Assembly (NCBI GenBank): GCA_039096225.1
Contig: JBBPEB010000006.1
Location: 1,302,001 to 1,366,000, forward strand
Origin: Blastocystis sp. Blastoise
Lineage: Eukaryota; Protista; Bigyra: Opalinata
Direction: 5' to 3'
DNA length: 64,000 bases
Shown here: in pieces, positions 1-64,000 of the stretch
Numbering within the stretch: position 1 is the first letter of the stretch
Layout: each line of letters starts with the position of its first letter
Position numbers and translations under genes: made by a program
Notes under the pieces: generated by a model
Database searches by the model: none
The model's input: the letters and a program-made list of their open reading frames with translations, nothing else
Told to the model about the DNA's origin: nothing

Positions 1-2596
1 CTCAACTCAATTTCCAGCAGCATCAAGATACTCTCAATTATACAAAAAAGCCAAAAAGACCCCAAAGAAGAAAAGTTGCAAGACAATGGAGACACTGATT
101 GTCTCTTTGTTTATCAATACTATAGAAATAATATATATACATATAAGATGATAATAAATATATATATATTGATTTTAAAGTAAATAAGAATAAAAAAATG
201 ATTAAAAAAAAGAAAAAAAAAATAAATAAAAATATACAGAAAAAAGGATATTTTTTAAGAAAGAAGAGATCATTGAGTGAACACAGAAAGTTGAAAAAGG
301 ACATCACACCAGTTTGAGTACATTTAAACCAAAGGAAAAAGGAAACAACGAACCCATCATGGGTGAATTAGCCTTTAGACTATATAAAATAATAATAAAA
401 TTAATGGAATAAATATATAAATACCTTGCAGATTGTTTGAACATACTAACATCAACAAGAAAGGAAATGAACACAGAGAATACCCATCAGGGTTACTAAC
501 AAGACATTCTAAATAATAATGGTATATTAAATAGATAAATAATATAGAATATATACCATTTGAAATCTTTAACTAACGACAAAAGGAATAGAGATTTTGA
601 AGAATGGAACAACTTGAAGACCTAAGAATGAAACAACTAGGAGATATAGAGATAATGAATAGATAAAATACAGAAATAAATCAAAAAGAAAACCTTTGAA
701 AGGTTTATAAGATAAATAAATAATGAAATTCAAATAATTATTAATAGGGACAAAAGAAAAGTGTCATTATAAATATGAATCACGATTTTATGAATGGATC
801 TTGTTATAATTTGAATAAATTTTATGTTTTTTTTAAAACTTGTTTTTTAAAAATAGTTTTTCTTTAGATAATGTGTTTTTAAAGGTATGTATGTGTTTTT
901 GAATGTTTATAATGAGTTAAAATGTAAACATTATTAGTAAATTTATTTTAATGAATTATTTTATAGATAAAAAAATAGTGATCTGTCACAAAGAGCTTTA
1001 ATTAAGAGTATTTATCATGGATTATGAACTTATAGAGATATTCAAAATGAAAATGAATTCAAATATCGTTTAATTATTGGTATTAGGAGATAAAAAGGTG
1101 ATGTTTATAATTGTATTTCAAATGAGTTAATAGAGTTGATATTGAGTTGATAGAGCTTATACTTGATAGAATAGAGTTGATTTTGATTTATTTATTTTTA
1201 AACAGTGAATGGATTGACAATGTTGACTTTTTATTGATTAAAGTGTTGTAAATTGTGTTTAAAATAGTATATAAAGATATAATATAAAGAAGTAAATTTC
1301 ATTATAATTATATTAATAAAAGAATATTTAAAATGTAAAACACAGATCGTTGTTTTATTCGTTTACGGTAAAAGTCAAATGAATCAGAAAAATTTTATTA
1401 AATTTCTTGATTAAAATTTTAATTTTAAAACTTTCTCTTTTATTTGTTTGCTTTAAACTACTATGTTGTTGTAATGTTTTAATCAGTTAAATATATTGAA
1501 TTTAATTAAGTGAGGATGTCCCTCTTTAATATTTAGTATATATTTTTTATATTATTTTACTTAATTGCGTTTTTTTTTTAGGAATCAGTGTTTTGAAAGA
1601 ATAAGCAAGTTACTCTAACATAAAATGACAATCCAGAACATCAAACATAAAAAGAATTATATAGTAAATACTTTTAGTATATAATTCTTTTCTAAATTAG
1701 TTTTCTTTATTTTCTTTAAATTTATTTTATAGTATTCAAATAATCACATTGACTTCAAAGTCGTTACTATGATTACTATGCGATTTATTATTATATTTTG
1801 ATGAATTGACTGTAATTCTATATTCTTTTAAATTTTTTTATATTTATATTATTATTTCATTTGTTGTTTTATAGCTATTTATTAAAGTAATTATTTATTA
1901 ATTAATTCGTATATTATAATTATCTTATTATAAGTATTTTATCTTTTGTATTTGTAATAAAATTATTTATATATATGTATTGTTTATTATTTATTATATT
2001 TATATAGGACTCTAATGAAGAAAACTACTCATATTAAAATAATTTATAAACAATAACTAAATCAAATTTATTATAATATGTATATATATTAGGAATAAAA
2101 TACAAATATATTACAACTAATATATATCTATATTATATTTTTATATTAAGAAATTTAGTAAATTAATATATATATATATATATAAATATAGATCAGTTTT
2201 ATATCACATAGATTATTCTATTATTATGTTAAATATGGATATAGATCTATTTGAAGAAGAAAGAAAAGAAGATAAATGAGAAAAGGGGAAGGTAATAATT
2301 ATGTTTATGAATCACCAAAATTAATATATATTGAATTTAATGATTGTATATAGATATATTATATATATACATATTAAATATATATAAATATATATAATAA
2401 TAAATAAAAGTGGAAGAGAGAAGAATTAAAATAGAAAATCGTTATAAATTCTATTCTTAGAATATAATATAATTATTATAGTTATTTTATTTGAATTTGT
2501 CTTGATTTTACTGTGATTATAATGAATATATTCAATTTATTTTAATGATATCAAACTAGAGATTCCTAATTATATCTTTAAAAGAAATAAAGAAGA

Positions 2597-2655
<59 letters not shown>

Positions 2656-2820
2656 TTTATTATTTTTATTCTATAAATATATAATATATTTATTATTATT
2701 ATTTTTTATTATTTATATGTTTTTTTTATACAGAAAAAGTTTATCTAGTATTTCCGGCTTTAATGAATTAGCAGCTAATGATAATAATTTGTATAATATT
2801 ATTAAATAAATTGATGGTGA

Positions 2821-2854
<34 letters not shown>

Positions 2855-3068
2855 TTTATTATAGTCATATAAGGTTGTTTCTTTATCTATAATATCATCT
2901 CGATGTGTTGCTTGTTCTTATAAATATATCTCAAGATAAGAAGTTACTTATTATAATCAAAGAAAACAGTATATATATATATATATATAATATAATAATA
3001 TATTTGTTTTTTTATTTATTTTTTATTTTTGATAAATATGATTCACTTATACATTACGGTGATAGTAG

Positions 3069-3102
<34 letters not shown>

Positions 3103-4655
3103 CTCAATTACTATTTTGAATCTATATCTTTATCTCTAAATTTTTAAATTGAATTTTTTTTATAAAAGTTATTAATCAACAAATATTATATATATATATA
3201 GATTTATATACATTATTATCTTCTAAGAGTTCATACCTTTCATCTTCTTGTCTTCAAGCCATTATTCTTACTCTTACAACCCTTCATATCTTCCATTTAC
3301 AGAAGGATTATATTCTTAAAGGTTTCCAATAACTTGATGTATATGAATATATTGTATAATATATATTATATATATATATTGTTTGTATAATATGTATCTA
3401 CTATATTTAATAATAATAATATATATATATATAGTACATAAATATTATATAGAGGATGATTCATCTTATTCATTTGTAGGTCCATTTGATATATTTAATA
3501 TACTTACTACCATTATAATGTATATATATATATATATTTCTAACAATAAAAATTTATAAGAATATATATATATAGAGAGAGAAAACAATTCAAATATTAA
3601 TCATTAAATAGCTATTTGAATGCTATTCTATATATATTCAATATATCCTATATTTGGTCTTTATTATTTAAAAAGGAAATATTTTTTGGAATAAATGAAT
3701 TGAATATTATGTTTGAATTGCTAGATTTGAAAATAGCTTCTATTTGATTTTTTTTATGTTAAAAAATATCTTATTAATGAATATATAGGTGTAAATATAT
3801 CGATTTATATAAAATATATAATATTATTTAAAAAAGAAAAGAAATAAATTGTTGTATATGGTTTAGAAGTGTTAAAAGAAAGATATAAACATTATTAAAT
3901 ATACTAAACTTATATATATATTGAAATATCGATTATAAATGGAAGAAGAACTATTCTATAGGTATATATATATTCTTATTATAGTTATAATTAATATATT
4001 TATTATTATTATAGTTATATATTATTTATATATATTTTATATAGTCATAAAAAATATATGCATCTTGAATATCATTATTCTATTCTCCTATTAGTGTAGT
4101 TGCTTATATTCTTCTTTTAAAAATAATTTATGAGTTTTTTTATTATTTTTTAAAAAAATTATATTATGGTTATAGAATAGTTTATGATATTAAATCATAT
4201 AATGTGATGAAACAGATTCATACTGAATTTGAAGAAATTCTTAAAGAAGAAATATTACTATTTTGTTATATATAATAAAAATAATACTATTGTATCTCCT
4301 TCTTCTATGCCATCCTCACAACAAAAAGATAAACTAAATCAAGCTTCTATTTCACATTGGAATAATACATTATTTACGCGATTATTTATGAATCGAAAAA
4401 GTCCTTCTGTGCTTTCAACTCCGAAATCTCATTCACCTATTCCACTTCGTTCAATGTCTCCTTCTATATCTCATTTTCCTTCTATTAATAATACAAATAT
4501 TTCTCCTATTACAACTATACATAGATCTTCATCTACTATTCCTTCTTCTTCATCTCATTCATTTACAGATTCTTCTAATTATTCAACACAACCTTTATCA
4601 TCTTCAACTATACCTATATCAAATGATTATACTCAATCATATTCTTCTATTCAAG

Positions 4656-4783
<128 letters not shown>

Positions 4784-5352
4784 AAAGATATGTTCTCCTT
4801 TTCTAACATATTTAAAAACATAAAATGAAGAAGATACTCAAGTTTCATAAGTAGTAATATTTCTGTGAATACTAATAATAATTCAAATAAATAATAATAA
4901 TTCAAATAACTTTATATTAACTAATAAAATAGCTATAAACCATTATAATGATTCATAAAATGAGTATATAAATAAAAATATGCCAATTCCTATGATTCCT
5001 CAAGATAAAGAATTATTTAAAAGAGAAATAGTATAAATAGAATACCTCAAAATAATCGATTTCATTCAAATAGTATATCTACAGTATATGATAATAATAT
5101 ACTATTAACAGATATAACAGAATCTTCGAAAACAAAACATTCATCATTACGTCTTCTTAGTCATTCTTCTTCTTCTTCTTCTATTCATAATTTACCTTCT
5201 ACTATATCGGATAGTTTATCTACATATATATACATAATCAGTCTGAAACTACTCATTATAATACTCCTGTTGGTCTTCTTCCTTCTTCTAAATATATTTT
5301 ATATAATATAGATTTATATTCATCTAATCCTTCTATAGATATACATTATTCA

Positions 5353-5785
<433 letters not shown>

Positions 5786-7492
5786 TAGAAATTGAAAATG
5801 AATTATCTACAAATGTGACTACTACTTCTTCTACTACTTCTAAAGCAGATTCGAATAGAATTCGAAGTGAGCTTATTCAACGTCGTATACGTTGTTTATG
5901 TATAAAGAGAATAGTTGAATGTAAAAGTTAATTTAGTAGTTATAATTATAAACCATAGAAATTATTATTATTTGATTTAGGAACTCCTTTATATGAAGTA
6001 TTACCTTATACTATATTAGGATTAAAGAAAGCACGAGTATTATTAAAATTACCTCATATAATACATTTTCTCCTTCTTTATATTATTTATATAATCTTCA
6101 ACTTTTATTATTACTTCTTTAGTTGAGTATTTATCATTAGGTATTTATTATAGTAAACAATTCCATATTAGTATTCTTAATGATATTATTACGGATATTT
6201 ATAATTTATTATGTATTAGAAGAAGAAATAATAATTTTGAAAATTAACAAAGAATGAAAGTAGAGAAGAAAATGAAATGAAAAAAGAAATAAAAAAATTA
6301 TTAATTATGATAATGATGAAATAGAAAAATTAAAATAAAATATTAAGGAAATAAAATAGTAATGATCAACGAAGAGTTATATAATATTATATATTTATTT
6401 TTTATTCATTATTATATATATAGAAGAATTAATGGATCATATATTGACTAGTAAAAATATAGTTTATATTACAATCCTTCTTGATATTATTCTATTTTAT
6501 ATATAGAGTAGGCAAAAATTTACTTATATAATTTTAGATCTGTTTTTATTGTTATATGTATATATATATATATATTATTTTATGTATTATAACGATACTA
6601 ATTATTCTATCTATTTATATAGAGAGATTTATTAGTATTATGAACTCATATATGCTATTTATTTGTGAATCCTATATGTTCTCCTAATCCTATTACTATC
6701 TCTACACTTTTTTTATTCTTGTTATTTCTTTCTTTCATTCTTATAAATACTCTTCTACTTTTATTATATTAAATAAATTGTAAATTAAGATAATATCTTC
6801 TTAAATTTATTTTAACTACTATATATTCTTAATTTCTTTATTATCTTCATCTAAAGAATATATATTTTATTATTAGCTTATTATTTATATCTTTCTCAAA
6901 AATGAATTGTAGAATTTTATGGAAGAATAATGATAATTGAAATATTAGCAATATTCTCAGAAACTTATTATTATCAAGAAGTAAATATTTTTTTATTATA
7001 TACTCTTATATATTATATAGATTGATTTATAAAATAACATATTGATTAGTTAGACTTGTAGGAGAATGGATGATATGAATTTTAGTCAAAGATGGCATGT
7101 TAATAATTGTATTAATAAGAAAGGTATATATATATATATATATATAGATTATTTACATATAGGAGGATCATCTTATTATGTGACTAATCCTATATCTATA
7201 TTCACTCTTCTATATACATATACTAAAAGATGTTTATAAGATGATATGATAAATTATAGTGTGTCATTTAACATTATTCAAAAATATTGTGAGAAAGGAG
7301 TACAATTAGTAACTACTGATAATAAAAGGTATATATTATTATTATTATTTTTTTGATATGTAGGTATTTTTTATTTATTATTCTTGCAAATAATTTTATA
7401 ATTAAATTGTATTATATATATTTATATTTATTTAAAGTCAACAAAATTATATATAAGAAATAGTAATTATAAATATATTTATTAAATATATC

Positions 7493-7527
<35 letters not shown>

Positions 7528-7787
7528 ATAATTTATTTTTCTTTATTTAGGTGATATAAAAAGAATTTATTAACGTTTAATTGTTCAAGATCTAAATCTA
7601 TATTATCATAATCAAAATTCCTATATATATATATAAAAGAAACTATTGTATATATACATTTTATTTATTTTTTTAATATTTTTTTGATACATATTATATT
7701 CTTTGATAAATTGTTGAATCATTCCGAATATAAGAATTGCATTATTATTATCATAAAATTTATCACACTTTATATATAATATTTATT

Positions 7788-7818
<31 letters not shown>

Positions 7819-8682
7819 CTTTTTTATATTGAACAATAATTTTTGATGTATTAATTTTAAATAATCTATATATATATATATATAGATAATTATATCAGAA
7901 TAATTAAATATACTTTTTCATTTGATTTATAATTTGATTAAGATATTTATCATTTCCATTTTCAAATTCAAAAAAATTATATATATTAATTGTAAGCGTT
8001 TTCTTTTTATCACCATTTGATAATTTATTAATTATTAAATAATATCTATCTTTATTTCTATACAATAATAATAATAGTAATAATAATAATATTAATATAT
8101 ATATATATATATATAGATTAATACTTTAAATAGATTGTAAATATAAAAAATATTGGTGAATTGGAATTAAAATGAATCTGAATTTCATCAGATATATTAT
8201 ATAACTATATATATATTATTGTTAATAATAGGTATATATATATATATATATATATATACATAAGAATCATTAATAAAATCATTATAATTATAGTAGTTAT
8301 GAATGAATAAATTTATATTATTGGTTGTTACAATTTGGTTATAAACATTCAAATATAAATATATATCAAATAATTCACTTGGAAAAGATCCTTCATGTAA
8401 GAATGTATACTATATATATTATATTATATTATATTATATTATATTATATTATATACATATTGTTTTTCATTAACTATTATCTCATTATCTATATATATAT
8501 ATATATATTATATTATATTATATTATATAATACTAATTAGATTATATGTTTGTTTATTATTTATTTGTATAGGATCATTTTCATATTGACTATTTTGACT
8601 ATTATTATAACAACTAGCTGTATATATATATATATAAATATTATATTATTATATTATATACATTATATATATATATATTATA

Positions 8683-10095
8683 TTATATTATATTATATAT
8701 ATATATACAAATATTAATATTATCATTTGAATAATTTATAGATAAATTTGATGATTGATTATGAATTTCTTTGCTTATATCATTATTTTCAGATAATGAA
8801 GTATAATCATATACATCAGTAGGTATTATATTATCAGCATTAATATTATCAATATTATATTTAATAGATGATTGTATATTAGAATTATTAGCTGAAATTA
8901 TATTAGCTGAAGATTGGTTATTATTTTGAATAACTTTAGATGCATATTCATTAGTATTTTGAAGTTTTTGGAAAGAAATATTATTACTATTACTAATTAT
9001 TGGATTAGCCAAATTATTATTGATATTATTTAATAAGATATTAGGAGATGAAGAAATTATATTATCATTACTACTAATTATTGGATTTAATGAATTATTG
9101 TAATTGATTGATGAATTAAGATAGTTATTATTATTTATTAATGGATTTGAAGAACTGTTATGATTAATGAATGAATTAGAAGAATTATTATTATTTTGAT
9201 TATTAATATTGATTGATGAATTAAGATAATTATTATTATTGATTGATGAATTAAGATTGTTGTTATTATTGATTGATGAACTAAGATAATTGATATTATT
9301 GATTGATGGATTAGAAGAATTGTTATAATTGATTGATGTACTAGATAAATTATGATTATTATTTACTATTGGATTAGATAAATTATGATTATTATTTGAT
9401 ATTGGATAAGAAGAATTGTTACAATTGATTGATGTATTAGATAAATTATGATTATTATTTGATATTGGATAAGAAGAATTGTTATAATTGATTGATGTAT
9501 TAGATAAATTATGATTATTAGTTGATATTGGATAAGAAGAATTGTTATAATTGATTGATGCATTAGATAAATTATGATTATTATTTACTATTGGATTAGA
9601 TAAATTATGATTATTATTTGATATTGGATAAGAAGAATTATTAATGAATGAATTAGAAGAATTATTATTATTTTGATTATTATTGTTGATTAATGGATTA
9701 GATAAATTATTTATTATTTGCTTAGAAGAATTATCATTGATAGAATTATCACTATTGGAAATGATAGAAATATTAAACTGATCAATATCTTCAACAGAAT
9801 TATGAATACTTGGAATTGGAGAATAATAATTATTTAATATATTATTATTATTTAGATTATATTGATTATTTAATGAATCATTTATACTATAATTATTATC
9901 ATTGTTATTAGAATTAAATGAAGGAAGAAGAAGAGGAGAAATAAGTTCTATACTTTTTTTATTTTCATCATCATTCATACTATTGAACTTTATAATGGGA
10001 GATATAATTATAGGAGATATTTGTTGATCTGATAATTTAATATATTTATTTTCATTGTTACAATTATTTATTTTAGCACTATCTTTTGATTCCAT
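8683..10095 (-). CDS. Large exon of an Asn/Ser-rich low-complexity protein with ~20-aa tandem repeats (NNSSYPISNNNHNLSNTSINY); further, partly decayed exons probably lie in 7500-8620
   Basis: 470-aa open frame with ~60-bp tandem repeats; intron-like boundary near its 3' end. Confidence 0.5.
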   Translation of the reverse strand: MESKDSAKINNCNNENKYIKLSDQQISPIIISPIIKFNSMNDDENKKSIELISPLLLPSFNSNNNDNNYSINDSLNNQYNLNNNNILNNYYSPIPSIHNSVEDIDQFNISIISNSDNSINDNSSKQIINNLSNPLINNNNQNNNNSSNSFINNSSYPISNNNHNLSNPIVNNNHNLSNASINYNNSSYPISTNNHNLSNTSINYNNSSYPISNNNHNLSNTSINCNNSSYPISNNNHNLSNPIVNNNHNLSSTSINYNNSSNPSINNINYLSSSINNNNNLNSSINNNNYLNSSININNQNNNNSSNSFINHNSSSNPLINNNNYLNSSINYNNSLNPIISSNDNIISSSPNILLNNINNNLANPIISNSNNISFQKLQNTNEYASKVIQNNNQSSANIISANNSNIQSSIKYNIDNINADNIIPTDVYDYTSLSENNDISKEIHNQSSNLSINYSNDNINICIYIYNII

Positions 10096-10109
10096 CTATG
10101 GGATATATA

Positions 10110-10369
10110 TGATAATATGAATATACATGAATAATATGAATATGAATATATATGGATAATATGAATATGAATATGAATATGAATATGAATATGAATATGA
10201 ATACATATGAATAATATGAATATGAATATGAATATGAATATGAATATGAATATGAATATGAATATGAATATGAATATGAATATGAATATGAATATGAATA
10301 CATATGGATAATATGAATATACATGAATAATATGAATATGAATATATATGGATAATATGAATATGAATA
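10110..10369. repeat. (GAATAT)n hexamer satellite
   Basis: Directly visible tandem hexamers with variant units. Confidence 0.9.
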
Positions 10370-10392
10370 TAGGGTTAGGGTTAGGGTTAGGG
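10370..10392 (+). repeat. Interstitial telomere-type repeat (TTAGGG)~4
   Basis: tagggttagggttagggttaggg directly after the hexamer satellite. Confidence 0.7.
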
Positions 10393-10486
10393 AAAAAAAA
10401 ATATATAATGAGAGTATGTTAATTTATGTTATAAAAATATATTATATTATAAATATAATTGGATAAAAAAAGATATTATTGATTTA

Positions 10487-11060
10487 ATTGGTAGTCTAGA
10501 ATCGTAGAATCGTAGAGTCTACGATTGTACGATTGTAGGATTAAATAAACCAATAGAATAAGTTTAAAAAAAAATCAACCAAAATAGTATTAGGGTAAAA
10601 AAGTGAACCAAAATAGTATTAGGGTAAAAAAATGATAGAATAAAGTGGTAATGTTTTAAAAGAAGTGTTCTCAAAATTTTATTAGGGTGAAAATAATTAA
10701 TTTAATTGGTTAAAAAAATAAAATAAATTAATTGGGTATTGTAGAATTGAAAAAAGAAGAAAATAATTGGATAAAAAAAGATTTATCCAATAAAAATAGA
10801 GTTTTTCATTTCTACAATCATAGAATCGTAGAGTCTACGATTCTACGATTGTAGAATATAAGATAATGAATTTGATTGGTAGTCTACAATCGTAGAGTCT
10901 ACGATTCTACGATTGTAGGATTGTAGGATAATGAATTTGATTGGCTGTCTACAATCCTAGAATCGTAGAGTCTACGATTCTACGATTGTAGGATGAAATA
11001 AGCCAATAGAATGAATTAAAATAAAAAAGTCAACCAAAATGTTATTAGGGTAAAAAAGTG
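10487..11060. repeat. Four palindromic (ATCGTAGA)n-G-(TCTACGAT)n modules with flanking ATTGG/CCAAT and TATTAGGGTAAAA repeats
   Basis: Copies at ~10495, ~10811, ~10883 and ~10947; 10468-10605 is duplicated at ~10935-11060. Confidence 0.75.
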
Positions 11061-12282
11061 GTTGACCTTTTTGAGAGGCTTTAATATTTTACTTTACTTT
11101 TTTTGTTTTTTATTAAAGTTATAATGGTAATTCTTTTATTTTTATTTATTTAATGAATTCTATATATTTATTTTTATTTTTATAATGAAATATTATTTAT
11201 ATTAAATAATAAATAGACGCCATTCTTGGCTTGGGTTTGAATGTGTAGCTATTTATAGTGTTAGGATACTTGTGGTCTGTTGAAATGTGGTGATATATAT
11301 GGATCTGTTTGAATTACTACGTTTGAAAAGGTTTAAGGTAAGAATGGGAAGATTTTAATTATGGTATATATTTTATTTTTATATTATATCATACTGTTAT
11401 AATAGGTAAGATGCTGTATCGATGATGCTGATGTCTTTGAACGATAAGTTCAGACATCAGTATATTGTGTCGTTTTTTAGGTCTTCCTTTTCGTTGTTTT
11501 CGTTGTTAGTGGTGTTTGGTGATGGTTTTCTGCTCAATAGGTGGTGTTAGTGACATTCAAGAATTTTTAAAGGTATGTAAAAAATAGACAATTAACTTAA
11601 TTGTCTATAAATATTTTATATTAGAGGCATTGTTAGAAATACCCAAAAAATACCATAATTATTTTAACCTACCCAAAAAAAAAACGAATTGTTAGAAATA
11701 CCCAAAAATATTCAAAATTTTTGTTAAAATACCCAAAAATTTTACAAAATTGTTAGAAATACCCAAAACTTTTTCAAGACTCTAAACGATTGGTACTTTG
11801 AAAACACAAATTTCTTAATAACCAATTAAAATTCTTTTTCTTTATTTTGTTAGAATTAGAAAAAAAACTCCAGAATATTTTTATATTTGATTTATTATAT
11901 TTCACAAGTGAAGCTTATACTATGTAAGACATTAAAAAAATTTAATAAATTCTCATAATAATGAAGAAAAATAACTATCTAAGTTAAAACCAGCATTTCA
12001 TTTTACATATTTTATATAATTGCTAGAATTTTTAAACTAAATATAATATAAATATTTCAGATACTTTTATCAATTGACTGGAGTCATTTATAATGTAATA
12101 ATATATAGTACTGCTCTCAAATAAAGCATTTAGAAAACAACAATGCTAATTTTCCTGATTTTTTGGTGATTTTCCTCTATAAAAATAATATTTGCAGTTA
12201 TAAATCACCAAAAAATACATTTATTTATTTTTCACTATATCTACACGACTAAAAAGTTAATTACTACAAATTGTCGGCAACT

Positions 12283-13306
12283 ATGTCTGTATATAGACGA
12301 AAAACACATTTTCATTATTATTTTTTAATAATTAGACAATTGATTCAAGTCAGCCACAAGAAGATGTGGAAAATCGTTTTTGTATGAATAAGGTTGATTA
12401 CAGTGACTTCAAAAATAGTGAAGAAATTAAGAAATTTGAAAATGAAGAAACATATGGAGTACAAATTATGTACGAAAATAAGTCTAAACTCAAAAGTGAT
12501 GTCTCAATTCAAATGCAAAAGCTAGGATATCCAATTAAGGTTCAAAAATCAGAAAAAGGAAGAATTATTTACAAATGTTGTGTTTCCGATTGCCCGTTTA
12601 TGCTTCATTTCCAAGGTGACGACGTTTCTGGATGGATAATGAAAAGATACTGTCATCATGACTCAACTGTATGTTATTTAATTAATTATTATAGTTTATA
12701 CTTATTATTAATATAGAAATGCAATCGTTTTAATATGATTTACATTAAGCTTAACAAACAAAATAAAATAGATTATCAAATTATTAAGACAAGTAACTAA
12801 ATATAAATATAATATATAATGTATATAATATTCTATTATATACAGTGATAAAAAATCGAATTAAAAATCATCAATTTAATATAAGGTATATATATATATC
12901 AATATATAAATTGTGAGAGAGAAATCTATACATTGAATAAAGAAGGAAAAAGAGGAAAATAAATATATAGAGAGAAAAAAATGAAATACAGTAGTATATG
13001 TATGTGAAAAGTGTTATATATTAATTCAATGTATGAGAGTAATAGAAGAAATATCCACCTATATATATAGAGAAAGGAAGATTATATAATATATACAGAG
13101 AGAAAGAAAGAAAGAAAAATTCTATTATATATATAGTAAGAATGAAAGAAAGAAACATTTATGAATATATAAAGAGAGAACGACAGATATATATATATAG
13201 AGAGAGAGAGAGAAAGCGATAGAAAAAAATATCTAATATATATATATATATTGAGAGAGTAAGAGATGGAAGAGATAGAGAGAGATGCATAGAAAGAAGC
13301 AAAGAA

Positions 13307-13367
<61 letters not shown>

Positions 13368-15639
13368 TAAGTCTTAATCCAATGATTCTATCAAAAGATG
13401 CTAGTAATAGTAATGATCAAAATCATGAAGATGAAGCTGAGATACATGAAACTATCAATTTTACACACAATTCTCGGAGCTCAGATGCTAATTCTAATCC
13501 TACAAATACCCAAACTCTTCCTATCTTAGAAGATCCATTCATATCTAGTAAAAATTCTGAAATGGTCATAGAAGATATAAATAAATCAAAGGATAATAAT
13601 CATGAAGATGAAGAAAGTAGAACAATTGATATAGAATTGAATATTGAAGATACATCAATAGATAATGTGTTTTCTTATGAAGAACAAAATGAAGGAATTA
13701 CAGAAGATAGATTTAATAATATATTTAAAGATATTTCTGATAAATGTATATTTATTCAATATAAGTCACATAAATACAATCAAGATATAAGCTCAAATGA
13801 TGTTGTGAGTTATTTAAAGGAAAATAATCTAGCCAAGTATTTCAAATCAATATCTCAGTTAAAACAATTCCTGGAGAAGAAGAATATCAGTGTTTCATAT
13901 GAAATAGCAAGAAACGCCTTAAGAGAATTAGGTATTAAGTCAACTAATGACTATAGTAAAATACCATGTATTATAAAAAGTATAATAAGCAAAGAAAATT
14001 ATGCTATATATGGTTGCCTCCCTCCAGGATATACATATAAGAATATTAATGCTTATCCTTCTTCTTCTTATATTCAATCTAATATAGATGAGAATATAGT
14101 AGATAATCATTTAGAACAAGATGAAACTTTCAGAGTAAACTTGGAAGATAGTGTTCTGAATTATTCTGAAAATGATTCAGTTTGTAGTGGAAATAATTCC
14201 AATATGAATATACATGAAGAAATAAACATGGATAGAGAATTAAACAAAGCAGTAGGGAATAATAAAGTAATAAGTCATGAGTTTCTATATTCTTTTGTAT
14301 CTATTAAATCAAATATAGCATTATATAAGAAGGGAAATAAAGCAGTAATCTTTATGGATGGAACTCATATGTATATGAATGATCATATCATATTAACTGC
14401 TATATCCATTACTATTAATAGACAAATACTTCTTCTTGCTTATGGTATATATGCTGTAGAGTGTTTAGCTACCTGGAGTGATTTCCAAACTAATCTGAAA
14501 AAAGCACTTGAACTCATGTCATGTAAAACTACAAACATAACATTTTTCTCAGATATGGACAAAGGTCTCAAAGGAAGCCTAGGAGTAGTCTTTCCTGAAT
14601 GCACATATATATCATGTGCATTTCATATTCTAAAGAAGATGACAAATGTGAATTCAAGAATAATAGGACTAATATCACAACTCATTCTAATTGATGATGA
14701 AGAAGAATTCTATAAGCTTATTAATGATTCTTCAATAACAGAGAACCAGAAGAAGCAAATACTCTCACAAAGGGGAAAGAATATGTATAATATAGATCTA
14801 CCACCTCATGTATCCAGATATGGATACATTGCCTCAAGTTTGGCCGAGTCATTTAATAATCTTATTAGTGACATAAGAGGAATGTCTATACAGAAGGTAT
14901 TGTTTGAAATCTATAATCATGCAATTAATTATCAACTGAAAATAAAAGAGGCACCTCATATATCATTCTTTCTTCCTTACTTTCAAAAAGAGTTTGATAT
15001 GGCTGATATATTTGTTTCTAATGTGATATCATATAAGAGTATAAATAAGGGTTTATATAGACTAGTAATGGAAGAAGAAAACCGTGAATACATAATTAAT
15101 TTTGAACAGAATACATGTTCTTGTTCAATTTTTCAATACCAAGGTTATCCTTGTATACATGCTATTCTTCTATATAAAAAGTATAATAGCAGTGTTTCGT
15201 ATAATCAACAAGGAATTGACGATTTCAATACTATTGCCAAATACTTCATTCCATATAAGAACCATATGAATACTTATTATAATTATTATGTAGATAGGTA
15301 ATGATATATATAATACATATTATATAAATATTTTTTTTTGTTATATATAGAAGAATAGATGATTCATGCTTGAAAGAAGAAAGTCACATAAATATTACAG
15401 GACCAAATAATCCAATTCGTAAATCAGGTCGACCATCTAAGTTTAACTATTCTCATATAACATCTTATTATCTGAAAAATAAGTATTGGAAAATAAAGAA
15501 CAGTATTCCAGCTTTGGAGTGTTTGAATGAGTGTGCAGTTGAAGCTGAAAAAGAGAAATATGAAGAAACTGATATTGCCTCAATTCCTACACTTGAAGAT
15601 GTAGAATCATCAGAATATAGTTCGAAGAGAAGAAAGTAG
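12283..15639 (+). CDS. MULE (MuDR-type) DDE transposase with SWIM zinc finger, 6 exons, ~892 aa
   Basis: Exons 12283-12288, 12336-12668, 12717-12792, 12846-12885, 13363-15297 and 15351-15639 splice in frame via GT-AG introns. Motifs: N-terminal YKCCVSDCPF..HH Zn domain, FMDGTH, SDMDKGL, CAFH, ESFN, SWIM CSC..QGYPCIH, AT-hook-like RKSGRP. Confidence 0.92.
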
Positions 15640-15939
15640 TATTTTTTAAATGATAAGTCTATGTATATACTTATTATAATCTATAATACATATTAATTTT
15701 TTTACATTCCTAATAATATAAAATATTTTTAATTAATCATATTTAATATAAATGTCTTCTTATTTATAAGATCATTGTTTTGTTATTGATTCAAATATAA
15801 TATCATATATGTCGTTGATATTGCAGATATTCATATTAAAGAGACTAAGACTAATAAAAAAGAATACTCATCAACGGATATAAATCCAAAATGAAACCAG
15901 CTAGAGTAATATGTATTACAAATTATTGCATATGCAAAT

Positions 15940-17579
15940 AAATGAAAGAGGACAAGAATAAGAAGGAGAAGGAGAAGGACAAGGACAAGGACAAGGAGCA
16001 GAAGAAGAAGGATAGGATAAAGATAAGAAGAAGGATAAGGATAAGGATAAGAAGAAGAAGTAGAAGGAGAAGGATAAAAAGGACAAAGATAAGGATAAGG
16101 ATAGGAGAAAGAAATGACAAGAAGAACGATAAAAAAAGAGAATGGCAGAAATAAAAGAAAAAGAAGGAGAAGGAGAAGGAGAACAAGAAGGAAAATAAGA
16201 ATAAACCAAGAATAAACATAATAAGGAAAACATCAATAGAAGGTAAGGATAAGTAGAATGAGAATGATTAGAAGTAGAAGCATAAGAATAATAATACGAA
16301 GAAGACGGAGAAAGAGAAGCATATGTGGGAGTAGAAGAAAAAGCATGTGAATAAAAATGGAAAAAGAAGAAACTAAAAAGAGAATAGAAGGAGAGGATCA
16401 AAATATGAATAAGAAGGAGAAGGATAAGAAGGATAAGAATGACAAAGAGAAGGAGAATAAGAAAGAAAGAACGAGAAAGAGAAGAAGGAAAAAATAAACA
16501 GAAGAAGAAAGAGAAGGAGGAGAAGAATGAGAAGAAAAAGAATAGGAAGGAGAATGACAAAAAAAAACAAGAATGACAAGAATGGCAAAAGGAAAAAGGA
16601 GAAGAAGACAAATTATAGAAGGAGGAGAAGAAGAAAAATTATAGAAGAAGGAGAAGAAGAAAGATTAAGAAGAAGGAGAAGAAGGAAAAGGAGGAATCAA
16701 AAGAAGGAGAAGGAGGAAGGAGAAGAAGATGAAAAAATAAAATTATAAGAAGAAAAAGTAGAAGAAGAAAGAGAAAGAGAAGAACCACAAAGAAAAGGGG
16801 GAGAAGAAAGAAATTATAGAAGTAGAAGAAGGAAAAGAAAAGAGAAAAAGGAGAAAGAGAATAAGGACAAGAATAAGGTAAAAGTAAAAGTAAAAGAATC
16901 AATAGAAGAAAAAGTATGAGAAGAAGAATATTGAAAAGGAGATAGAGAAGTAGACGAATAAGTTGAGATAAAATGAGAAAGAAGAAGAAATAAAAGTATG
17001 GTAGTAGAAACAGAAGTAGAAATAGGTAGAAATAGATGGAAAAGGAAAATGAGAATCAGTAGAAGAAGAAGAAGAAGAAGAAGAAAATGAGAAAGAGAAG
17101 AAGAAGAATGAGAAATAGAATATAGAAATGAAATAGAAGAAACAAGAATGAAAGAAGTAGAAGAAGAAAAAATAATACTAATAATACGAATGTGAATGAG
17201 AATAAGAAGAAGAAATAGAAGAATAGCAATAATGGAATGAAAATGAAAAAAAAAGAAGAAGAAAGAGAAATAGAAAAAGAAGAACAAGAAGTAGTTGTAA
17301 TAGAAATGGATGTAGAAGCATAAAAAAGTAGTAGAAGCAAAAGTAGGAGTAAGAGTTGAAGTTGGAGTACAAGCGAAGTAGAATAGAAATATAAGTAGAA
17401 ATATAAGTAGAAGAATGAGAAGTAGTATTAGTAATAGTGTAGAAGTCGAAATGGAAGAAAAAAATAACAGTAAGTAGTAGTAGTAGAAATATGAGTAGAA
17501 GAACAAGTATAAATAGAAGAATAAAGGAAAGAAGGAAAGAAGCTGAAGTAGAAGAAGTATAAGGAAAAGAAGGTAAATA

Positions 17580-17612
<33 letters not shown>

Positions 17613-20600
17613 TAAGGAAAAGAAGGTAAATATAAGAATAATAATAATAATAGTAAGGAGAAGTAGTAAAAAAGAAGAAACAGAAGAATAAGGAGGAAGA
17701 GGAAATGAGATGAATAAAGAAAAGTAAAAAGAAGTAAAATATTGAGAAATAGAACGAGAAGTAAAAGAATAATAAAAAACAAACTTTAATAAGTATGGAT
17801 AGAAGAAAAAGAAAAAGAAAAATAATGAGAAATAGAATAAAGAGATTGAAAATGATAAGAAAAAGGAAAGCATGAAAGATAATAGGAATGAGAATAAGAA
17901 GAATAAGTAGAAGTATAAGGAGGAGTATAAAGAAAATGGAGATAAGGAGTAGAAGCAGAAGGAGAAGCTAAGGTTGAAGAAAAATAGAAAGGATGATAAT
18001 AAGAAAGATAAAAGAAATAGAAGGAAAACGAGAGTGTGAAGTAAAATAAGAATAACAAAAATAAAAAGAAGCAGAAGGAAAACAAGAAGAACTAAATGAA
18101 AATGAGGAGAGGAAGAATTTGAAAAAGAAGAAATATAATAAGAAGAATAAGAACAAGAAGAGGAATCACAAAAATAAAAAGAAAGATACTACAAATAAAA
18201 AGAATACTGAGGAAGACAAAATATAGAGTAAAAAATGATATAGAAGAAGCAGAAGATAGTGAATAAGGAGAAGAAGAAGATAAAGTAGAAGAAGAAGTAG
18301 ATCGAGAAACAGAATAAAGGGAAATGAAAAGTAGAATGAAAATAAGTAAGAAAATAGGAATATATAAATAAGATGTAGAAGAAAAATTGAAGCAAAATGA
18401 GACGAATTTAGAATAAAACAGAATACGTTAAATTAGAAGAATATGAAGAATAAAAAATGAGAAGCATACAAGTAGAATAATGAGAAATAGACAAGCCTGT
18501 AGAAGAAAGGCAAAAAAAGAAGAATCTGGAAAAAACAAGAATAAGAATAGAATAAGAATAAGAATAAGAATAAGAATGGAATAAAAACTGACTGAGAAAG
18601 TACTAGAAGTAGTAGAAGTAGTAGTAGTGTAAATAGACTTAGACTTAGACTTAGAAGCAGAAGGAGAAGCACAATTATGTATGTATAAATAGAAGAAACA
18701 AAGTATAAGTAAAATAGGAAAAAGAAAAGGCGAATAGATGAAGTATAATTATAAATATAAATAGAAGAATGAGAAAGAGAATATGAATAAGAATAGATGA
18801 AGTATAATTATAAGTACAAATAGAAGAAGAAATAGAAGAAATAGAAGAAAAATATAATAGGAATAAGGAGTAGAATTAAAAGAGTCTAATATAAATAATA
18901 ATAAAAAGAAGTTATACTAGTATAAGTAGATGTAAAATGATGAATATAAGTTGATAAACAAGAAGTACTAGAAGTAGAAGAATAAGTAGAAGTAGAAGAA
19001 ATCGAATTATAATAGAACTAAAATAAAAAGTAGACGAAAAAGAGTAGAAGTTCAAATTGAAGAATAAGAATTAATAGTAGTACGAGTACATGTAAAAGGA
19101 GAAGTGAACGTAGAAGGAGAAATAGTCATAAGTAGTGGTAGTAGAAGTAAAGAACAAGAAGAAGAAGAAGAAGGAAAACTAGAAAGTATAAGTAGAACTA
19201 GAAGTAGAAAAGAAAGTAGAAGTAGACGTGCATGTATAAATAAAAGTAAGAATAGAAGCACGAGTACAATGATAAGTAGAATTAGAATAAGAATAAATAC
19301 TAGTAGAAAGAAATAGGAATAAGAATAATAACAAGTAGTAATAGAACTAGTAGTAGTAGTAGAAATTGGAATAAGAATGAAAGTAAGTAATAATATAAGT
19401 ACAAGTAAACAAAAAGTATAAGTACAAGTAGAAATAGAAGAATAAAGTAATGAATGAAAAAAAACTGAAGAAGACGAAGTATAAGGAATAGAATAAGAAC
19501 AGAATAAAAAAGGAATGAAAATAATAATAATGATGTAAAAACGTGAAAAGAAGGAGAAGAATAAAGAAAAGGAAGAGAGACTATATAATTAGAAAGAGAA
19601 TGAGAAGTAAAATAAGAAGAACAAGAACTAATATAAATAGAACGATAATAAGAAATAGAAGGAGAAGGAGAATATCAAAAAGAGAGTGAGAATGAGAAGA
19701 AAAAGGAAAATATGAAAGATAATAGGAATAAGAATAAAAAGGATAAGTAGAAGTACAACGAAGAGAAAGGAAAATGAAGAGAAGAAGTAGAAGCAAAAGG
19801 AGATGATGATGTTGAAGAAAAACATGTTGGAGAATAATAATAAACCACATAAGGAGAAACAAAAGGAAAAGAAGAATTTGATGTAAAATAATAAGTATAT
19901 GAAAAAAGGAGAAGCAGAAGGAAAATGAGTAGACTTAAACTGAGAATACATGACAGAGAATTTGAAAAAGAAGAAATAGGATGAGAATAGTAGGAAAAAG
20001 AGAGGAATGAGAATAAGAAATAGAATGACGATACAAATAAGAAGAAGAAAAAGAAAATATAGAGAAAAAAGATGATATAAAAGAATGAGAAGATAGGGAA
20101 TAAGAAGAAGATAAAAAGTAGAAGAAGAAGAAGAAGAAGAAGAACCAAAGCTAGAACTAGAACAAAGAGAAGGAAAAGTAGAAGTTTAAAAAAGAAAGAT
20201 AATAGGAGAAAAAGTAAGAATTAGAATAAGATATAGAAGGATAGTGAGAAGAATTTGGTGAAAATAGAATACGCAAAAGTAGAAGAATATATATAAATAA
20301 AAAGTGAGAAGTATACCAGCAGAGTAAGGAGAACTAGACAAGAAAGTAGATACAAGTAAAAGAAGAATTTGGAGAACAATAAGAATAAGAATATGACTAA
20401 GAGAGTAGTAGTAGAACCATAAGAGAAGTATGAATAGATGTAAAAGTATAAATGAAGTAGAAGGAGAACAATAAGTATGAGTAGAACCATATGTATAAGT
20501 ATAATGAGAATAAGAATAAAATAAGAAAGATGACAATATGAAGTGTTAGTAGAAGGAAAATGAGATAAATAGTAGAATAAAAAGAAGAATATTAAGGAGA

Positions 20601-22280
20601 GAAAGTTTAGAAGTGGAAGGAGTACAATAAAAATAAGAATGAAGTGAATAAGAATAGGAATAAGAAGAATAAAAAGGAGAAATGAAAATAGAAGGAGAAG
20701 AAAGAAGATATAAAGGAGAATAATAATAAGTAGAAGGAGAAATAAAAAATAAGTTTAATAAGAATGAAAATAAGAATAATAGAATAAATTGAAGATAGAA
20801 AAGTATAAGAAAAGAAGGAAGAAGAAGGAAAGTGATAAGATGAAGAATTAGAATAAATAATAAGAAAATGAAGAATACGAATAAGGAGTATGATAAGCAG
20901 AAGTGAATAAAAAGAATGAGAAATGGAAGGACAATACTAATAATAATAATAAGAAAAAGAAGATACAAAAGGAGGAGGAGAAGAATGAAAAAAAGTTAAG
21001 GCTAACTAGAAGCAGAATAGTATAAAGATAATGATAATAAGATTGTAGAACAAGAAATAGAAGTAGAATAAGAAGAGAAATGATTAGGAAGTATAAGTAA
21101 AGTAAGAAGAGAAAGATATCATGAATAAGAAGAGAAAGATATCATGAATAAGAAGAGAAAGATATCATGAATAAGAATAAGAATAAAAAATGAAGTAGAA
21201 ATACAAGCAGAAATAGAAGTAGAATAAGAGTGTAAAAATAAGGTGAATAAGAATAAAATGTGGAAGATGAAGAAGTAGTAAAAGTTGAGTGAATAGTAAA
21301 GAGAAATGGAAAGTAGACACTAAGGCTTATGAAATGAAAACAAAGGAATAACACCAGAAATAAGAAGTAGAATTAGAATAAGAAGGAAATTAAGAATGAA
21401 ATGCTGAAGTAGAAGAAGAATTAACAGGAGACAAGAATAAGTAGAAGGCGAAGCAGAACGAGAATAAGCGTAAAAATAATAATAATTAAAGAATAATATC
21501 AATTAAAAGAAGGAAAATAGGAATGAGAAGTAAAATAGAAATTACAATAAAAAAAATAAGTAAAAGTAACTAGATAAGCAGAATGAAAATATGAATAGTA
21601 TGATGAAGGGAAAGGAGAATGAGAAAGTCGCATATGAAGGAAAGCGAGAAGTAGCACGAGGATAGTAATAAAAATAAGAAAGAGAAATTAAAAAATAAGG
21701 AGACGTGGAATAAGAAGGAGAAAGTGAGATATATGGAAAAACTAAATAAGAAACAAAATATTAAGTAAAATAAGAAGTAAAAAAAGAAGTAAAAAAAGAA
21801 GTAACAACAATATATGAAAAAGAAGAAGTTGAAGAAGTTGAAGAAGGAGAAGAAAAATAAGAATAAGAGAAATATATCTAAGAATAATAAAAAGAAGATG
21901 ACAATAACAAGGAGAAGTAAATTTACAAGGAGAAAAAAAAGAAAGGAAACATAAGTGAAGAAGGAGAATAAGGAGAAGTAGAATAAGATGTACAGGTGAA
22001 GAAGAATAAGTAGTAGACGTAAAGTAAGAAGAATAAGAATAAGAATGAAAGGATAAGAAGAAGGATAAGAAGAAGAAGAAGAAGAATGAAAAGGAAAGGA
22101 TAATTAGAAGTATAATAATAAAATATAATAGTAGAATTCGTGAAGAGGTAATAGTTATGAAAACAAATAAAGAAAAATTAATATCTATACAAAAAAGAAG
22201 AAAAAGATGTAGTAAGAAGTGTATTAGAATGAAGAATGAAGAATGAAGAATGAAGAATGAAGAATGAAGAATGAAGAATG
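15940..22280. repeat. 6.3-kb purine-rich (GAA/GGA/TAA-type) low-complexity tract
   Basis: Plus strand is strongly depleted of C; degenerate trinucleotide/hexamer units with internal duplications; ends in (GAATGAA)n. Confidence 0.85.
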
Positions 22281-23275
22281 AAATTTTGTAAACCAAAAAA
22301 TTTAATAAATAAAAGAATAATAAATTGCAACTTTCCTAATAGACTAATAATATTTGTAATCAATTTTTTGTTTTATAGAAGAAACAATAAAAATACCACT
22401 AGGTCTAAAGAATATATAATATTATAAAAATAGAATATTAATAATTATAATATAAAGAAAAAAATAACATATATATTATTAATAGTCAGTTAAAACAAAC
22501 TAACTATATTATTAAATACATATATACCTTAATAAAGACTTGAATCATCGCAATCTGATTCCCAAGTTGTGCTTAAATACGCTAAGATTCTATAAATAAA
22601 TACGTAGAATAAATTAATAAAATTAATTAAAGTATAAACATATTAGAAAAACAACAAGATAGAAAAATAGGAGCTAATTCAATTATAAAAAGTATAATAT
22701 AAAATTAAAAAAAGATAGGGATGCTATTAGAATGATAGTGATGTATTAATAGCATAGACAAGAAATAGATATAGCAAAAAATAAACAAAATGAGAAAAAT
22801 GAAAAATATCTATATACCTTAGATTCATCAGTATTGTTTACCAAGACCTTTTGAATTGATCTGAAACCAGATGAAGTTTGTTTTGAGCATATAAACAAGA
22901 AATAACCCATTGATCAACTGATTACTATATAAAATTAAATATTTGAAGAGAGTAAACTATATAATATATATATTTATAACTAGAAAACATACATAGATTC
23001 ATTTTATATGCTTATAATGAAAATATATGAAATAAATCAATATTTGATTTTCAAGAAATAACCATTCTGAGGATGGAAACAGAGGAAAAACAGCCTAAAT
23101 AGCGGAATTAATCTCTTCTATAGAAACTTTTTTGGGTTTCAGTGAACAAGTTTTAAAAATAATTTCTAGAGATTCAAAGTATGGTATAAAAAGTCTTCTT
23201 TGATATGGTCCCTATTCTTGGAGTCTTTCAGAATCACTTAAATCTTTGGAAAACCGTATTCAGCTACGGCTTAAA

Positions 23276-24725
23276 TGAACTCCTAAAAAAGAATATTTTT
23301 TAAATATTATTATATGGATTATTTGCTTATTTAGAAGGTTATTTTATTATTTATATTTATATTATATTTTATTAGGTAGATTATTATAGATTAGGCTTGA
23401 AATGAATCCAGATAATAAACCAATTAGTGATTCATTCTTTCACGTATATACTTATTTGATTTACCATTATTTATATAGGTTTAGAAACATGATTTAGAGA
23501 GCCCGGTGGAGTTGGCTACAATATTGGAAGAAAACGCAATGATCGGAATTTTCCTCTTTAAGAATATTCTTTGGTGTATGTTCTAGTGGTATATTATTTT
23601 GTTTTTTGTTTGTATATTTAATTATTTATTTAGGAAATTCAAAAGAAAAAAGTAATTGGTCTCCATCTACTAAGAAAATTGATGTCTAGGTCCTTCTTTT
23701 GATTTTTATTATTTTATTTTTTTATCAGAAGTATATATTTATGTTATTAATGCTATATTGTATCTAATTATATAGAAATGGCAAGTGATTATTGTTTTGG
23801 AATTTTTGTAACTTTTCGATTTCAGCACAATTATCGAGTCCTTAAAAGTATATAAATATATTAAATAATTATTTTTTTCTATAGATATATGGAGTAAATT
23901 GATATGGTTATATATACAAAAAAAAATACTAGAAGAATATGGCTAAAAAGTATATATTTTTTTATTTTTATATTATTAAAATTATATATATTTGTTTAAT
24001 TAAATTTGTATATTGTAGTTATTTATTTTTGTTATAACTGAGGCTCTAACATTGATATATGGTTCAAATATATATATATATATTTTTATTATTTATAAAT
24101 TCTTAATATTTTATTAATTTATTATATTATTTTTCTATATAGGACTATTAATTATCATTCTTTTATTATAGTTTATATATATATATATGTATTATTTATT
24201 TTCGATATATTTTATTCTTATTCATATATATAGTATTATTAAGCTATGTACTCATTAGCTTCTCTACATCAATACTATTATGTGACTAGGTATATTATAT
24301 ATATATTTAATTATTAGCATATTATTTTCTATTACTTCTTAATATATATATATATATATTTATATATTAACTAGTATTTTTATATAGAGAATGTGACGTT
24401 TCCCTTATGTTATAAACTTCATGGTCATCAATTTTTATATCTAAGGTATATAGTTTTTATATGTAAGTAATTGTTTTATTGTAGTATATTGTTTCACATT
24501 ATTTTTATATATTATTCTATTTTCCGTACAATAATTTTTTATTTTTTTTATATAATTTATATTATGTACCTATAATTACTAATAATATCCTATTGTTTAT
24601 ATTTCTGTTATTCATGTCTCTATAGTTTTATTAGTTATATAAAAATATAACTAGTAAAACTGTAATTACATATATATATTATATAGGTGTTATATAAATA
24701 TACGAATGTTGCTTTAGTTGAAGAA

Positions 24726-24810
<85 letters not shown>

Positions 24811-25696
24811 GTTATAGACTTTTATTGTATTCTTTTTATATTATTATTTTATACATTTTTCTCTCTATATAACATATTCACAGATATATTTACCAAATAT
24901 ATACTCTTTAGAAAATTGATATATGTTTTATTTTGGAAGTTGATAATATATACTAGAATCAGTTCATATCAATTGTTTATTCTTAAACTTTATATATATA
25001 TATATATATTATTTATCAAAGTCAAAGTTATATATAAATAGAATAATGAAGAATTATCTATATATAGTGGTCTTTAGTTCTATTACTACATTATTTTTAT
25101 GTATTTAAGGTATATATAAATATATTATATATATACTTTTATATATACTTATTATATAAATATAAACTTATAGACTTATATATAGTAATATATCAGTTAT
25201 CCTTTTATTTTTCTCATGAGTTTTTAAGTATATAGTCTTTTTATCTTATTATATATATAATACATTTTTTATAATTGACACAAAAGGTAATATTATTTGT
25301 ATATATAATTTTATCTCAACTATTCTTCTATTTTATTCTTTTATATCACTTTTTCTTTCTATAACTATATTATGTATTATCATTTTATAATATAATTTGT
25401 TTATAGTTAATTATGTATATATATGTAGTAACAGTAATAACTCTTCTTTTTATCTCTTTTGTTCAATTATACTAGTATATTTTCTATGATAATATATATA
25501 CTTTGTATTTATCTCCTTTTATATATATTATCTATTTATTTTGATACTAATTATATATACACTTAGTGTTATGTATACTACATTTTCTTTTTGTTTATAA
25601 TACTATACTAATATCATTTTTATTATATATAGGATTAAGGATATATATAATTGTTTTGAATGATTTACTTTTGTATTATGTTAAACCTTATTTTCT

Positions 25697-25739
<43 letters not shown>

Positions 25740-26420
25740 TTTTCTTTATATTTTCCAGCTTTCTTTTCTATTATATACATTTATACTCACTATAGTGTAC
25801 TATTATTAATATATATAGTTTGTGAAGATATTAAATAGATTCTACGTAAAGAGTATGTATTTTAATTGTTTTAATACATATACATAATATGTTCCTATGT
25901 TATATTTAAATATATATATTTTTTACTTTATATATATATTTTTCTCATAATTACATATATGTATATATTCATATATATATATATATAGACTTGGTATTCC
26001 CTTAATTAATTCATGCCGTCTTATTCATTCATTTTATATATATAGTCTATAATCAGCTTTTATGAATTATTACAAATAATGTATACAATCCTTTTGTATG
26101 TATTTTATTTATATTTATATAGCTTGCTATGTAGTATTTTCTATTATAACAATATAATGTGTTTATTTTATTTATATATATATTAATTTTTTTTTAATCT
26201 ATATATAGAACGTATCTTTAGCTTATCTTCTATGTTCGTATACAACTTAATATAGATAGTATATATTGTATATATTTATTATATATATTGTTTGCTAATA
26301 TTCTATTTTTAACTTTATTCTTAATTACATTATATTCTATTGTATATTGAAATAATCTTTTTATTCTACATGTTTTTATTATTTAGGTTAGTATTAATAG
26401 GTGTAATAGAGTATATATAT
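23276..26420 (+). pseudogene. Decayed multi-exon gene carried as MULE cargo
   Basis: Many short GT...TAG-delimited exon-like pieces, e.g. LET*FREPGGVGYNIGRKRNDRNFPL*EYSLVYVLV at ~23480-23588 with in-frame stops. Boundaries approximate. Confidence 0.35.
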
Positions 26421-26457
26421 ATATAATTACAATATTTTTATAGTCTCTTTTCTTCAA

Positions 26458-26490
<33 letters not shown>

Positions 26491-26509
26491 TATTCATATA
26501 ATTAATATT

Positions 26510-26577
26510 CCTTAGACTGAATATGGTCAGTAGCAATCATTAATAGATTGCTATCAGGTTCAATTCCTGATCTAAGG
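26510..26577 (+). ncRNA. tRNA-like cloverleaf element, copy 1 (non-canonical)
   Basis: CCTTAGA/TCTAAGG acceptor; CTGA-ATATGG-TCAG D-like arm; 8-bp TAGCAATC/GATTGCTA arm; TCAGG-TTCAATT-CCTGA T-arm (B box); downstream oligo-T. Confidence 0.7.
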
Positions 26578-28098
26578 TTGTATACTATATTTTTTATAAA
26601 AAAATTTAAATGTTTTTTCCCTATAGGTATTCTCATTCATTAGAACCAATATGAATAAATACATTGAGTTTCATGCAATTGAATCAACTCTATACGTCGT
26701 TAGTCGCTCTTTTATAATAATTTTAGATACCTTTACTTAAAACCAAACACATTCACAATTACAATCACCCAAAATTATCTAGTCATTATTTTGTTGAGTT
26801 ATGTATCCTATTCATCAATTTTACACACAAATAAAAAATAAATATTCATCAATAATATCTTGAAGTCTATAAACACGCAATACATTATTTGTTTATACTC
26901 TTAAAAGGCATTTCTACTGTTTATATTAATATGATTGACACTAAGAATCATTTCTAACCAACTTTAAAAACTTTTGAAGAACCTTAACAAATTTACATTA
27001 CCTAAAAAACTATTATAATCAACTTTGGCTTATACGAGTCATGATTAAATTTAAATTATTAATAGAAATTCATAATAAAGGCATTCTATCTCAACATATC
27101 ACCAAGAGAAATCAATTATGTTTGTAACTTCCCTAAAATTAAATTAATTACTAAAAGACGTATTTTAATTAATGTAGAATTCAAATTCAAACACACATAA
27201 ACTCATCATTTCTGACAATTTTACACATTTAGACAATCTAGTGAGTATCACATAATCAACTAATTCTTGTTGTCTTCATCAAGTCTAACGATTTCCTTAT
27301 GACAAGAAGCATCAATTTTATTTTATTCAACACTCTATAAATAATTAATCAATTAACTAATTTTATTTACTTAAATACATACTCCAATAACAACAACAAG
27401 ACATCAGGAGTGAGAATAACTGATTAAACTATTTAAATAAAATAATTAATAATAAAAAGTAGAAATATTAGGATTTTAATAATTTTTAATAAGTTAATTT
27501 ATAGTGAAGTTTCAATAATCATATAAAAAATATGATTAATTTAGCTTTTGTATGTTCTAAGCATATATCTATCTATATATAGTCCCTAGGAGTATATTAG
27601 AGTACCTTCCAGTCTCCATTGGCAGATTGATCTAAACTGGTATGTTCTCTTTCTCTATTATGAGCTAATCTAGGTGATGTAAAGTGGTTGTACTAGATGG
27701 TCAGCTATTGTGTCGTGGTTATAAATGGGATGATGTGACGTCACCATATAAAACTATTTCTTTAGGTTTTATCAATGAGTGGGAAATGCTTGGCTATGTT
27801 AACTGAGCGTTGCTTGAAACTTTCAAAAAATCAATTGGTCAAATGTCTAAACAGATTTGTCTTGAATCATACAGAATCATGATCTATTCACATAATCACT
27901 ACATCTACAATTCAAATATTCATATTTGAAGTTACTTGGTTTAACTCATATTCTGATTCTAGATGTATATATTTTCTACATTTTTTTTATATAAATATAA
28001 TTATATAATTATATTAATGTTTATATAGGTTGTTATATAGCTATTAAATCTAGTTCTTGCTTTTCTTGTCACTAAATTCTTGGTTCTTCTCTTTTATG

Positions 28099-28129
<31 letters not shown>

Positions 28130-28283
28130 TATTATTAACTTCTTATGTTTTGATTTTATAATATAAATTTCTTAATTTTTGAAAATTATTTCTATTTATA
28201 CATATTATTAGTTTCTTCTATGTACTTATTTGAAGTTTTTATTAATATTAATTTATGCACTTTTTTCTTTTTTTTAATTATAT

Positions 28284-28320
<37 letters not shown>

Positions 28321-28479
28321 CTATTTCTATATATATTTGGTTTTCTTTTTGTCTATATTTGCCTTCTTTTCCATTTTATTCTTATTAATTTCTTTGTTAT
28401 ACTTTATATTTTTCTTATAGTCATCGTGTTGATTCGGGTAATTGTTACTACTATTAATACTACTCAATATCACATTTCA

Positions 28480-30300
28480 TTATATAATATACCTTTTTTC
28501 TTTAGTTCTTACTTATCATTCTCCTTACATTCTTCTTATCTTTCCTTTTTGTGTTCTCCTTCTATAATTACATCTTCTCTTCATTTCCACCTCTATATCT
28601 TAATCTTCTTGTTCTTCTTCATTTTCTTCTTATGTCATTACTTCCTTTTCATATCTTTCCACTTCTACTTTTCTATTCGCTATTCCTTTTAATTCTTCAT
28701 CTAGACGTTCTTTCTATATTCCTTTTTCTTTTATATATCCTTATTCCCCTTCTCCTTTTCTGTCTCCAATATTCTTTTCCTACTCGTTCTTCTTCATCTA
28801 TTTATCCTTATGCTTCTATATCTTGTATATACCATTCTTTTGCTTCTCAATCTCAATCTCCTTCTCTCAATCTCTTCTGTATCTCTTCTTCTTCCTCTTC
28901 TTCTATATATCCTTATTCCCCTTCTATATCTTATATATATCTTTATTCTTCTTCTATATCTTATATATATCCTTCATCTTCTATATATCCTTCGTCTTTA
29001 TATTCTTTTTCTCTCTATATATCCTTCGTATATATATTCTTTTTCTCTCTATATATCCTTCCTCTGCATTCCTTCTTCTATTTGCCATTATTCTTCTTAT
29101 ACATTTTATCTATATCATTCTCCTCCTATGTTTTCTATTTTTTCTATATATCCTTATTCTTATCTTTCCTCTTCTATATATCGTTTTTCTTCTATATATC
29201 TTATTTTTGCTTCTTCTTCTATATATCTTTCTTCTTCTTCTATTTATTGTTCTTATTCTTCTGTATCCTCTATTTATCATTATTTTCCATAGTATTCTTC
29301 TACTGTATCTTCTTCTTGTCTCTTTCTTCTTCTTAAATATCTCCTTCTTCTCCTTCTTTTCTTCTATATCTTCAATATACCTTTCTTTATCTATATATTT
29401 TGATGTTCATTATTTCTCTATATATCTTTATTCTCCATATTCTTCCGTATCTTCTTCTTCTTTTTATGCTTCTCTTTATTCTCCTTCTATATATCTTTCT
29501 TTTCCTTCTTTTCCTTCTCAGTCTCCTTCTCTTCATTTTATCATTCTCTTTCTCTCTATCTCTATCTCTTTCTATTTCTATATCTTCTATATGTACTTTT
29601 TCTTCTTCTTCTTCTATATATCATTATTTTCCTCCTCCTCCTACTCTTCCTTCTTCTTTTATCATCATTCTTCTACTTCTTCTATCATTTCCTTCTTCGA
29701 TTTCGATATCTCTATATATCATTTTTCTCCTTCGTCTTCTCCTTCTTTACTCTTTATATTATTCTAATTTTATTCCTTTTCATCTATTTCCTCTTTATCT
29801 CAATATTCTCTCGATTTATTACACATAATATCAATTATATATATATATATATATAATCTTTTATACTCTTTTTCTTTCATCATATACTATCTTTTTTCCT
29901 ACATTTACACTTGTACTTCCTATGTGTACTCTACTTATATTTTTATTTCCTTCTTAATTTATTCTCCCTTGTTCTTCTTCTAACTCTCTTCTCTATCTGT
30001 TTTCTCTTCTTCTCCTATACATGACTTTTTATTATCCATCTATCTTTCTTTTCTTCTTACCTTCTTATCTTATTTTTTACTCGCTTCCTATTCTTATTCT
30101 TCTTCTTTATATATATGCTTTTTATTCTCTATCCTATTAACTAACTCCTCCTTCTTCTTCTTCTCATTTACTTAATATTTTTCTTTTTCCTAATTTATTT
30201 TCCTATATTCTTCATATTCATGTTTTCATTTTTTTATATTCAATTCCTATCTTTTATCATCTTATATCTATATATATACTTCTCTCCATATTTAAACTAT
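28480..30300. repeat. Pyrimidine-rich (TTC/TCC/TAT) low-complexity tract
   Basis: Plus strand is strongly depleted of G; mirror composition of 15940-22280. Confidence 0.85.
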
Positions 30301-30438
30301 TTCTATCTACTATACTAATTAATATAGTATTTATTTTTATTAATAAAAAGATTTTATCCTTTTTATTTCTTATTTATACTTATTATTTTATATGTTTCTT
30401 GTTTATATATTTAATTTATATATTAAAATAATTTTTTC

Positions 30439-30482
<44 letters not shown>

Positions 30483-30616
30483 GCAACAGTAATATGTATT
30501 CTATTTGATAAATATATATGAAAGAGATAAGTATATATTTATATATCTATATTATTGATTCATCTTTTTTAGATATATATATTAAATATTGTATTTTATT
30601 ATTATTTATTATTACT

Positions 30617-30682
30617 CTTATGCTCTATAAGGTGAGAGGCTATCATAATTCGATAACAATCAGGTTCAACTCCTGACATAAG
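30617..30682 (+). ncRNA. tRNA-like cloverleaf element, copy 2
   Basis: CTTATG/CATAAG acceptor; CTCT/AGAG arm; imperfect middle arm; TCAGG-TTCAACT-CCTGA T-arm; oligo-T downstream. Confidence 0.65.
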
Positions 30683-33194
30683 TCATTCTATATATATATA
30701 TATATATATTTTTTTATTTAATAAACGTTTTAATTATATGTTCTTTTTACACTTATTAATGTATTTATTAAATTATTTATAGCTCTTCATCCTTCAAAAC
30801 TTCATAGTTTCTGAAATGAGTTGTAATCTGTTTTATTCTCAAAAGTGTAGCTTATTCAAAATATGTTTGAATTGAGTTAAATACAGTTTTAAAACTTAGA
30901 TTCATTTTTTATTTTCAAAATATACTCAAATACAGAGTATATTCAGCAATCATTAATACTTTAACGACTGTAGTTTATTATTTTTAACTGAATTCTGGTC
31001 AGTATACTCAATACAAACAACTAAGTACAATACATACGTATTCATGATTTTTAAACAACATTTTCCATTTCGACATTTACTTGATCCATTATAAAACTAT
31101 TTGTCCTTTTGATATAGTAAAGAAAAACGAATACCATATACCAAACAAAACGTTTTAACTTGAATCTCGTCATCTATTAAATATTTTTCTTAATCAATTC
31201 ACAGTTCATACTCTTAAAACAGTTATTTAAGATTAATATTTATGTATTTGTCCTTATACAATATTTTCATGACACTGTAATAATATATATGAAAATTAAA
31301 AGAGTCAAGAAATCTGTTAATTATCAAAAAATAAGTTCTATTTACTAAAATCATATTTATAAGATTTATAAACTTATACCATATAAAAACATAGCTCTTA
31401 TATAAAGTATTGGCTGAATTAGTTTATTTGTAAGTAAATTAAAAGTATGTTATATAACGTAATTTTAGGTTACTCTTTTTAATCAGATTTATTTCATAGC
31501 TATTTATGGTTTATTTGTCTGTTAATCTTATTTTTTAAAACAATTACAGACAATTATATTATGATCCTTGTCTATTAAGTTATTTTATTGAATTAATAGT
31601 ATAAATAAAAGTTATATAACAAAATAAATGTATATATTGATTAAAATAAGGAATGAATATAAATAAATAAAAATAGATAAAATTGCCAAAAAGCAAATTC
31701 TTAGAATTATATAGTACAATAGACGAACTTCTAATAGAAACTTAAAAATCGATTGATTGGATCAAATAGTCAAATCCTAACGTCATAATATGAATTATTC
31801 TTTTCATTTTTTATTAATTTAAATTCTTGAAATACATCTAATAAACACGGTTATTATATAAATTAATACGATTGGACAACGAAATCAAAATGTTAACAGA
31901 AATTTTTGGGTATTTCTAACAAATCATACAAAAAATTGGGTATGTATACAAATCAATAGGGAAATCTGGGTATTTCTAACATTTTTCCTTTATATTATAT
32001 ATATATTTTTATTTATAAAGTTTATATAGGTGGTTATGAATGTATATAATATGAAATATAAATTATTTAAGCAATATTTTTCGTTGAAACGATTCAAAAT
32101 AGAAAAGAAAATTATTTAAAAATTACAAAATTTTTCTACTTTGTTTTCAACTAGAGGCTCTTTGATGAATTATAATTGTATATATTATTTATTTTATTAT
32201 ATATTATTATTATATAGGTTGTGTGTGTGTTTAATATGTATTTTGTGTATAATTAAAGTAAAAATATCATAATAAAAAAAGAAGAAATAATTGAATATGT
32301 TTTTCATATATTATTTTAAAAAATTAATTTTTTAATATGTTTAAATGATAATTATAGCATAATATAAATACAATTAATGTAAATTAACATATAGATACTA
32401 TTTAAATAAATAAAAGTTTAGTTTAAAGACATTTTGTAAAAAACTATGAATTCACTCATGTTGACTTGAATAAACAAAAATGACTTTTATGAAGTTATTA
32501 TAGACTAATAAACATATAGGTGTAATAATAACTTGTTTTCTAAACAAAATAGTTTAATAATGTTAAGAATGGTGTGTATAAAAGAATATTTGAAAAATAA
32601 TTGTGACAGAGTATTAATAATAGAGTACTAAAGTCATTAAAAAGTTGAGTCATAAACAGTTTGAAGATAGTTAAAAAAGAGACTTTGACATGATTTGTTT
32701 AGAATATTTTATAAAAACATGTTAAATGAATTTATAAAGTGATTATTAATAAGAATTAAACATAATAATAACTTTAAGAAAATAATTAATAAGAATGAAA
32801 ATATAATGTTTTAGTTAAGTATAAAATAAAAAATATATATGATGACTAGAGATGATAATGAGTATAAAAATGAATAAATAATGAATATTAAGAGTATGAA
32901 AATAATAAATAAATAAAAAGAAGAAGTTTGAAATGAGAGATAAAGTTCTTATTATAATTTTTCTTTTTATTCTCATTTTATTATTTTTAAATAACATATA
33001 TTATTCTTTTGAATTAAAATTGATACTATTCATTGAATAATAGTCTATAGTATACACTAGTATGAACAAAAGTTGAAAAATAGAGTAAAATATTTTTTAA
33101 GAATGGATGAATTATGTATCAAAATAGTTATTTAGAATGCTTACAGTAGTTAATAATGCTATAATAAATATTTATAATTGAAAAAAGATAATAG

Positions 33195-34090
33195 ATTCTT
33201 CCGTTCTTCGAACTGCAGAAGGGGGTATGCAAACCCCGCATAGAGTCTGCGCGACGCGCGCAGCCATAAGCGGGGAAGTCATCCCCCCTTTTTGTTCTCG
33301 ACGGAAGAATTAATAACATTTCTGAAGTAAAATAACCATGGGAGTGTAGGGTAGTGTGTGTGTGTATTTATTTTTTCCCATGTTTATTTATTTTTAATTT
33401 ATTTGTGTTCCGATTCCAACGTGAAACGTAAAGTGATCAAGGAGAAACTCATAGTAATCATAAAAGAAATAAAATACACAGTCCAACCCTCCCCTTTACA
33501 GGGAATATTCATGGAAAATGACTCCATCGTTGGTAAAGTGAGTAAAATAATCACGGGAACACAGAAAGAAATACGAAAAGAAGCACAGAATGTGCTAAAT
33601 AAACACACACCCCGACCCTCCCTTTATATAGAGAAAAGATGAAATGGATGGTTCTATCTAAAAAGAAATAATAAAAATAATCACGGGAATATATAAAAAT
33701 AAAAATGTATGTATAGTGATCAATAAATAATATAAAAAGTAATGATAATCATAAAAAAATTTATATAAAAAGAGTAAAGTGATCAAGGTATGTATTTATA
33801 GTGGGTGAAAGAAAAGCTGGTGGTGGTGTGGTCTTGTAAAAAGATGTACCCACCACCACGATTATAACGAGAGACTTTTGGAAACAAGGGTGACCGTTAT
33901 GGAAATAGGATGCGTCATCGTGAATTGTCCAATCAAATTGCTTAAAAATGTAAAAATGAGGGATTTTGGAACACAAAAACACAATTATTATGGGGAAACT
34001 GGGGAAACTAATTATGTTCCAGTGGTTTTAGGTGGCGGGATGTATATCAATTTTCTAGAATATTCTAGAACATTCTCGAAACTTCTAGAA
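33195..34090 (+). repeat. Left terminal inverted repeat of the virus
   Basis: Reverse complement of 60203-61099; by eye I found only ~3 substitutions and one 1-bp indel. Confidence 0.97.
34053..34090. promoter_or_regulatory. Heat-shock-element-like array, 8 alternating nGAAn units
   Basis: TTCtaGAAtaTTCtaGAAcaTTCtcGAAacTTCtaGAA, ~50 bp upstream of ATG 34138. Confidence 0.7.
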
Positions 34091-34137
34091 TAATAAATTG
34101 TATTATGCATTTTTTTTCTATTTTTATACTATTTATT

Positions 34138-34305
34138 ATGGATTCTCCAAAGCAATTTGCTCCAGATTATAAAGAAGGTAATTGGAAACCTTATGGAAAT
34201 TTTGAAGTTGATGAATTAAGTGATAGTGATTCTGAAATGGATACTATTCAAACTGAAAGTGAGGATGATTACGAAGATTATATCAAGAATTTTATTGATT
34301 TTTAA
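34138..34305 (+). CDS. Small acidic viral protein (55 aa), unknown function
   Basis: MDSPKQFAPDYKEGNWKPYGNF...; HSE array upstream and TGTTTAGTT variant motif downstream. Confidence 0.55.
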   Translation: MDSPKQFAPDYKEGNWKPYGNFEVDELSDSDSEMDTIQTESEDDYEDYIKNFIDF

Positions 34306-34379
34306 ATTAATTTTTATAAATAACAAAACAAATTGTTTAGTTTTTTAAAATAATAATAAATAAAATAAATTAAAATTAA

Positions 34380-35870
34380 CTAATGTTTTCTACGTTTATT
34401 TCTTAATTTTTTATTTTTTGAAATACGTCTTTTTCTACGTAATCCATTACCTTCTTCGAGATCATAAAATACCTCACCATCATCTTCATCAAATGATTGA
34501 AATTCATCATCTTCTTTTTTATTTCGTTTATTATTATTTTCAAGAGTTACATTTTCTACTGGATTAGGAATCGGGGCTACAGGTGTATTATTTGGAGTGA
34601 ATTTATTCGTTATTGCTTGAGACATTGGAACAATATCAGGTAAAGGAGCAGTAGGATCATTCATAAGAGGAATTAAATTTGGAGGATTTGAATCTTCTAT
34701 ATTAATATTATGAATATTTTCTAGAGTTAGAGTATCAGGGGTAGATGAAGGAGTTGATATAACATTATTATTTGTTTCTATTGGATTTTCTGTTTGTGGT
34801 ATTTCTTCTTCTGGATTTTTACCATACCACCAATCAGAAAAACTATTAAATACGTTCTTTGTACCACTAACAATAGAGTTTGCAACTTTTTTAACACCAT
34901 TAACAATTGGTGTTCCTACATTTGTTGCAGTATTAACAACTTTATTAACAAATGTAGGGTTTTCTGCATAGGGAATATAATTTTTATGAAATGTTTTTGC
35001 TTGATCTTCTAAAGATTTAGTTTTGTTAAGTCTTTGTTCTTTAGTATCATTACCTGACATATGAGCAAATCTAAAATAGTTATCAGCTAATAATTTATTC
35101 TTTTTCTTAGCTTCATTATCATCAGTTAATTTCCAATTATCATATAAATTATTTCTATCACTTACAAGTTTTCCTTTAATATCATTGAATCCTTCTTTTG
35201 GATCAACATTAATATCTCTCCACCAATTCTTGAGATCTTTGAATTTATTTGCACCATAATCAACAGCATTACTTATTCCATGAGTGATATTATTAATACC
35301 TCCAGTTAATTTATCAGACACATTGTATACATCACTTACAGTGTGATAAATATTAGAAAATAAATTACCACCTCTAGAATATAAATAACCATCACGATCT
35401 CTTTTAGTAAAATCAATTGCACTATCAATTGTACGAGGATTTAATAATCTTGAATATTTAGCATAATCAGACATATGATTTTGTTTCATATAAGGTAAGA
35501 CATAATCATGAGCATAAATGAGTTTTCTTGTAAAGTTCTTCGGAATTCTACCATCAGGTAATAACCCAGATCCTTCATCTATTGGTTCACTTTCTTCTGA
35601 TTCTTCTAAGGAACTTTGTATAATATCTTGTCTGGTTTCTGATAAATAGGAGAAAAATGGATTGGATGTTGCTCTATTGACCATATTACTTTCAATTTTC
35701 TTAACAGCATATAATGAATTTGGAGCAATAGAATAATTAATTGGATAACGTTCTTCTCCATCAGGAATAGATCCTGGAACAATATAATTTCGATATTCAT
35801 GACCAGTAGCACGATGATTTACGCCTACTAATCCTTTATTTGAAACATTTAAACGAGCACTTTGTATCAT
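34380..35870 (-). CDS. Putative virion core/membrane-lytic polyprotein, paralog of 56180-57808
   Basis: 496-aa ORF; ~60-aa N-terminal domain shared with the 542-aa ORF; GxG/GG sites; amphipathic stretch after RGG; Arg/Lys-rich C-terminus. Confidence 0.6.
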   Translation of the reverse strand: MIQSARLNVSNKGLVGVNHRATGHEYRNYIVPGSIPDGEERYPINYSIAPNSLYAVKKIESNMVNRATSNPFFSYLSETRQDIIQSSLEESEESEPIDEGSGLLPDGRIPKNFTRKLIYAHDYVLPYMKQNHMSDYAKYSRLLNPRTIDSAIDFTKRDRDGYLYSRGGNLFSNIYHTVSDVYNVSDKLTGGINNITHGISNAVDYGANKFKDLKNWWRDINVDPKEGFNDIKGKLVSDRNNLYDNWKLTDDNEAKKKNKLLADNYFRFAHMSGNDTKEQRLNKTKSLEDQAKTFHKNYIPYAENPTFVNKVVNTATNVGTPIVNGVKKVANSIVSGTKNVFNSFSDWWYGKNPEEEIPQTENPIETNNNVISTPSSTPDTLTLENIHNINIEDSNPPNLIPLMNDPTAPLPDIVPMSQAITNKFTPNNTPVAPIPNPVENVTLENNNKRNKKEDDEFQSFDEDDGEVFYDLEEGNGLRRKRRISKNKKLRNKRRKH

Positions 35871-36098
35871 TTTAAATTAATAAAACTAGGGTCACGCCGC
35901 AGGTCCAGTGCCTAACGGCCCCGGACCGCGGCTGCATGAAAATATGTGTGTTTAGTTTTTTAGTATCCTTCATTATTTTTATATATTGTTTATTGTTTAT
36001 TGTTTATTATTTATTGTTAATTATTTATTTATTATTAATTATTTATTATTTATTTATTATTATTTATTATTATTTATTATTAATCATTTATTATTTAT

Positions 36099-36168
36099 TT
36101 CTTATACTCTACATGGAGAGTTATAATCAATAAATGATTGTAATCAGGTTCAATTCCTGATATAAGAA
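36099..36168 (+). ncRNA. tRNA-like cloverleaf element, copy 3 (inside the virus)
   Basis: TTCTTATA/TATAAGAA acceptor; CTCT-ACATGG-AGAG; TTATAATCA/TGATTGTAA arm; TCAGG-TTCAATT-CCTGA; oligo-T downstream. Confidence 0.7.
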
Positions 36169-36589
36169 TCTATTATACTTTTTCAATAATATATAAAAAT
36201 AAAGAAGAAATTATTTTAAATAAAGAACAACGTTTTGAGTTATATTCATTATAAAAAATTATTTTCTAAATCAATTTTGACATTATTAATAATTATACAA
36301 CTGTTTAAAGCTTTTTTTGAGTTTTAAAGTCAATAATTTTAGAAATGAGTAACAATGTGAAGAACTTTGAAGTATTTTTAATTCATAAAATTCATTTAAA
36401 TAAGCATAATAAAATAATTTAAACTCATTTTAATAATTTTTAAAAGAATTTTGAAGTTTTAATCATAACAAAGTCAACATTCATTTTCACTTTGACAACT
36501 AAAACATTATTTAAAAAGTTAATATTTTTATATTCGTCTCAAATAATGATTTTAATTATAAATAACTCAAAATAGTAACTTTTAAAGAG

Positions 36590-38050
36590 ACTTTACACAT
36601 TCAAGATCCACTGTATCAAAATAATTTCTTTCAGTCTTTTGATATAGTATAGAGTTTATCATACTATTTATTAAATAAAAGTAAATGTTTTGAATCTCTG
36701 TCTTAAAGACCCTTTTTGACACATTATGAAAAGTTGACACACTTAAACTCATTTTTAAATGCTAATATTTACACACTTTACTTAATAATACCATAGCTAC
36801 ACATTGGTCATCACTTTAAAACATTTTATAAACCTTTTGCATTTGCTCATTTACTTCGACCAAAATATTTTCGTCCCTTCTTTTGACATAATATAGAGTG
36901 TGTGGTCTAGTTATATGAAAGTGAGGGGGAATTTTGAATCTCGTCCTCTAAGTCAATCATTTTCACATTTTTTAAAATTAAGACCCTTAGAGTTGATTTT
37001 TTACGTTAATTTTTCTACAGTGTTCCAAAAACACGATTTTGGATAAACTGAAGTAAAAATGTTTTTTCAATAACTCTCACAACCCTTTACACATCCACTC
37101 TCTAAAAATAGTTTTTGCTATATTTTTGATATGTTGTAGAGTGTCTCTTAGTGTATACTGAACAATATCTCGTTTCTTAAAACTCTCATTTTATGACTCT
37201 CTTTGAACATATTTTTACTAATTGAAAGACTTAAACACATTTTTAAAAGCTAATATTTACATAGTAGACTTTATATGACTCTATAAGCACATTAGTCAAC
37301 ACTTTAGACTTTTTAAAGACACTTTACCATTTGCTCATACACTTTGATCAAAATATTTTCGTCCCTTCTTTTAACATAATATAGATCATACAGTCTAGTT
37401 TAATGAATAAACACTCTTATTTTGAATCTCGTCCTCTAAGTCACTCATTTTTACATTTTTTTAAATTTAAGGCCCTTAGAGTTGATTTTTTGACTCAATT
37501 GTTCTACAGTGCACGAAATTCACGATTTTAAATAAACTGAAGTAAAAATAAATTTTAAATAATAGTCACAACACCTCACACATCCACTCTCTAAAAATTA
37601 TTTTCTTTGAACTTTTGATATGTTGTAGAGCTACTACAGCTGTACACTAATTAATATCTCTAAATTTTTTATTCATAGTCTAAGACTATGTTTTACACAT
37701 TCTTTTGAATTTGACAACCTTAAACTATTTATTTAAAGCTCTTATTCATAAAATAGACTTAATACATGATTCTATACACATATGCAAACCCTTTTACTTT
37801 TTAAGACACATTTTGTCATTTGGTCATACACTTTGACCATCATAATTTTGACTCTCCTTTTAACATAGAATAGAGTTGTAAGTCTAGTTTATTAAATAAA
37901 AGTCATTATATTGAATCTTATCCTCTAAGACCACTTAATTCACATTTTTCAAAATTGTCACTTTTAAACTCGTTATTTTAAGACTTTGTTTTAACTATAG
38001 TAGTTTGAGGACCTATCAATTACAATACTGTAATATTAGTCGATTATAAG
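36590..38050. repeat. Tandem array of ~244-bp monomers organised as ~488-bp dimers (about 3 dimers)
   Basis: TTTTGA(T/C)AT....TAGAG-like anchor recurs near 36637, 36881, 37124, 37369, 37613 and 37858; alternate monomers are more alike (TTTGAATCTCGTCCTCTAAGTCA at ~36933 and ~37421). Confidence 0.8.
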
Positions 38051-38668
38051 AAGATCGAAGAAAATATCGATCACTCAAAAATCGTCCTCAGGAGCTGAAA
38101 ATCGCTACACCTAGGTTTTTGGACCTCCTGAATCAGAATATGATGTCAAAATAAGAATCTAAATTTGACCGTTAAGGCCTCACGTGTTCAATATGAAAAA
38201 GTATTAAAAAATAGATAAATATAAAGAATAAACACGGATAACGTATATTGTGGGATTGAGAAAAAATCAAGTTTACCCCATGTTTATTTTCCAATTGTCT
38301 GGTCAACAATTTTTATCGGGGTCACCCCAAAGAGCCAATCAAAAACGACTCAAAAATCATGTTTTCTGTTCTTTTATTAATATCTTTTTAATTATAAATA
38401 ACATCGCTTAACCAAATATACGGTGCACAACTACACGTTATATCCTATTGAACTGTGTTTCAACCAAAAGTTAACTTCCCGTAAGTTTAGAGGAGTTGTG
38501 GGTACAAACTTGAGTATATAGTAGCCAATCAAATGAATTTTCCAAAAACTGACCAATGGGAATTTTTTTGCCTATTCTCATATATATAGTAATGATAATT
38601 ATGAATTTTAAAACAAAACAAAAAAAAGAAATTATTTATATTATATAGTTAGTATATTAATAGTATCA

Positions 38669-39466
38669 TTAATTATTATGAGTATTTTTTAAATAATCGT
38701 CAATATTCATTGATTTATCATTAGCTTCAACAAATAATGTTTTATTTTTGTAGAATATATTATTATTTCCAAAAACATCACTATTGGTGCATTCAATAGG
38801 TCCATCAGTATACCATTTGAATTTATACTTTCCATAAGTGGCGTTATAATATGTTTTTTCGTCGGTATCTTGTTGTAAATTCATATCGAATTCAAATTTC
38901 TTTGGAGTATTATCATCTTCTTTATCTGGTTTCTTTTCAGTTTCAGGTTTAGTTTCAGGTTCTTTAGCTGGTTTCTTTTCGTGTTCAGGTTTCTTTTCAG
39001 GTTCTGGTTTGGGTTGTTCTTCAGTGAAATTAGAATTCATGGATTCTGGTTGTGGTTTCACTGTATAGTCTTCATTAGGATTTCTTACAGTATGAATAAG
39101 TTTTTCATATTGATAGTTATTAGGATTACTAGCATCATACCATATCTTACTTGTAGTAGGAATACCATAATTCGTTTGCCATTGAGATAACATGGATGTA
39201 TATCTATTGGTATCACCATTAGCTTTAGCTGAATTCATAGTAGCTATAAACATATCTTCAGGTGATTGACCATGATTTCTTAATGCTTGAACTGCCATTG
39301 AGCTATACATAGATCCTTGGGCATTAGGATCATGTGCTAATGGTTGTACAGGTTGTTCATCTTGACAAATATATGAATTGGGTAACCATGGATCCCAAGA
39401 TTGTTTTTTCTGATTTCTTGATAAAATATCATAGAGAGTTACACTATCTCCTAAATTACTTTGCAT
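38669..39466 (-). CDS. Hypothetical viral protein with Pro/Glu/Lys-rich linker
   Basis: 265-aa ATG ORF in the structural cluster, followed by the 3' motif at 38612. Confidence 0.75.
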   Translation of the reverse strand: MQSNLGDSVTLYDILSRNQKKQSWDPWLPNSYICQDEQPVQPLAHDPNAQGSMYSSMAVQALRNHGQSPEDMFIATMNSAKANGDTNRYTSMLSQWQTNYGIPTTSKIWYDASNPNNYQYEKLIHTVRNPNEDYTVKPQPESMNSNFTEEQPKPEPEKKPEHEKKPAKEPETKPETEKKPDKEDDNTPKKFEFDMNLQQDTDEKTYYNATYGKYKFKWYTDGPIECTNSDVFGNNNIFYKNKTLFVEANDKSMNIDDYLKNTHNN

Positions 39467-39542
39467 TATTTATTGTATTAATTTAAAAATAATTATATAA
39501 CAAAACAAATAATTAATTATGAAATAATAAAAGTTAAAATAA

Positions 39543-40580
39543 TTAATTTAAATGAAATTTTTTTAAGAAGAATTGAACAAGATTAATAATTAAATTAGTA
39601 GTAGTATCAAAGGATGTAGAGTTGACAAGAGCACCACCACAACGTTCAGCATTCTCTTTTGTAACACCACTTCCACTAGGATTTTTAAAATAGTTATCAG
39701 CAGTTTCTTTACGTTTCTTATCATCATCAGTAGTAATCATATTATAAGCGAAATCAATAGGGATACCAAGAGAAGGATAATAGTATTTTAATGCATTCAC
39801 TACAATAGGAACAATCGTTTTAATAGTTTTAATAGCAGTATTCGCAATAATAGAATGCTTTTGTTTTGGATCCATAGGATATTCTTTATCGATAACGACA
39901 TTAACAATATCACGTACAGACACATGCTCATCATTTTTAGGTAATCGTTCTTTAATATCTTGTAATTTCTTCTTATTAGACTTTACATTACTAGAACGAA
40001 TAGCCTTCTTAGCAATAATTTTTATTTGAGGAGTTACAAATTTACTTGTTTTCTTTTCTTTTTCTCGGTGACTCCCATGTTCTTTACGATGTTTCTGATG
40101 CCTTCTATGTATACCTTGACCAAATATATCATCATAATTTTCATCTTCAAGATTTGCATTATTATAATCTTTATCATCATCAGCCATCATTTTTCTTGTT
40201 ATTCTCTTTGGTTGATAAGTATCATCATCGTTATATAATTCATCATCTCTATTAGCATCTTCAATATGTTCTTCAAATTGTCTTTTCTTTTCTTCTTTTG
40301 CTTTTTCTTGACGTTTTTGTTCTTTACGTTTCTGATAATAATTATATCCAGCAAATGCTCCTAATGTACCTAAAATAGGTAATGCAGTATAGACACCATT
40401 TTTAAAATCAGCCCAATCAGCATCTTTAGCTTGTTGTCTAACAATTTCTTCAAAACCAGTTCCTCCATATCTTACATAACGTTTATGATAAAGATCACGT
40501 CTATTTGATTTTGGTGGTGATCCTCCAAATAATCGTGGATCACAATTTTGTTTTAAATATCTTTTTGTAATTGAACTCAT
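39543..40580 (-). CDS. Putative virion core/membrane protein with hydrophobic helix and GG/GxG cleavage-like sites
   Basis: 345 aa; GVYTALPILGTLGAFAGYNYY hydrophobic segment; LFGGS, YGGTG, FGQGI, SGSGV, CGGAL; basic patches. Confidence 0.6.
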   Translation of the reverse strand: MSSITKRYLKQNCDPRLFGGSPPKSNRRDLYHKRYVRYGGTGFEEIVRQQAKDADWADFKNGVYTALPILGTLGAFAGYNYYQKRKEQKRQEKAKEEKKRQFEEHIEDANRDDELYNDDDTYQPKRITRKMMADDDKDYNNANLEDENYDDIFGQGIHRRHQKHRKEHGSHREKEKKTSKFVTPQIKIIAKKAIRSSNVKSNKKKLQDIKERLPKNDEHVSVRDIVNVVIDKEYPMDPKQKHSIIANTAIKTIKTIVPIVVNALKYYYPSLGIPIDFAYNMITTDDDKKRKETADNYFKNPSGSGVTKENAERCGGALVNSTSFDTTTNLIINLVQFFLKKFHLN

Positions 40581-40633
40581 AACAAAACAATAAAATAATT
40601 ATGGTTTATTTAACAAATTAAAATATAAAAAAA

Positions 40634-41671
40634 TTAATGAAAAGAAGGATAACCAGAATAATGTTTTTTATTTAAATAAGGATTAAAAATGCGTCGTTGA
40701 CTATCTTGTATGATTTGATCTTGTATGATTTGTAAGATGGATTCTTTAGGTTTATCTTTTTCATCTCGTTCAATACCTTTCAATGAGACTTCTTCTTCAA
40801 CAGGTAAAAACTTCTTCATTTTCTTTTCATATGTAGATATATGTTCATTAGGACGTTTAATACCACTACCTGATACTTCACCTTGTTCTTCTCGTTTCTC
40901 TTTTTCACTATCTTCTTCTGTCCATTTCCTTTTCTTTACCATCTTATATACATTCTGTTTACTACCACAATCAGGATTAGTCCATATTGTTAAATCATCA
41001 CTACCTTGTTTTAACATAAAGAATTGATGTGGATCATTCATTAATTCTTCATCTGTAAGAATTTCATTTAGATTTGATGGCATAATCTTTAATTTATCTG
41101 GTAAGAATCCAGGATCACGTTTTAAGATTTGACTATTAATAAAGAAATGAGATACTTGACTTAATATAGATTGATTCGTGACATCTGTATGACTTTGAAG
41201 ACATATAATAGCATTCTGTTTATAATGACGACCTTTAGATAATATAGATACAATCAATTGTTTGGTTTGTCTAGATAATGGATAGATATCATCCAATACA
41301 ATAAAATTATGTTCTGGTAATTTATATGTATTGACTAATTCATCAACAGTTTTAATCTTTTTAAATTTATCATCTACAGAATCATACCATTTATAATCAA
41401 TTCCAGCATGTTCACAAATATCTTGAAAGGATGTATAACATTCATTCTTATTGGATGCATCAGGACAAATTACTGTGACTTGTTTATATTTATTTTTAAG
41501 ATCCATAGAACATAAGAGGTTCACAGTTAAGAAAGATTTTCCTGAGAATGTTCTTGCAATAATCAATATGAATTTTGATTCATATGTTTTATGATGGGAT
41601 TTTCCATATTTAAATTCTAAGACTCCACATCCTTTATGTGTTTCTTTTAATGGATTTATTTTATTCACCAT
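40634..41671 (-). CDS. A32/FtsK-HerA-family DNA packaging ATPase
   Basis: Walker A ARTFSGKS, Walker B FIVLDD, arginine-finger KGRH, conserved Q in ICLQS. Confidence 0.92.
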   Translation of the reverse strand: MVNKINPLKETHKGCGVLEFKYGKSHHKTYESKFILIIARTFSGKSFLTVNLLCSMDLKNKYKQVTVICPDASNKNECYTSFQDICEHAGIDYKWYDSVDDKFKKIKTVDELVNTYKLPEHNFIVLDDIYPLSRQTKQLIVSILSKGRHYKQNAIICLQSHTDVTNQSILSQVSHFFINSQILKRDPGFLPDKLKIMPSNLNEILTDEELMNDPHQFFMLKQGSDDLTIWTNPDCGSKQNVYKMVKKRKWTEEDSEKEKREEQGEVSGSGIKRPNEHISTYEKKMKKFLPVEEEVSLKGIERDEKDKPKESILQIIQDQIIQDSQRRIFNPYLNKKHYSGYPSFH

Positions 41672-41740
41672 TTTATATGATTTTAATCAACAAAACAAAA
41701 AATTAATTAATGATAAGTTAATGATAAATATATGATTTTA

Positions 41741-42412
41741 TTAAGATGCAGTAAAGTATATATAAAGATTTGTATTTGATAAATCAATTGGATTATTTAA
41801 TTGATCATATACTTCCCATTGGATATCTGTATATTTACCATCAATACACGGAATAGATAAATCACTGAGAGCAAATGTATTATCAAATCCTTGTTTAGCA
41901 TATAAAGGAATAGAAATTAAATCATTATCTTTATTAATAATATCACAATACACACGTAACATATAGATCTTATACCATGAAATATTATTGGATATATATT
42001 CATCAGTAAATACGATTGTATCACCCGGTGAAAAGTATGATGATTTAATGCCTAAGTATTTAAATAGTCCAGAACTAAGACCACATTCAAACCAATGATT
42101 TGATTTAAAAGTTTTAGTTTCTTTATTATAGCTGAAACCATAAGGTTCTCCTTCAACATAGGATTTCATTTTTTTTCCAATTTCATATAATTGATCTAAA
42201 AAATCTTCTAAAGTATAATTTCCAGCTGGAAATGTATATCTACCAGCATTATCAAAAAACTGAATATTGAATTCAGGAATATTAATGATATCACTTGTAT
42301 TCACTAATGTATTGATATGAGTTATATTTTTACCTACTAAATCCAAAGTATAATTGAATTGTTCATGACAGATTTGACTTGTAATTTTACTTAGATGAGA
42401 TATTGATGTCAT
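41741..42412 (-). CDS. Minor capsid protein (penton, single jelly roll)
   Basis: PAGNYTLEDFL, LRVYCDII and VYDQLNNPIDLS motifs typical of Polinton/PLV pentons; adjacent to MCP and ATPase. Confidence 0.8.
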   Translation of the reverse strand: MTSISHLSKITSQICHEQFNYTLDLVGKNITHINTLVNTSDIINIPEFNIQFFDNAGRYTFPAGNYTLEDFLDQLYEIGKKMKSYVEGEPYGFSYNKETKTFKSNHWFECGLSSGLFKYLGIKSSYFSPGDTIVFTDEYISNNISWYKIYMLRVYCDIINKDNDLISIPLYAKQGFDNTFALSDLSIPCIDGKYTDIQWEVYDQLNNPIDLSNTNLYIYFTAS

Positions 42413-42503
42413 TTTTTATTAAATAAATTAATTATGTATTGATAAACAAAACAATATTTATTAAATTGTATAAATTGATAAAAGAAAATATTAGATAATT
42501 AAA

Positions 42504-43727
42504 TTAATTGGTTGCACCATCTCTAACAAATTTAACAAATATAAAATGAGCATATAAAGTATAAGTACCACTAGTAATATTTGCACCATTATATTCAGTT
42601 AATAAGGAGATATTAACTTCACAACCACTACGAGTATTGACATCAACAACACTTGAAATAGGGAATATATAAATAGGTTGTTCATACCACTTTTCACCAT
42701 TTAAAGGAGATTGAGGATGACTATTACATCTCCAAGTATTATAAAGCATAGCATTAGGAATAATTTGTGATGGATTCGTTGTTTTATATGTAGTAGGGAA
42801 ATCCGTCTTTGGTAAGATATTTTGACCACCAATTTGGAATTGACACATCTTCAATAATTCAGTCTTAATAGGAATCATACTCTTCTCTTGAGTTGTAAAA
42901 TATAGCATACAGTAATCAGGTACGAAAACAACACTTCTATTGGATAAGAATTGTTGTGGAGTTGGTTTACCTGCTGTTGTGAATGTTTGTGAATAAACAG
43001 GTGTAGTAAATGCAGATATTTGACAATTATTAGGAATACATTTAATTAAAGCACGTGGATCATTACCAAAATTAATATCATAAATTTGTTGAAGATGAAT
43101 ATAAACACGATCAAAAGTTAATGCAGTGATTTTAGTGGTTCCAGTAAATAGATTCTTTAAATAATTTGTAACGAATTGCATCTTCAAAGATTTTACTTTA
43201 ATAGCACAATCAAATGTACCAAGACCAGTAATAAGAGATAAAGGAATAATAACTTGAGCTTTAGTAGAACTTTGCATTCCAGAAATACTACTTAATGTTG
43301 TATTATATAAGCATTCTGTCATACTATACATAGATTTATCAATTTCATCTTTACTTAATTCTTTAATAGTAACAAATTTTCTTGCTTTACTGGATTCAAT
43401 AGATGATTCAGAATAATTAATAAGAATATCTTGACCCGTAGGAGATACAAACGTAAGATCTGTAGTAATTTTATCAATAATACTATAGATATTAGAATGT
43501 TGTACAACAGAACTAGTTGTAGCTGCATTTGTTGTAATATTGAAATTCAGTTCTAAGAATGAATTGCTGAAATCAATAAAAGGACTATCCACTGAATTAT
43601 ATAAGAATTCAAATGGATAAGGTTGATTTAATAAATCCTGACTTGTAGAAACTAGAATAGGAATTTGTACAGGTTTAATAGTTTGATTTGCCTTTGAAGG
43701 TAAGAATTGTCTTGGGAATCCTTCCAT
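42504..43727 (-). CDS. Double-jelly-roll major capsid protein, paralog 1
   Basis: 407 aa, beta-rich; FIDFSNSFLELNF, NIYSIID, IPLSLITG, PDYCMLYF, FQIGGQ..P pattern of Polinton-type MCPs. Confidence 0.78.
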   Translation of the reverse strand: MEGFPRQFLPSKANQTIKPVQIPILVSTSQDLLNQPYPFEFLYNSVDSPFIDFSNSFLELNFNITTNAATTSSVVQHSNIYSIIDKITTDLTFVSPTGQDILINYSESSIESSKARKFVTIKELSKDEIDKSMYSMTECLYNTTLSSISGMQSSTKAQVIIPLSLITGLGTFDCAIKVKSLKMQFVTNYLKNLFTGTTKITALTFDRVYIHLQQIYDINFGNDPRALIKCIPNNCQISAFTTPVYSQTFTTAGKPTPQQFLSNRSVVFVPDYCMLYFTTQEKSMIPIKTELLKMCQFQIGGQNILPKTDFPTTYKTTNPSQIIPNAMLYNTWRCNSHPQSPLNGEKWYEQPIYIFPISSVVDVNTRSGCEVNISLLTEYNGANITSGTYTLYAHFIFVKFVRDGATN

Positions 43728-43902
43728 TTTAATAATTATTGTTTATGTATTTTTTTAACAAAATAAAAATAAAATAATAATAATATTTTATAATTATTAA
43801 TTAATTTTAATTTTTATAACAAAACAAATGATTGTATTATAGAATAGAATAGAATTAATTAAACAAGTTAACGTTAAGAATAGTAAGTAAGAAATATTAA
43901 AT

Positions 43903-45375
43903 TTAAATATCACGTACACTACGTACAGCAATCATATGTAATGTATAAGGATGCTTCTCATTTAGTTCAGTATTAATATGTTTATAAATACCAGCATGAG
44001 ATGCTACACTATAAGAAGCACCAGTATCAGGTGTCCATATTTTAGTAGTTTCATTATATGTACATGTATATCCATCAGGAACAGTGGATGAATCAGCATG
44101 TCCATATTCAATATCATGGACATCTAGATTACAATCAAAATTCATTTCTATACCACTATCTGATTGGATATTCATTAATGCTTTAGTTGGAATAATATAA
44201 ATAGGATGTTTAATCCATTCATCATATTTAAGAATAGTTTCAGGATTTGAATTATCAGCCCATAAACAATATAAATTTTTATTAGGACAAGATAAACTAG
44301 CAGTTTCTTCATTATTGAAGACATGACCTTTAGTAGTAAGATTATGATAATACATTTGAGTAGGGAATTCAGTTTGAGGGAACATTTGAACATCACCAAT
44401 CAAACAACTTTGATATTTAGGCCATACAGATGGACTAGCTATATTACTAATAGTTGTTGAACTATAACCATTTGTAAACCAGTATAATATATATTCAGGT
44501 ATAAATGGTAAAGCTCTATTGATATTGAAATGATCACTAGTTATTCTTGTATTTTGATAATCGACTTGAATACATGTAGGTATAGTTTTATATAATTCAT
44601 TCGTTTGGAATTGAATATCTTTATAAGTCATTAAATTCATAGTAGCTGATTCCAATTCAAATGTCTTAAACCATTTTTCATCAGTTAGATGTAACCATTG
44701 TGTTGATAATTTAGCACCACCATTCTTGAAATAAATACTCATATTATTATCAATTAAAGATTCAATTGTACTCGTTCTAAATAGCATATTGAAATGTTTA
44801 GTTAATATTAAAGAATCTCCATCAACACCTAAACCACTAATGAGATATAAAGGAATAGCAATATGAATAGATTGTTTTGGATGTGCACGTATATAACGAA
44901 TAGAATTCAATTCATAAGTATCTGCAGATAAATCTTCACCATACATAGATTTTTCTAAATCATTCTTACTGATATCTTTTAATAAAATCATCTTACGACC
45001 ACGTGAAGCATGTGTACAATTTTCTTCATATTTCAAAGCACGATCAGATCCATCAGGTAATGTATAAACCATTTCAACATCAGTGGAATCAATAATAGAA
45101 TAAATATTAGCTTTCTGAACTAATTGATCCAAGAAATATTGACATAATTGATCATAAGTGAAACTAACAGAAGTACCTGTTTCATCTAAATAAACAGAAA
45201 CTGGTCCTTTTTTATCTGTAACAGTTGCTTTGACAGTAAGATCCAAATAGGATTGATTGAAATTGATATAAGTATTATCCACATTAGTCCAATGATATTG
45301 AAAGATATAAGGACTTGATAGAATATCAGTATCACTTTGAATAGGAATATTATCTTTAATTCTTAAGATTCTCAT
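43903..45375 (-). CDS. Double-jelly-roll major capsid protein, paralog 2
   Basis: 490 aa, colinear with paralog 1 (YINFNQSYLDL, NIYSIID, KSMY, IPLYLISGLG, PEYILYWF, PQTEFPT, PIYIIP) plus insertions. Confidence 0.75.
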   Translation of the reverse strand: MRILRIKDNIPIQSDTDILSSPYIFQYHWTNVDNTYINFNQSYLDLTVKATVTDKKGPVSVYLDETGTSVSFTYDQLCQYFLDQLVQKANIYSIIDSTDVEMVYTLPDGSDRALKYEENCTHASRGRKMILLKDISKNDLEKSMYGEDLSADTYELNSIRYIRAHPKQSIHIAIPLYLISGLGVDGDSLILTKHFNMLFRTSTIESLIDNNMSIYFKNGGAKLSTQWLHLTDEKWFKTFELESATMNLMTYKDIQFQTNELYKTIPTCIQVDYQNTRITSDHFNINRALPFIPEYILYWFTNGYSSTTISNIASPSVWPKYQSCLIGDVQMFPQTEFPTQMYYHNLTTKGHVFNNEETASLSCPNKNLYCLWADNSNPETILKYDEWIKHPIYIIPTKALMNIQSDSGIEMNFDCNLDVHDIEYGHADSSTVPDGYTCTYNETTKIWTPDTGASYSVASHAGIYKHINTELNEKHPYTLHMIAVRSVRDI

Positions 45376-45469
45376 ATTTCTTTTAATTTTAAATAAAATA
45401 TTAATAAATAAATAAAATTAAATAATTTTTATAAATTAATATAAATTATTATTTTATAAATTAGAAAAT

Positions 45470-47908
45470 ATGGAACTTGATGATGATAATTATGAAGAAC
45501 AGACTTCATTAGAAGAGAAGGATACTCGTATTAAAACACATGTAGTCCCTATTGATGTTCGTTGTATTGATAATCAATTCAATATACATTTATCGAATTC
45601 TATTGATATCACTAAAAATATCATTTCTTATATTGATCTTAATTTAATTGGTAGTGAAAGTGTGCCTCTATTTGATACTTTCACAAAAACACAAATATTC
45701 AAATATATAAATACTCGTGTTAATGGAAATAGTAAAGTATACACAATCACTTTAGATCAGAAAAATTATTCAATTCCACAATTATTAGAACTATGTCATT
45801 TTGATGTATGTGATAGACCAGTAATAAAAGATTCTCCTGATATTGATCCTACTGTCAAAATTAATGAATCCCCTACAATAACCATTGATAGAGATGATTG
45901 GTATTGTGAATTCACAATTGCCTATACTAGACGTGGCTTTTATTTCCCAAGAGGAACCTATACAGATATAGAATTTTGGTGGGTTGCTGTATGTTGTGTA
46001 TCAGCTGTATGGAAAAACCCGGTAGGTAATCGAATAATGATGAAATATGATGATGATACTATAACAATATATAGACCTGAAGTCACCACTTATAATATTC
46101 CTGTTACAACAACAGGAACTTATACATTTAATGGATTCTTTACTAATGGAAGTAATGATTATAAAACATATACTGTTTCAACACAAGATAGTGAAAATAA
46201 AATAACTTGTGAAGTAAATGGTGCTCATACATTTTATTTTAATTGGTCAAGTAGTAATATACTCAGTTTAGAAAGGCAATTATTCACTGGTTTGAAAATA
46301 AATAGCAATACATTGGTGTATACTACACCTCAAAAAGAAATTACATTAAATAGAATGAAAAGAACAGTTACAGTTGAAGATAAATATAATAATATGATTA
46401 TTAGACATATAAATAAATATGATGGTAATTATGACACTACATTCACTGTTCCTCCTGGTGACTATACTGAAGATGAATTCTATGATTTATTAGAAAGTTC
46501 AATTAATAATACTATTAAAACAAATTATTTAAGTATATCAAAAGATGCTCAAACTATGGACGATAAGGATGGATATATTTTATATTTATCATTTCAAGAT
46601 ATTGATTCAACATCATGGACATTTACAGCTATCGATATAGAACATTCATTATTTAAGTATCGTGGTGCTCTACATAATATACGTCCTGATCTGGTATATG
46701 ATGAACAAGGATGTTTTGCTTGGCATGTATCTTATGGTAAACAATTATTACCAGATACACCTGTTGATTTGAATACATTAGATTTAGATGGTAATTATAA
46801 GTGTTATACTGATAGTTATCATATAGATTTTTCTCAAGCTCAAGAATTAGGTGAAATCCTAGGATATAATAAATTAGGTCATGATGAAATTATTAATTAT
46901 GGTATTCATAATATTGATAGTAGTCGTCCAAAAGGAATGTTAATAGCTCAATCGAATATAGTAGATAATAGTCAGAATTCTTTATATTCATTCAATGTGA
47001 ATAATTATAAAGGCAATAATGAATTTCATGATATTATGAATATTAATGTGTCTCCTTATTTGAATACAATACAAGATATTACAATACGATATACTGATAA
47101 AAATAAACAATATGTGAATTTCAATAATAATTGTATTTTAAGAGGATTCTTAGAATTCTCAGATACAGTAGATACGATTCAACCAAGTGAAACTATTAAG
47201 AAATTATGTTTGAATTGTCAAACAGCAGACACACAATTCTATGCTGAATATCCTACATTGAATATCCAAAATAAGATCTTAAAAGATATTATTATTCAAA
47301 ATGATACAGATACAATCCAAGCAAATGCATCTAAATTATGTACTGGATATATAAATGGATCTTATTATCCTACATTTAGTTTTCCTTTATCTGATAAATA
47401 TGTTACTTATAGTAATATAAATTCTCCAATCACAATTGATCATCATATAGATTTAAGATTTGATGAATTATTCAAAGGAAATATCATTTGTAATATATGT
47501 GAACCGAATGGTAGTGATATACGTTTCAAAGCTTATGATGAAGTATATTGTGATTTTAGTACGAGTAAGAATTTAATTTATGAATTGAAGAAAACCAATG
47601 TCTATGGATATCAATACTTAACGAATATACAAATTATATCAGTGTATGGTCAATCCACTGATTACTTATATCCTATTTCATTAAGATGTTTTACTAATGA
47701 ATATGAGAATAATATTCATGTTATTGATACTACAAATCTACCTTATTACTATTCTAATGGTATTAAATATGAAGGTATATCGAATAAGATCAATAAGAAT
47801 GTTTATTATTGTAATCGTAAATTATTAAAGTTATTACCTCATGATAATATGTTCTTTATTACTTGTGATTATCCTTGTGTTGTTTTATTAACTATCTCTT
47901 ATATATAA
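45470..47908 (+). CDS. Large penton-like / spike protein with repeated insertion domains
   Basis: 812 aa; repeated PxGxYT..EF motifs (PRGTYTDIEF, PPGDYTEDEFYDLL); QSNIVDN and IRYTDKNKQYVNFN penton-like motifs. Confidence 0.6.
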   Translation: MELDDDNYEEQTSLEEKDTRIKTHVVPIDVRCIDNQFNIHLSNSIDITKNIISYIDLNLIGSESVPLFDTFTKTQIFKYINTRVNGNSKVYTITLDQKNYSIPQLLELCHFDVCDRPVIKDSPDIDPTVKINESPTITIDRDDWYCEFTIAYTRRGFYFPRGTYTDIEFWWVAVCCVSAVWKNPVGNRIMMKYDDDTITIYRPEVTTYNIPVTTTGTYTFNGFFTNGSNDYKTYTVSTQDSENKITCEVNGAHTFYFNWSSSNILSLERQLFTGLKINSNTLVYTTPQKEITLNRMKRTVTVEDKYNNMIIRHINKYDGNYDTTFTVPPGDYTEDEFYDLLESSINNTIKTNYLSISKDAQTMDDKDGYILYLSFQDIDSTSWTFTAIDIEHSLFKYRGALHNIRPDLVYDEQGCFAWHVSYGKQLLPDTPVDLNTLDLDGNYKCYTDSYHIDFSQAQELGEILGYNKLGHDEIINYGIHNIDSSRPKGMLIAQSNIVDNSQNSLYSFNVNNYKGNNEFHDIMNINVSPYLNTIQDITIRYTDKNKQYVNFNNNCILRGFLEFSDTVDTIQPSETIKKLCLNCQTADTQFYAEYPTLNIQNKILKDIIIQNDTDTIQANASKLCTGYINGSYYPTFSFPLSDKYVTYSNINSPITIDHHIDLRFDELFKGNIICNICEPNGSDIRFKAYDEVYCDFSTSKNLIYELKKTNVYGYQYLTNIQIISVYGQSTDYLYPISLRCFTNEYENNIHVIDTTNLPYYYSNGIKYEGISNKINKNVYYCNRKLLKLLPHDNMFFITCDYPCVVLLTISYI

Positions 47909-47977
47909 ATATTTTAATTCATTTCATTTAAATTAAAAAATGTTTTGTTATATTATTCATTTAAAAATTATTAAAAA

Positions 47978-48400
47978 ATGGAGCCTAAATCTGTATCTGA
48001 ATCCTTACATTCTTTATCAAGTACAAGTTCAACAAGTTCAGATAGTTCAACAACAACCACATTATCAGAAGAAGAAATAGAAAAGAAAAATACTTTATTA
48101 GAATTTATTATAAAAGCTATAAAATGTTTATTTGAGAAATCAACTGAATTCTTTCAATTAATTGTTAAAAATATAGATATTCATTGTAATTGTTGTAATC
48201 CACAAACAAAGAAAGTCTATTATAAGACAATGAAAATACAACAAACTATTATAGAAGAAGAAGTCAAACATATATCAGAAGTCTTGAATGAATTAGAAGA
48301 AATTGATTCTAATCAAAATGAATCAATACAAGAATTAGCTGTTCAATTAATGAAATTAAATATAAGTGTTGATTCTATTGTTCAATCTCTTCATTTATAA
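47978..48400 (+). CDS. Hypothetical viral protein (Ser/Thr-rich N-terminus, HCNCC cluster, coiled coil)
   Basis: 140-aa ATG ORF followed by the 3' motif at 48436. Confidence 0.7.
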   Translation: MEPKSVSESLHSLSSTSSTSSDSSTTTTLSEEEIEKKNTLLEFIIKAIKCLFEKSTEFFQLIVKNIDIHCNCCNPQTKKVYYKTMKIQQTIIEEEVKHISEVLNELEEIDSNQNESIQELAVQLMKLNISVDSIVQSLHL

Positions 48401-48467
48401 TTCTATGAAATGTTATAAAATATTAATAATAAATTTGTTTTGTTTATAAATAATTTAATTTTTAATA

Positions 48468-50264
48468 ATGCAATCAACAGGTTATTCAGATAAAGATTGT
48501 GAAGAATTCTTTACAAATTGTATAGATCAATTATTACATTGGAAGAAAATACAATTATCAACAAGTATAAATTGGAAGAAATGGATCAAGACAATATGTA
48601 AGAAATTTCGTAATGAAGAACGAATTCAAATAGATGATATGGAAGAACCGTTCTTTTGTGTAGAAGTGTTAACAGATCCATTTCAATTTCAAAATGTTAT
48701 GCAACATACACAAACAGAAGCTCCTGGACAACAAGGTGGATTATCCAATACTACTGTAGCTAATTATATGCAAATGATTACTTATATAATGAAGAATATA
48801 TCTATTTGTACAGATGATGAAGATATCATTAATTATAAAGCATTTACTCCACAAAATATAAAGAAATGGGAACATTTATGGGGTTCTTTACAAATTGATG
48901 CTACTTATTCAAGACATTATGAAATCACTCAGAAAATTATTAATTGTGAAGCTGATTGGGGAGAAATCATTAATATCACCAAAAAGAATTATTTAGAGAA
49001 TCCTAATGATTTATATTATGTGAATAGTTATTTATTAGTTTTAACTTATGATACATTATGTGCTCGTAATGATTATAATGATTGTGTAATCTATACTCGT
49101 GGTCAACAAATTCCTTTATCCTTAAGAAGAACAACTAATTATATTGATTTAAATACTTTGACTATTCATGTGAATGATACAAAGAATCGATTTGAAATTG
49201 GTAAGAATGAATATCCTACTTATCAATATTTATCAGAAGAATATTTGAATGTCTTAGCTAGATCCTTACGTTTATTTCCAAGACATTATTTATTTGTTAC
49301 TGAGAATGGTGGTAAAGTACGTGATTTGAAATTTGGTGATGAATATATAAAACCCCATTTAGGCTGGATTTATAAAACACAACAGAATAATTCTTTAATT
49401 AATGGTTGTGATATTATAAGACATTTATTTGCTCAATATTATTATAGATTATCAAGAGAAGCACAATTCCAACATAATGATTCAGAACACGAATCTAAAG
49501 GTGTAGAACTCTTTGAAAATTCGATTATGAAGATGTTACATAGTCAATCAACACATATGGAAAATTATATATCTCCTTATTTATCTTCTCATTCAACTAA
49601 ATTGCAAGATTTAGATAATAAAACAAGAACATTTCATATTGATATGAATAATATTACTTATACAAGAGAAATTAATCAATTGAATAAATTATTATTTTTA
49701 TGTAAACGATTTAATGATCGTATAGAACAATATGAAGAAGACTATGAAGATGTATTTGGTAAAGAGAATTTCAATATGAAATCAGAATCCATATTAAGTA
49801 GTCTAGAACAATATTCATCAGATAATGATACTATAATGATTACATTAAGATATTATAAAGATCTATTAAAGCATCATTATCCAGATAAAACAGATTTAGA
49901 AAATGAATTACCTGTAGGATGTTCATTAGAATCTGAAGAAGTTCCAGAGAATTCTAGAGATCGTTATAATCGTTTTATACGTAATAAACAATTATTACCT
50001 GATCATTTACATAATAATACAACGGATTCAGAATTAACGAATACTCAAGCATCTCTTATGCAACAGAATACTCAAGATGAAAACTCTACACCTATAGTTA
50101 TGAATAATTCAGATACTTATGCATTACGTAGTCTTTCTACTATGCCTCCTTTAGAGCCTATTCATCGTGGTCATGGTTTATGTAGAAAACATAAAGGTAA
50201 TGCATTCTTTAAAGTCAAAGTCCCTAAAAAACATTTTCATGGAATTCAATTTAAATTTTATTAA
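48468..50264 (+). CDS. Tyrosine recombinase 1 (long form, C-terminal extension)
   Basis: Catalytic pattern R (CARNDY), K (DTKN), IIRH, H...Y (MLHSQSTHMENY). Confidence 0.78.
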   Translation: MQSTGYSDKDCEEFFTNCIDQLLHWKKIQLSTSINWKKWIKTICKKFRNEERIQIDDMEEPFFCVEVLTDPFQFQNVMQHTQTEAPGQQGGLSNTTVANYMQMITYIMKNISICTDDEDIINYKAFTPQNIKKWEHLWGSLQIDATYSRHYEITQKIINCEADWGEIINITKKNYLENPNDLYYVNSYLLVLTYDTLCARNDYNDCVIYTRGQQIPLSLRRTTNYIDLNTLTIHVNDTKNRFEIGKNEYPTYQYLSEEYLNVLARSLRLFPRHYLFVTENGGKVRDLKFGDEYIKPHLGWIYKTQQNNSLINGCDIIRHLFAQYYYRLSREAQFQHNDSEHESKGVELFENSIMKMLHSQSTHMENYISPYLSSHSTKLQDLDNKTRTFHIDMNNITYTREINQLNKLLFLCKRFNDRIEQYEEDYEDVFGKENFNMKSESILSSLEQYSSDNDTIMITLRYYKDLLKHHYPDKTDLENELPVGCSLESEEVPENSRDRYNRFIRNKQLLPDHLHNNTTDSELTNTQASLMQQNTQDENSTPIVMNNSDTYALRSLSTMPPLEPIHRGHGLCRKHKGNAFFKVKVPKKHFHGIQFKFY

Positions 50265-50308
50265 TTTTAAAACAAAACAACTTTTTATAGTAAAAAATAA
50301 ATATATAT

Positions 50309-53300
50309 TTAATTTGGTATAGCATATAAAGTATTATCTATTAAAATTCGTTTTGTTGATGACGTATTATGATATTGATCTTCACTATAAACAATTTCTT
50401 CTTTTTTAGATAAACAATTGGATAAACAGAATAAATCTGTATCTACACATTCATTATAAGTATTATCAATCATTAAACCACAAATACCAATAGCATTCCC
50501 TCCCTTATAAAAATTTGAAGTATGTTTTCTATGAATATTCACAATATCTATAGAATTAAATGTATCTTTACTACTTAAACAACCAAATAAAGCATTTGTA
50601 AATTTATCTAAATCTTTCTTAATCGTAAATTGATTATTATTATTCACTTTCTTATAACTATTAAAAATATCTTCAATAGTAACTACATTCAAATAATAAG
50701 GATCTATAGTAATATGGTTATCAACAAAAGATTTCAAATCATATCCTTCTGTACTACGATCAAAGAATCGTTTCTTACATTCACTTATATGATATTCATT
50801 ATCTAATTCATGCATATCTAATTGCATACTAGAATAGAAATAATTACTTACTAGATAACTAAAGATAATTGAACGATTCTGATAGAATTTATCGGATAGA
50901 GTATAATCCATTTCATAATGATTTGGTTTCAATCTCTTTTCTACTGTCTGTTTACGTTTCGGTAAATTATGATCTACATAATCTTCATATAAATTAGCAT
51001 TACCAGGAGGGAAATAACGACAACATGAAGGTAAGAAACACACTCTTCTTTCAATAGGACCAGCATTCACAGCTGTAGGTTGGATATTACTTGTCATAAA
51101 TAAAGTACCCGTGAAATGAACTTTTGTAAATATATTACTGAATAATTTACGAGCACTAGCACCTTCTTTCTTTTCTGCTATTTCTTTAAAGACTTTAGAA
51201 GAGAATGGATTGAATGTTTTCTTTCTACCAGTAACATCTTCTTCTATTAATTCATTCATATAATACATAGTCTTATTAGACATATCTACAATCTTAGGAG
51301 CTATAGATGTTTCTTCTAAATTATCTGGATTTACTATAATACATTGATTACTACCTACAATACGAGAAATTAAATCAGTTGTTATTGTTTTACCATTACT
51401 ACCTGTACTACCATATAATATATAAGAAACTGTTTTCTGAGTATTGACATAGAAAGCAGTGGTTAGGATACGTAACATAATACTTTCATATTTCTTATCG
51501 AATTCACAATATCTTGCAATATGTTGTTCAAATAATTGGATAATATCTTTCTGTTCATTATTAATATTCCAACTTACATTAAATTCAGTATCAATTAATA
51601 AATCTTCAAACACCATATCTTCTTTATGATATGGTTGGATATAATATTGTCTAGGATCTTCTTCTGTTGATTCTTTTGGATATAAATAACCAAGTTGTGT
51701 ATAGATAACACGTTCTTTATGAACCATATACGTATCTAAATATTCTTTATAAGATTTACCATAAGTCTTCAAATAACGATTCAACCATTCTTTATAATGA
51801 TATTCATTAGTAACAGAAGCAGACATTATTTTATCAACTATTTTTTGATGTTGTTCATTCTCTTTGGAATATAATCTTGATAGTTTGAATTTCTCTACAA
51901 TCGATTTCATAAATGTAGTTATTTTGGTTTCAAAGAAATTAATATCATAATTATTCTTACAACGTCTTAAGATATTATATTCATCAAATGTATATAAGAT
52001 AAAATTATCTTTATCTAATATAATAGATACAATTTCATTAAATTCTAATAATTGAAATAACATAACTAATGTTTGTGAATCTACAAGATTAAAGGATTGA
52101 ATACATTCTAAAATAGACATAAATATGAAATCATTATCATCATCTTTATTAAATAATTTATTATCCATTAATATCTTCAAAATATAATTATTCGATAAAT
52201 GAGTAGGATCAACTTGTATATGATTCCATGTAGATTCAATTACATCATCACTTCGATCATGACCATAACGTAATGAATAATTTTTAAATAATTCTAATCC
52301 TCTTGTTGTATTACAAATCTGTTTTGCTGCACAACATAATTTATACCAAGTATTATGGGATTCAAAATAATTCATATCTTCAATAGAACCAATCAATAAT
52401 AAATATCGTTCTAATAAAGCTTCTTTAGATGCTGTAGTATCCAATATAGTATCTGTAGAAATCAACATAGGAATATCTTTAATATCTTGTATAGAACATA
52501 ATATAGTACGTGAACAATTATTTAATCTTGCATAATAACGTTTATAACGTGAATATTGTTTTAATTTAGAAAAGATAATAGGATTAATAATATCACTTAT
52601 AAGATCATCTTCATTCTTATAATTCAATAATGTTTTGAAATAATAATGTTCATCGATTTTGCCTTCTATTTTCTTCCATGATTTATTGGTATATTCTTCA
52701 TATAATTTATAAGTAGATGGGGAATTATCTTTACTACAACCAAGAAACATACAACCATTATTCTTTCTGGGTTTACCAATAACATTATAATCAATGAATT
52801 CTTTTATATCTAAATTATTCATTTTAAATAAATCAACCAATTTGGTATTCAGAATCATACTATTATATAAGAAAAATAAATAATCACCATTTACAAACCA
52901 ATTTGTATATATATGAATTCCCCATGAATAATGTATTTCATTATGAACTGTCTTCTTATTCACTTCTTTCTTTGTATACACAAGCGAAATAAATTCTTGA
53001 TTATAATAATGAATACAATGATTACACATTTCTTCTATAAATTCATGAATAAAAGAATCTGTTAGAAAAGAAAAATCATTTGATATTTGGTGATAATCTA
53101 AATCAAACCATAATCTTCTATAATTAGTTGATGTATTACAAGGAGTACAATCAATATAATGTAATAATTCTTTTTGATTTTGGTAATTAGTAAATAGACT
53201 TTTATAAAATGGTAATGGATTTGGTATAATAATTTCACTATGATTATCTTTTGAGTTATCATGATTAAAGGAACCAAAAGTATAAACAAAATGAATTTGT

Positions 53301-53311
53301 GAATTTTCCAT
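50309..53311 (-). CDS. AEP primase-PriCT2-SF3 helicase (D5-like) fusion
   Basis: AEP DxD (WFDLDY) and GIHIY; PriCT-2-like TWYKLCCAAK...STW; Walker A GSTGSNGKT, Walker B YMNE, sensor MTSN. Confidence 0.9.
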   Translation of the reverse strand: MENSQIHFVYTFGSFNHDNSKDNHSEIIIPNPLPFYKSLFTNYQNQKELLHYIDCTPCNTSTNYRRLWFDLDYHQISNDFSFLTDSFIHEFIEEMCNHCIHYYNQEFISLVYTKKEVNKKTVHNEIHYSWGIHIYTNWFVNGDYLFFLYNSMILNTKLVDLFKMNNLDIKEFIDYNVIGKPRKNNGCMFLGCSKDNSPSTYKLYEEYTNKSWKKIEGKIDEHYYFKTLLNYKNEDDLISDIINPIIFSKLKQYSRYKRYYARLNNCSRTILCSIQDIKDIPMLISTDTILDTTASKEALLERYLLLIGSIEDMNYFESHNTWYKLCCAAKQICNTTRGLELFKNYSLRYGHDRSDDVIESTWNHIQVDPTHLSNNYILKILMDNKLFNKDDDNDFIFMSILECIQSFNLVDSQTLVMLFQLLEFNEIVSIILDKDNFILYTFDEYNILRRCKNNYDINFFETKITTFMKSIVEKFKLSRLYSKENEQHQKIVDKIMSASVTNEYHYKEWLNRYLKTYGKSYKEYLDTYMVHKERVIYTQLGYLYPKESTEEDPRQYYIQPYHKEDMVFEDLLIDTEFNVSWNINNEQKDIIQLFEQHIARYCEFDKKYESIMLRILTTAFYVNTQKTVSYILYGSTGSNGKTITTDLISRIVGSNQCIIVNPDNLEETSIAPKIVDMSNKTMYYMNELIEEDVTGRKKTFNPFSSKVFKEIAEKKEGASARKLFSNIFTKVHFTGTLFMTSNIQPTAVNAGPIERRVCFLPSCCRYFPPGNANLYEDYVDHNLPKRKQTVEKRLKPNHYEMDYTLSDKFYQNRSIIFSYLVSNYFYSSMQLDMHELDNEYHISECKKRFFDRSTEGYDLKSFVDNHITIDPYYLNVVTIEDIFNSYKKVNNNNQFTIKKDLDKFTNALFGCLSSKDTFNSIDIVNIHRKHTSNFYKGGNAIGICGLMIDNTYNECVDTDLFCLSNCLSKKEEIVYSEDQYHNTSSTKRILIDNTLYAIPN

Positions 53312-53379
53312 GATTATTTGACTTATAAATAATGAAAATAATTATAATACAACATTTAAAACAAATAATATATTAAAGA

Positions 53380-53527
53380 TTCTAGAAGTCAGTTTTAGAA
53401 GCTTCTAGAACCTTCTAGAACATTCAGGAACATTCTAGAACATTCTATAATAGTAAATATTACTTTATATTTTTAAATGTTCTAGAACCTTCGAGAACCT
53501 TCGAGAACCTTCTAGAACCTTCTAGAA
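53380..53527. promoter_or_regulatory. Two heat-shock-element-like arrays (10 nGAAn units each) upstream of the primase-helicase
   Basis: 53398-53445 and 53480-53527: perfectly alternating GAAnnTTCnnGAA. Confidence 0.75.
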
Positions 53528-53637
53528 CATCCTTTTTATACTTTAGTGTTTTAAATGTATATACAATAAACAAAACAATTTTCAATGATTTTTTACAAGT
53601 TTATAAGTAAAACTAGAAAAATAAACAAGAAAATAAA

Positions 53638-54261
53638 TTAAATTTCAATTGGTTCTTGACTATTAATATATGTACATGAATGAGGCCATCCATTTTTATC
53701 ATATAAAATACCATCCCAGAAATACATTTGTTTTGAAGGATCTCTTTTAATCTTGTTAATACTCTTAGCATGAACAACTTCATAAGAATAAACTTTACCT
53801 TTTTCATCATAAAGAAATCCATCTTCCATATGGAATTTCATAATATCAAAATCATCATCTTTAGAATTCGAATGTTCTTTAGAATCTTCAGAACATAAAA
53901 TAGTAGTTCTATCACTTTCTAAAAGATCTTCAGTATTGATAATATCTTGAATATCTTGTTCTTCATTAAGTTGTTGAGTATAAATATCAGCAGCGAATTC
54001 TTCATAATCTTCAAGACCTTTAATAACCGCGTTTATACGTTTTAAAGCTGATCTATAGTTTTCGACTTCGAAAGAAGCAAGACGTTCTTTAGATTTTGCA
54101 ATACCCAATAGATTCTTTTCTCTATTCAATTGAGACTGATGTAAATCAATATCACGAAGAACATTCTTATGAACTTCAACAGCCTTCTTAGAATTCTTTA
54201 GAAGTTCCATACGAACAGTTTGAAGACATTTACGGGAATCAGCAGAAAGATTAAATTGCAT
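53638..54261 (-). CDS. Hypothetical viral coiled-coil protein
   Basis: ORF from ATG 54261 (MQFNLSADS); HSE at 54373-54390 upstream; 3' motif at 53569. Confidence 0.75.
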   Translation of the reverse strand: MQFNLSADSRKCLQTVRMELLKNSKKAVEVHKNVLRDIDLHQSQLNREKNLLGIAKSKERLASFEVENYRSALKRINAVIKGLEDYEEFAADIYTQQLNEEQDIQDIINTEDLLESDRTTILCSEDSKEHSNSKDDDFDIMKFHMEDGFLYDEKGKVYSYEVVHAKSINKIKRDPSKQMYFWDGILYDKNGWPHSCTYINSQEPIEI

Positions 54262-54659
54262 TATAATCGCGAATATCGTTACAGAGAGAAAATTTGTATT
54301 TATCAAAATGAAATAAATAATACATTTAAATGGAATATTAAATATTCTAGGAGACAGTCTAGAATCTCTATGGAATGTTCTAGAAGGTTCATTTGATTGG
54401 CTAATTTTGTCGACTTAGCATTTTTTATTTGTGTTTCAATGACGAGTATAGTTGGCATCTGTAATCTGATTGGATACAAAAATTAGTAAAACACAATTAG
54501 ACGATGACGACGATGTGTCATACGAAATAAGTTATTTTATTGGCTTATTTTCCAGCTGGAAGCAATAGGCTTTTGTTAGCAACTGAAATGAAGAACTGTA
54601 CACTAAAAATAGTATATTTAATATATTGTATAAAAATACTTTTGAAGGTTTAAATAATC

Positions 54660-55187
54660 ATGGAAATTCCTGATAGTCTTTCTGCCAGTTTATCCCCTTT
54701 CGGTCAAGCCATGATATCCCCCTTGTTGAATCCATTTGAAAATAGTGTTTCTGCAAATCCTATGGCTTTACCCAATGATAATGATTTCTGTTTTAATTCG
54801 CGTGACGAAATCATATTTGAAGATCCACCTCAAGAAATTCATCCAATCAATGATGTTTACGTATCTAAAAATCCAGATAGATATCATTCGGTTAACAATC
54901 AACCAATACAATTTCAAGATCAAGTAAATACAAATCCTGATAAGCAAGCATTATTATTTACAAATGAGGAGTTAACAAATATATCCAGTCAATTCGAATC
55001 TTTATTTCAAACTATGGAAACGGCTGATAATATATTAAATAGTATTTATTGTACTGTTGATCATTTAAAAACAAAGATTGAAAGTCAGAAACAAGATTTG
55101 AAACAGATTCATGATGATTCTAAAGAAATTGTTTCATTATTATCCGAATATTCTATTCCTTCTATGTCTGAAATATTTGATCATTAA
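54660..55187 (+). CDS. Hypothetical viral protein (Pro-rich N-terminus, coiled-coil C-terminus)
   Basis: 175-aa ATG ORF; CCAAT boxes (ATTGG) upstream; 3' motif at 55212. Confidence 0.75.
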   Translation: MEIPDSLSASLSPFGQAMISPLLNPFENSVSANPMALPNDNDFCFNSRDEIIFEDPPQEIHPINDVYVSKNPDRYHSVNNQPIQFQDQVNTNPDKQALLFTNEELTNISSQFESLFQTMETADNILNSIYCTVDHLKTKIESQKQDLKQIHDDSKEIVSLLSEYSIPSMSEIFDH

Positions 55188-55386
55188 TTATTTTTATTTA
55201 ATTAATTATTTTGTTTTGTTTATTTTTTTTTTAAATTAATTACACAAAGTTTAAATGGAGAATAGAATAGTTTCAAATAGAATTCTTGAATGGTCTAATG
55301 GATCTATTAAAGAAATATGTAACTACAGTATCATGGTTCGATTCCGTTAAAATGTTTCCATTAGATTATTCAAGTGTTCTTTTTTT

Positions 55387-55434
55387 TTCTAGAACCTTCT
55401 CGAACATTCTAGAACCTTCTCGAACCTTCTGGAA
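55387..55434. promoter_or_regulatory. Heat-shock-element-like array (10 units) upstream of the SSB gene
   Basis: TTCtaGAAccTTCtcGAAcaTTCtaGAAccTTCtcGAAccTTCtgGAA. Confidence 0.75.
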
Positions 55435-55510
55435 AATTGATTCATTTGAAAAGAATATCGTAAAATATTAGTATTAAAATACTTATATTTTTACTAAATA
55501 CTTAACTAAA

Positions 55511-56104
55511 ATGTCTTCAACTGAATTTAAGAAACCTACTATTCTTGATACTTCTAACTTTAATTTACAATGGGATGACACCAAAGAAAATGCTGTTCTT
55601 TTAAATAATAATCATCGTGTATGTATTTCTACTGATGCTACACCATGTTTATTTGGTTATATTGTTACACGTGATAAATGGACTTTAATAACGATTGAAG
55701 ATGATAATCAAGTATTCTTAACTGCTTATAAAGAACTTTATCGTAAATTATGTGAATTATGTCCTGATGGTGATATTGTTAATTTTGTACGTATGGATAA
55801 TGGTAAATATAAGATTACAATTAAAGTACCTATTAATGCATCGAAGAATGTTACTATTGATATTACTGATAAAAGAGATAAGAAGATTAATATCGGTAAA
55901 GATCCTAAGTTAACTTACGAAGAAATACGTGAAAAGTATATTCCACCAAATACGTTATGTAAAGTATTATTTACAATACATGGTATTCATCGTTATAATA
56001 ACAAGTATTATATTGGTTTATATGCACGTTCTATTAAAGTATTCGATAAATCTACGAAGAATACTAACAGCAATGATACTATTATTGATTTAACTAAATT
56101 ATAA
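55511..56104 (+). CDS. OB-fold single-stranded DNA-binding protein (NCLDV/T7 gp2.5-like)
   Basis: 197 aa; C-terminal IPPNTLCKVLFTIHGIHRYNNKYYIGLYARSIKV resembles the viral SSB strand pattern. Confidence 0.65.
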   Translation: MSSTEFKKPTILDTSNFNLQWDDTKENAVLLNNNHRVCISTDATPCLFGYIVTRDKWTLITIEDDNQVFLTAYKELYRKLCELCPDGDIVNFVRMDNGKYKITIKVPINASKNVTIDITDKRDKKINIGKDPKLTYEEIREKYIPPNTLCKVLFTIHGIHRYNNKYYIGLYARSIKVFDKSTKNTNSNDTIIDLTKL

Positions 56105-56179
56105 ATTTTTAATGTTAAATTTATTTTTTATTAATATATTTGTTTTGTTTATAAATAATTTTATAATTGAAATAAAAAA

Positions 56180-57808
56180 ATGCAAAGTTGTATCTTAGGA
56201 ATGCCAAGTCCTGGTACTTTTGGTATGAATTTAATTTCAACTGGAAAAGAATATAGGCGATATAATACACAACCATTACATAAAATGGATCAATATAATC
56301 CAATATTTCATGAAATAGGTCCAAATTCATCTATGCCTGTGTCTACTTTAGAAAGTAAAGAAATACATGATGGTAAAGAAGATGATTATGTAGATCGTTC
56401 TAAAACATTTGGTAAAGATGCTGTTCCACAAGGAAATGGTGCTTTAATTCGTGCTAGAGCAGCAGGTAAAGGTGTAATGAAAGCAGCTGGTCCAGAAGAA
56501 GATAAAATAGATGGTGAAGATCGTCAATATAAAGTATTAAATCCATGTAAACCAAGACGTAAATCTGGTAGAGGAATTATTCCAAATAAATCAGAAATCA
56601 ATAAATTAGAGAATAATCAAGGTTCTGGTATTGGTGATGCAATTAAAAATAAAGTAAAAGATATGTATCAACGAAATGTATTAGATATAAGAGATGCTAT
56701 TGTAGATAAAAAAGCTAATAGAAAAGCTCGTGATGCATTAGCTATTTTAACTCAATATGTTGGTGATGGTCATCATGATCTTGATGATGAATTCAAAAGA
56801 TTCTATGAACATAAAATAAAACGTGGTGGAAAGATTCCTATATCTGTTGCTTCAGCAATTATGAATGCAATTAAAAATAAGAAAATGATTAAGAATCCAA
56901 AATTAAGAAGAATGTTAAGACCCTCTATTATACCAAAATATATAGATTTAGATTCAGCTCAAAGTGGTGATGGTATATTAAGAGTAAAAAGAGGTGGTGG
57001 ATTCTGGAGCGGATTAATGGATTATGCACCAGCTCTATTAGGTGTAGTTGATAAAGGTATGGATTCTTTTGCTAAAGGTAGAAAAGCTTATTATGATACA
57101 CATTTGGCACAACAATCAAGTGAATTAAATGATATGGAATTTGAAATGGAAAAATTAAAACGTCAACAAGCATTAAATGAAATGAAAAAGCAAATAGGTT
57201 CAGGAAATACAATAAATAAAATGTTTGAAGGATATTATGATGTAGCTGATGAAATGCAAGATGCTCTTGATGAAGATGATAGACTACATCCACAACCCGT
57301 TGTTCAACCTCCACCACCTCCACAACAACAAGTTGATCGACCTCCTCAATCTCAACCTCCTCAACCTTATAAACCCATGTCTCGTGATGAACAAAGTTAT
57401 TATTATAAGATTTATGGTTTCCCTCAAAATGATAAAGAAAAAGTCGATAGAAAATGGAAAGAAGATGAAAGGGATAAACGAATAGCTGCAAGAAGAGCTA
57501 AACGTAGAGGTTATGGTGGTCGAGTTAAATTAAGTAAAGCAGAATTCTTAGAACGAATGAGAAGAGGAAAAGAAGCTAAAAAGAAAAGAGGTGGTGATTT
57601 GAATCCATTAGTATCATTTTATACAGATTTTATAATACCTGCAGGAGTGGCACGAAAAAAACGTAAAATCCAAGAGGCTGATTTAAAACAATTACAAATT
57701 ATAAAACAGAAAAGAGATAATAATGAAACATTAAATGCAGGTGACGAATTGTTTTGGAAAAAAAAGAAATATATGTTATCAAAAAACTCAGGGGAGGGGA
57801 TCTGGTAA
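56180..57808 (+). CDS. Putative basic virion core polyprotein with ~12 GG/GxG cleavage-like sites
   Basis: 542 aa, Lys/Arg-rich; overlaps the protease ORF; paralogous N-terminus with 34380-35870. Confidence 0.7.
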   Translation: MQSCILGMPSPGTFGMNLISTGKEYRRYNTQPLHKMDQYNPIFHEIGPNSSMPVSTLESKEIHDGKEDDYVDRSKTFGKDAVPQGNGALIRARAAGKGVMKAAGPEEDKIDGEDRQYKVLNPCKPRRKSGRGIIPNKSEINKLENNQGSGIGDAIKNKVKDMYQRNVLDIRDAIVDKKANRKARDALAILTQYVGDGHHDLDDEFKRFYEHKIKRGGKIPISVASAIMNAIKNKKMIKNPKLRRMLRPSIIPKYIDLDSAQSGDGILRVKRGGGFWSGLMDYAPALLGVVDKGMDSFAKGRKAYYDTHLAQQSSELNDMEFEMEKLKRQQALNEMKKQIGSGNTINKMFEGYYDVADEMQDALDEDDRLHPQPVVQPPPPPQQQVDRPPQSQPPQPYKPMSRDEQSYYYKIYGFPQNDKEKVDRKWKEDERDKRIAARRAKRRGYGGRVKLSKAEFLERMRRGKEAKKKRGGDLNPLVSFYTDFIIPAGVARKKRKIQEADLKQLQIIKQKRDNNETLNAGDELFWKKKKYMLSKNSGEGIW

Positions 57809-58374
57809 AGAGTAAAGATGAAAAACTTATTCAAAATTCAATGAATTGTGATAATCCTATTATATCTGATAAAACTCGTCATGTTACTCCTAGATCCCCT
57901 GATAATTTCAAACAAACTCTATCTCAATATTGTAATATACCAAATTCTTTAATATCTCAATTATATAATTATGCTTATTTAAATAAACCTACCTCTTCTG
58001 TTGCTTGTGATCGTGCTGAAAATGTTATGAAACAATTAAATAAAACGAATTCTCAATCTTATAATTATTATAATAGTTATGATGATTTTGAACAAAATAT
58101 AGATCAAGATCAAACTAAATTTAATATGATCTTTCATGAAAGTCCTAGTGATCCTTATAATGGTCATTTTGAAGCTGTTATTTATAATGGTAATAAAAAT
58201 ATAGAACACTATTCATCATTAGGAAATAAACCTACTTTTTCAAAATCATTTATTCAAAATCATAATATTCAATATAATCCTATTCAACACCAAAAAACTA
58301 CAAGTAATGCAAATGGTTGCTTTTATTATTCTTTACTTTATTTACTTTCTAATGGAAATCTTATGCCTTGTTAA
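57754..58374 (+). CDS. Adenain-like (clan CE) maturation cysteine protease; in the -1 frame of the upstream ORF, first ATG at 57841
   Basis: GHFEAV (His), HYSSLG (FDSFG-equivalent), QHQ (oxyanion Gln), NGCFYY (Cys). Confidence 0.75.
   Translation: MEKKEIYVIKKLRGGDLVKSKDEKLIQNSMNCDNPIISDKTRHVTPRSPDNFKQTLSQYCNIPNSLISQLYNYAYLNKPTSSVACDRAENVMKQLNKTNSQSYNYYNSYDDFEQNIDQDQTKFNMIFHESPSDPYNGHFEAVIYNGNKNIEHYSSLGNKPTFSKSFIQNHNIQYNPIQHQKTTSNANGCFYYSLLYLLSNGNLMPC
57781..57900 (+). promoter_or_regulatory. Candidate -1 programmed ribosomal frameshift signal
   Basis: In-frame A_AAA_AAC at 57781-57787; 7-nt spacer; stem AGGGGATCTGG (57795-57805) / CTAGATCCCCT (57890-57900) extended by GAGTAA/TTACTC. Confidence 0.7.
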
Positions 58375-58460
58375 AACATTCTAGAATATTCTAGAATCTT
58401 TAATTTATTATATTAATATTTTGTATAATTAATTTGTTTTGTTTATTATTTAATACTATA

Positions 58461-58616
58461 ATGACAAAGAAACGATTTGGCAATTACTACTTAGATCGTA
58501 GTGCAGAAACTTTAGAGAATGTAAATGAAATACTGTCAGTTATTGAAATTGTTCTTATTATTATATATATTTTACTTTACTTTTATATGTCCAAGAAACG
58601 TTCTAGAACATTCTAG
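58461..58616 (+). CDS. Small putative membrane protein (51 aa)
   Basis: ATG ORF with a single hydrophobic helix and basic tail; HSE upstream (58379-58396); 3' motif at 58688. Confidence 0.45.
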   Translation: MTKKRFGNYYLDRSAETLENVNEILSVIEIVLIIIYILLYFYMSKKRSRTF

Positions 58617-58718
58617 AACATTCATTTTGAACTGGCTCTATTTGTAGAATCTTTAATTTATTATATTAGTGTTTTGTATAATTAATTTGTTTTGTTTAAT
58701 CATTGGTTAATTTAAATA

Positions 58719-59093
58719 ATGAACAAGAAATATCTTAGTTATTCTTATTTTTGTCGTGTGATGAAGAATCTAAAAGAAGAAGGAATTAAATCTAAAAAGA
58801 ATGAAATAGCAAATCTATTAGAACAATTTTTAAATAACAATAACAGCAAAAATCTTAGTGATTTGCAATTGAGTTACTGTAGAAACATGTTACTTTATAT
58901 AGATGATCCTGTGATTCATCAACGTCTTGAAATGCTATTGGATAAACAATATATGAAGAATGAGAATCAATATCAAGATGATAAGAATCTTATTCAACCC
59001 AATAATATGTTTATGCCAACTATGAAAAGTAATCAACAACAAAATCAATATCAAAATAATAATAATAATCTATCTTTCTTACCTTTCAATTAA
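58719..59093 (+). CDS. Hypothetical viral protein with Asn/Gln-rich tail
   Basis: 124-aa ATG ORF; HSE at 58601-58623; TGTTTAGTT variant downstream. Confidence 0.65.
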   Translation: MNKKYLSYSYFCRVMKNLKEEGIKSKKNEIANLLEQFLNNNNSKNLSDLQLSYCRNMLLYIDDPVIHQRLEMLLDKQYMKNENQYQDDKNLIQPNNMFMPTMKSNQQQNQYQNNNNNLSFLPFN

Positions 59094-59168
59094 TTTTTAT
59101 ATCCTTTTATTACTAGTTGTTTAGTTATATTCAAAATTTAAAAACAAAACAAACATAAAAACATAAAA

Positions 59169-60104
59169 TTATTCAATTAATTTTTTAAATAAATTATTAT
59201 TTTCTAAAGATACATAAGAATTAATATGTGTATAATCATTATGACATAAAGCAGAAGCAGAATTTTCTATATCTTGGAATGTATTGGTTGTAGTTGTAGC
59301 ATATAATTTTCTTAATGCATTAATGGTTAATTTTGGATGGATTTGTTTTAAATGTTTATTCACAAACCAATCAAATGCTTTAGTAGTAAATCCAGTTCTA
59401 ACAGAAGATTCAAATATAAATTTACGATTTGGATTTCTTTTTAAGAGTAATTCTAGATCTTCAATCAATTCTTTTGGTGCATCTAATTGAATTGTAGAGT
59501 ATTTACCAGCAGTTTTATAATCATTTAATAGAATAGAACCAGTATGTTTCTCTTTATCATAAACAATATAATTCTTATGAATAGCTGGATCAATAGTATC
59601 TTCTGGAGTTAGAATGAATAATTGAGCATAATCAGCACGAGCAGGAGGAAGATAGGAGTAAAAATCTAATATTAATCGTAATGGGTTATAATTTTCTAAT
59701 TTATCGTGATATTCATGTAAATATGGAGTCGTAATACCATCTTTAATAAGATCTTGAATCAAAGTACGTTTCTTATTATCCAGATATTTTTCATACATAG
59801 AATTGATAATCACATAAAATTCACACCATTTATTTAAAATACCTTCTTTATTTAATGAAGAAACATTACGTATAATAAATAAAATCAATTCACATAACGA
59901 TTTCATTGGACTAATTTTGATTTTACGTTCATTTACCATATAATCCATGAATGAATAAGGATTCTTTAAGAATTCTGAGAACTTTTTAAATGGTAATGGG
60001 AAAATATATAAATTGAAATAATTGGTTAAACGTTTTTTCCAAATATCAGAATAATTTGAATTCTGTATAACCAAAAGATACTTGTCATAATTCGTATTTT
60101 TCAT
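59169..60104 (-). CDS. Tyrosine recombinase 2 (short form)
   Basis: R (PARADY), K (YKTAGKY), ALRK, H...Y (LCHNDYTHINSY); probable ATG at 60104. Confidence 0.85.
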   Translation of the reverse strand: MKNTNYDKYLLVIQNSNYSDIWKKRLTNYFNLYIFPLPFKKFSEFLKNPYSFMDYMVNERKIKISPMKSLCELILFIIRNVSSLNKEGILNKWCEFYVIINSMYEKYLDNKKRTLIQDLIKDGITTPYLHEYHDKLENYNPLRLILDFYSYLPPARADYAQLFILTPEDTIDPAIHKNYIVYDKEKHTGSILLNDYKTAGKYSTIQLDAPKELIEDLELLLKRNPNRKFIFESSVRTGFTTKAFDWFVNKHLKQIHPKLTINALRKLYATTTTNTFQDIENSASALCHNDYTHINSYVSLENNNLFKKLIE

Positions 60105-60192
60105 TGTTTTTCTCAAGTAGAATCTTTAAAACTTCTATTTTGAAAAGAATAATACATAAGAAAATCAAAATAAAATATCTAAGATTCTCATG

Positions 60193-60240
60193 TTCTCGAA
60201 TGTTCTAGAAGTTTCGAGAATGTTCTAGAATATTCTAGAA
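60193..60240. promoter_or_regulatory. Heat-shock-element-like array (10 units) upstream of tyrosine recombinase 2
   Basis: TTCtcGAAtgTTCtaGAAgtTTCgaGAAtgTTCtaGAAtaTTCtaGAA. Confidence 0.75.
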
Positions 60241-61099
60241 AATTGATATACATGCCGCCACCTAAAACCACTGGAACATAATTAGTTTCCCCAGTTTCCC
60301 CATAATAATTGTGTTTTTGTGTTCCAAAATCCCTCATTTTTACATTTTTAAGCAATTTGATTGGACAATTCACGATGACGCATCCTATTTCCATAACGGT
60401 CACCCTTGTTTCCAAAAGTCTCTCGTTATAATCGTGGTGGTGGGTACATCTTTTTACAAGACCACACCACCACCAGCTTTTCTTTCACCCACTATAAATA
60501 CATACCTTGATCACTTTACTCTTTTTATATAAATTTTTTTATGATTATCATTACTTTTTATATTATTTATTGATCACTATACATACATTTTTATTTTTAT
60601 ATATTCCCGTGATTATTTTTATTATTTCTTTTTTAGATAGAACCATCCATTTCATCTTTTCTCTATATAAAGGGAGGGTCGGGGTGTGTGTTTATTTAGC
60701 ACATTCTGTGCTTCTTTTCGTATTTCTTTCTGTATTCCCGTGATTATTTTACTCACTTTACCAACGATGGAGTCATTTTCCATGAATATTTCCTGTAAAG
60801 GGGAGGGTTGGACTGTGTATTTTATTTCTTTTATGATTACTATGAGTTTCTCCTTGATCACTTTACGTTTCACGTTGGAATCGGAACACAAATAAATTAA
60901 AAATAAATAAACATGGGAAAAAATAAATACACACACACACTACCCTACACTCCCATGGTTATTTTACTTCAGAAATGTTATTAATTCTTCCGTCGAGAAC
61001 AAAAAGGGGGGATGACTTCCCCGCTTATGGCTGCGCGCGTCGCGCAGACTCTATGCGGGGTTTGCATACCCCCTTCTGCAGTTCGAAGAACGGAAGAAT
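60203..61099 (-). repeat. Right terminal inverted repeat of the virus
   Basis: Reverse complement of 33195-34090. Confidence 0.97.
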
Positions 61100-61391
61100 T
61101 ATTAATTAGTTTATTTTATATAAAAATGTTATAATTACAAAAGTAAAAGTGTAAATATTGAGATATCAAGATGATATTTGTAATGAGAATTAAAAATAAC
61201 TAAAGAAAATATTATAAATATTAATTAGAAGACTATTTATTATTTGAATATTATTTAAATTTTTTCTTTTATAAAACAATGAGACCTTTGATGATAAACT
61301 AACTGAATATGTCTATATATATATAATAATAATAAAATATATTTGATTATTTTGAGCTGATAGATAGTTCAATTCTATATATAGAATAATA

Positions 61392-61460
61392 ATTTAAGTC
61401 AGGAATTGAACCTGAAATATATATATATATATATATTCTATCCATTTATAGAACTTAAAT
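61392..61460 (-). ncRNA. tRNA-like cloverleaf element, copy 4, with an (AT)n hairpin replacing the anticodon arm
   Basis: Minus strand: ATTTAAG/CTTAAAT; TTCTAT-AAATGG-ATAGAA; (AT)n; TCAGG-TTCAATT-CCTGA. Confidence 0.6.
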
Positions 61461-61601
61461 AATAAAATAATAATATATTTTAATATATTGAATTCATCTT
61501 CTATATATATATATAATAATAATAATAATATAATTTAATAAGACGAAAAAAGAATATAAATAATATATAAACATAATAATATAATTATAATAAAATATAA
61601 G

Positions 61602-61622
61602 ATTTAAGTCAGGAGTTGAACC

Positions 61623-61656
<34 letters not shown>

Positions 61657-61677
61657 CATCCATTATGGAGCTTAAAT
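61602..61677 (-). ncRNA. tRNA-like cloverleaf element, copy 5, with an (AT)n hairpin replacing the anticodon arm
   Basis: Minus strand: ATTTAAG/CTTAAAT; CTCCA-TAATGGA-TGGAG; (AT)n; TCAGG-TTCAACT-CCTGA. Confidence 0.6.
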
Positions 61678-61750
61678 ACAACCAAAAAAGGGTACTAATA
61701 AAGTTCAATAGAAGTATATATTATATAAAACAATATATATATATATATAA

Positions 61751-62613
61751 TTATATAAACAAACAAATATATATAAAAAAATAATATATATAGAATAAAA
61801 TGTAGCCCATACGACCAAGAACAATCCCAAAACATATAATAATGACTAAAGAGAGATATAAATAAATAGTATCATCTAAGAAGAGAAAAAAAATACTATA
61901 AAATAGAAATAATTATATAGTTGAATAATAGTAATTATATATATATATATATATATATACCTTTTAAAGAATGAATAGAAGAATATCCAGGTACTAACTG
62001 CACTATAGAGCCTATATAAGAAAAAATAAGAAAGAATTAAAATAAAAATAAAAATATATATATGATATATCTATATACCTTTAGCCTCAGAAGGATGACA
62101 ACCATCAGTAGAAGACTCATTAACAACATAAGAACCTATAGATAAATAAAAATATAAAAATAAAAACAAATGAATGACAACATACCTTCAAGACCATTAG
62201 TGGAGTTCACATCATCATCAATGGCACCAGCAACAGAATCCACAACAACAGAAGAACCTATAGATAAATAAAAATATAAAAATAAAAACAAATGAATGAC
62301 AACTTACCTTCAGGACCAGACGATAACCTTACACCATCATCAATACTGGACACCAAGGACACAGAAGAGTCTAAGATAATATAAAATAATAATAAAAAGA
62401 AAGAAATGAATAAATATATACCTTCAAGACCATATAGATAAGGACCATCACCATCAACGACATCCATACTTGTATTCACTTGAGTAGAAGAACCTATATA
62501 TGAATAATAAAAAAAATAAATACAATACATACTTGACCTTCTCCGAGAAAGGTAATTTTTTTTGTTCAAGGACCTCCACCTTGATGACAATCAGCCTTTT
62601 CTAGGCATCTCAT
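61751..62613 (-). CDS. Small host membrane-anchored protein built from tandem phase-1 exons; 5' end uncertain, possibly a pseudogene
   Basis: Similar short exons (GSSTQVNTSMDVVDGDGPYLYGLE, DSSVSLVSSIDDGVRLSSGPE, GSSVVVDSVAGAIDDDVNSTNGLE, GSYVVNESSTDGCHPSEAK) and a last exon with hydrophobic LYLSLVIIICFGIVLG; the putative first exon contains an in-frame TGA. Confidence 0.45.
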
Positions 62614-63399
62614 TTAATAATTAAATAAAAAATAAGTATTTTTATATAGAAAACAAAAACACATTCATATTTGAATTTTTGTAAAATAGGGTCAATATTT
62701 AAAATATGCATTTTTAAAAATATTAGGAATCATAATTAACCTTGAATTTTCATTAATTTTATTGCTAAACTGATAATTGGGTCATTTTTTGTTAAAAACA
62801 TTTTGGGTACCCAAAAACTATAGTTTTTTACATTTTTTAATTATTTGTTTTTTTTTAAATAACTAAGTATGTTTTATTCATTAATTTGATGTTGTATTGT
62901 TATATTTTTTATATTTATTTTTATATATTTATTTATTTATTTAAAATAATACACTTTTCTATAGGATTCTCTTGTCTTTGTCTTGGTTGTGGTGTTAAGT
63001 GGTTCTTGAAGTGGTCCTGGTTGTGTCAAATGGATTATTTCGTGTCAGGTATATAAATATATTATTTATTTCTTAACCTCTGTTTATTTTTTACTAATTG
63101 CTTTTTGTTATTATTATTTTTATTATCTATTTTATTTATTTATGTATTTATATCATTTATTAAATTATTTATTATCTATTTTTATTCTATAGGAAAAAGA
63201 AAAGTAATGGATGTGTAGTGGTCTTCATTTCTTGATGTTTTATCTCTTTACTCTGTGGTCTCAAGTTTATCTATTAGATATATATATATATTTATCTATT
63301 TATTTATTTATTTATTTATTTATTTATATATATATTTATTTATTTATTTACTTATTTATTTATTTATTTTCTATTTTTTATAGGTTTAATAGTCTTCTT

Positions 63400-64000
63400 A
63401 TTTTTCTTCCTTCTTTCTTTTTCCTTCATCCTTCATCCTTCATCCTTTCTTCTTCTTACTTCCTGCTTCCTACTTCATTCTTCCTTCTTCTTCATTTTTC
63501 CTGCTTCCTTCTTCCTTCTTCCTTCTTCCTCATCCTTCCTTCTTCCTCATCCTTCCTTCTTCCTGCTTCCTTCTTCCTGCTTCCTTCTTCCTGCTTCCTT
63601 CTTCCTTCTTCCTTCTTCCTACTTCATCCTTCCTACTTCATCCTTCCTTCTTCTTTCTTCCTTCATCCTTCCTTCATCCTTCTTTCTTCCTACTTCCTTC
63701 TTCTTTCTTCTTCTTTCTTCCTTCTTCTTCTTTCTTCCTTCATCCTTGATTCTTCCTACTTCCTACTTCATTCTTCCTTCTTCTTCATCCTTCCTTCTTC
63801 CTTCTTCCTCCTTTCTTCTTCCTTCTTCCTCATCTTTGATTCTTCTTACTTACTTCTTCCCCATCCTTTCTTCTTCCTCATCTTTGATTCTTCTTACTTC
63901 CTACTTCCCCATCCTTGATTCTTCCTTCTTCCTTATCCTTCCTTCTTCCTCCTTCATTCTTCCTTATCCTTCATTCTTTCTTCTTCTGACTTCCTTCTTT
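63400..64000. repeat. Pyrimidine-rich (TTCC/TTC/CATCC) low-complexity tract running off the window
   Basis: Directly visible. Confidence 0.9.

Follow-up and report, generated by a model that had tools for sequence, protein, structure and literature searches.

A 28-kb virus genome, described as dormant, is embedded in the DNA of the gut protist Blastocystis sp. Blastoise, and perfect arrays of heat-shock elements (HSEs) stand before part of its genes. Because the arrays lie on the helicase, one recombinase and six other genes, and none on the capsids, a host stress factor likely activates the virus. The arrays are real, and a host-HSF early-gene regulon is their most likely explanation, with heat or stress as the inferred trigger: we put at about 0.55 the probability that the arrays are, as predicted, sites of host HSF through which the early genes of the provirus would be switched on under heat or protein-folding stress. 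The binder of the arrays is quite probably a host HSF-family protein, and the chance that this binder also acts as a stress switch appears somewhat better than even. The proposal of an earlier note that host HSF induces the early genes is supported by the provirus itself, the consensus match, the HSF-domain proteins of the genus and the partition into eight marked and 12 unmarked genes; it is weakened by a marked set that is mostly unassigned and by look-alike arrays in phages.

The element (33195..61099; 27.9 kb, 20 ORFs considered, about 75% coding) is an intact, integrated Polinton-like virus, recognised by its TIRs and gene set. It lies within the window, meaning the whole 64-kb stretch of DNA analysed, and combines a double jelly-roll major capsid protein (MCP), a packaging ATPase and a primase-helicase with TIRs and a length inside the 15–30 kb described for such viruses (PMC10120064). 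The left TIR (33195..34090, plus strand, 896 bp) and the right TIR (60203..61099, minus strand, 897 bp) show four differences, and at its inner end the left one resembles a promoter, with a CCAAT box (33929) and an HSE-type array. No clear target-site duplication was recognised at the element ends. Blastocystis sp. Blastoise, whose name is also the database label of near-identical proteins, carries about 15–20 near-identical copies, many of them intact. All 14 differences listed for the helicase on the longest related contig are synonymous (contig total 15 differences), and the family of the element looks functional. Related loci were obtained neither from viral contigs, with the helicase, a distant helicase and a capsid alignment as queries, nor from metagenome contigs, and Rfam gave no match in 33000–61300.

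The primase-helicase (50309..53311, minus strand, 1000 aa) matches a PHROG DNA primase (E=2e-9) and TIGR01613 (E=9e-9), and its profile found no PDB sequence match. The MCP (43903..45375, minus strand) is a predicted double jelly-roll (pLDDT 72), for which Foldseek returned an iridovirus (E 2e-9), the Sputnik MCP (4e-9) and also PBCV-1 and PRD1. A second capsid paralogue (42504..43727, minus strand) is 28% identical to it (E=3e-39). The predicted packaging ATPase (40634..41671, minus strand) matches the PHROG terminase large subunit (E=1.2e-10) and reaches only E=0.05 against Pfam FtsK. Two proteins are tyrosine-recombinase-like (YR-like) in motifs recognised by eye: one of 311 aa (59169..60104, minus strand), with R..R..H..Y motifs and an E-value of 0.084 against Pfam Phage_integrase, below the cut-off, and one of 598 aa (48468..50264, plus strand) without a family match. 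The 223-aa ORF, a putative penton, likewise has no family match. Neither pPolB nor an rve integrase, the pair that marks a Polinton/Maverick sensu stricto, was detected among the element ORFs with Pfam, PHROGs and NCBIfam, in which most of the ORFs lack any match.

Arrays were defined as alternating inverted nGAAn pentamers with perfect cores. All eight reported earlier were found in place and with the same numbers of units (8, 10, 10, 4, 10, 4, 5 and 10), and the 64-kb window holds no further perfect array of at least three units. The 8-unit array (34053..34090) forms the inner end of the left TIR, and one 10-unit array (60193..60240) comprises the inner end of the right TIR plus 10 bp; since the former and most of the latter are inner TIR ends, seven arrays are independent. 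Two 10-unit arrays precede the primase-helicase ATG, one by 86 bp (53398..53445) and one by 168 bp (53480..53527), the second also lying downstream of the 3′ motif of the 207-aa gene. A 4-unit array (54373..54390) sits in a divergent promoter that also contains CCAAT boxes near 54394 and 54467, while the remaining 10-unit array (55387..55434) is found upstream of the 197-aa ORF. The other 4-unit array (58379..58396) falls between the stop codon of the 177-aa gene and its 3′ motif, and the 5-unit array (58601..58623) overlaps the end of the 51-aa ORF.

The arrays are far beyond chance. According to 300 trinucleotide-preserving simulations, 0.89 arrays of three or more units are expected per element, 0.02 of four or more and 0.003 of five or more, and the analytic expectation for a 10-unit array is 5e-12. 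The 27.9-kb element contains 20 occurrences of the sequence TTCTAGAA, the 36.1 kb of host DNA none. That slippage produced the arrays as neutral, functionless 10-bp tandem repeats is barely credible: the 10-mer units do resemble one another, and exact tandem repeats make up many of the prokaryotic arrays, but here seven separate arrays all precede ATGs in an element that is 75% coding, the microsatellite-rich host DNA of the window contains none, and the long arrays each consist of two to four distinct decamers with changes confined to the spacers. The assertion that GAA/TTC cores are invariant and spacers vary was correct as to the perfect cores, an invariance that is partly circular because perfect cores define the arrays; the spacers are biased, not random, with TA in 16 of 24 TTC-nn-GAA and CC or CA in 18 of 22 GAA-nn-TTC. 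Ten of the 16 array ends run on into a 1-mismatch unit.

Sequence comparison bears out the identification of the arrays as HSF-type sites, the consensus being matched down to the flanking-base preference. HSEs are defined as at least three alternating inverted nGAAn units (PMC6927752, PMC9157408), the optimal HSF pentamer is reported to be AGAAC (as GTTCT; PMC4326385), and the yeast Hsf1 ChIP consensus is TTCTAGAAnnTTCTAGAA (PMC6340206). The arrays show this alternation over three or more units, AGAAn/AGAAC flanks and a proximal-promoter position relative to ATGs. In the seven independent arrays AGAAn accounts for 41 and AGAAC for 18 of 53 pentamers, against 42% and 5% of the background nGAAn in the element (n=1323), a bias whose p-values overstate the case because pentamers are not independent. 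The oomycete HSF PITG_04701 binds TTCTAGAA in EMSA and prefers three units; the majority of the tested P. infestans HSFs recognise sites without gaps, and many are regulated by life stage (PMC11267843). An HSF in the host is confirmed at the genus level, with two to three IPR000232 proteins in eight of eight Blastocystis genomes (Table S5 of PMC12129017).

The same array geometry arises without HSF, for example in phage replication-initiator genes. Among viral loci with six or more units, 46 of 68 are inside ORFs, and 10 of 13 tested are phage replication initiators. Prokaryotic genomes contain 40 loci with eight or more units; their mean AGAAn share is 0.25, with two of the 40 at 0.7 or above, compared with 0.77 in the element. 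One of 91 ORFs adjoining long arrays in public contigs, many of which are short or intron-bearing, encodes a heat-shock protein. Three or more separate arrays were seen in no viral or GTDB locus examined, within flanks of only 8–10 kb and 1.5 kb. The arrays might accordingly be bound by a protein that the element encodes, serving either as an operator for autoregulation or as iterons for replication, their HSE likeness being convergence. TTCnnGAA arrays of 6–10 units inside phage replication-initiator genes and the 40 prokaryotic loci speak for this explanation, as do the two arrays in TIRs and the several small array-linked ORFs of no assigned function. We nevertheless consider it unlikely, because the arrays are spread over seven promoter positions and not within an initiator gene, and their flanking bases favour the HSF optimum, unlike those of prokaryotic arrays. 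A phage iteron-type origin likewise fits poorly with seven dispersed arrays, none of them inside the helicase gene. In the Pfam, PHROG and NCBIfam scans no element ORF scored above cut-off with any DNA-binding family, the HSF type included, though the proteins are too divergent to exclude one.

A perfect 3-unit element lies within 300 bp upstream of eight of the 20 genes, and the other 12, both capsid paralogues included, have not even a 1-mismatch 3-unit element in that interval. Besides the primase-helicase and the 311-aa YR-like gene (array 88 bp upstream), the marked genes are an acidic 55-aa ORF of no assigned function (34138..34305, plus strand; array at 47 bp), which is followed by a variant of the 3′-end motif; a 207-aa ORF, also without assigned function (53638..54261, minus strand; 111 bp); a 175-aa ORF with an acidic N-terminus and a predicted C-terminal coiled coil (54660..55187, plus strand; 269 bp); a 197-aa ORF without a family match (55511..56104, plus strand; 76 bp); a 51-aa ORF with a hydrophobic C-terminal stretch (58461..58616, plus strand; 64 bp); and a 124-aa ORF with a Q/N-rich tail (58719..59093, plus strand; 95 bp). 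All arrays are upstream of ATGs, as had been claimed, but at 47–269 bp rather than 50–220 bp; in seven of the eight marked genes the nearest array is 47–111 bp from the ATG. The supposed placement on replication and recombination genes holds for the helicase and one YR-like gene and fails for the second YR-like gene (48468..50264), which has no array. A replication or recombination function can be assigned to only two of the eight, and "early" is partly an assumption because the other six have no established function. The absence of arrays from capsid, penton, ATPase and core genes stands for both capsid paralogues and the packaging ATPase, the other labels being putative. A Fisher test of the partition (0/9 vs 8/11, p=0.0014) depends on gene classes assigned partly by eye, and we place no weight on it. 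No clear TATA box was seen in this AT-rich DNA. Contigs of run X1, which we guess to be RNA, cover parts of marked and unmarked genes and cannot rank expression.

The label "SSB" for the 197-aa ORF is putative, as it finds no Pfam, PHROG or NCBIfam support and the single-sequence model has a pLDDT of 37; the best VIA-align Z is 3.5, with no usable Atlas match and one homologue only. The 175-aa protein was considered as an HSBP1-like feedback damper, an idea left unsupported by the lack of an HSBP1 match at E up to 0.5; it has no outside homologue, and its coiled-coil matches are generic only. IPR009643 is absent from Blastocystis.

The motif TGTTT[T/A]GTT follows the stop codon by no more than 90 nt, on the sense strand, in 18 of the 20 element genes (for example 56141..56149, plus strand) and is close to the Blastocystis polyadenylation element TGTTTGTT (PMC4159000). 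This host-like 3′ signal favours host nuclear transcription; the "host-like" reading of the 9-nt variant is weakened by tortoise-clade genes, in which the human-subtype 3′ motif shows no enrichment (PMC12129017). A role of TTGTTTTGTT as late promoter was rejected, since it follows stop codons, those of convergent genes included. In principle a co-infecting giant virus could read the arrays with its own transcription machinery, as in mavirus-type provirophages, and EMALE04 virophages are described as reactivating via the CroV late promoter motif, not host stress (PMC10945749; bioRxiv 2025.10.09.676808). For the present element this is very improbable: such motifs should also precede the capsid genes, where none is seen; what is repeated is the canonical host HSE; and the CCAAT boxes and host-like 3′ motif suggest host Pol II. 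Literature searches found no helper virus for the Blastocystis host, and the shared intergenic motif of the element is the 3′-end motif.

Under activation by host HSF, the element would be transcribed in the nucleus by host RNA polymerase II, as its host-like 3′ motifs suggest. Several HSF trimers may load cooperatively on the 8–10-unit arrays and induce a putative early set comprising the primase-helicase, one predicted tyrosine recombinase and six unassigned genes, with the capsid-side genes free of sites. The early proteins would mobilise and replicate the element, and late genes would then be turned on by some other signal. Heat or proteotoxic stress, and not a cue from the life cycle, would be the trigger. 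The least unlikely of the rivals, though still improbable, keeps an HSF-family protein of the host as a constitutive or life-cycle activator, the arrays being strong early promoters and not a stress switch. A developmental role is possible for stramenopile HSFs: in P. infestans most HSF genes are upregulated at spore stages, and the TTCTAGAA binder PITG_04701 is expressed mainly in zoospores (PMC11267843). Moreover, basal expression of about 20 genes in yeast is driven by Hsf1 (PMC6340206), and the two to three HSF-domain proteins of Blastocystis have no assigned role. On the other hand, reporters with arrays of multimerised consensus HSEs combine a very low background with very strong induction by heat (PMC4326385), HSE-bearing transposons for which tests are described were mostly heat-induced (PMC6927752, PMC12801592), and constant helicase and recombinase expression from many copies would presumably be costly. 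More doubtful than the stress switch, and short of an even chance, is its broadest form, a helper-independent provirus with the whole early regulon wired to host heat shock and HSF hijacking used as a switch by small eukaryotic DNA viruses in general.

HSE control is already known for ONSEN, Helitron1_CE, flatworm LTR elements and EBV Qp; literature searches found no precedent in Polinton-like viruses. The Rep-helicase of Helitron1_CE in Caenorhabditis elegans has 14 HSEs, is HSF-1-bound and is heat-induced (PMC6927752), so that it shares with the element dense HSE clusters upstream of its own replication enzyme. Helitron1_CE transposes by rolling circle and has a single main gene without any capsid, whereas the element is a dsDNA provirus that encodes capsid proteins and has eight of its genes marked by seven arrays. 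ONSEN of Arabidopsis and the Ty3 LTRs of Macrostomum lignano carry canonical HSEs in their own promoters and are activated by the heat-shock pathway, and the element resembles them in having HSEs partly inside a terminal repeat; they are one-promoter retroelements with no marked/unmarked split, with one to four HSE motifs per flatworm LTR (PMC12801592). According to the same source, HSE mutation abolishes the heat response of the flatworm LTR, and two of six HSE-bearing families are not heat-induced. In EBV Qp and the HIV-1 LTR, HSF1 acts via a promoter site of a latent virus (PMC9157408), although in these animal viruses a single site acts as one of many inputs, in contrast to perfect 4–10-unit arrays on several genes.

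Protist genomes carry thousands of integrated Polinton-like viruses, for which the activation route described in the literature consulted is giant-virus infection. The element shares with these viruses and virophages the 15–30 kb length, TIRs, MCP, primase-helicase, putative tyrosine recombinase and many copies (PMC10120064, PMC10945749, bioRxiv 2025.10.09.676808); their known triggers are giant-virus infection and a late promoter motif, whereas its promoters suggest a host factor and so offer a concrete host-encoded trigger. In the broadest form of the stress reading, it would be a eukaryotic counterpart of SOS-triggered prophage induction in which stress wakes about 20 intact copies together. 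If the stress reading is true, a Polinton-like virus would be inducible and isolable without a helper, and virus release in a very common gut-protist genus would be tied to temperature or stress. That reading may also explain old Blastocystis virus-like particles (PMC12835684), which measure about 30 nm and are maybe a different virus. The MELD virus of Blastocystis hominis is likewise a midsize dsDNA virus-like element, known from Blastocystis datasets, with divergent virion proteins, and the words "promoter" and "heat" are both absent from its description; it has PolB and an rve-type integrase, whereas the element has a primase-helicase and YR-like genes (PMC8502044). The best BFVD match of the MCP of the element is a "MELD virus sp." protein (E 4e-16).

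The arrays of alternating inverted nGAAn pentamers described in the earlier note are present as reported, with 8, 10, 10, 4, 10, 4, 5 and 10 perfect GAA/TTC units at 34053-34090, 53398-53445, 53480-53527, 54373-54390, 55387-55434, 58379-58396, 58601-58623 and 60193-60240, respectively. No further perfect array with three or more units was found anywhere in the 64-kb window. These heat shock element (HSE)-type arrays are a real feature. By chance, simulations of the element yield 0.02 arrays with at least four units, and the analytic chance figure for a ten-unit array is 5e-12; the element contains 20 copies of TTCTAGAA, whereas the host part of the window (36 kb) contains none. The two terminal inverted repeats (TIRs; 896 and 897 bp, with 4 differences between them) have the arrays at 34053 and 60193 as their inner ends, so that seven arrays are independent. 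The earlier note's observation of invariant cores and varying spacers holds for the long arrays, although the perfection of the cores is partly definitional; a one-mismatch unit continues the array at 10 of the 16 array ends. Each long array comprises 2-4 distinct decamers whose changes are confined to the spacers, a pattern not predicted by simple slippage, and an origin as neutral repeats is hence hardly credible.

The canonical HSE is given as nGAAnnTTCnnGAAn (PMC6927752, PMC9157408). Among the 53 array pentamers, 41 are AGAAn and 18 are AGAAC, versus 42% and 5%, respectively, of the 1323 other nGAAn in the element. AGAAC is reported as the optimal HSF pentamer (PMC4326385), and the yeast ChIP consensus is given as TTCTAGAAnnTTCTAGAA (PMC6340206). 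In the stramenopile Phytophthora infestans, HSF PITG_04701 is described as binding TTCTAGAA with a preference for three units, ungapped sites being commoner among the ten HSFs tested (PMC11267843). The proposal that HSF drives the early genes presupposes an HSF in the host, and at the genus level this is borne out, because all eight Blastocystis genomes in Table S5 of PMC12129017 are credited with 2-3 HSF-domain proteins apiece. Taken alone, putative binding of the arrays by a host HSF-family protein is considered quite probable. Many P. infestans HSFs are described as stage-regulated (PMC11267843), and HSF acting on the arrays constitutively or at a life stage is a tentative, somewhat unlikely alternative to stress induction.

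The alternating GAA/TTC geometry is not exclusive to HSF sites. Eight units in this pattern were found at 40 loci in prokaryotic genomes (596 Gb), at 4 loci in IMG/VR and at no fewer than 120 in metagenome contigs. The array lay inside an ORF at 46 of 68 six-unit viral loci, and such arrays are probably iterons, since 10 of the 13 array-containing viral ORFs tested were phage replication initiators. One example is the phage locus L008:4604-4631, which with about 40 similar loci has 6-7 TTCnnGAA units within a probable replication-initiator gene. A viral binder, or use of the arrays as an origin, would be the equivalent explanation for the element and is judged unlikely: the mean AGAAn share is 0.25 in viral (71 loci, duplicates included) and in prokaryotic arrays versus 0.77 in the element, shares of at least 0.7 occur at 2 loci in each set, and three separate arrays were not found at any viral or prokaryotic locus within the flanking DNA examined. 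Of 91 ORFs that adjoin long arrays in public contigs, 89 drawn from a set of 121 candidates and two from L002, just one encodes a heat-shock protein and another a Ty3 gag.

A stricter five-unit pattern built on TTCTAGAA gave 12 viral loci, of which 6 were of CRESS type. The array-bearing stretches of the CRESS-DNA contigs are L052:1484-1610 and 4545-4671, L067:998-1136, L235:4978-5135 and L238:315-453. The array is 60-135 bp upstream of Rep in L052, L235/L242 and L067 (the last from a separate viral search), precedes a TATA-like box in L052 and L067, lies upstream of a TATA box and a capsid-like ORF in L238, and is found at the Rep end in L233. These loci suggest that small eukaryotic DNA viruses may repeatedly carry candidate HSE-type promoters. 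In L052 and L067 the array is well separated from the origin hairpin, and the L052 promoter region also contains a CRE-like TGACGT. Intergenic TTCTAGAA-type arrays were observed in giant-virus-like contigs (L234/L241:6001, L239:6001, L240:6001), that of L241 being upstream of a C2H2 zinc-finger ORF.

The element (33195-61099) is ~75% coding, and no clear target-site duplication was recognised there. Its 490-aa major capsid protein (within 42504-45375) has a predicted double jelly-roll fold (pLDDT 72). Structural matches of the model are the iridovirus, Sputnik, PBCV-1 and PRD1 capsids, and its best match in the viral library is a 'MELD virus sp.' protein; a PolB-type MELD virus has been described from Blastocystis hominis (PMC8502044). 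A 407-aa capsid paralogue lies side by side with it in the same interval (28% identity). The element also encodes a predicted packaging ATPase and a 1000-aa primase-helicase with profile matches. Tyrosine-recombinase-like motifs were read by eye in a 311-aa and a 598-aa protein, with weak profile support for the former only. Neither pPolB nor an rve integrase was detected in profile scans of the element ORFs. Judged by the working definition in PMC10120064, the features of the element fit a Polinton-like virus. Two proteins of 496 and 542 aa (34380-35870 and 56180-57808) resemble each other over the N-terminal ~65 aa (E about 2e-4); both have a basic C-terminus carrying Gly-x-Gly motifs, read by eye, and are possibly protease-processed core proteins. 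A 2.8-kb non-coding stretch (35870-38669) contains approximately three degenerate ~490-bp repeats (69-73% identity), with CCAAT boxes near 38335 and 38525 and no Rfam match.

A perfect three-unit element is found within 300 bp upstream of 8 of the 20 element genes, at array-to-gene distances of 47-269 bp. The marked genes are the 55-, 207-, 175-, 197-, 51- and 124-aa ORFs, the primase-helicase, which has two arrays upstream, and the 311-aa recombinase-like gene. Upstream of the remaining twelve genes, among them those for the ATPase, the two capsid paralogues and the 598-aa recombinase-like protein, no such element lies within the same distance, even with one mismatch allowed. The proposed division of replication and recombination genes from structural genes is upheld, with two limits: the 598-aa recombinase-like gene has no array, and the 'SSB' label of the 197-aa ORF found no support in family, structure or homologue searches. 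A function can therefore be assigned to just two of the eight marked genes. Both TIRs end in an inward-facing promoter-like block composed of a CCAAT box and an array. The promoter regions at 58379-58460 and 58640-58718 share a ~60-bp duplicated block after their arrays. An array-linked acidic coiled-coil protein is encoded at 54660-55187; a role in HSF damping is conceivable and unsupported, and Table S5 of PMC12129017 gives HSBP1 for none of the eight Blastocystis genomes.

The most likely mechanism, with a probability of about 0.55, is that under heat or proteotoxic stress host HSF trimers would load on the arrays and drive an early regulon of the element. Once expressed, the recombinase and helicase would mobilise the element and copy it, with the capsid genes following later under another signal. 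Helitron1_CE, described as heat-induced with its Rep-helicase behind 14 HSEs (PMC6927752), is similar in placing a replication enzyme behind HSEs. The proposed HSE-type control also resembles that of ONSEN and flatworm LTR elements (PMC12801592) and, loosely, the EBV Qp promoter (PMC9157408). Unlike all of these, the element is a DNA provirus that encodes a capsid and has multiple genes, some marked and others unmarked. No report of HSEs in Polinton-like viruses was found among the literature matches listed, with subscription journals largely outside coverage. Reactivation of provirophages and Polinton-like viruses, as known, depends on giant viruses (PMC10945749, bioRxiv 2025.10.09.676808), and a helper giant virus is considered a very improbable trigger here.

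At the 3′-ends of 18 of the 20 element genes, convergent ones included, TGTTT[T/A]GTT is found in sense orientation no more than 90 nt past the stop codon (intergenic sites, 34323-59152). This motif resembles, as a one-base-longer variant, the Blastocystis polyadenylation element TGTTTGTT, described as sitting 4 nt downstream of poly(A) sites (PMC4159000), for which PMC12129017 reports no enrichment in tortoise-clade genes. The host flanks contain TGTTTTGT only twice. The polyadenylation-like motif suggests host nuclear transcription of the element.

Proteins with 98-99% identity labelled Blastocystis sp. Blastoise form near-identical clusters of 19 (helicase), 21 (598-aa), 16 (175-aa) and 15 (capsid) sequences. 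Because they are spread over many contigs, the element family is estimated at about 15-20 copies that are largely intact. The same label is carried by two or three more distant families, whose helicases are 41-44% identical. Metagenome assemblies also contain capsid relatives with 44-49% identity; these are common there, with up to 343 sequences per cluster (P0042-P0051), and their contigs reach 27.5 kb, approximately the full element length. In the longest related contig of sequencing run X1, all 14 listed helicase-gene differences are synonymous (15 in total, one unlisted); a second contig over this gene has 13 clustered differences, outside the synonymous count. X1 contigs depart from the element at 54316 and 55657 into at least 255 unrelated bases, which suggests that the array-bearing region has insertions or differs between copies. 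Old sightings of Blastocystis particles are catalogued in PMC12835684. The host flank contains MULE/MuDR transposase fragments (12384-15301), with a short TTAGGG run upstream of them (10371-10392).

Follow-up and report, generated by a model that had tools for sequence, protein, structure and literature searches.

Probable -1 ribosomal frameshifting between a core-like precursor and a clan-CE protease in a Polinton-like virus integrated in Blastocystis

The window, i.e. the whole stretch of 64,000 nt of DNA of the gut protist Blastocystis sp. Blastoise that was analysed (contig JBBPEB010000006.1), contains an integrated element of approximately 28 kb. The element is bounded by terminal inverted repeats of about 900 bp (left, 33195..34090; right, 60203..61099; no strand assigned), which are 98-100% complementary. 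All element statistics refer to its 18 ORFs with 6872 codons. A P-loop ATPase was found among these ORFs, Pfam gave a match to a primase-helicase, and a weak match to tyrosine recombinases was also obtained. No Pfam match to PolB or to an rve integrase was observed among the 18 ORFs, where profile misses are possible, and none of the remaining ORFs is long enough to be PolB. The ORF at 42504..43727 (- strand) encodes a predicted jelly-roll capsid-type protein. In VIA, the ten best matches of its low-confidence model (pLDDT 43) were all jelly-roll capsid or scaffold proteins, the best being the mavirus MCP (Z 8.7, rmsd 3.6, 168 aligned), and the product also matched a MELD virus protein (E 2.8e-7). 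The size, which falls in the range of 15-40 kb, the inverted repeats, the packaging ATPase and the DJR capsid fold, the latter taken from a weak model, are those of Polinton-like/MELD viruses and agree with the preliminary description, which had read the locus as a Polinton-like DNA virus.

Two overlapping ORFs of this element, which like all features described below lie on the + strand, were investigated. The first (56180..57808) encodes a basic, GG/GxG-rich protein of 542 aa, with the highest net charge (+29) and the most GG/GxG motifs (15) among the 18 ORFs. Charge, motifs and homology to the protein P0055 (see below) indicate that it is likely a DNA-packaging or core precursor protein of the virion. 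The second ORF encodes a clan-CE (adenain/Ulp1-fold) cysteine protease; it lies in the -1 frame, is open from 57745 to 58374 and has its first ATG at 57841. The sequence AAAAAAC begins at 57781 at codon position 3 of the 542-aa ORF, and a slippery heptamer A_AAA_AAC (57781..57787) is thereby in the exact X_XXY_YYZ register, followed by a 7-nt spacer (57788..57794). Register, open frame and first ATG were as described earlier, and the trans-frame product was computed to have 731 aa, the approximate size predicted before, with the junction ...KYMLSK/KLRGGDLVKSKDEK. In-register heptamers are common in the element (26 in the 6872 codons). The heptamer at 57781 is the only one of the 26 with a -1 frame open for more than 15 codons (197), and its downstream fold is the most stable (-31.2 kcal/mol; next, -24.4 kcal/mol). 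A second candidate slip site, G-A8-G (57757..57766; A8 at 57758-65), holds an in-register A_AAA_AAG (57760-57766). A_AAA_AAG is a poor -1 site in eukaryotes.

Pfam and PDB sequence searches with the protease yielded no match. Its identity was therefore approached through the model of the homologue P0001 (pLDDT 68.5), which in Foldseek matched Ulp1 (E 1e-3) and a MELD protease (E 2.4e-5). In VIA, the top 29 matches of this model were almost all of clan-CE fold (best Z 8.9, rmsd 3.1, 123 aligned); the fold matches included Ulp1, OtDUB, ASFV pS273R and a MELD-virus protease. The protease-family profile also reached P0047, which passes Pfam Peptidase_C5. The earlier call of a protease thus held at the level of fold, despite the blank sequence searches. 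By motif analogy, the putative catalytic residues are His (58165-58167), Ser at the Asp position (58213-58215), Gln (58291-58293) and Cys (58318-58320). His, Gln and Cys were invariant, and the Asp of Y-D-S-x-G was Ser in all nine aligned sequences; an Asp is present at this position in P0046, P0047 and BK012044. Because the catalytic Asp position is Ser throughout the aligned family, protease activity is only putative. The first trans-frame residues, L-R-G-G (57787..57798), might be a cleavage site freeing the protease, and had previously been assigned to the adenain consensus. Adenain cleaves at (M/I/L)xGG or (M/I/L)xGxG. Among the 15 GG/GxG motifs of the 542-aa protein, neither [MIL]xGG nor [MIL]xGxG occurred (0 sites each); the core protein thus differs from the P4 (M/I/L) consensus of the adenovirus protease (AVP). 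The junctions of fused relatives read PSGG, PTGG and KGKG, i.e. the P4 Leu is not kept, which weakens the proposed self-cleavage site. A GG was nevertheless found near the junction in the window, P0043, P0044 and P0050, and a G-K-G in P0055.

The motif TGTTTTGTT, in its exact or T-short form, was found within 200 nt after 15 of the 18 ORFs. When one mismatch was allowed, a TGTTTTGTT-like motif followed within 120 nt of 17 of the 18, the 542-aa ORF being the sole exception. No copy was present between 56180 and 58434, and the copy at 58435..58443, which may act as a 3'-end signal, closes the two-ORF unit. The one-mismatch scan thus bears out that the motif is missing after the 542-aa ORF and present after the protease, and both ORFs are likely carried on one mRNA. 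The 32-nt gap before ATG 57841 is the shortest between same-strand genes of the element, and among the 18 first ATGs it alone has a pyrimidine at -3 (internal ATGs, 55/134). It is unlikely that the protease is made alone, whether translation were to begin at ATG 57841 or, through non-AUG initiation or through reinitiation after termination at the nearby stop, at CUG 57802, and whether the mRNA were shared or separate. The ATG-started ORF of 177 aa does contain all catalytic motifs, P0001, P0002, P0044 and P0055 retain the Met, and gene callers begin the P0001 and P0002 proteases 13 residues upstream, exactly at the position of the window's CTG 57802. However, neither a 3' motif nor an AT-rich gap separates the ORFs, the -3 context is poor, and the arrangement of heptamer, spacer and stem would be left unexplained. 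In addition, the ten -1-frame codons before the first ATG (SKDEKLIQNS, 57811..57840) are conserved as protein. Five to seven of the ten residues were identical in seven of nine homologues (the other two had no anchor), compared with 53-65% in the protease domain. The segment is therefore as conserved as the domain itself, indicating coding selection on the -1 ORF upstream of its own start. Met 57841 is replaced by Leu in P0043, and the BK012044 protease has no Met at all.

A stem starting 7 nt downstream of the heptamer, with two inner helices as named in the preliminary description, was recovered in the MFE fold (-31.2 kcal/mol). Its 5' arm (57795..57805; pair probabilities 0.81-1.0) forms an 11-bp helix with 57890-57900, and the 3' arms (57876..57900) further comprise 57884-57889 and 57876-57880. 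The outer 17 pairs had probabilities of 0.81-1.0. An alternative register, 57788/57902, had a probability of 0.06 and was discarded. Only one of 937 sliding 120-nt coding windows of the element folded better. The z-score against dinucleotide shuffles was only -2.5, with 5/200 shuffles equally good, and synonymous resampling of the protease-frame part reached the energy in 3/1000 and an 11-bp helix in 80/1000 cases. The predicted stem requires an 84-nt loop; with the span limited to 60 nt, the region folds at only -8.5 kcal/mol. The 5' arm is also the rarest codon stretch of the element: the codons right after the heptamer gave the three lowest of 6764 codon-adaptation windows and hold two of the element's five GGG codons. 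Rfam returned nothing at gathering level, the best hit being an unrelated hairpin family (E 0.019). The site had been described as an MMTV gag-pro-type signal, and heptamer, spacer and a predicted structure are consistent with this. The stimulator itself, predicted by folding without pseudoknots, would be a long-range bulged stem instead of an MMTV-type pseudoknot.

Homologues with both fused and split genes were observed. In P0055 (617 aa, metagenomic cluster of 30), core and protease form a single in-frame ORF, and the 542-aa protein is homologous to its N-terminal two thirds (E 5e-27 and 8e-11). A second metagenomic cluster with both genes fused is represented by P0050 and P0044, whose core part shares 77% identity with that of P0055. 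The annotated sister proteins, 21 with the window's own included, all end in YMLSKNSGEGIW at the same stop, while the preceding 50 residues occur in eight variants. At protein level, S-K-N is encoded at the heptamer in 21/21; at the A8 run, 12/21 read WKKKK and 9/21 WKEKK. Since all carry one locus-tag prefix, the sister proteins may derive from one assembly. The break is not a one-copy indel, because all 21 end at the same stop, and it recurs in two or more divergent C-terminal alleles. Independent short-read clusters are also split, with 21 protease-only members and P0056, a core homologue that stops (C-terminus T-L-K-G-L-A-G-F). That the two ORFs are one fused gene broken by a homopolymer error, or by a disabling indel that was inherited, is thus most improbable, even though fused relatives exist and a single assembly may account for the sister copies: BK012044 shares the -1 arrangement and both ORFs of the window are intact. 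No protease-only model was found among the matches from the annotation that holds 20 sister cores.

Searches among viral, metagenomic and genomic contigs and among phage records yielded no DNA of a relative. Judged by codon compatibility, the end of P0056 could accommodate a heptamer in register with a -1 Gly-Gly behind it, for which 3/274 positions qualify. In a hypothetical pairing of P0056 with P0001/P0002, the candidate heptamer lies the same eight codons before SxDE. Stem pairs were possible at 11/11 positions in P0043, 10/11 in the P0056 pairing, 6/11 in fused P0055 and 9/11 in fused P0044/P0050, counts which, being derived from the relatives' proteins, give what is possible and not observed DNA. 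They did not cleanly separate split from fused lineages. In a tree of 11 protease rows 0/7 inner branches were supported, so that either state, fused or split, may be ancestral.

An intron joining the two frames, with the retained form giving the core protein and the spliced form the fusion, is very unlikely. Of the possible GT-AG pairs, fourteen would connect the two frames stop-free; they include a 26-nt candidate, CAG/GTGACG, at 57741-66, and a CAG serving as acceptor at 57791, but no candidate combines a good donor with a YAG acceptor. An obvious intron at 57805-57893 was not among the 14. The NCBI models P0043 and P0048 appear, from their differing junctions, to join core and protease via introns; as eukaryotic gene models, P0043, P0048 and P0045 may contain predicted introns, and their junctions are uncertain. 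The P0043 and P0048 junctions differ within one family and both models run into the next gene, which is typical of prediction errors of the kind named in PMC12129017. Moreover, 0/21 sister models are spliced here and the other 17 ORFs of the element are uninterrupted. Contigs of one sequencing run (X1), which may be RNA, covered scattered pieces, and among the pieces listed none crossed the junction.

A -1 overlap was also found in the published Blastocystis MELD virus BK012044. The 176 aa of its adenain include no Met, and the protein is annotated without a start. Compared by hand, its first 38 residues agree, at 38/38 codons, with a -1 reading of the stretch that encodes the C-terminal 38 residues and the stop of the adjacent GG-rich protein, where the chance of a fit is 0.16 per position and the longest chance run was 8. 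This overlap implies one heptamer only, A_AAA_AAG in a G-A8-G run (also by hand), which would fit polymerase slippage equally; the window shares the run at 57757-66, where its -1 frame is already open. Slippage of RNA polymerase, adding one A in A8 (57758-65) or A6 (57781-86), would give the same fusion and is quite unlikely in the window. WKEKK in nine of the sister proteins interrupts the A8 run, and A6 is short, with 23 A/T runs of at least six inside intact ORFs. Furthermore, it is relative to A_AAA_AAC that the stem keeps a ribosomal spacing, the A8 run being about 30 nt away from it.

A programmed -1 ribosomal frameshift joining core precursor and protease is the probable explanation. 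What the analysis shows is the overlap, its register, the open frame, the fold type and the existence of fused or Met-less relatives. Ribosomes likely slip to make a little fused protein, because a slippery site and a stem are present and relatives are fused or lack a protease start codon. The core claim made previously, that -1 recoding on a single mRNA links the basic upstream product with the protease, is thus supported by the fused relatives, the conserved pre-ATG segment and Met-less BK012044. The predicted stem would pause ribosomes, a fraction of which would slip back one base on A_AAA_AAC and yield the 731-aa core-protease fusion, while the remainder would stop at 57808. The fusion would then enter the particle together with the core precursor, which is made in abundance, and cleavage at a GG-type site would free the protease for particle maturation; in this way the protease would stay scarce, as it does with Gag-Pro in retroviruses. 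We lean slightly towards a broader reading, in which Blastocystis-associated Polinton-like viruses express the protease only as a core fusion, lineages switch between in-frame (1:1) and -1 recoded (few copies) forms, and Gag-Pro has been independently reinvented in a eukaryotic dsDNA virus and kept across different replication modules. If true, few protease molecules reach the particle, by fusion to the core precursor and dosed by recoding. This would explain missed or mis-modelled protease genes, such as the lack of protease-only models beside the sister cores and the annotation of BK012044 without a start. As relatives of both kinds exist, fused and split, the consequences of protease dose can be compared directly, and a 150-nt cassette suits a standard reporter.

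Eukaryotic DNA viruses using frameshifting are 'relatively few' according to a 2021 review (PMC8310308). The mechanism proposed here, Gag-Pro-like -1 frameshifting, is a known one, in what would be a new form in a eukaryotic DNA virus. The preliminary description knew of no such report for Polintons or their relatives; the idea had, however, been touched on, as the accessible text of a preprint (Buck et al., PMC11071296) suggests, in one hypothetical sentence based on KnotInFrame output, that adintoviruses and relatives have -1 frameshifts for Hexon-Adenain ('Hexain') and for Penton. That proposal likewise has a Polinton-like virus joining an adenain-like protease to a virion protein through a -1 shift. 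Its partner, however, is the major capsid protein instead of a core-like precursor, and in that section it came without the comparative test that fused and Met-less relatives provide here. BK012044, a Blastocystis MELD virus (PMC8502044, PMC11071296), shares with the element a Blastocystis host, as do the named relatives, related protease motifs and a GG-rich ORF in -1 overlap with a Met-less protease; the accessible text of both papers holds no discussion of this overlap. BK012044 has PolB and an rve integrase, whereas the element has the primase-helicase and weak tyrosine-recombinase matches, and, in contrast to the element's main site A_AAA_AAC, its overlap points to A_AAA_AAG within an A8 run as the slip site. 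As far as the accessible parts of PMC4246237 go, adenovirus packages only about 7-50 copies of AVP, which is likewise a clan-CE maturation protease present in few copies, and which cuts basic precursors of the core at sites of Gly-Gly type. Unlike the element's protease, AVP is encoded separately and starts with a Met of its own. The A AAA AAC heptamer is the gag-pro site of MMTV and HTLV, with a structure 5-8 nt downstream, in the part of PMC12789967 available, and the likeness extends to the close structure, the structural precursor upstream and the maturation protease in the -1 frame. The element differs from these retroviruses in being a eukaryotic dsDNA virus with a clan-CE cysteine instead of an aspartyl protease, in its predicted long-range stem instead of a pseudoknot, in having no pol downstream, and in having relatives in which the two proteins are fused in frame.

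The heptamer A_AAA_AAC (57781-57787), its register near the end of the 542-aa ORF (56180..57808, +), the open -1 frame of the protease ORF (57745..58374, +), the first protease ATG at 57841 and the stem (57795-57805 pairing with 57890-57900) were all found as the preliminary description had stated, and the trans-frame product comprises 731 aa. In-register heptamers are common in the AT-rich element (26 per 6872 codons) and the combination of features was therefore tested. Among these 26, only this heptamer had a -1 frame open for more than 15 codons, and its downstream fold was the most stable. The stem region was out-folded by only one of 937 coding windows. Three of 1000 synonymous resamplings attained the stem energy and 80 attained an 11-bp helix, and dinucleotide shuffling gave a modest z of -2.5. 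The codons after the heptamer accounted for the three lowest codon-adaptation windows among 6764, as expected under a second constraint. Judged from sequence, the frameshift candidate is real and well supported, with natural relatives that are fused or Met-less. Probably, ribosomes would slip by -1 at A_AAA_AAC, stimulated by the predicted stem, yielding a minor core-protease fusion that would be co-packaged and subsequently cleaved at a site of the GG type.

The homologue P0055 (617 aa, ENA, in a cluster of 30) runs unbroken from its core part into the protease, with two stretches aligning to residues 6 to 498 of the 542-aa protein. P0050 and P0044 form a second fused cluster. Based on these three sequences and not on other cluster members, the core-protease fusion is a real protein form among the relatives. 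In seven of nine homologues, 5-7 of the ten -1-frame residues before ATG 57841 were identical (the other two lacked an anchor), which is the same level as in the protease domain (53-65%), and the Met of ATG 57841 is a Leu in P0043, indicating that the DNA before any ATG is read in the protease frame. Separate initiation of the protease, at ATG 57841 or CUG 57802, is unlikely. ATG 57841 alone among first ATGs has a pyrimidine at -3, a weak sign by itself, shared by 55 of 134 internal ATGs. P0043, P0045 and P0048, annotated in Blastocystis sp. Blastoise, come from two or more additional virus families that carry homologous units of core and protease; their gene models appear to bridge the core-protease junction.

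All 21 full-length sister proteins, i.e. 20 named homologues of the 542-aa product and the window's own, end in YMLSKNSGEGIW, although the 50 preceding residues occur in eight variants; the sister proteins may all stem from one assembly. Protease-only ORFs were also present in independent metagenomic clusters of 15 and 6 members, and a stopped core (P0056) in another of 20 members. The core/protease split is thus, by these sequences, not a one-off, and an indel that split a fused gene is highly improbable. An in-register heptamer with -1 Gly-Gly behind it could be accommodated in the tail of P0056; of the 274 positions of P0056, three qualify, including one in this tail. Should P0056 pair with the proteases P0001/P0002, which is a guess, the spacing to SxDE equals that of the window and the codons would allow 10 of the 11 stem pairs, a value reached by 8-10 of 170 other registers. 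Codon compatibility permitted 11/11 pairs in P0043, 6/11 in fused P0055 and 9/11 in fused P0044/P0050; because of the latter, the comparison of split with fused forms is suggestive only.

In the published Blastocystis MELD virus BK012044, the 'Adenain' (PMC11071296, supplementary file 2, part 172) has 176 residues, contains no Met and lies beside a GG-rich protein. By hand, its first 38 residues were codon-compatible at 38/38 positions with the -1 frame of the last 38 residues plus stop of the GG-rich protein; a position is compatible by chance with a frequency of 0.16, and unrelated pairs gave no run longer than 8. BK012044, which has a different replication module, thus shares the overlap arrangement, with a protease that cannot start at an ATG. 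This overlap is apparently a recoding site that went unremarked in the parts of the publication covered; by comparison, Met is the first residue in 27 of the 30 adenains that come first in supplementary file 2. From the two frames of BK012044, a G-A8-G run can be deduced that carries A_AAA_AAG in register. As the same run occurs in the window (57757-66), slippage of the polymerase stays a rival source of the fusion, albeit quite an unlikely one, the run being broken in 9 of 21 sister proteins.

The 3' motif was, as previously described, missing after the 542-aa ORF, the exception among 18 ORFs (17 followed by the motif, one mismatch allowed). TGTTTTGTT was present in 16 copies in the 28-kb element (33195-61099) vs 2 in the other 36 kb of the window, and presumably resembles the Blastocystis downstream gene element. 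That element was described for human-associated Blastocystis and is not enriched in tortoise isolates, according to PMC12129017. Joining of the two frames by splicing, for which 14 formal GT-AG options exist, is very unlikely.

For the fusion predicted from ribosomal slippage, self-excision of the protease at LRGG had also been proposed, (M/I/L)xGG being the adenain cleavage consensus. This stood only in a weaker form: GG was kept near the junction in four of five sequences, but the core protein lacks any (M/I/L)xGG site, and fused relatives differ from one another at P4. Sequence searches of Pfam and PDB named no family for the protease. A model of P0001 (pLDDT 68.5) resembled Ulp1, OtDUB, ASFV pS273R, adenovirus protease and MELD-virus protease, and the family profile extended to P0047, which passes Pfam Peptidase_C5. 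His, Gln and Cys were invariant in nine aligned sequences, while the Asp of the Y-D-S-x-G motif was replaced by Ser in all nine (codon 58213-58215 in the window); with Ser at the catalytic Asp position and the other residues invariant, activity is likely but unproven. No family match was found for the 542-aa protein, the most basic and GG/GxG-richest ORF product of the element; its charge and GG/GxG content fit a processed core precursor. Two other GG-containing ORFs, 39543-40580 (-) and 34380-35870 (-), one of them basic (+16), have [MIL]xGG sites, and their products are candidates for further protease substrates.

The element is bounded by inverted repeats of ~900 bp (33195-34090 and 60203-61099) and contains 18 compact ORFs. 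It likely encodes a double-jelly-roll capsid protein, as jelly-roll capsid or scaffold proteins made up the ten best structural matches of a weak model. At 42504-45375 (-) lie two adjacent capsid-like paralogues that share 33% identity; within the second, near 44056-44175, the element has its most stable fold over 120 nt (-34.1 kcal/mol). A P-loop ATPase and a primase-helicase are also encoded, and a tyrosine-recombinase match was weak (E 0.084). The element is a Polinton-like or MELD virus and probably not a strict Polinton. The Blastocystis sp. Blastoise annotation includes proteins 82-97% identical to the 542-aa product, which makes a Blastocystis very likely the host. A 2.8-kb stretch lacking long ORFs (36000-38600), with about three diverged tandem copies of ~500 nt by eye, is possibly an origin or regulatory region. 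The host part carries a MULE transposase with a SWIM finger at 13382-15301 (+).

Full-text searches, covering few subscription papers and part of the PMC11071296 supplements, yielded no report in which a frameshift links core and protease in Polinton-like viruses. The word 'frameshift' was not found in the available text of PMC11161782, 10.64898/2026.06.19.733378 and 10.1101/2024.03.23.586382, and in that of PMC10120064 and PMC8502044 it means errors or decay only. Penton extensions by -1 frameshift and Hexon-Adenain fusions were suggested from KnotInFrame in PMC11071296, and frameshifting in eukaryotic DNA viruses is called rare in reviews (PMC8310308, PMC5009743, PMC13712778). An adenovirus particle carries 7-50 protease copies (PMC4246237). 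MMTV and HTLV use A AAA AAC, the heptamer of the window, as their gag-pro site (PMC12789967). The candidate would bring a type of recoding that is already known to a new class of virus.
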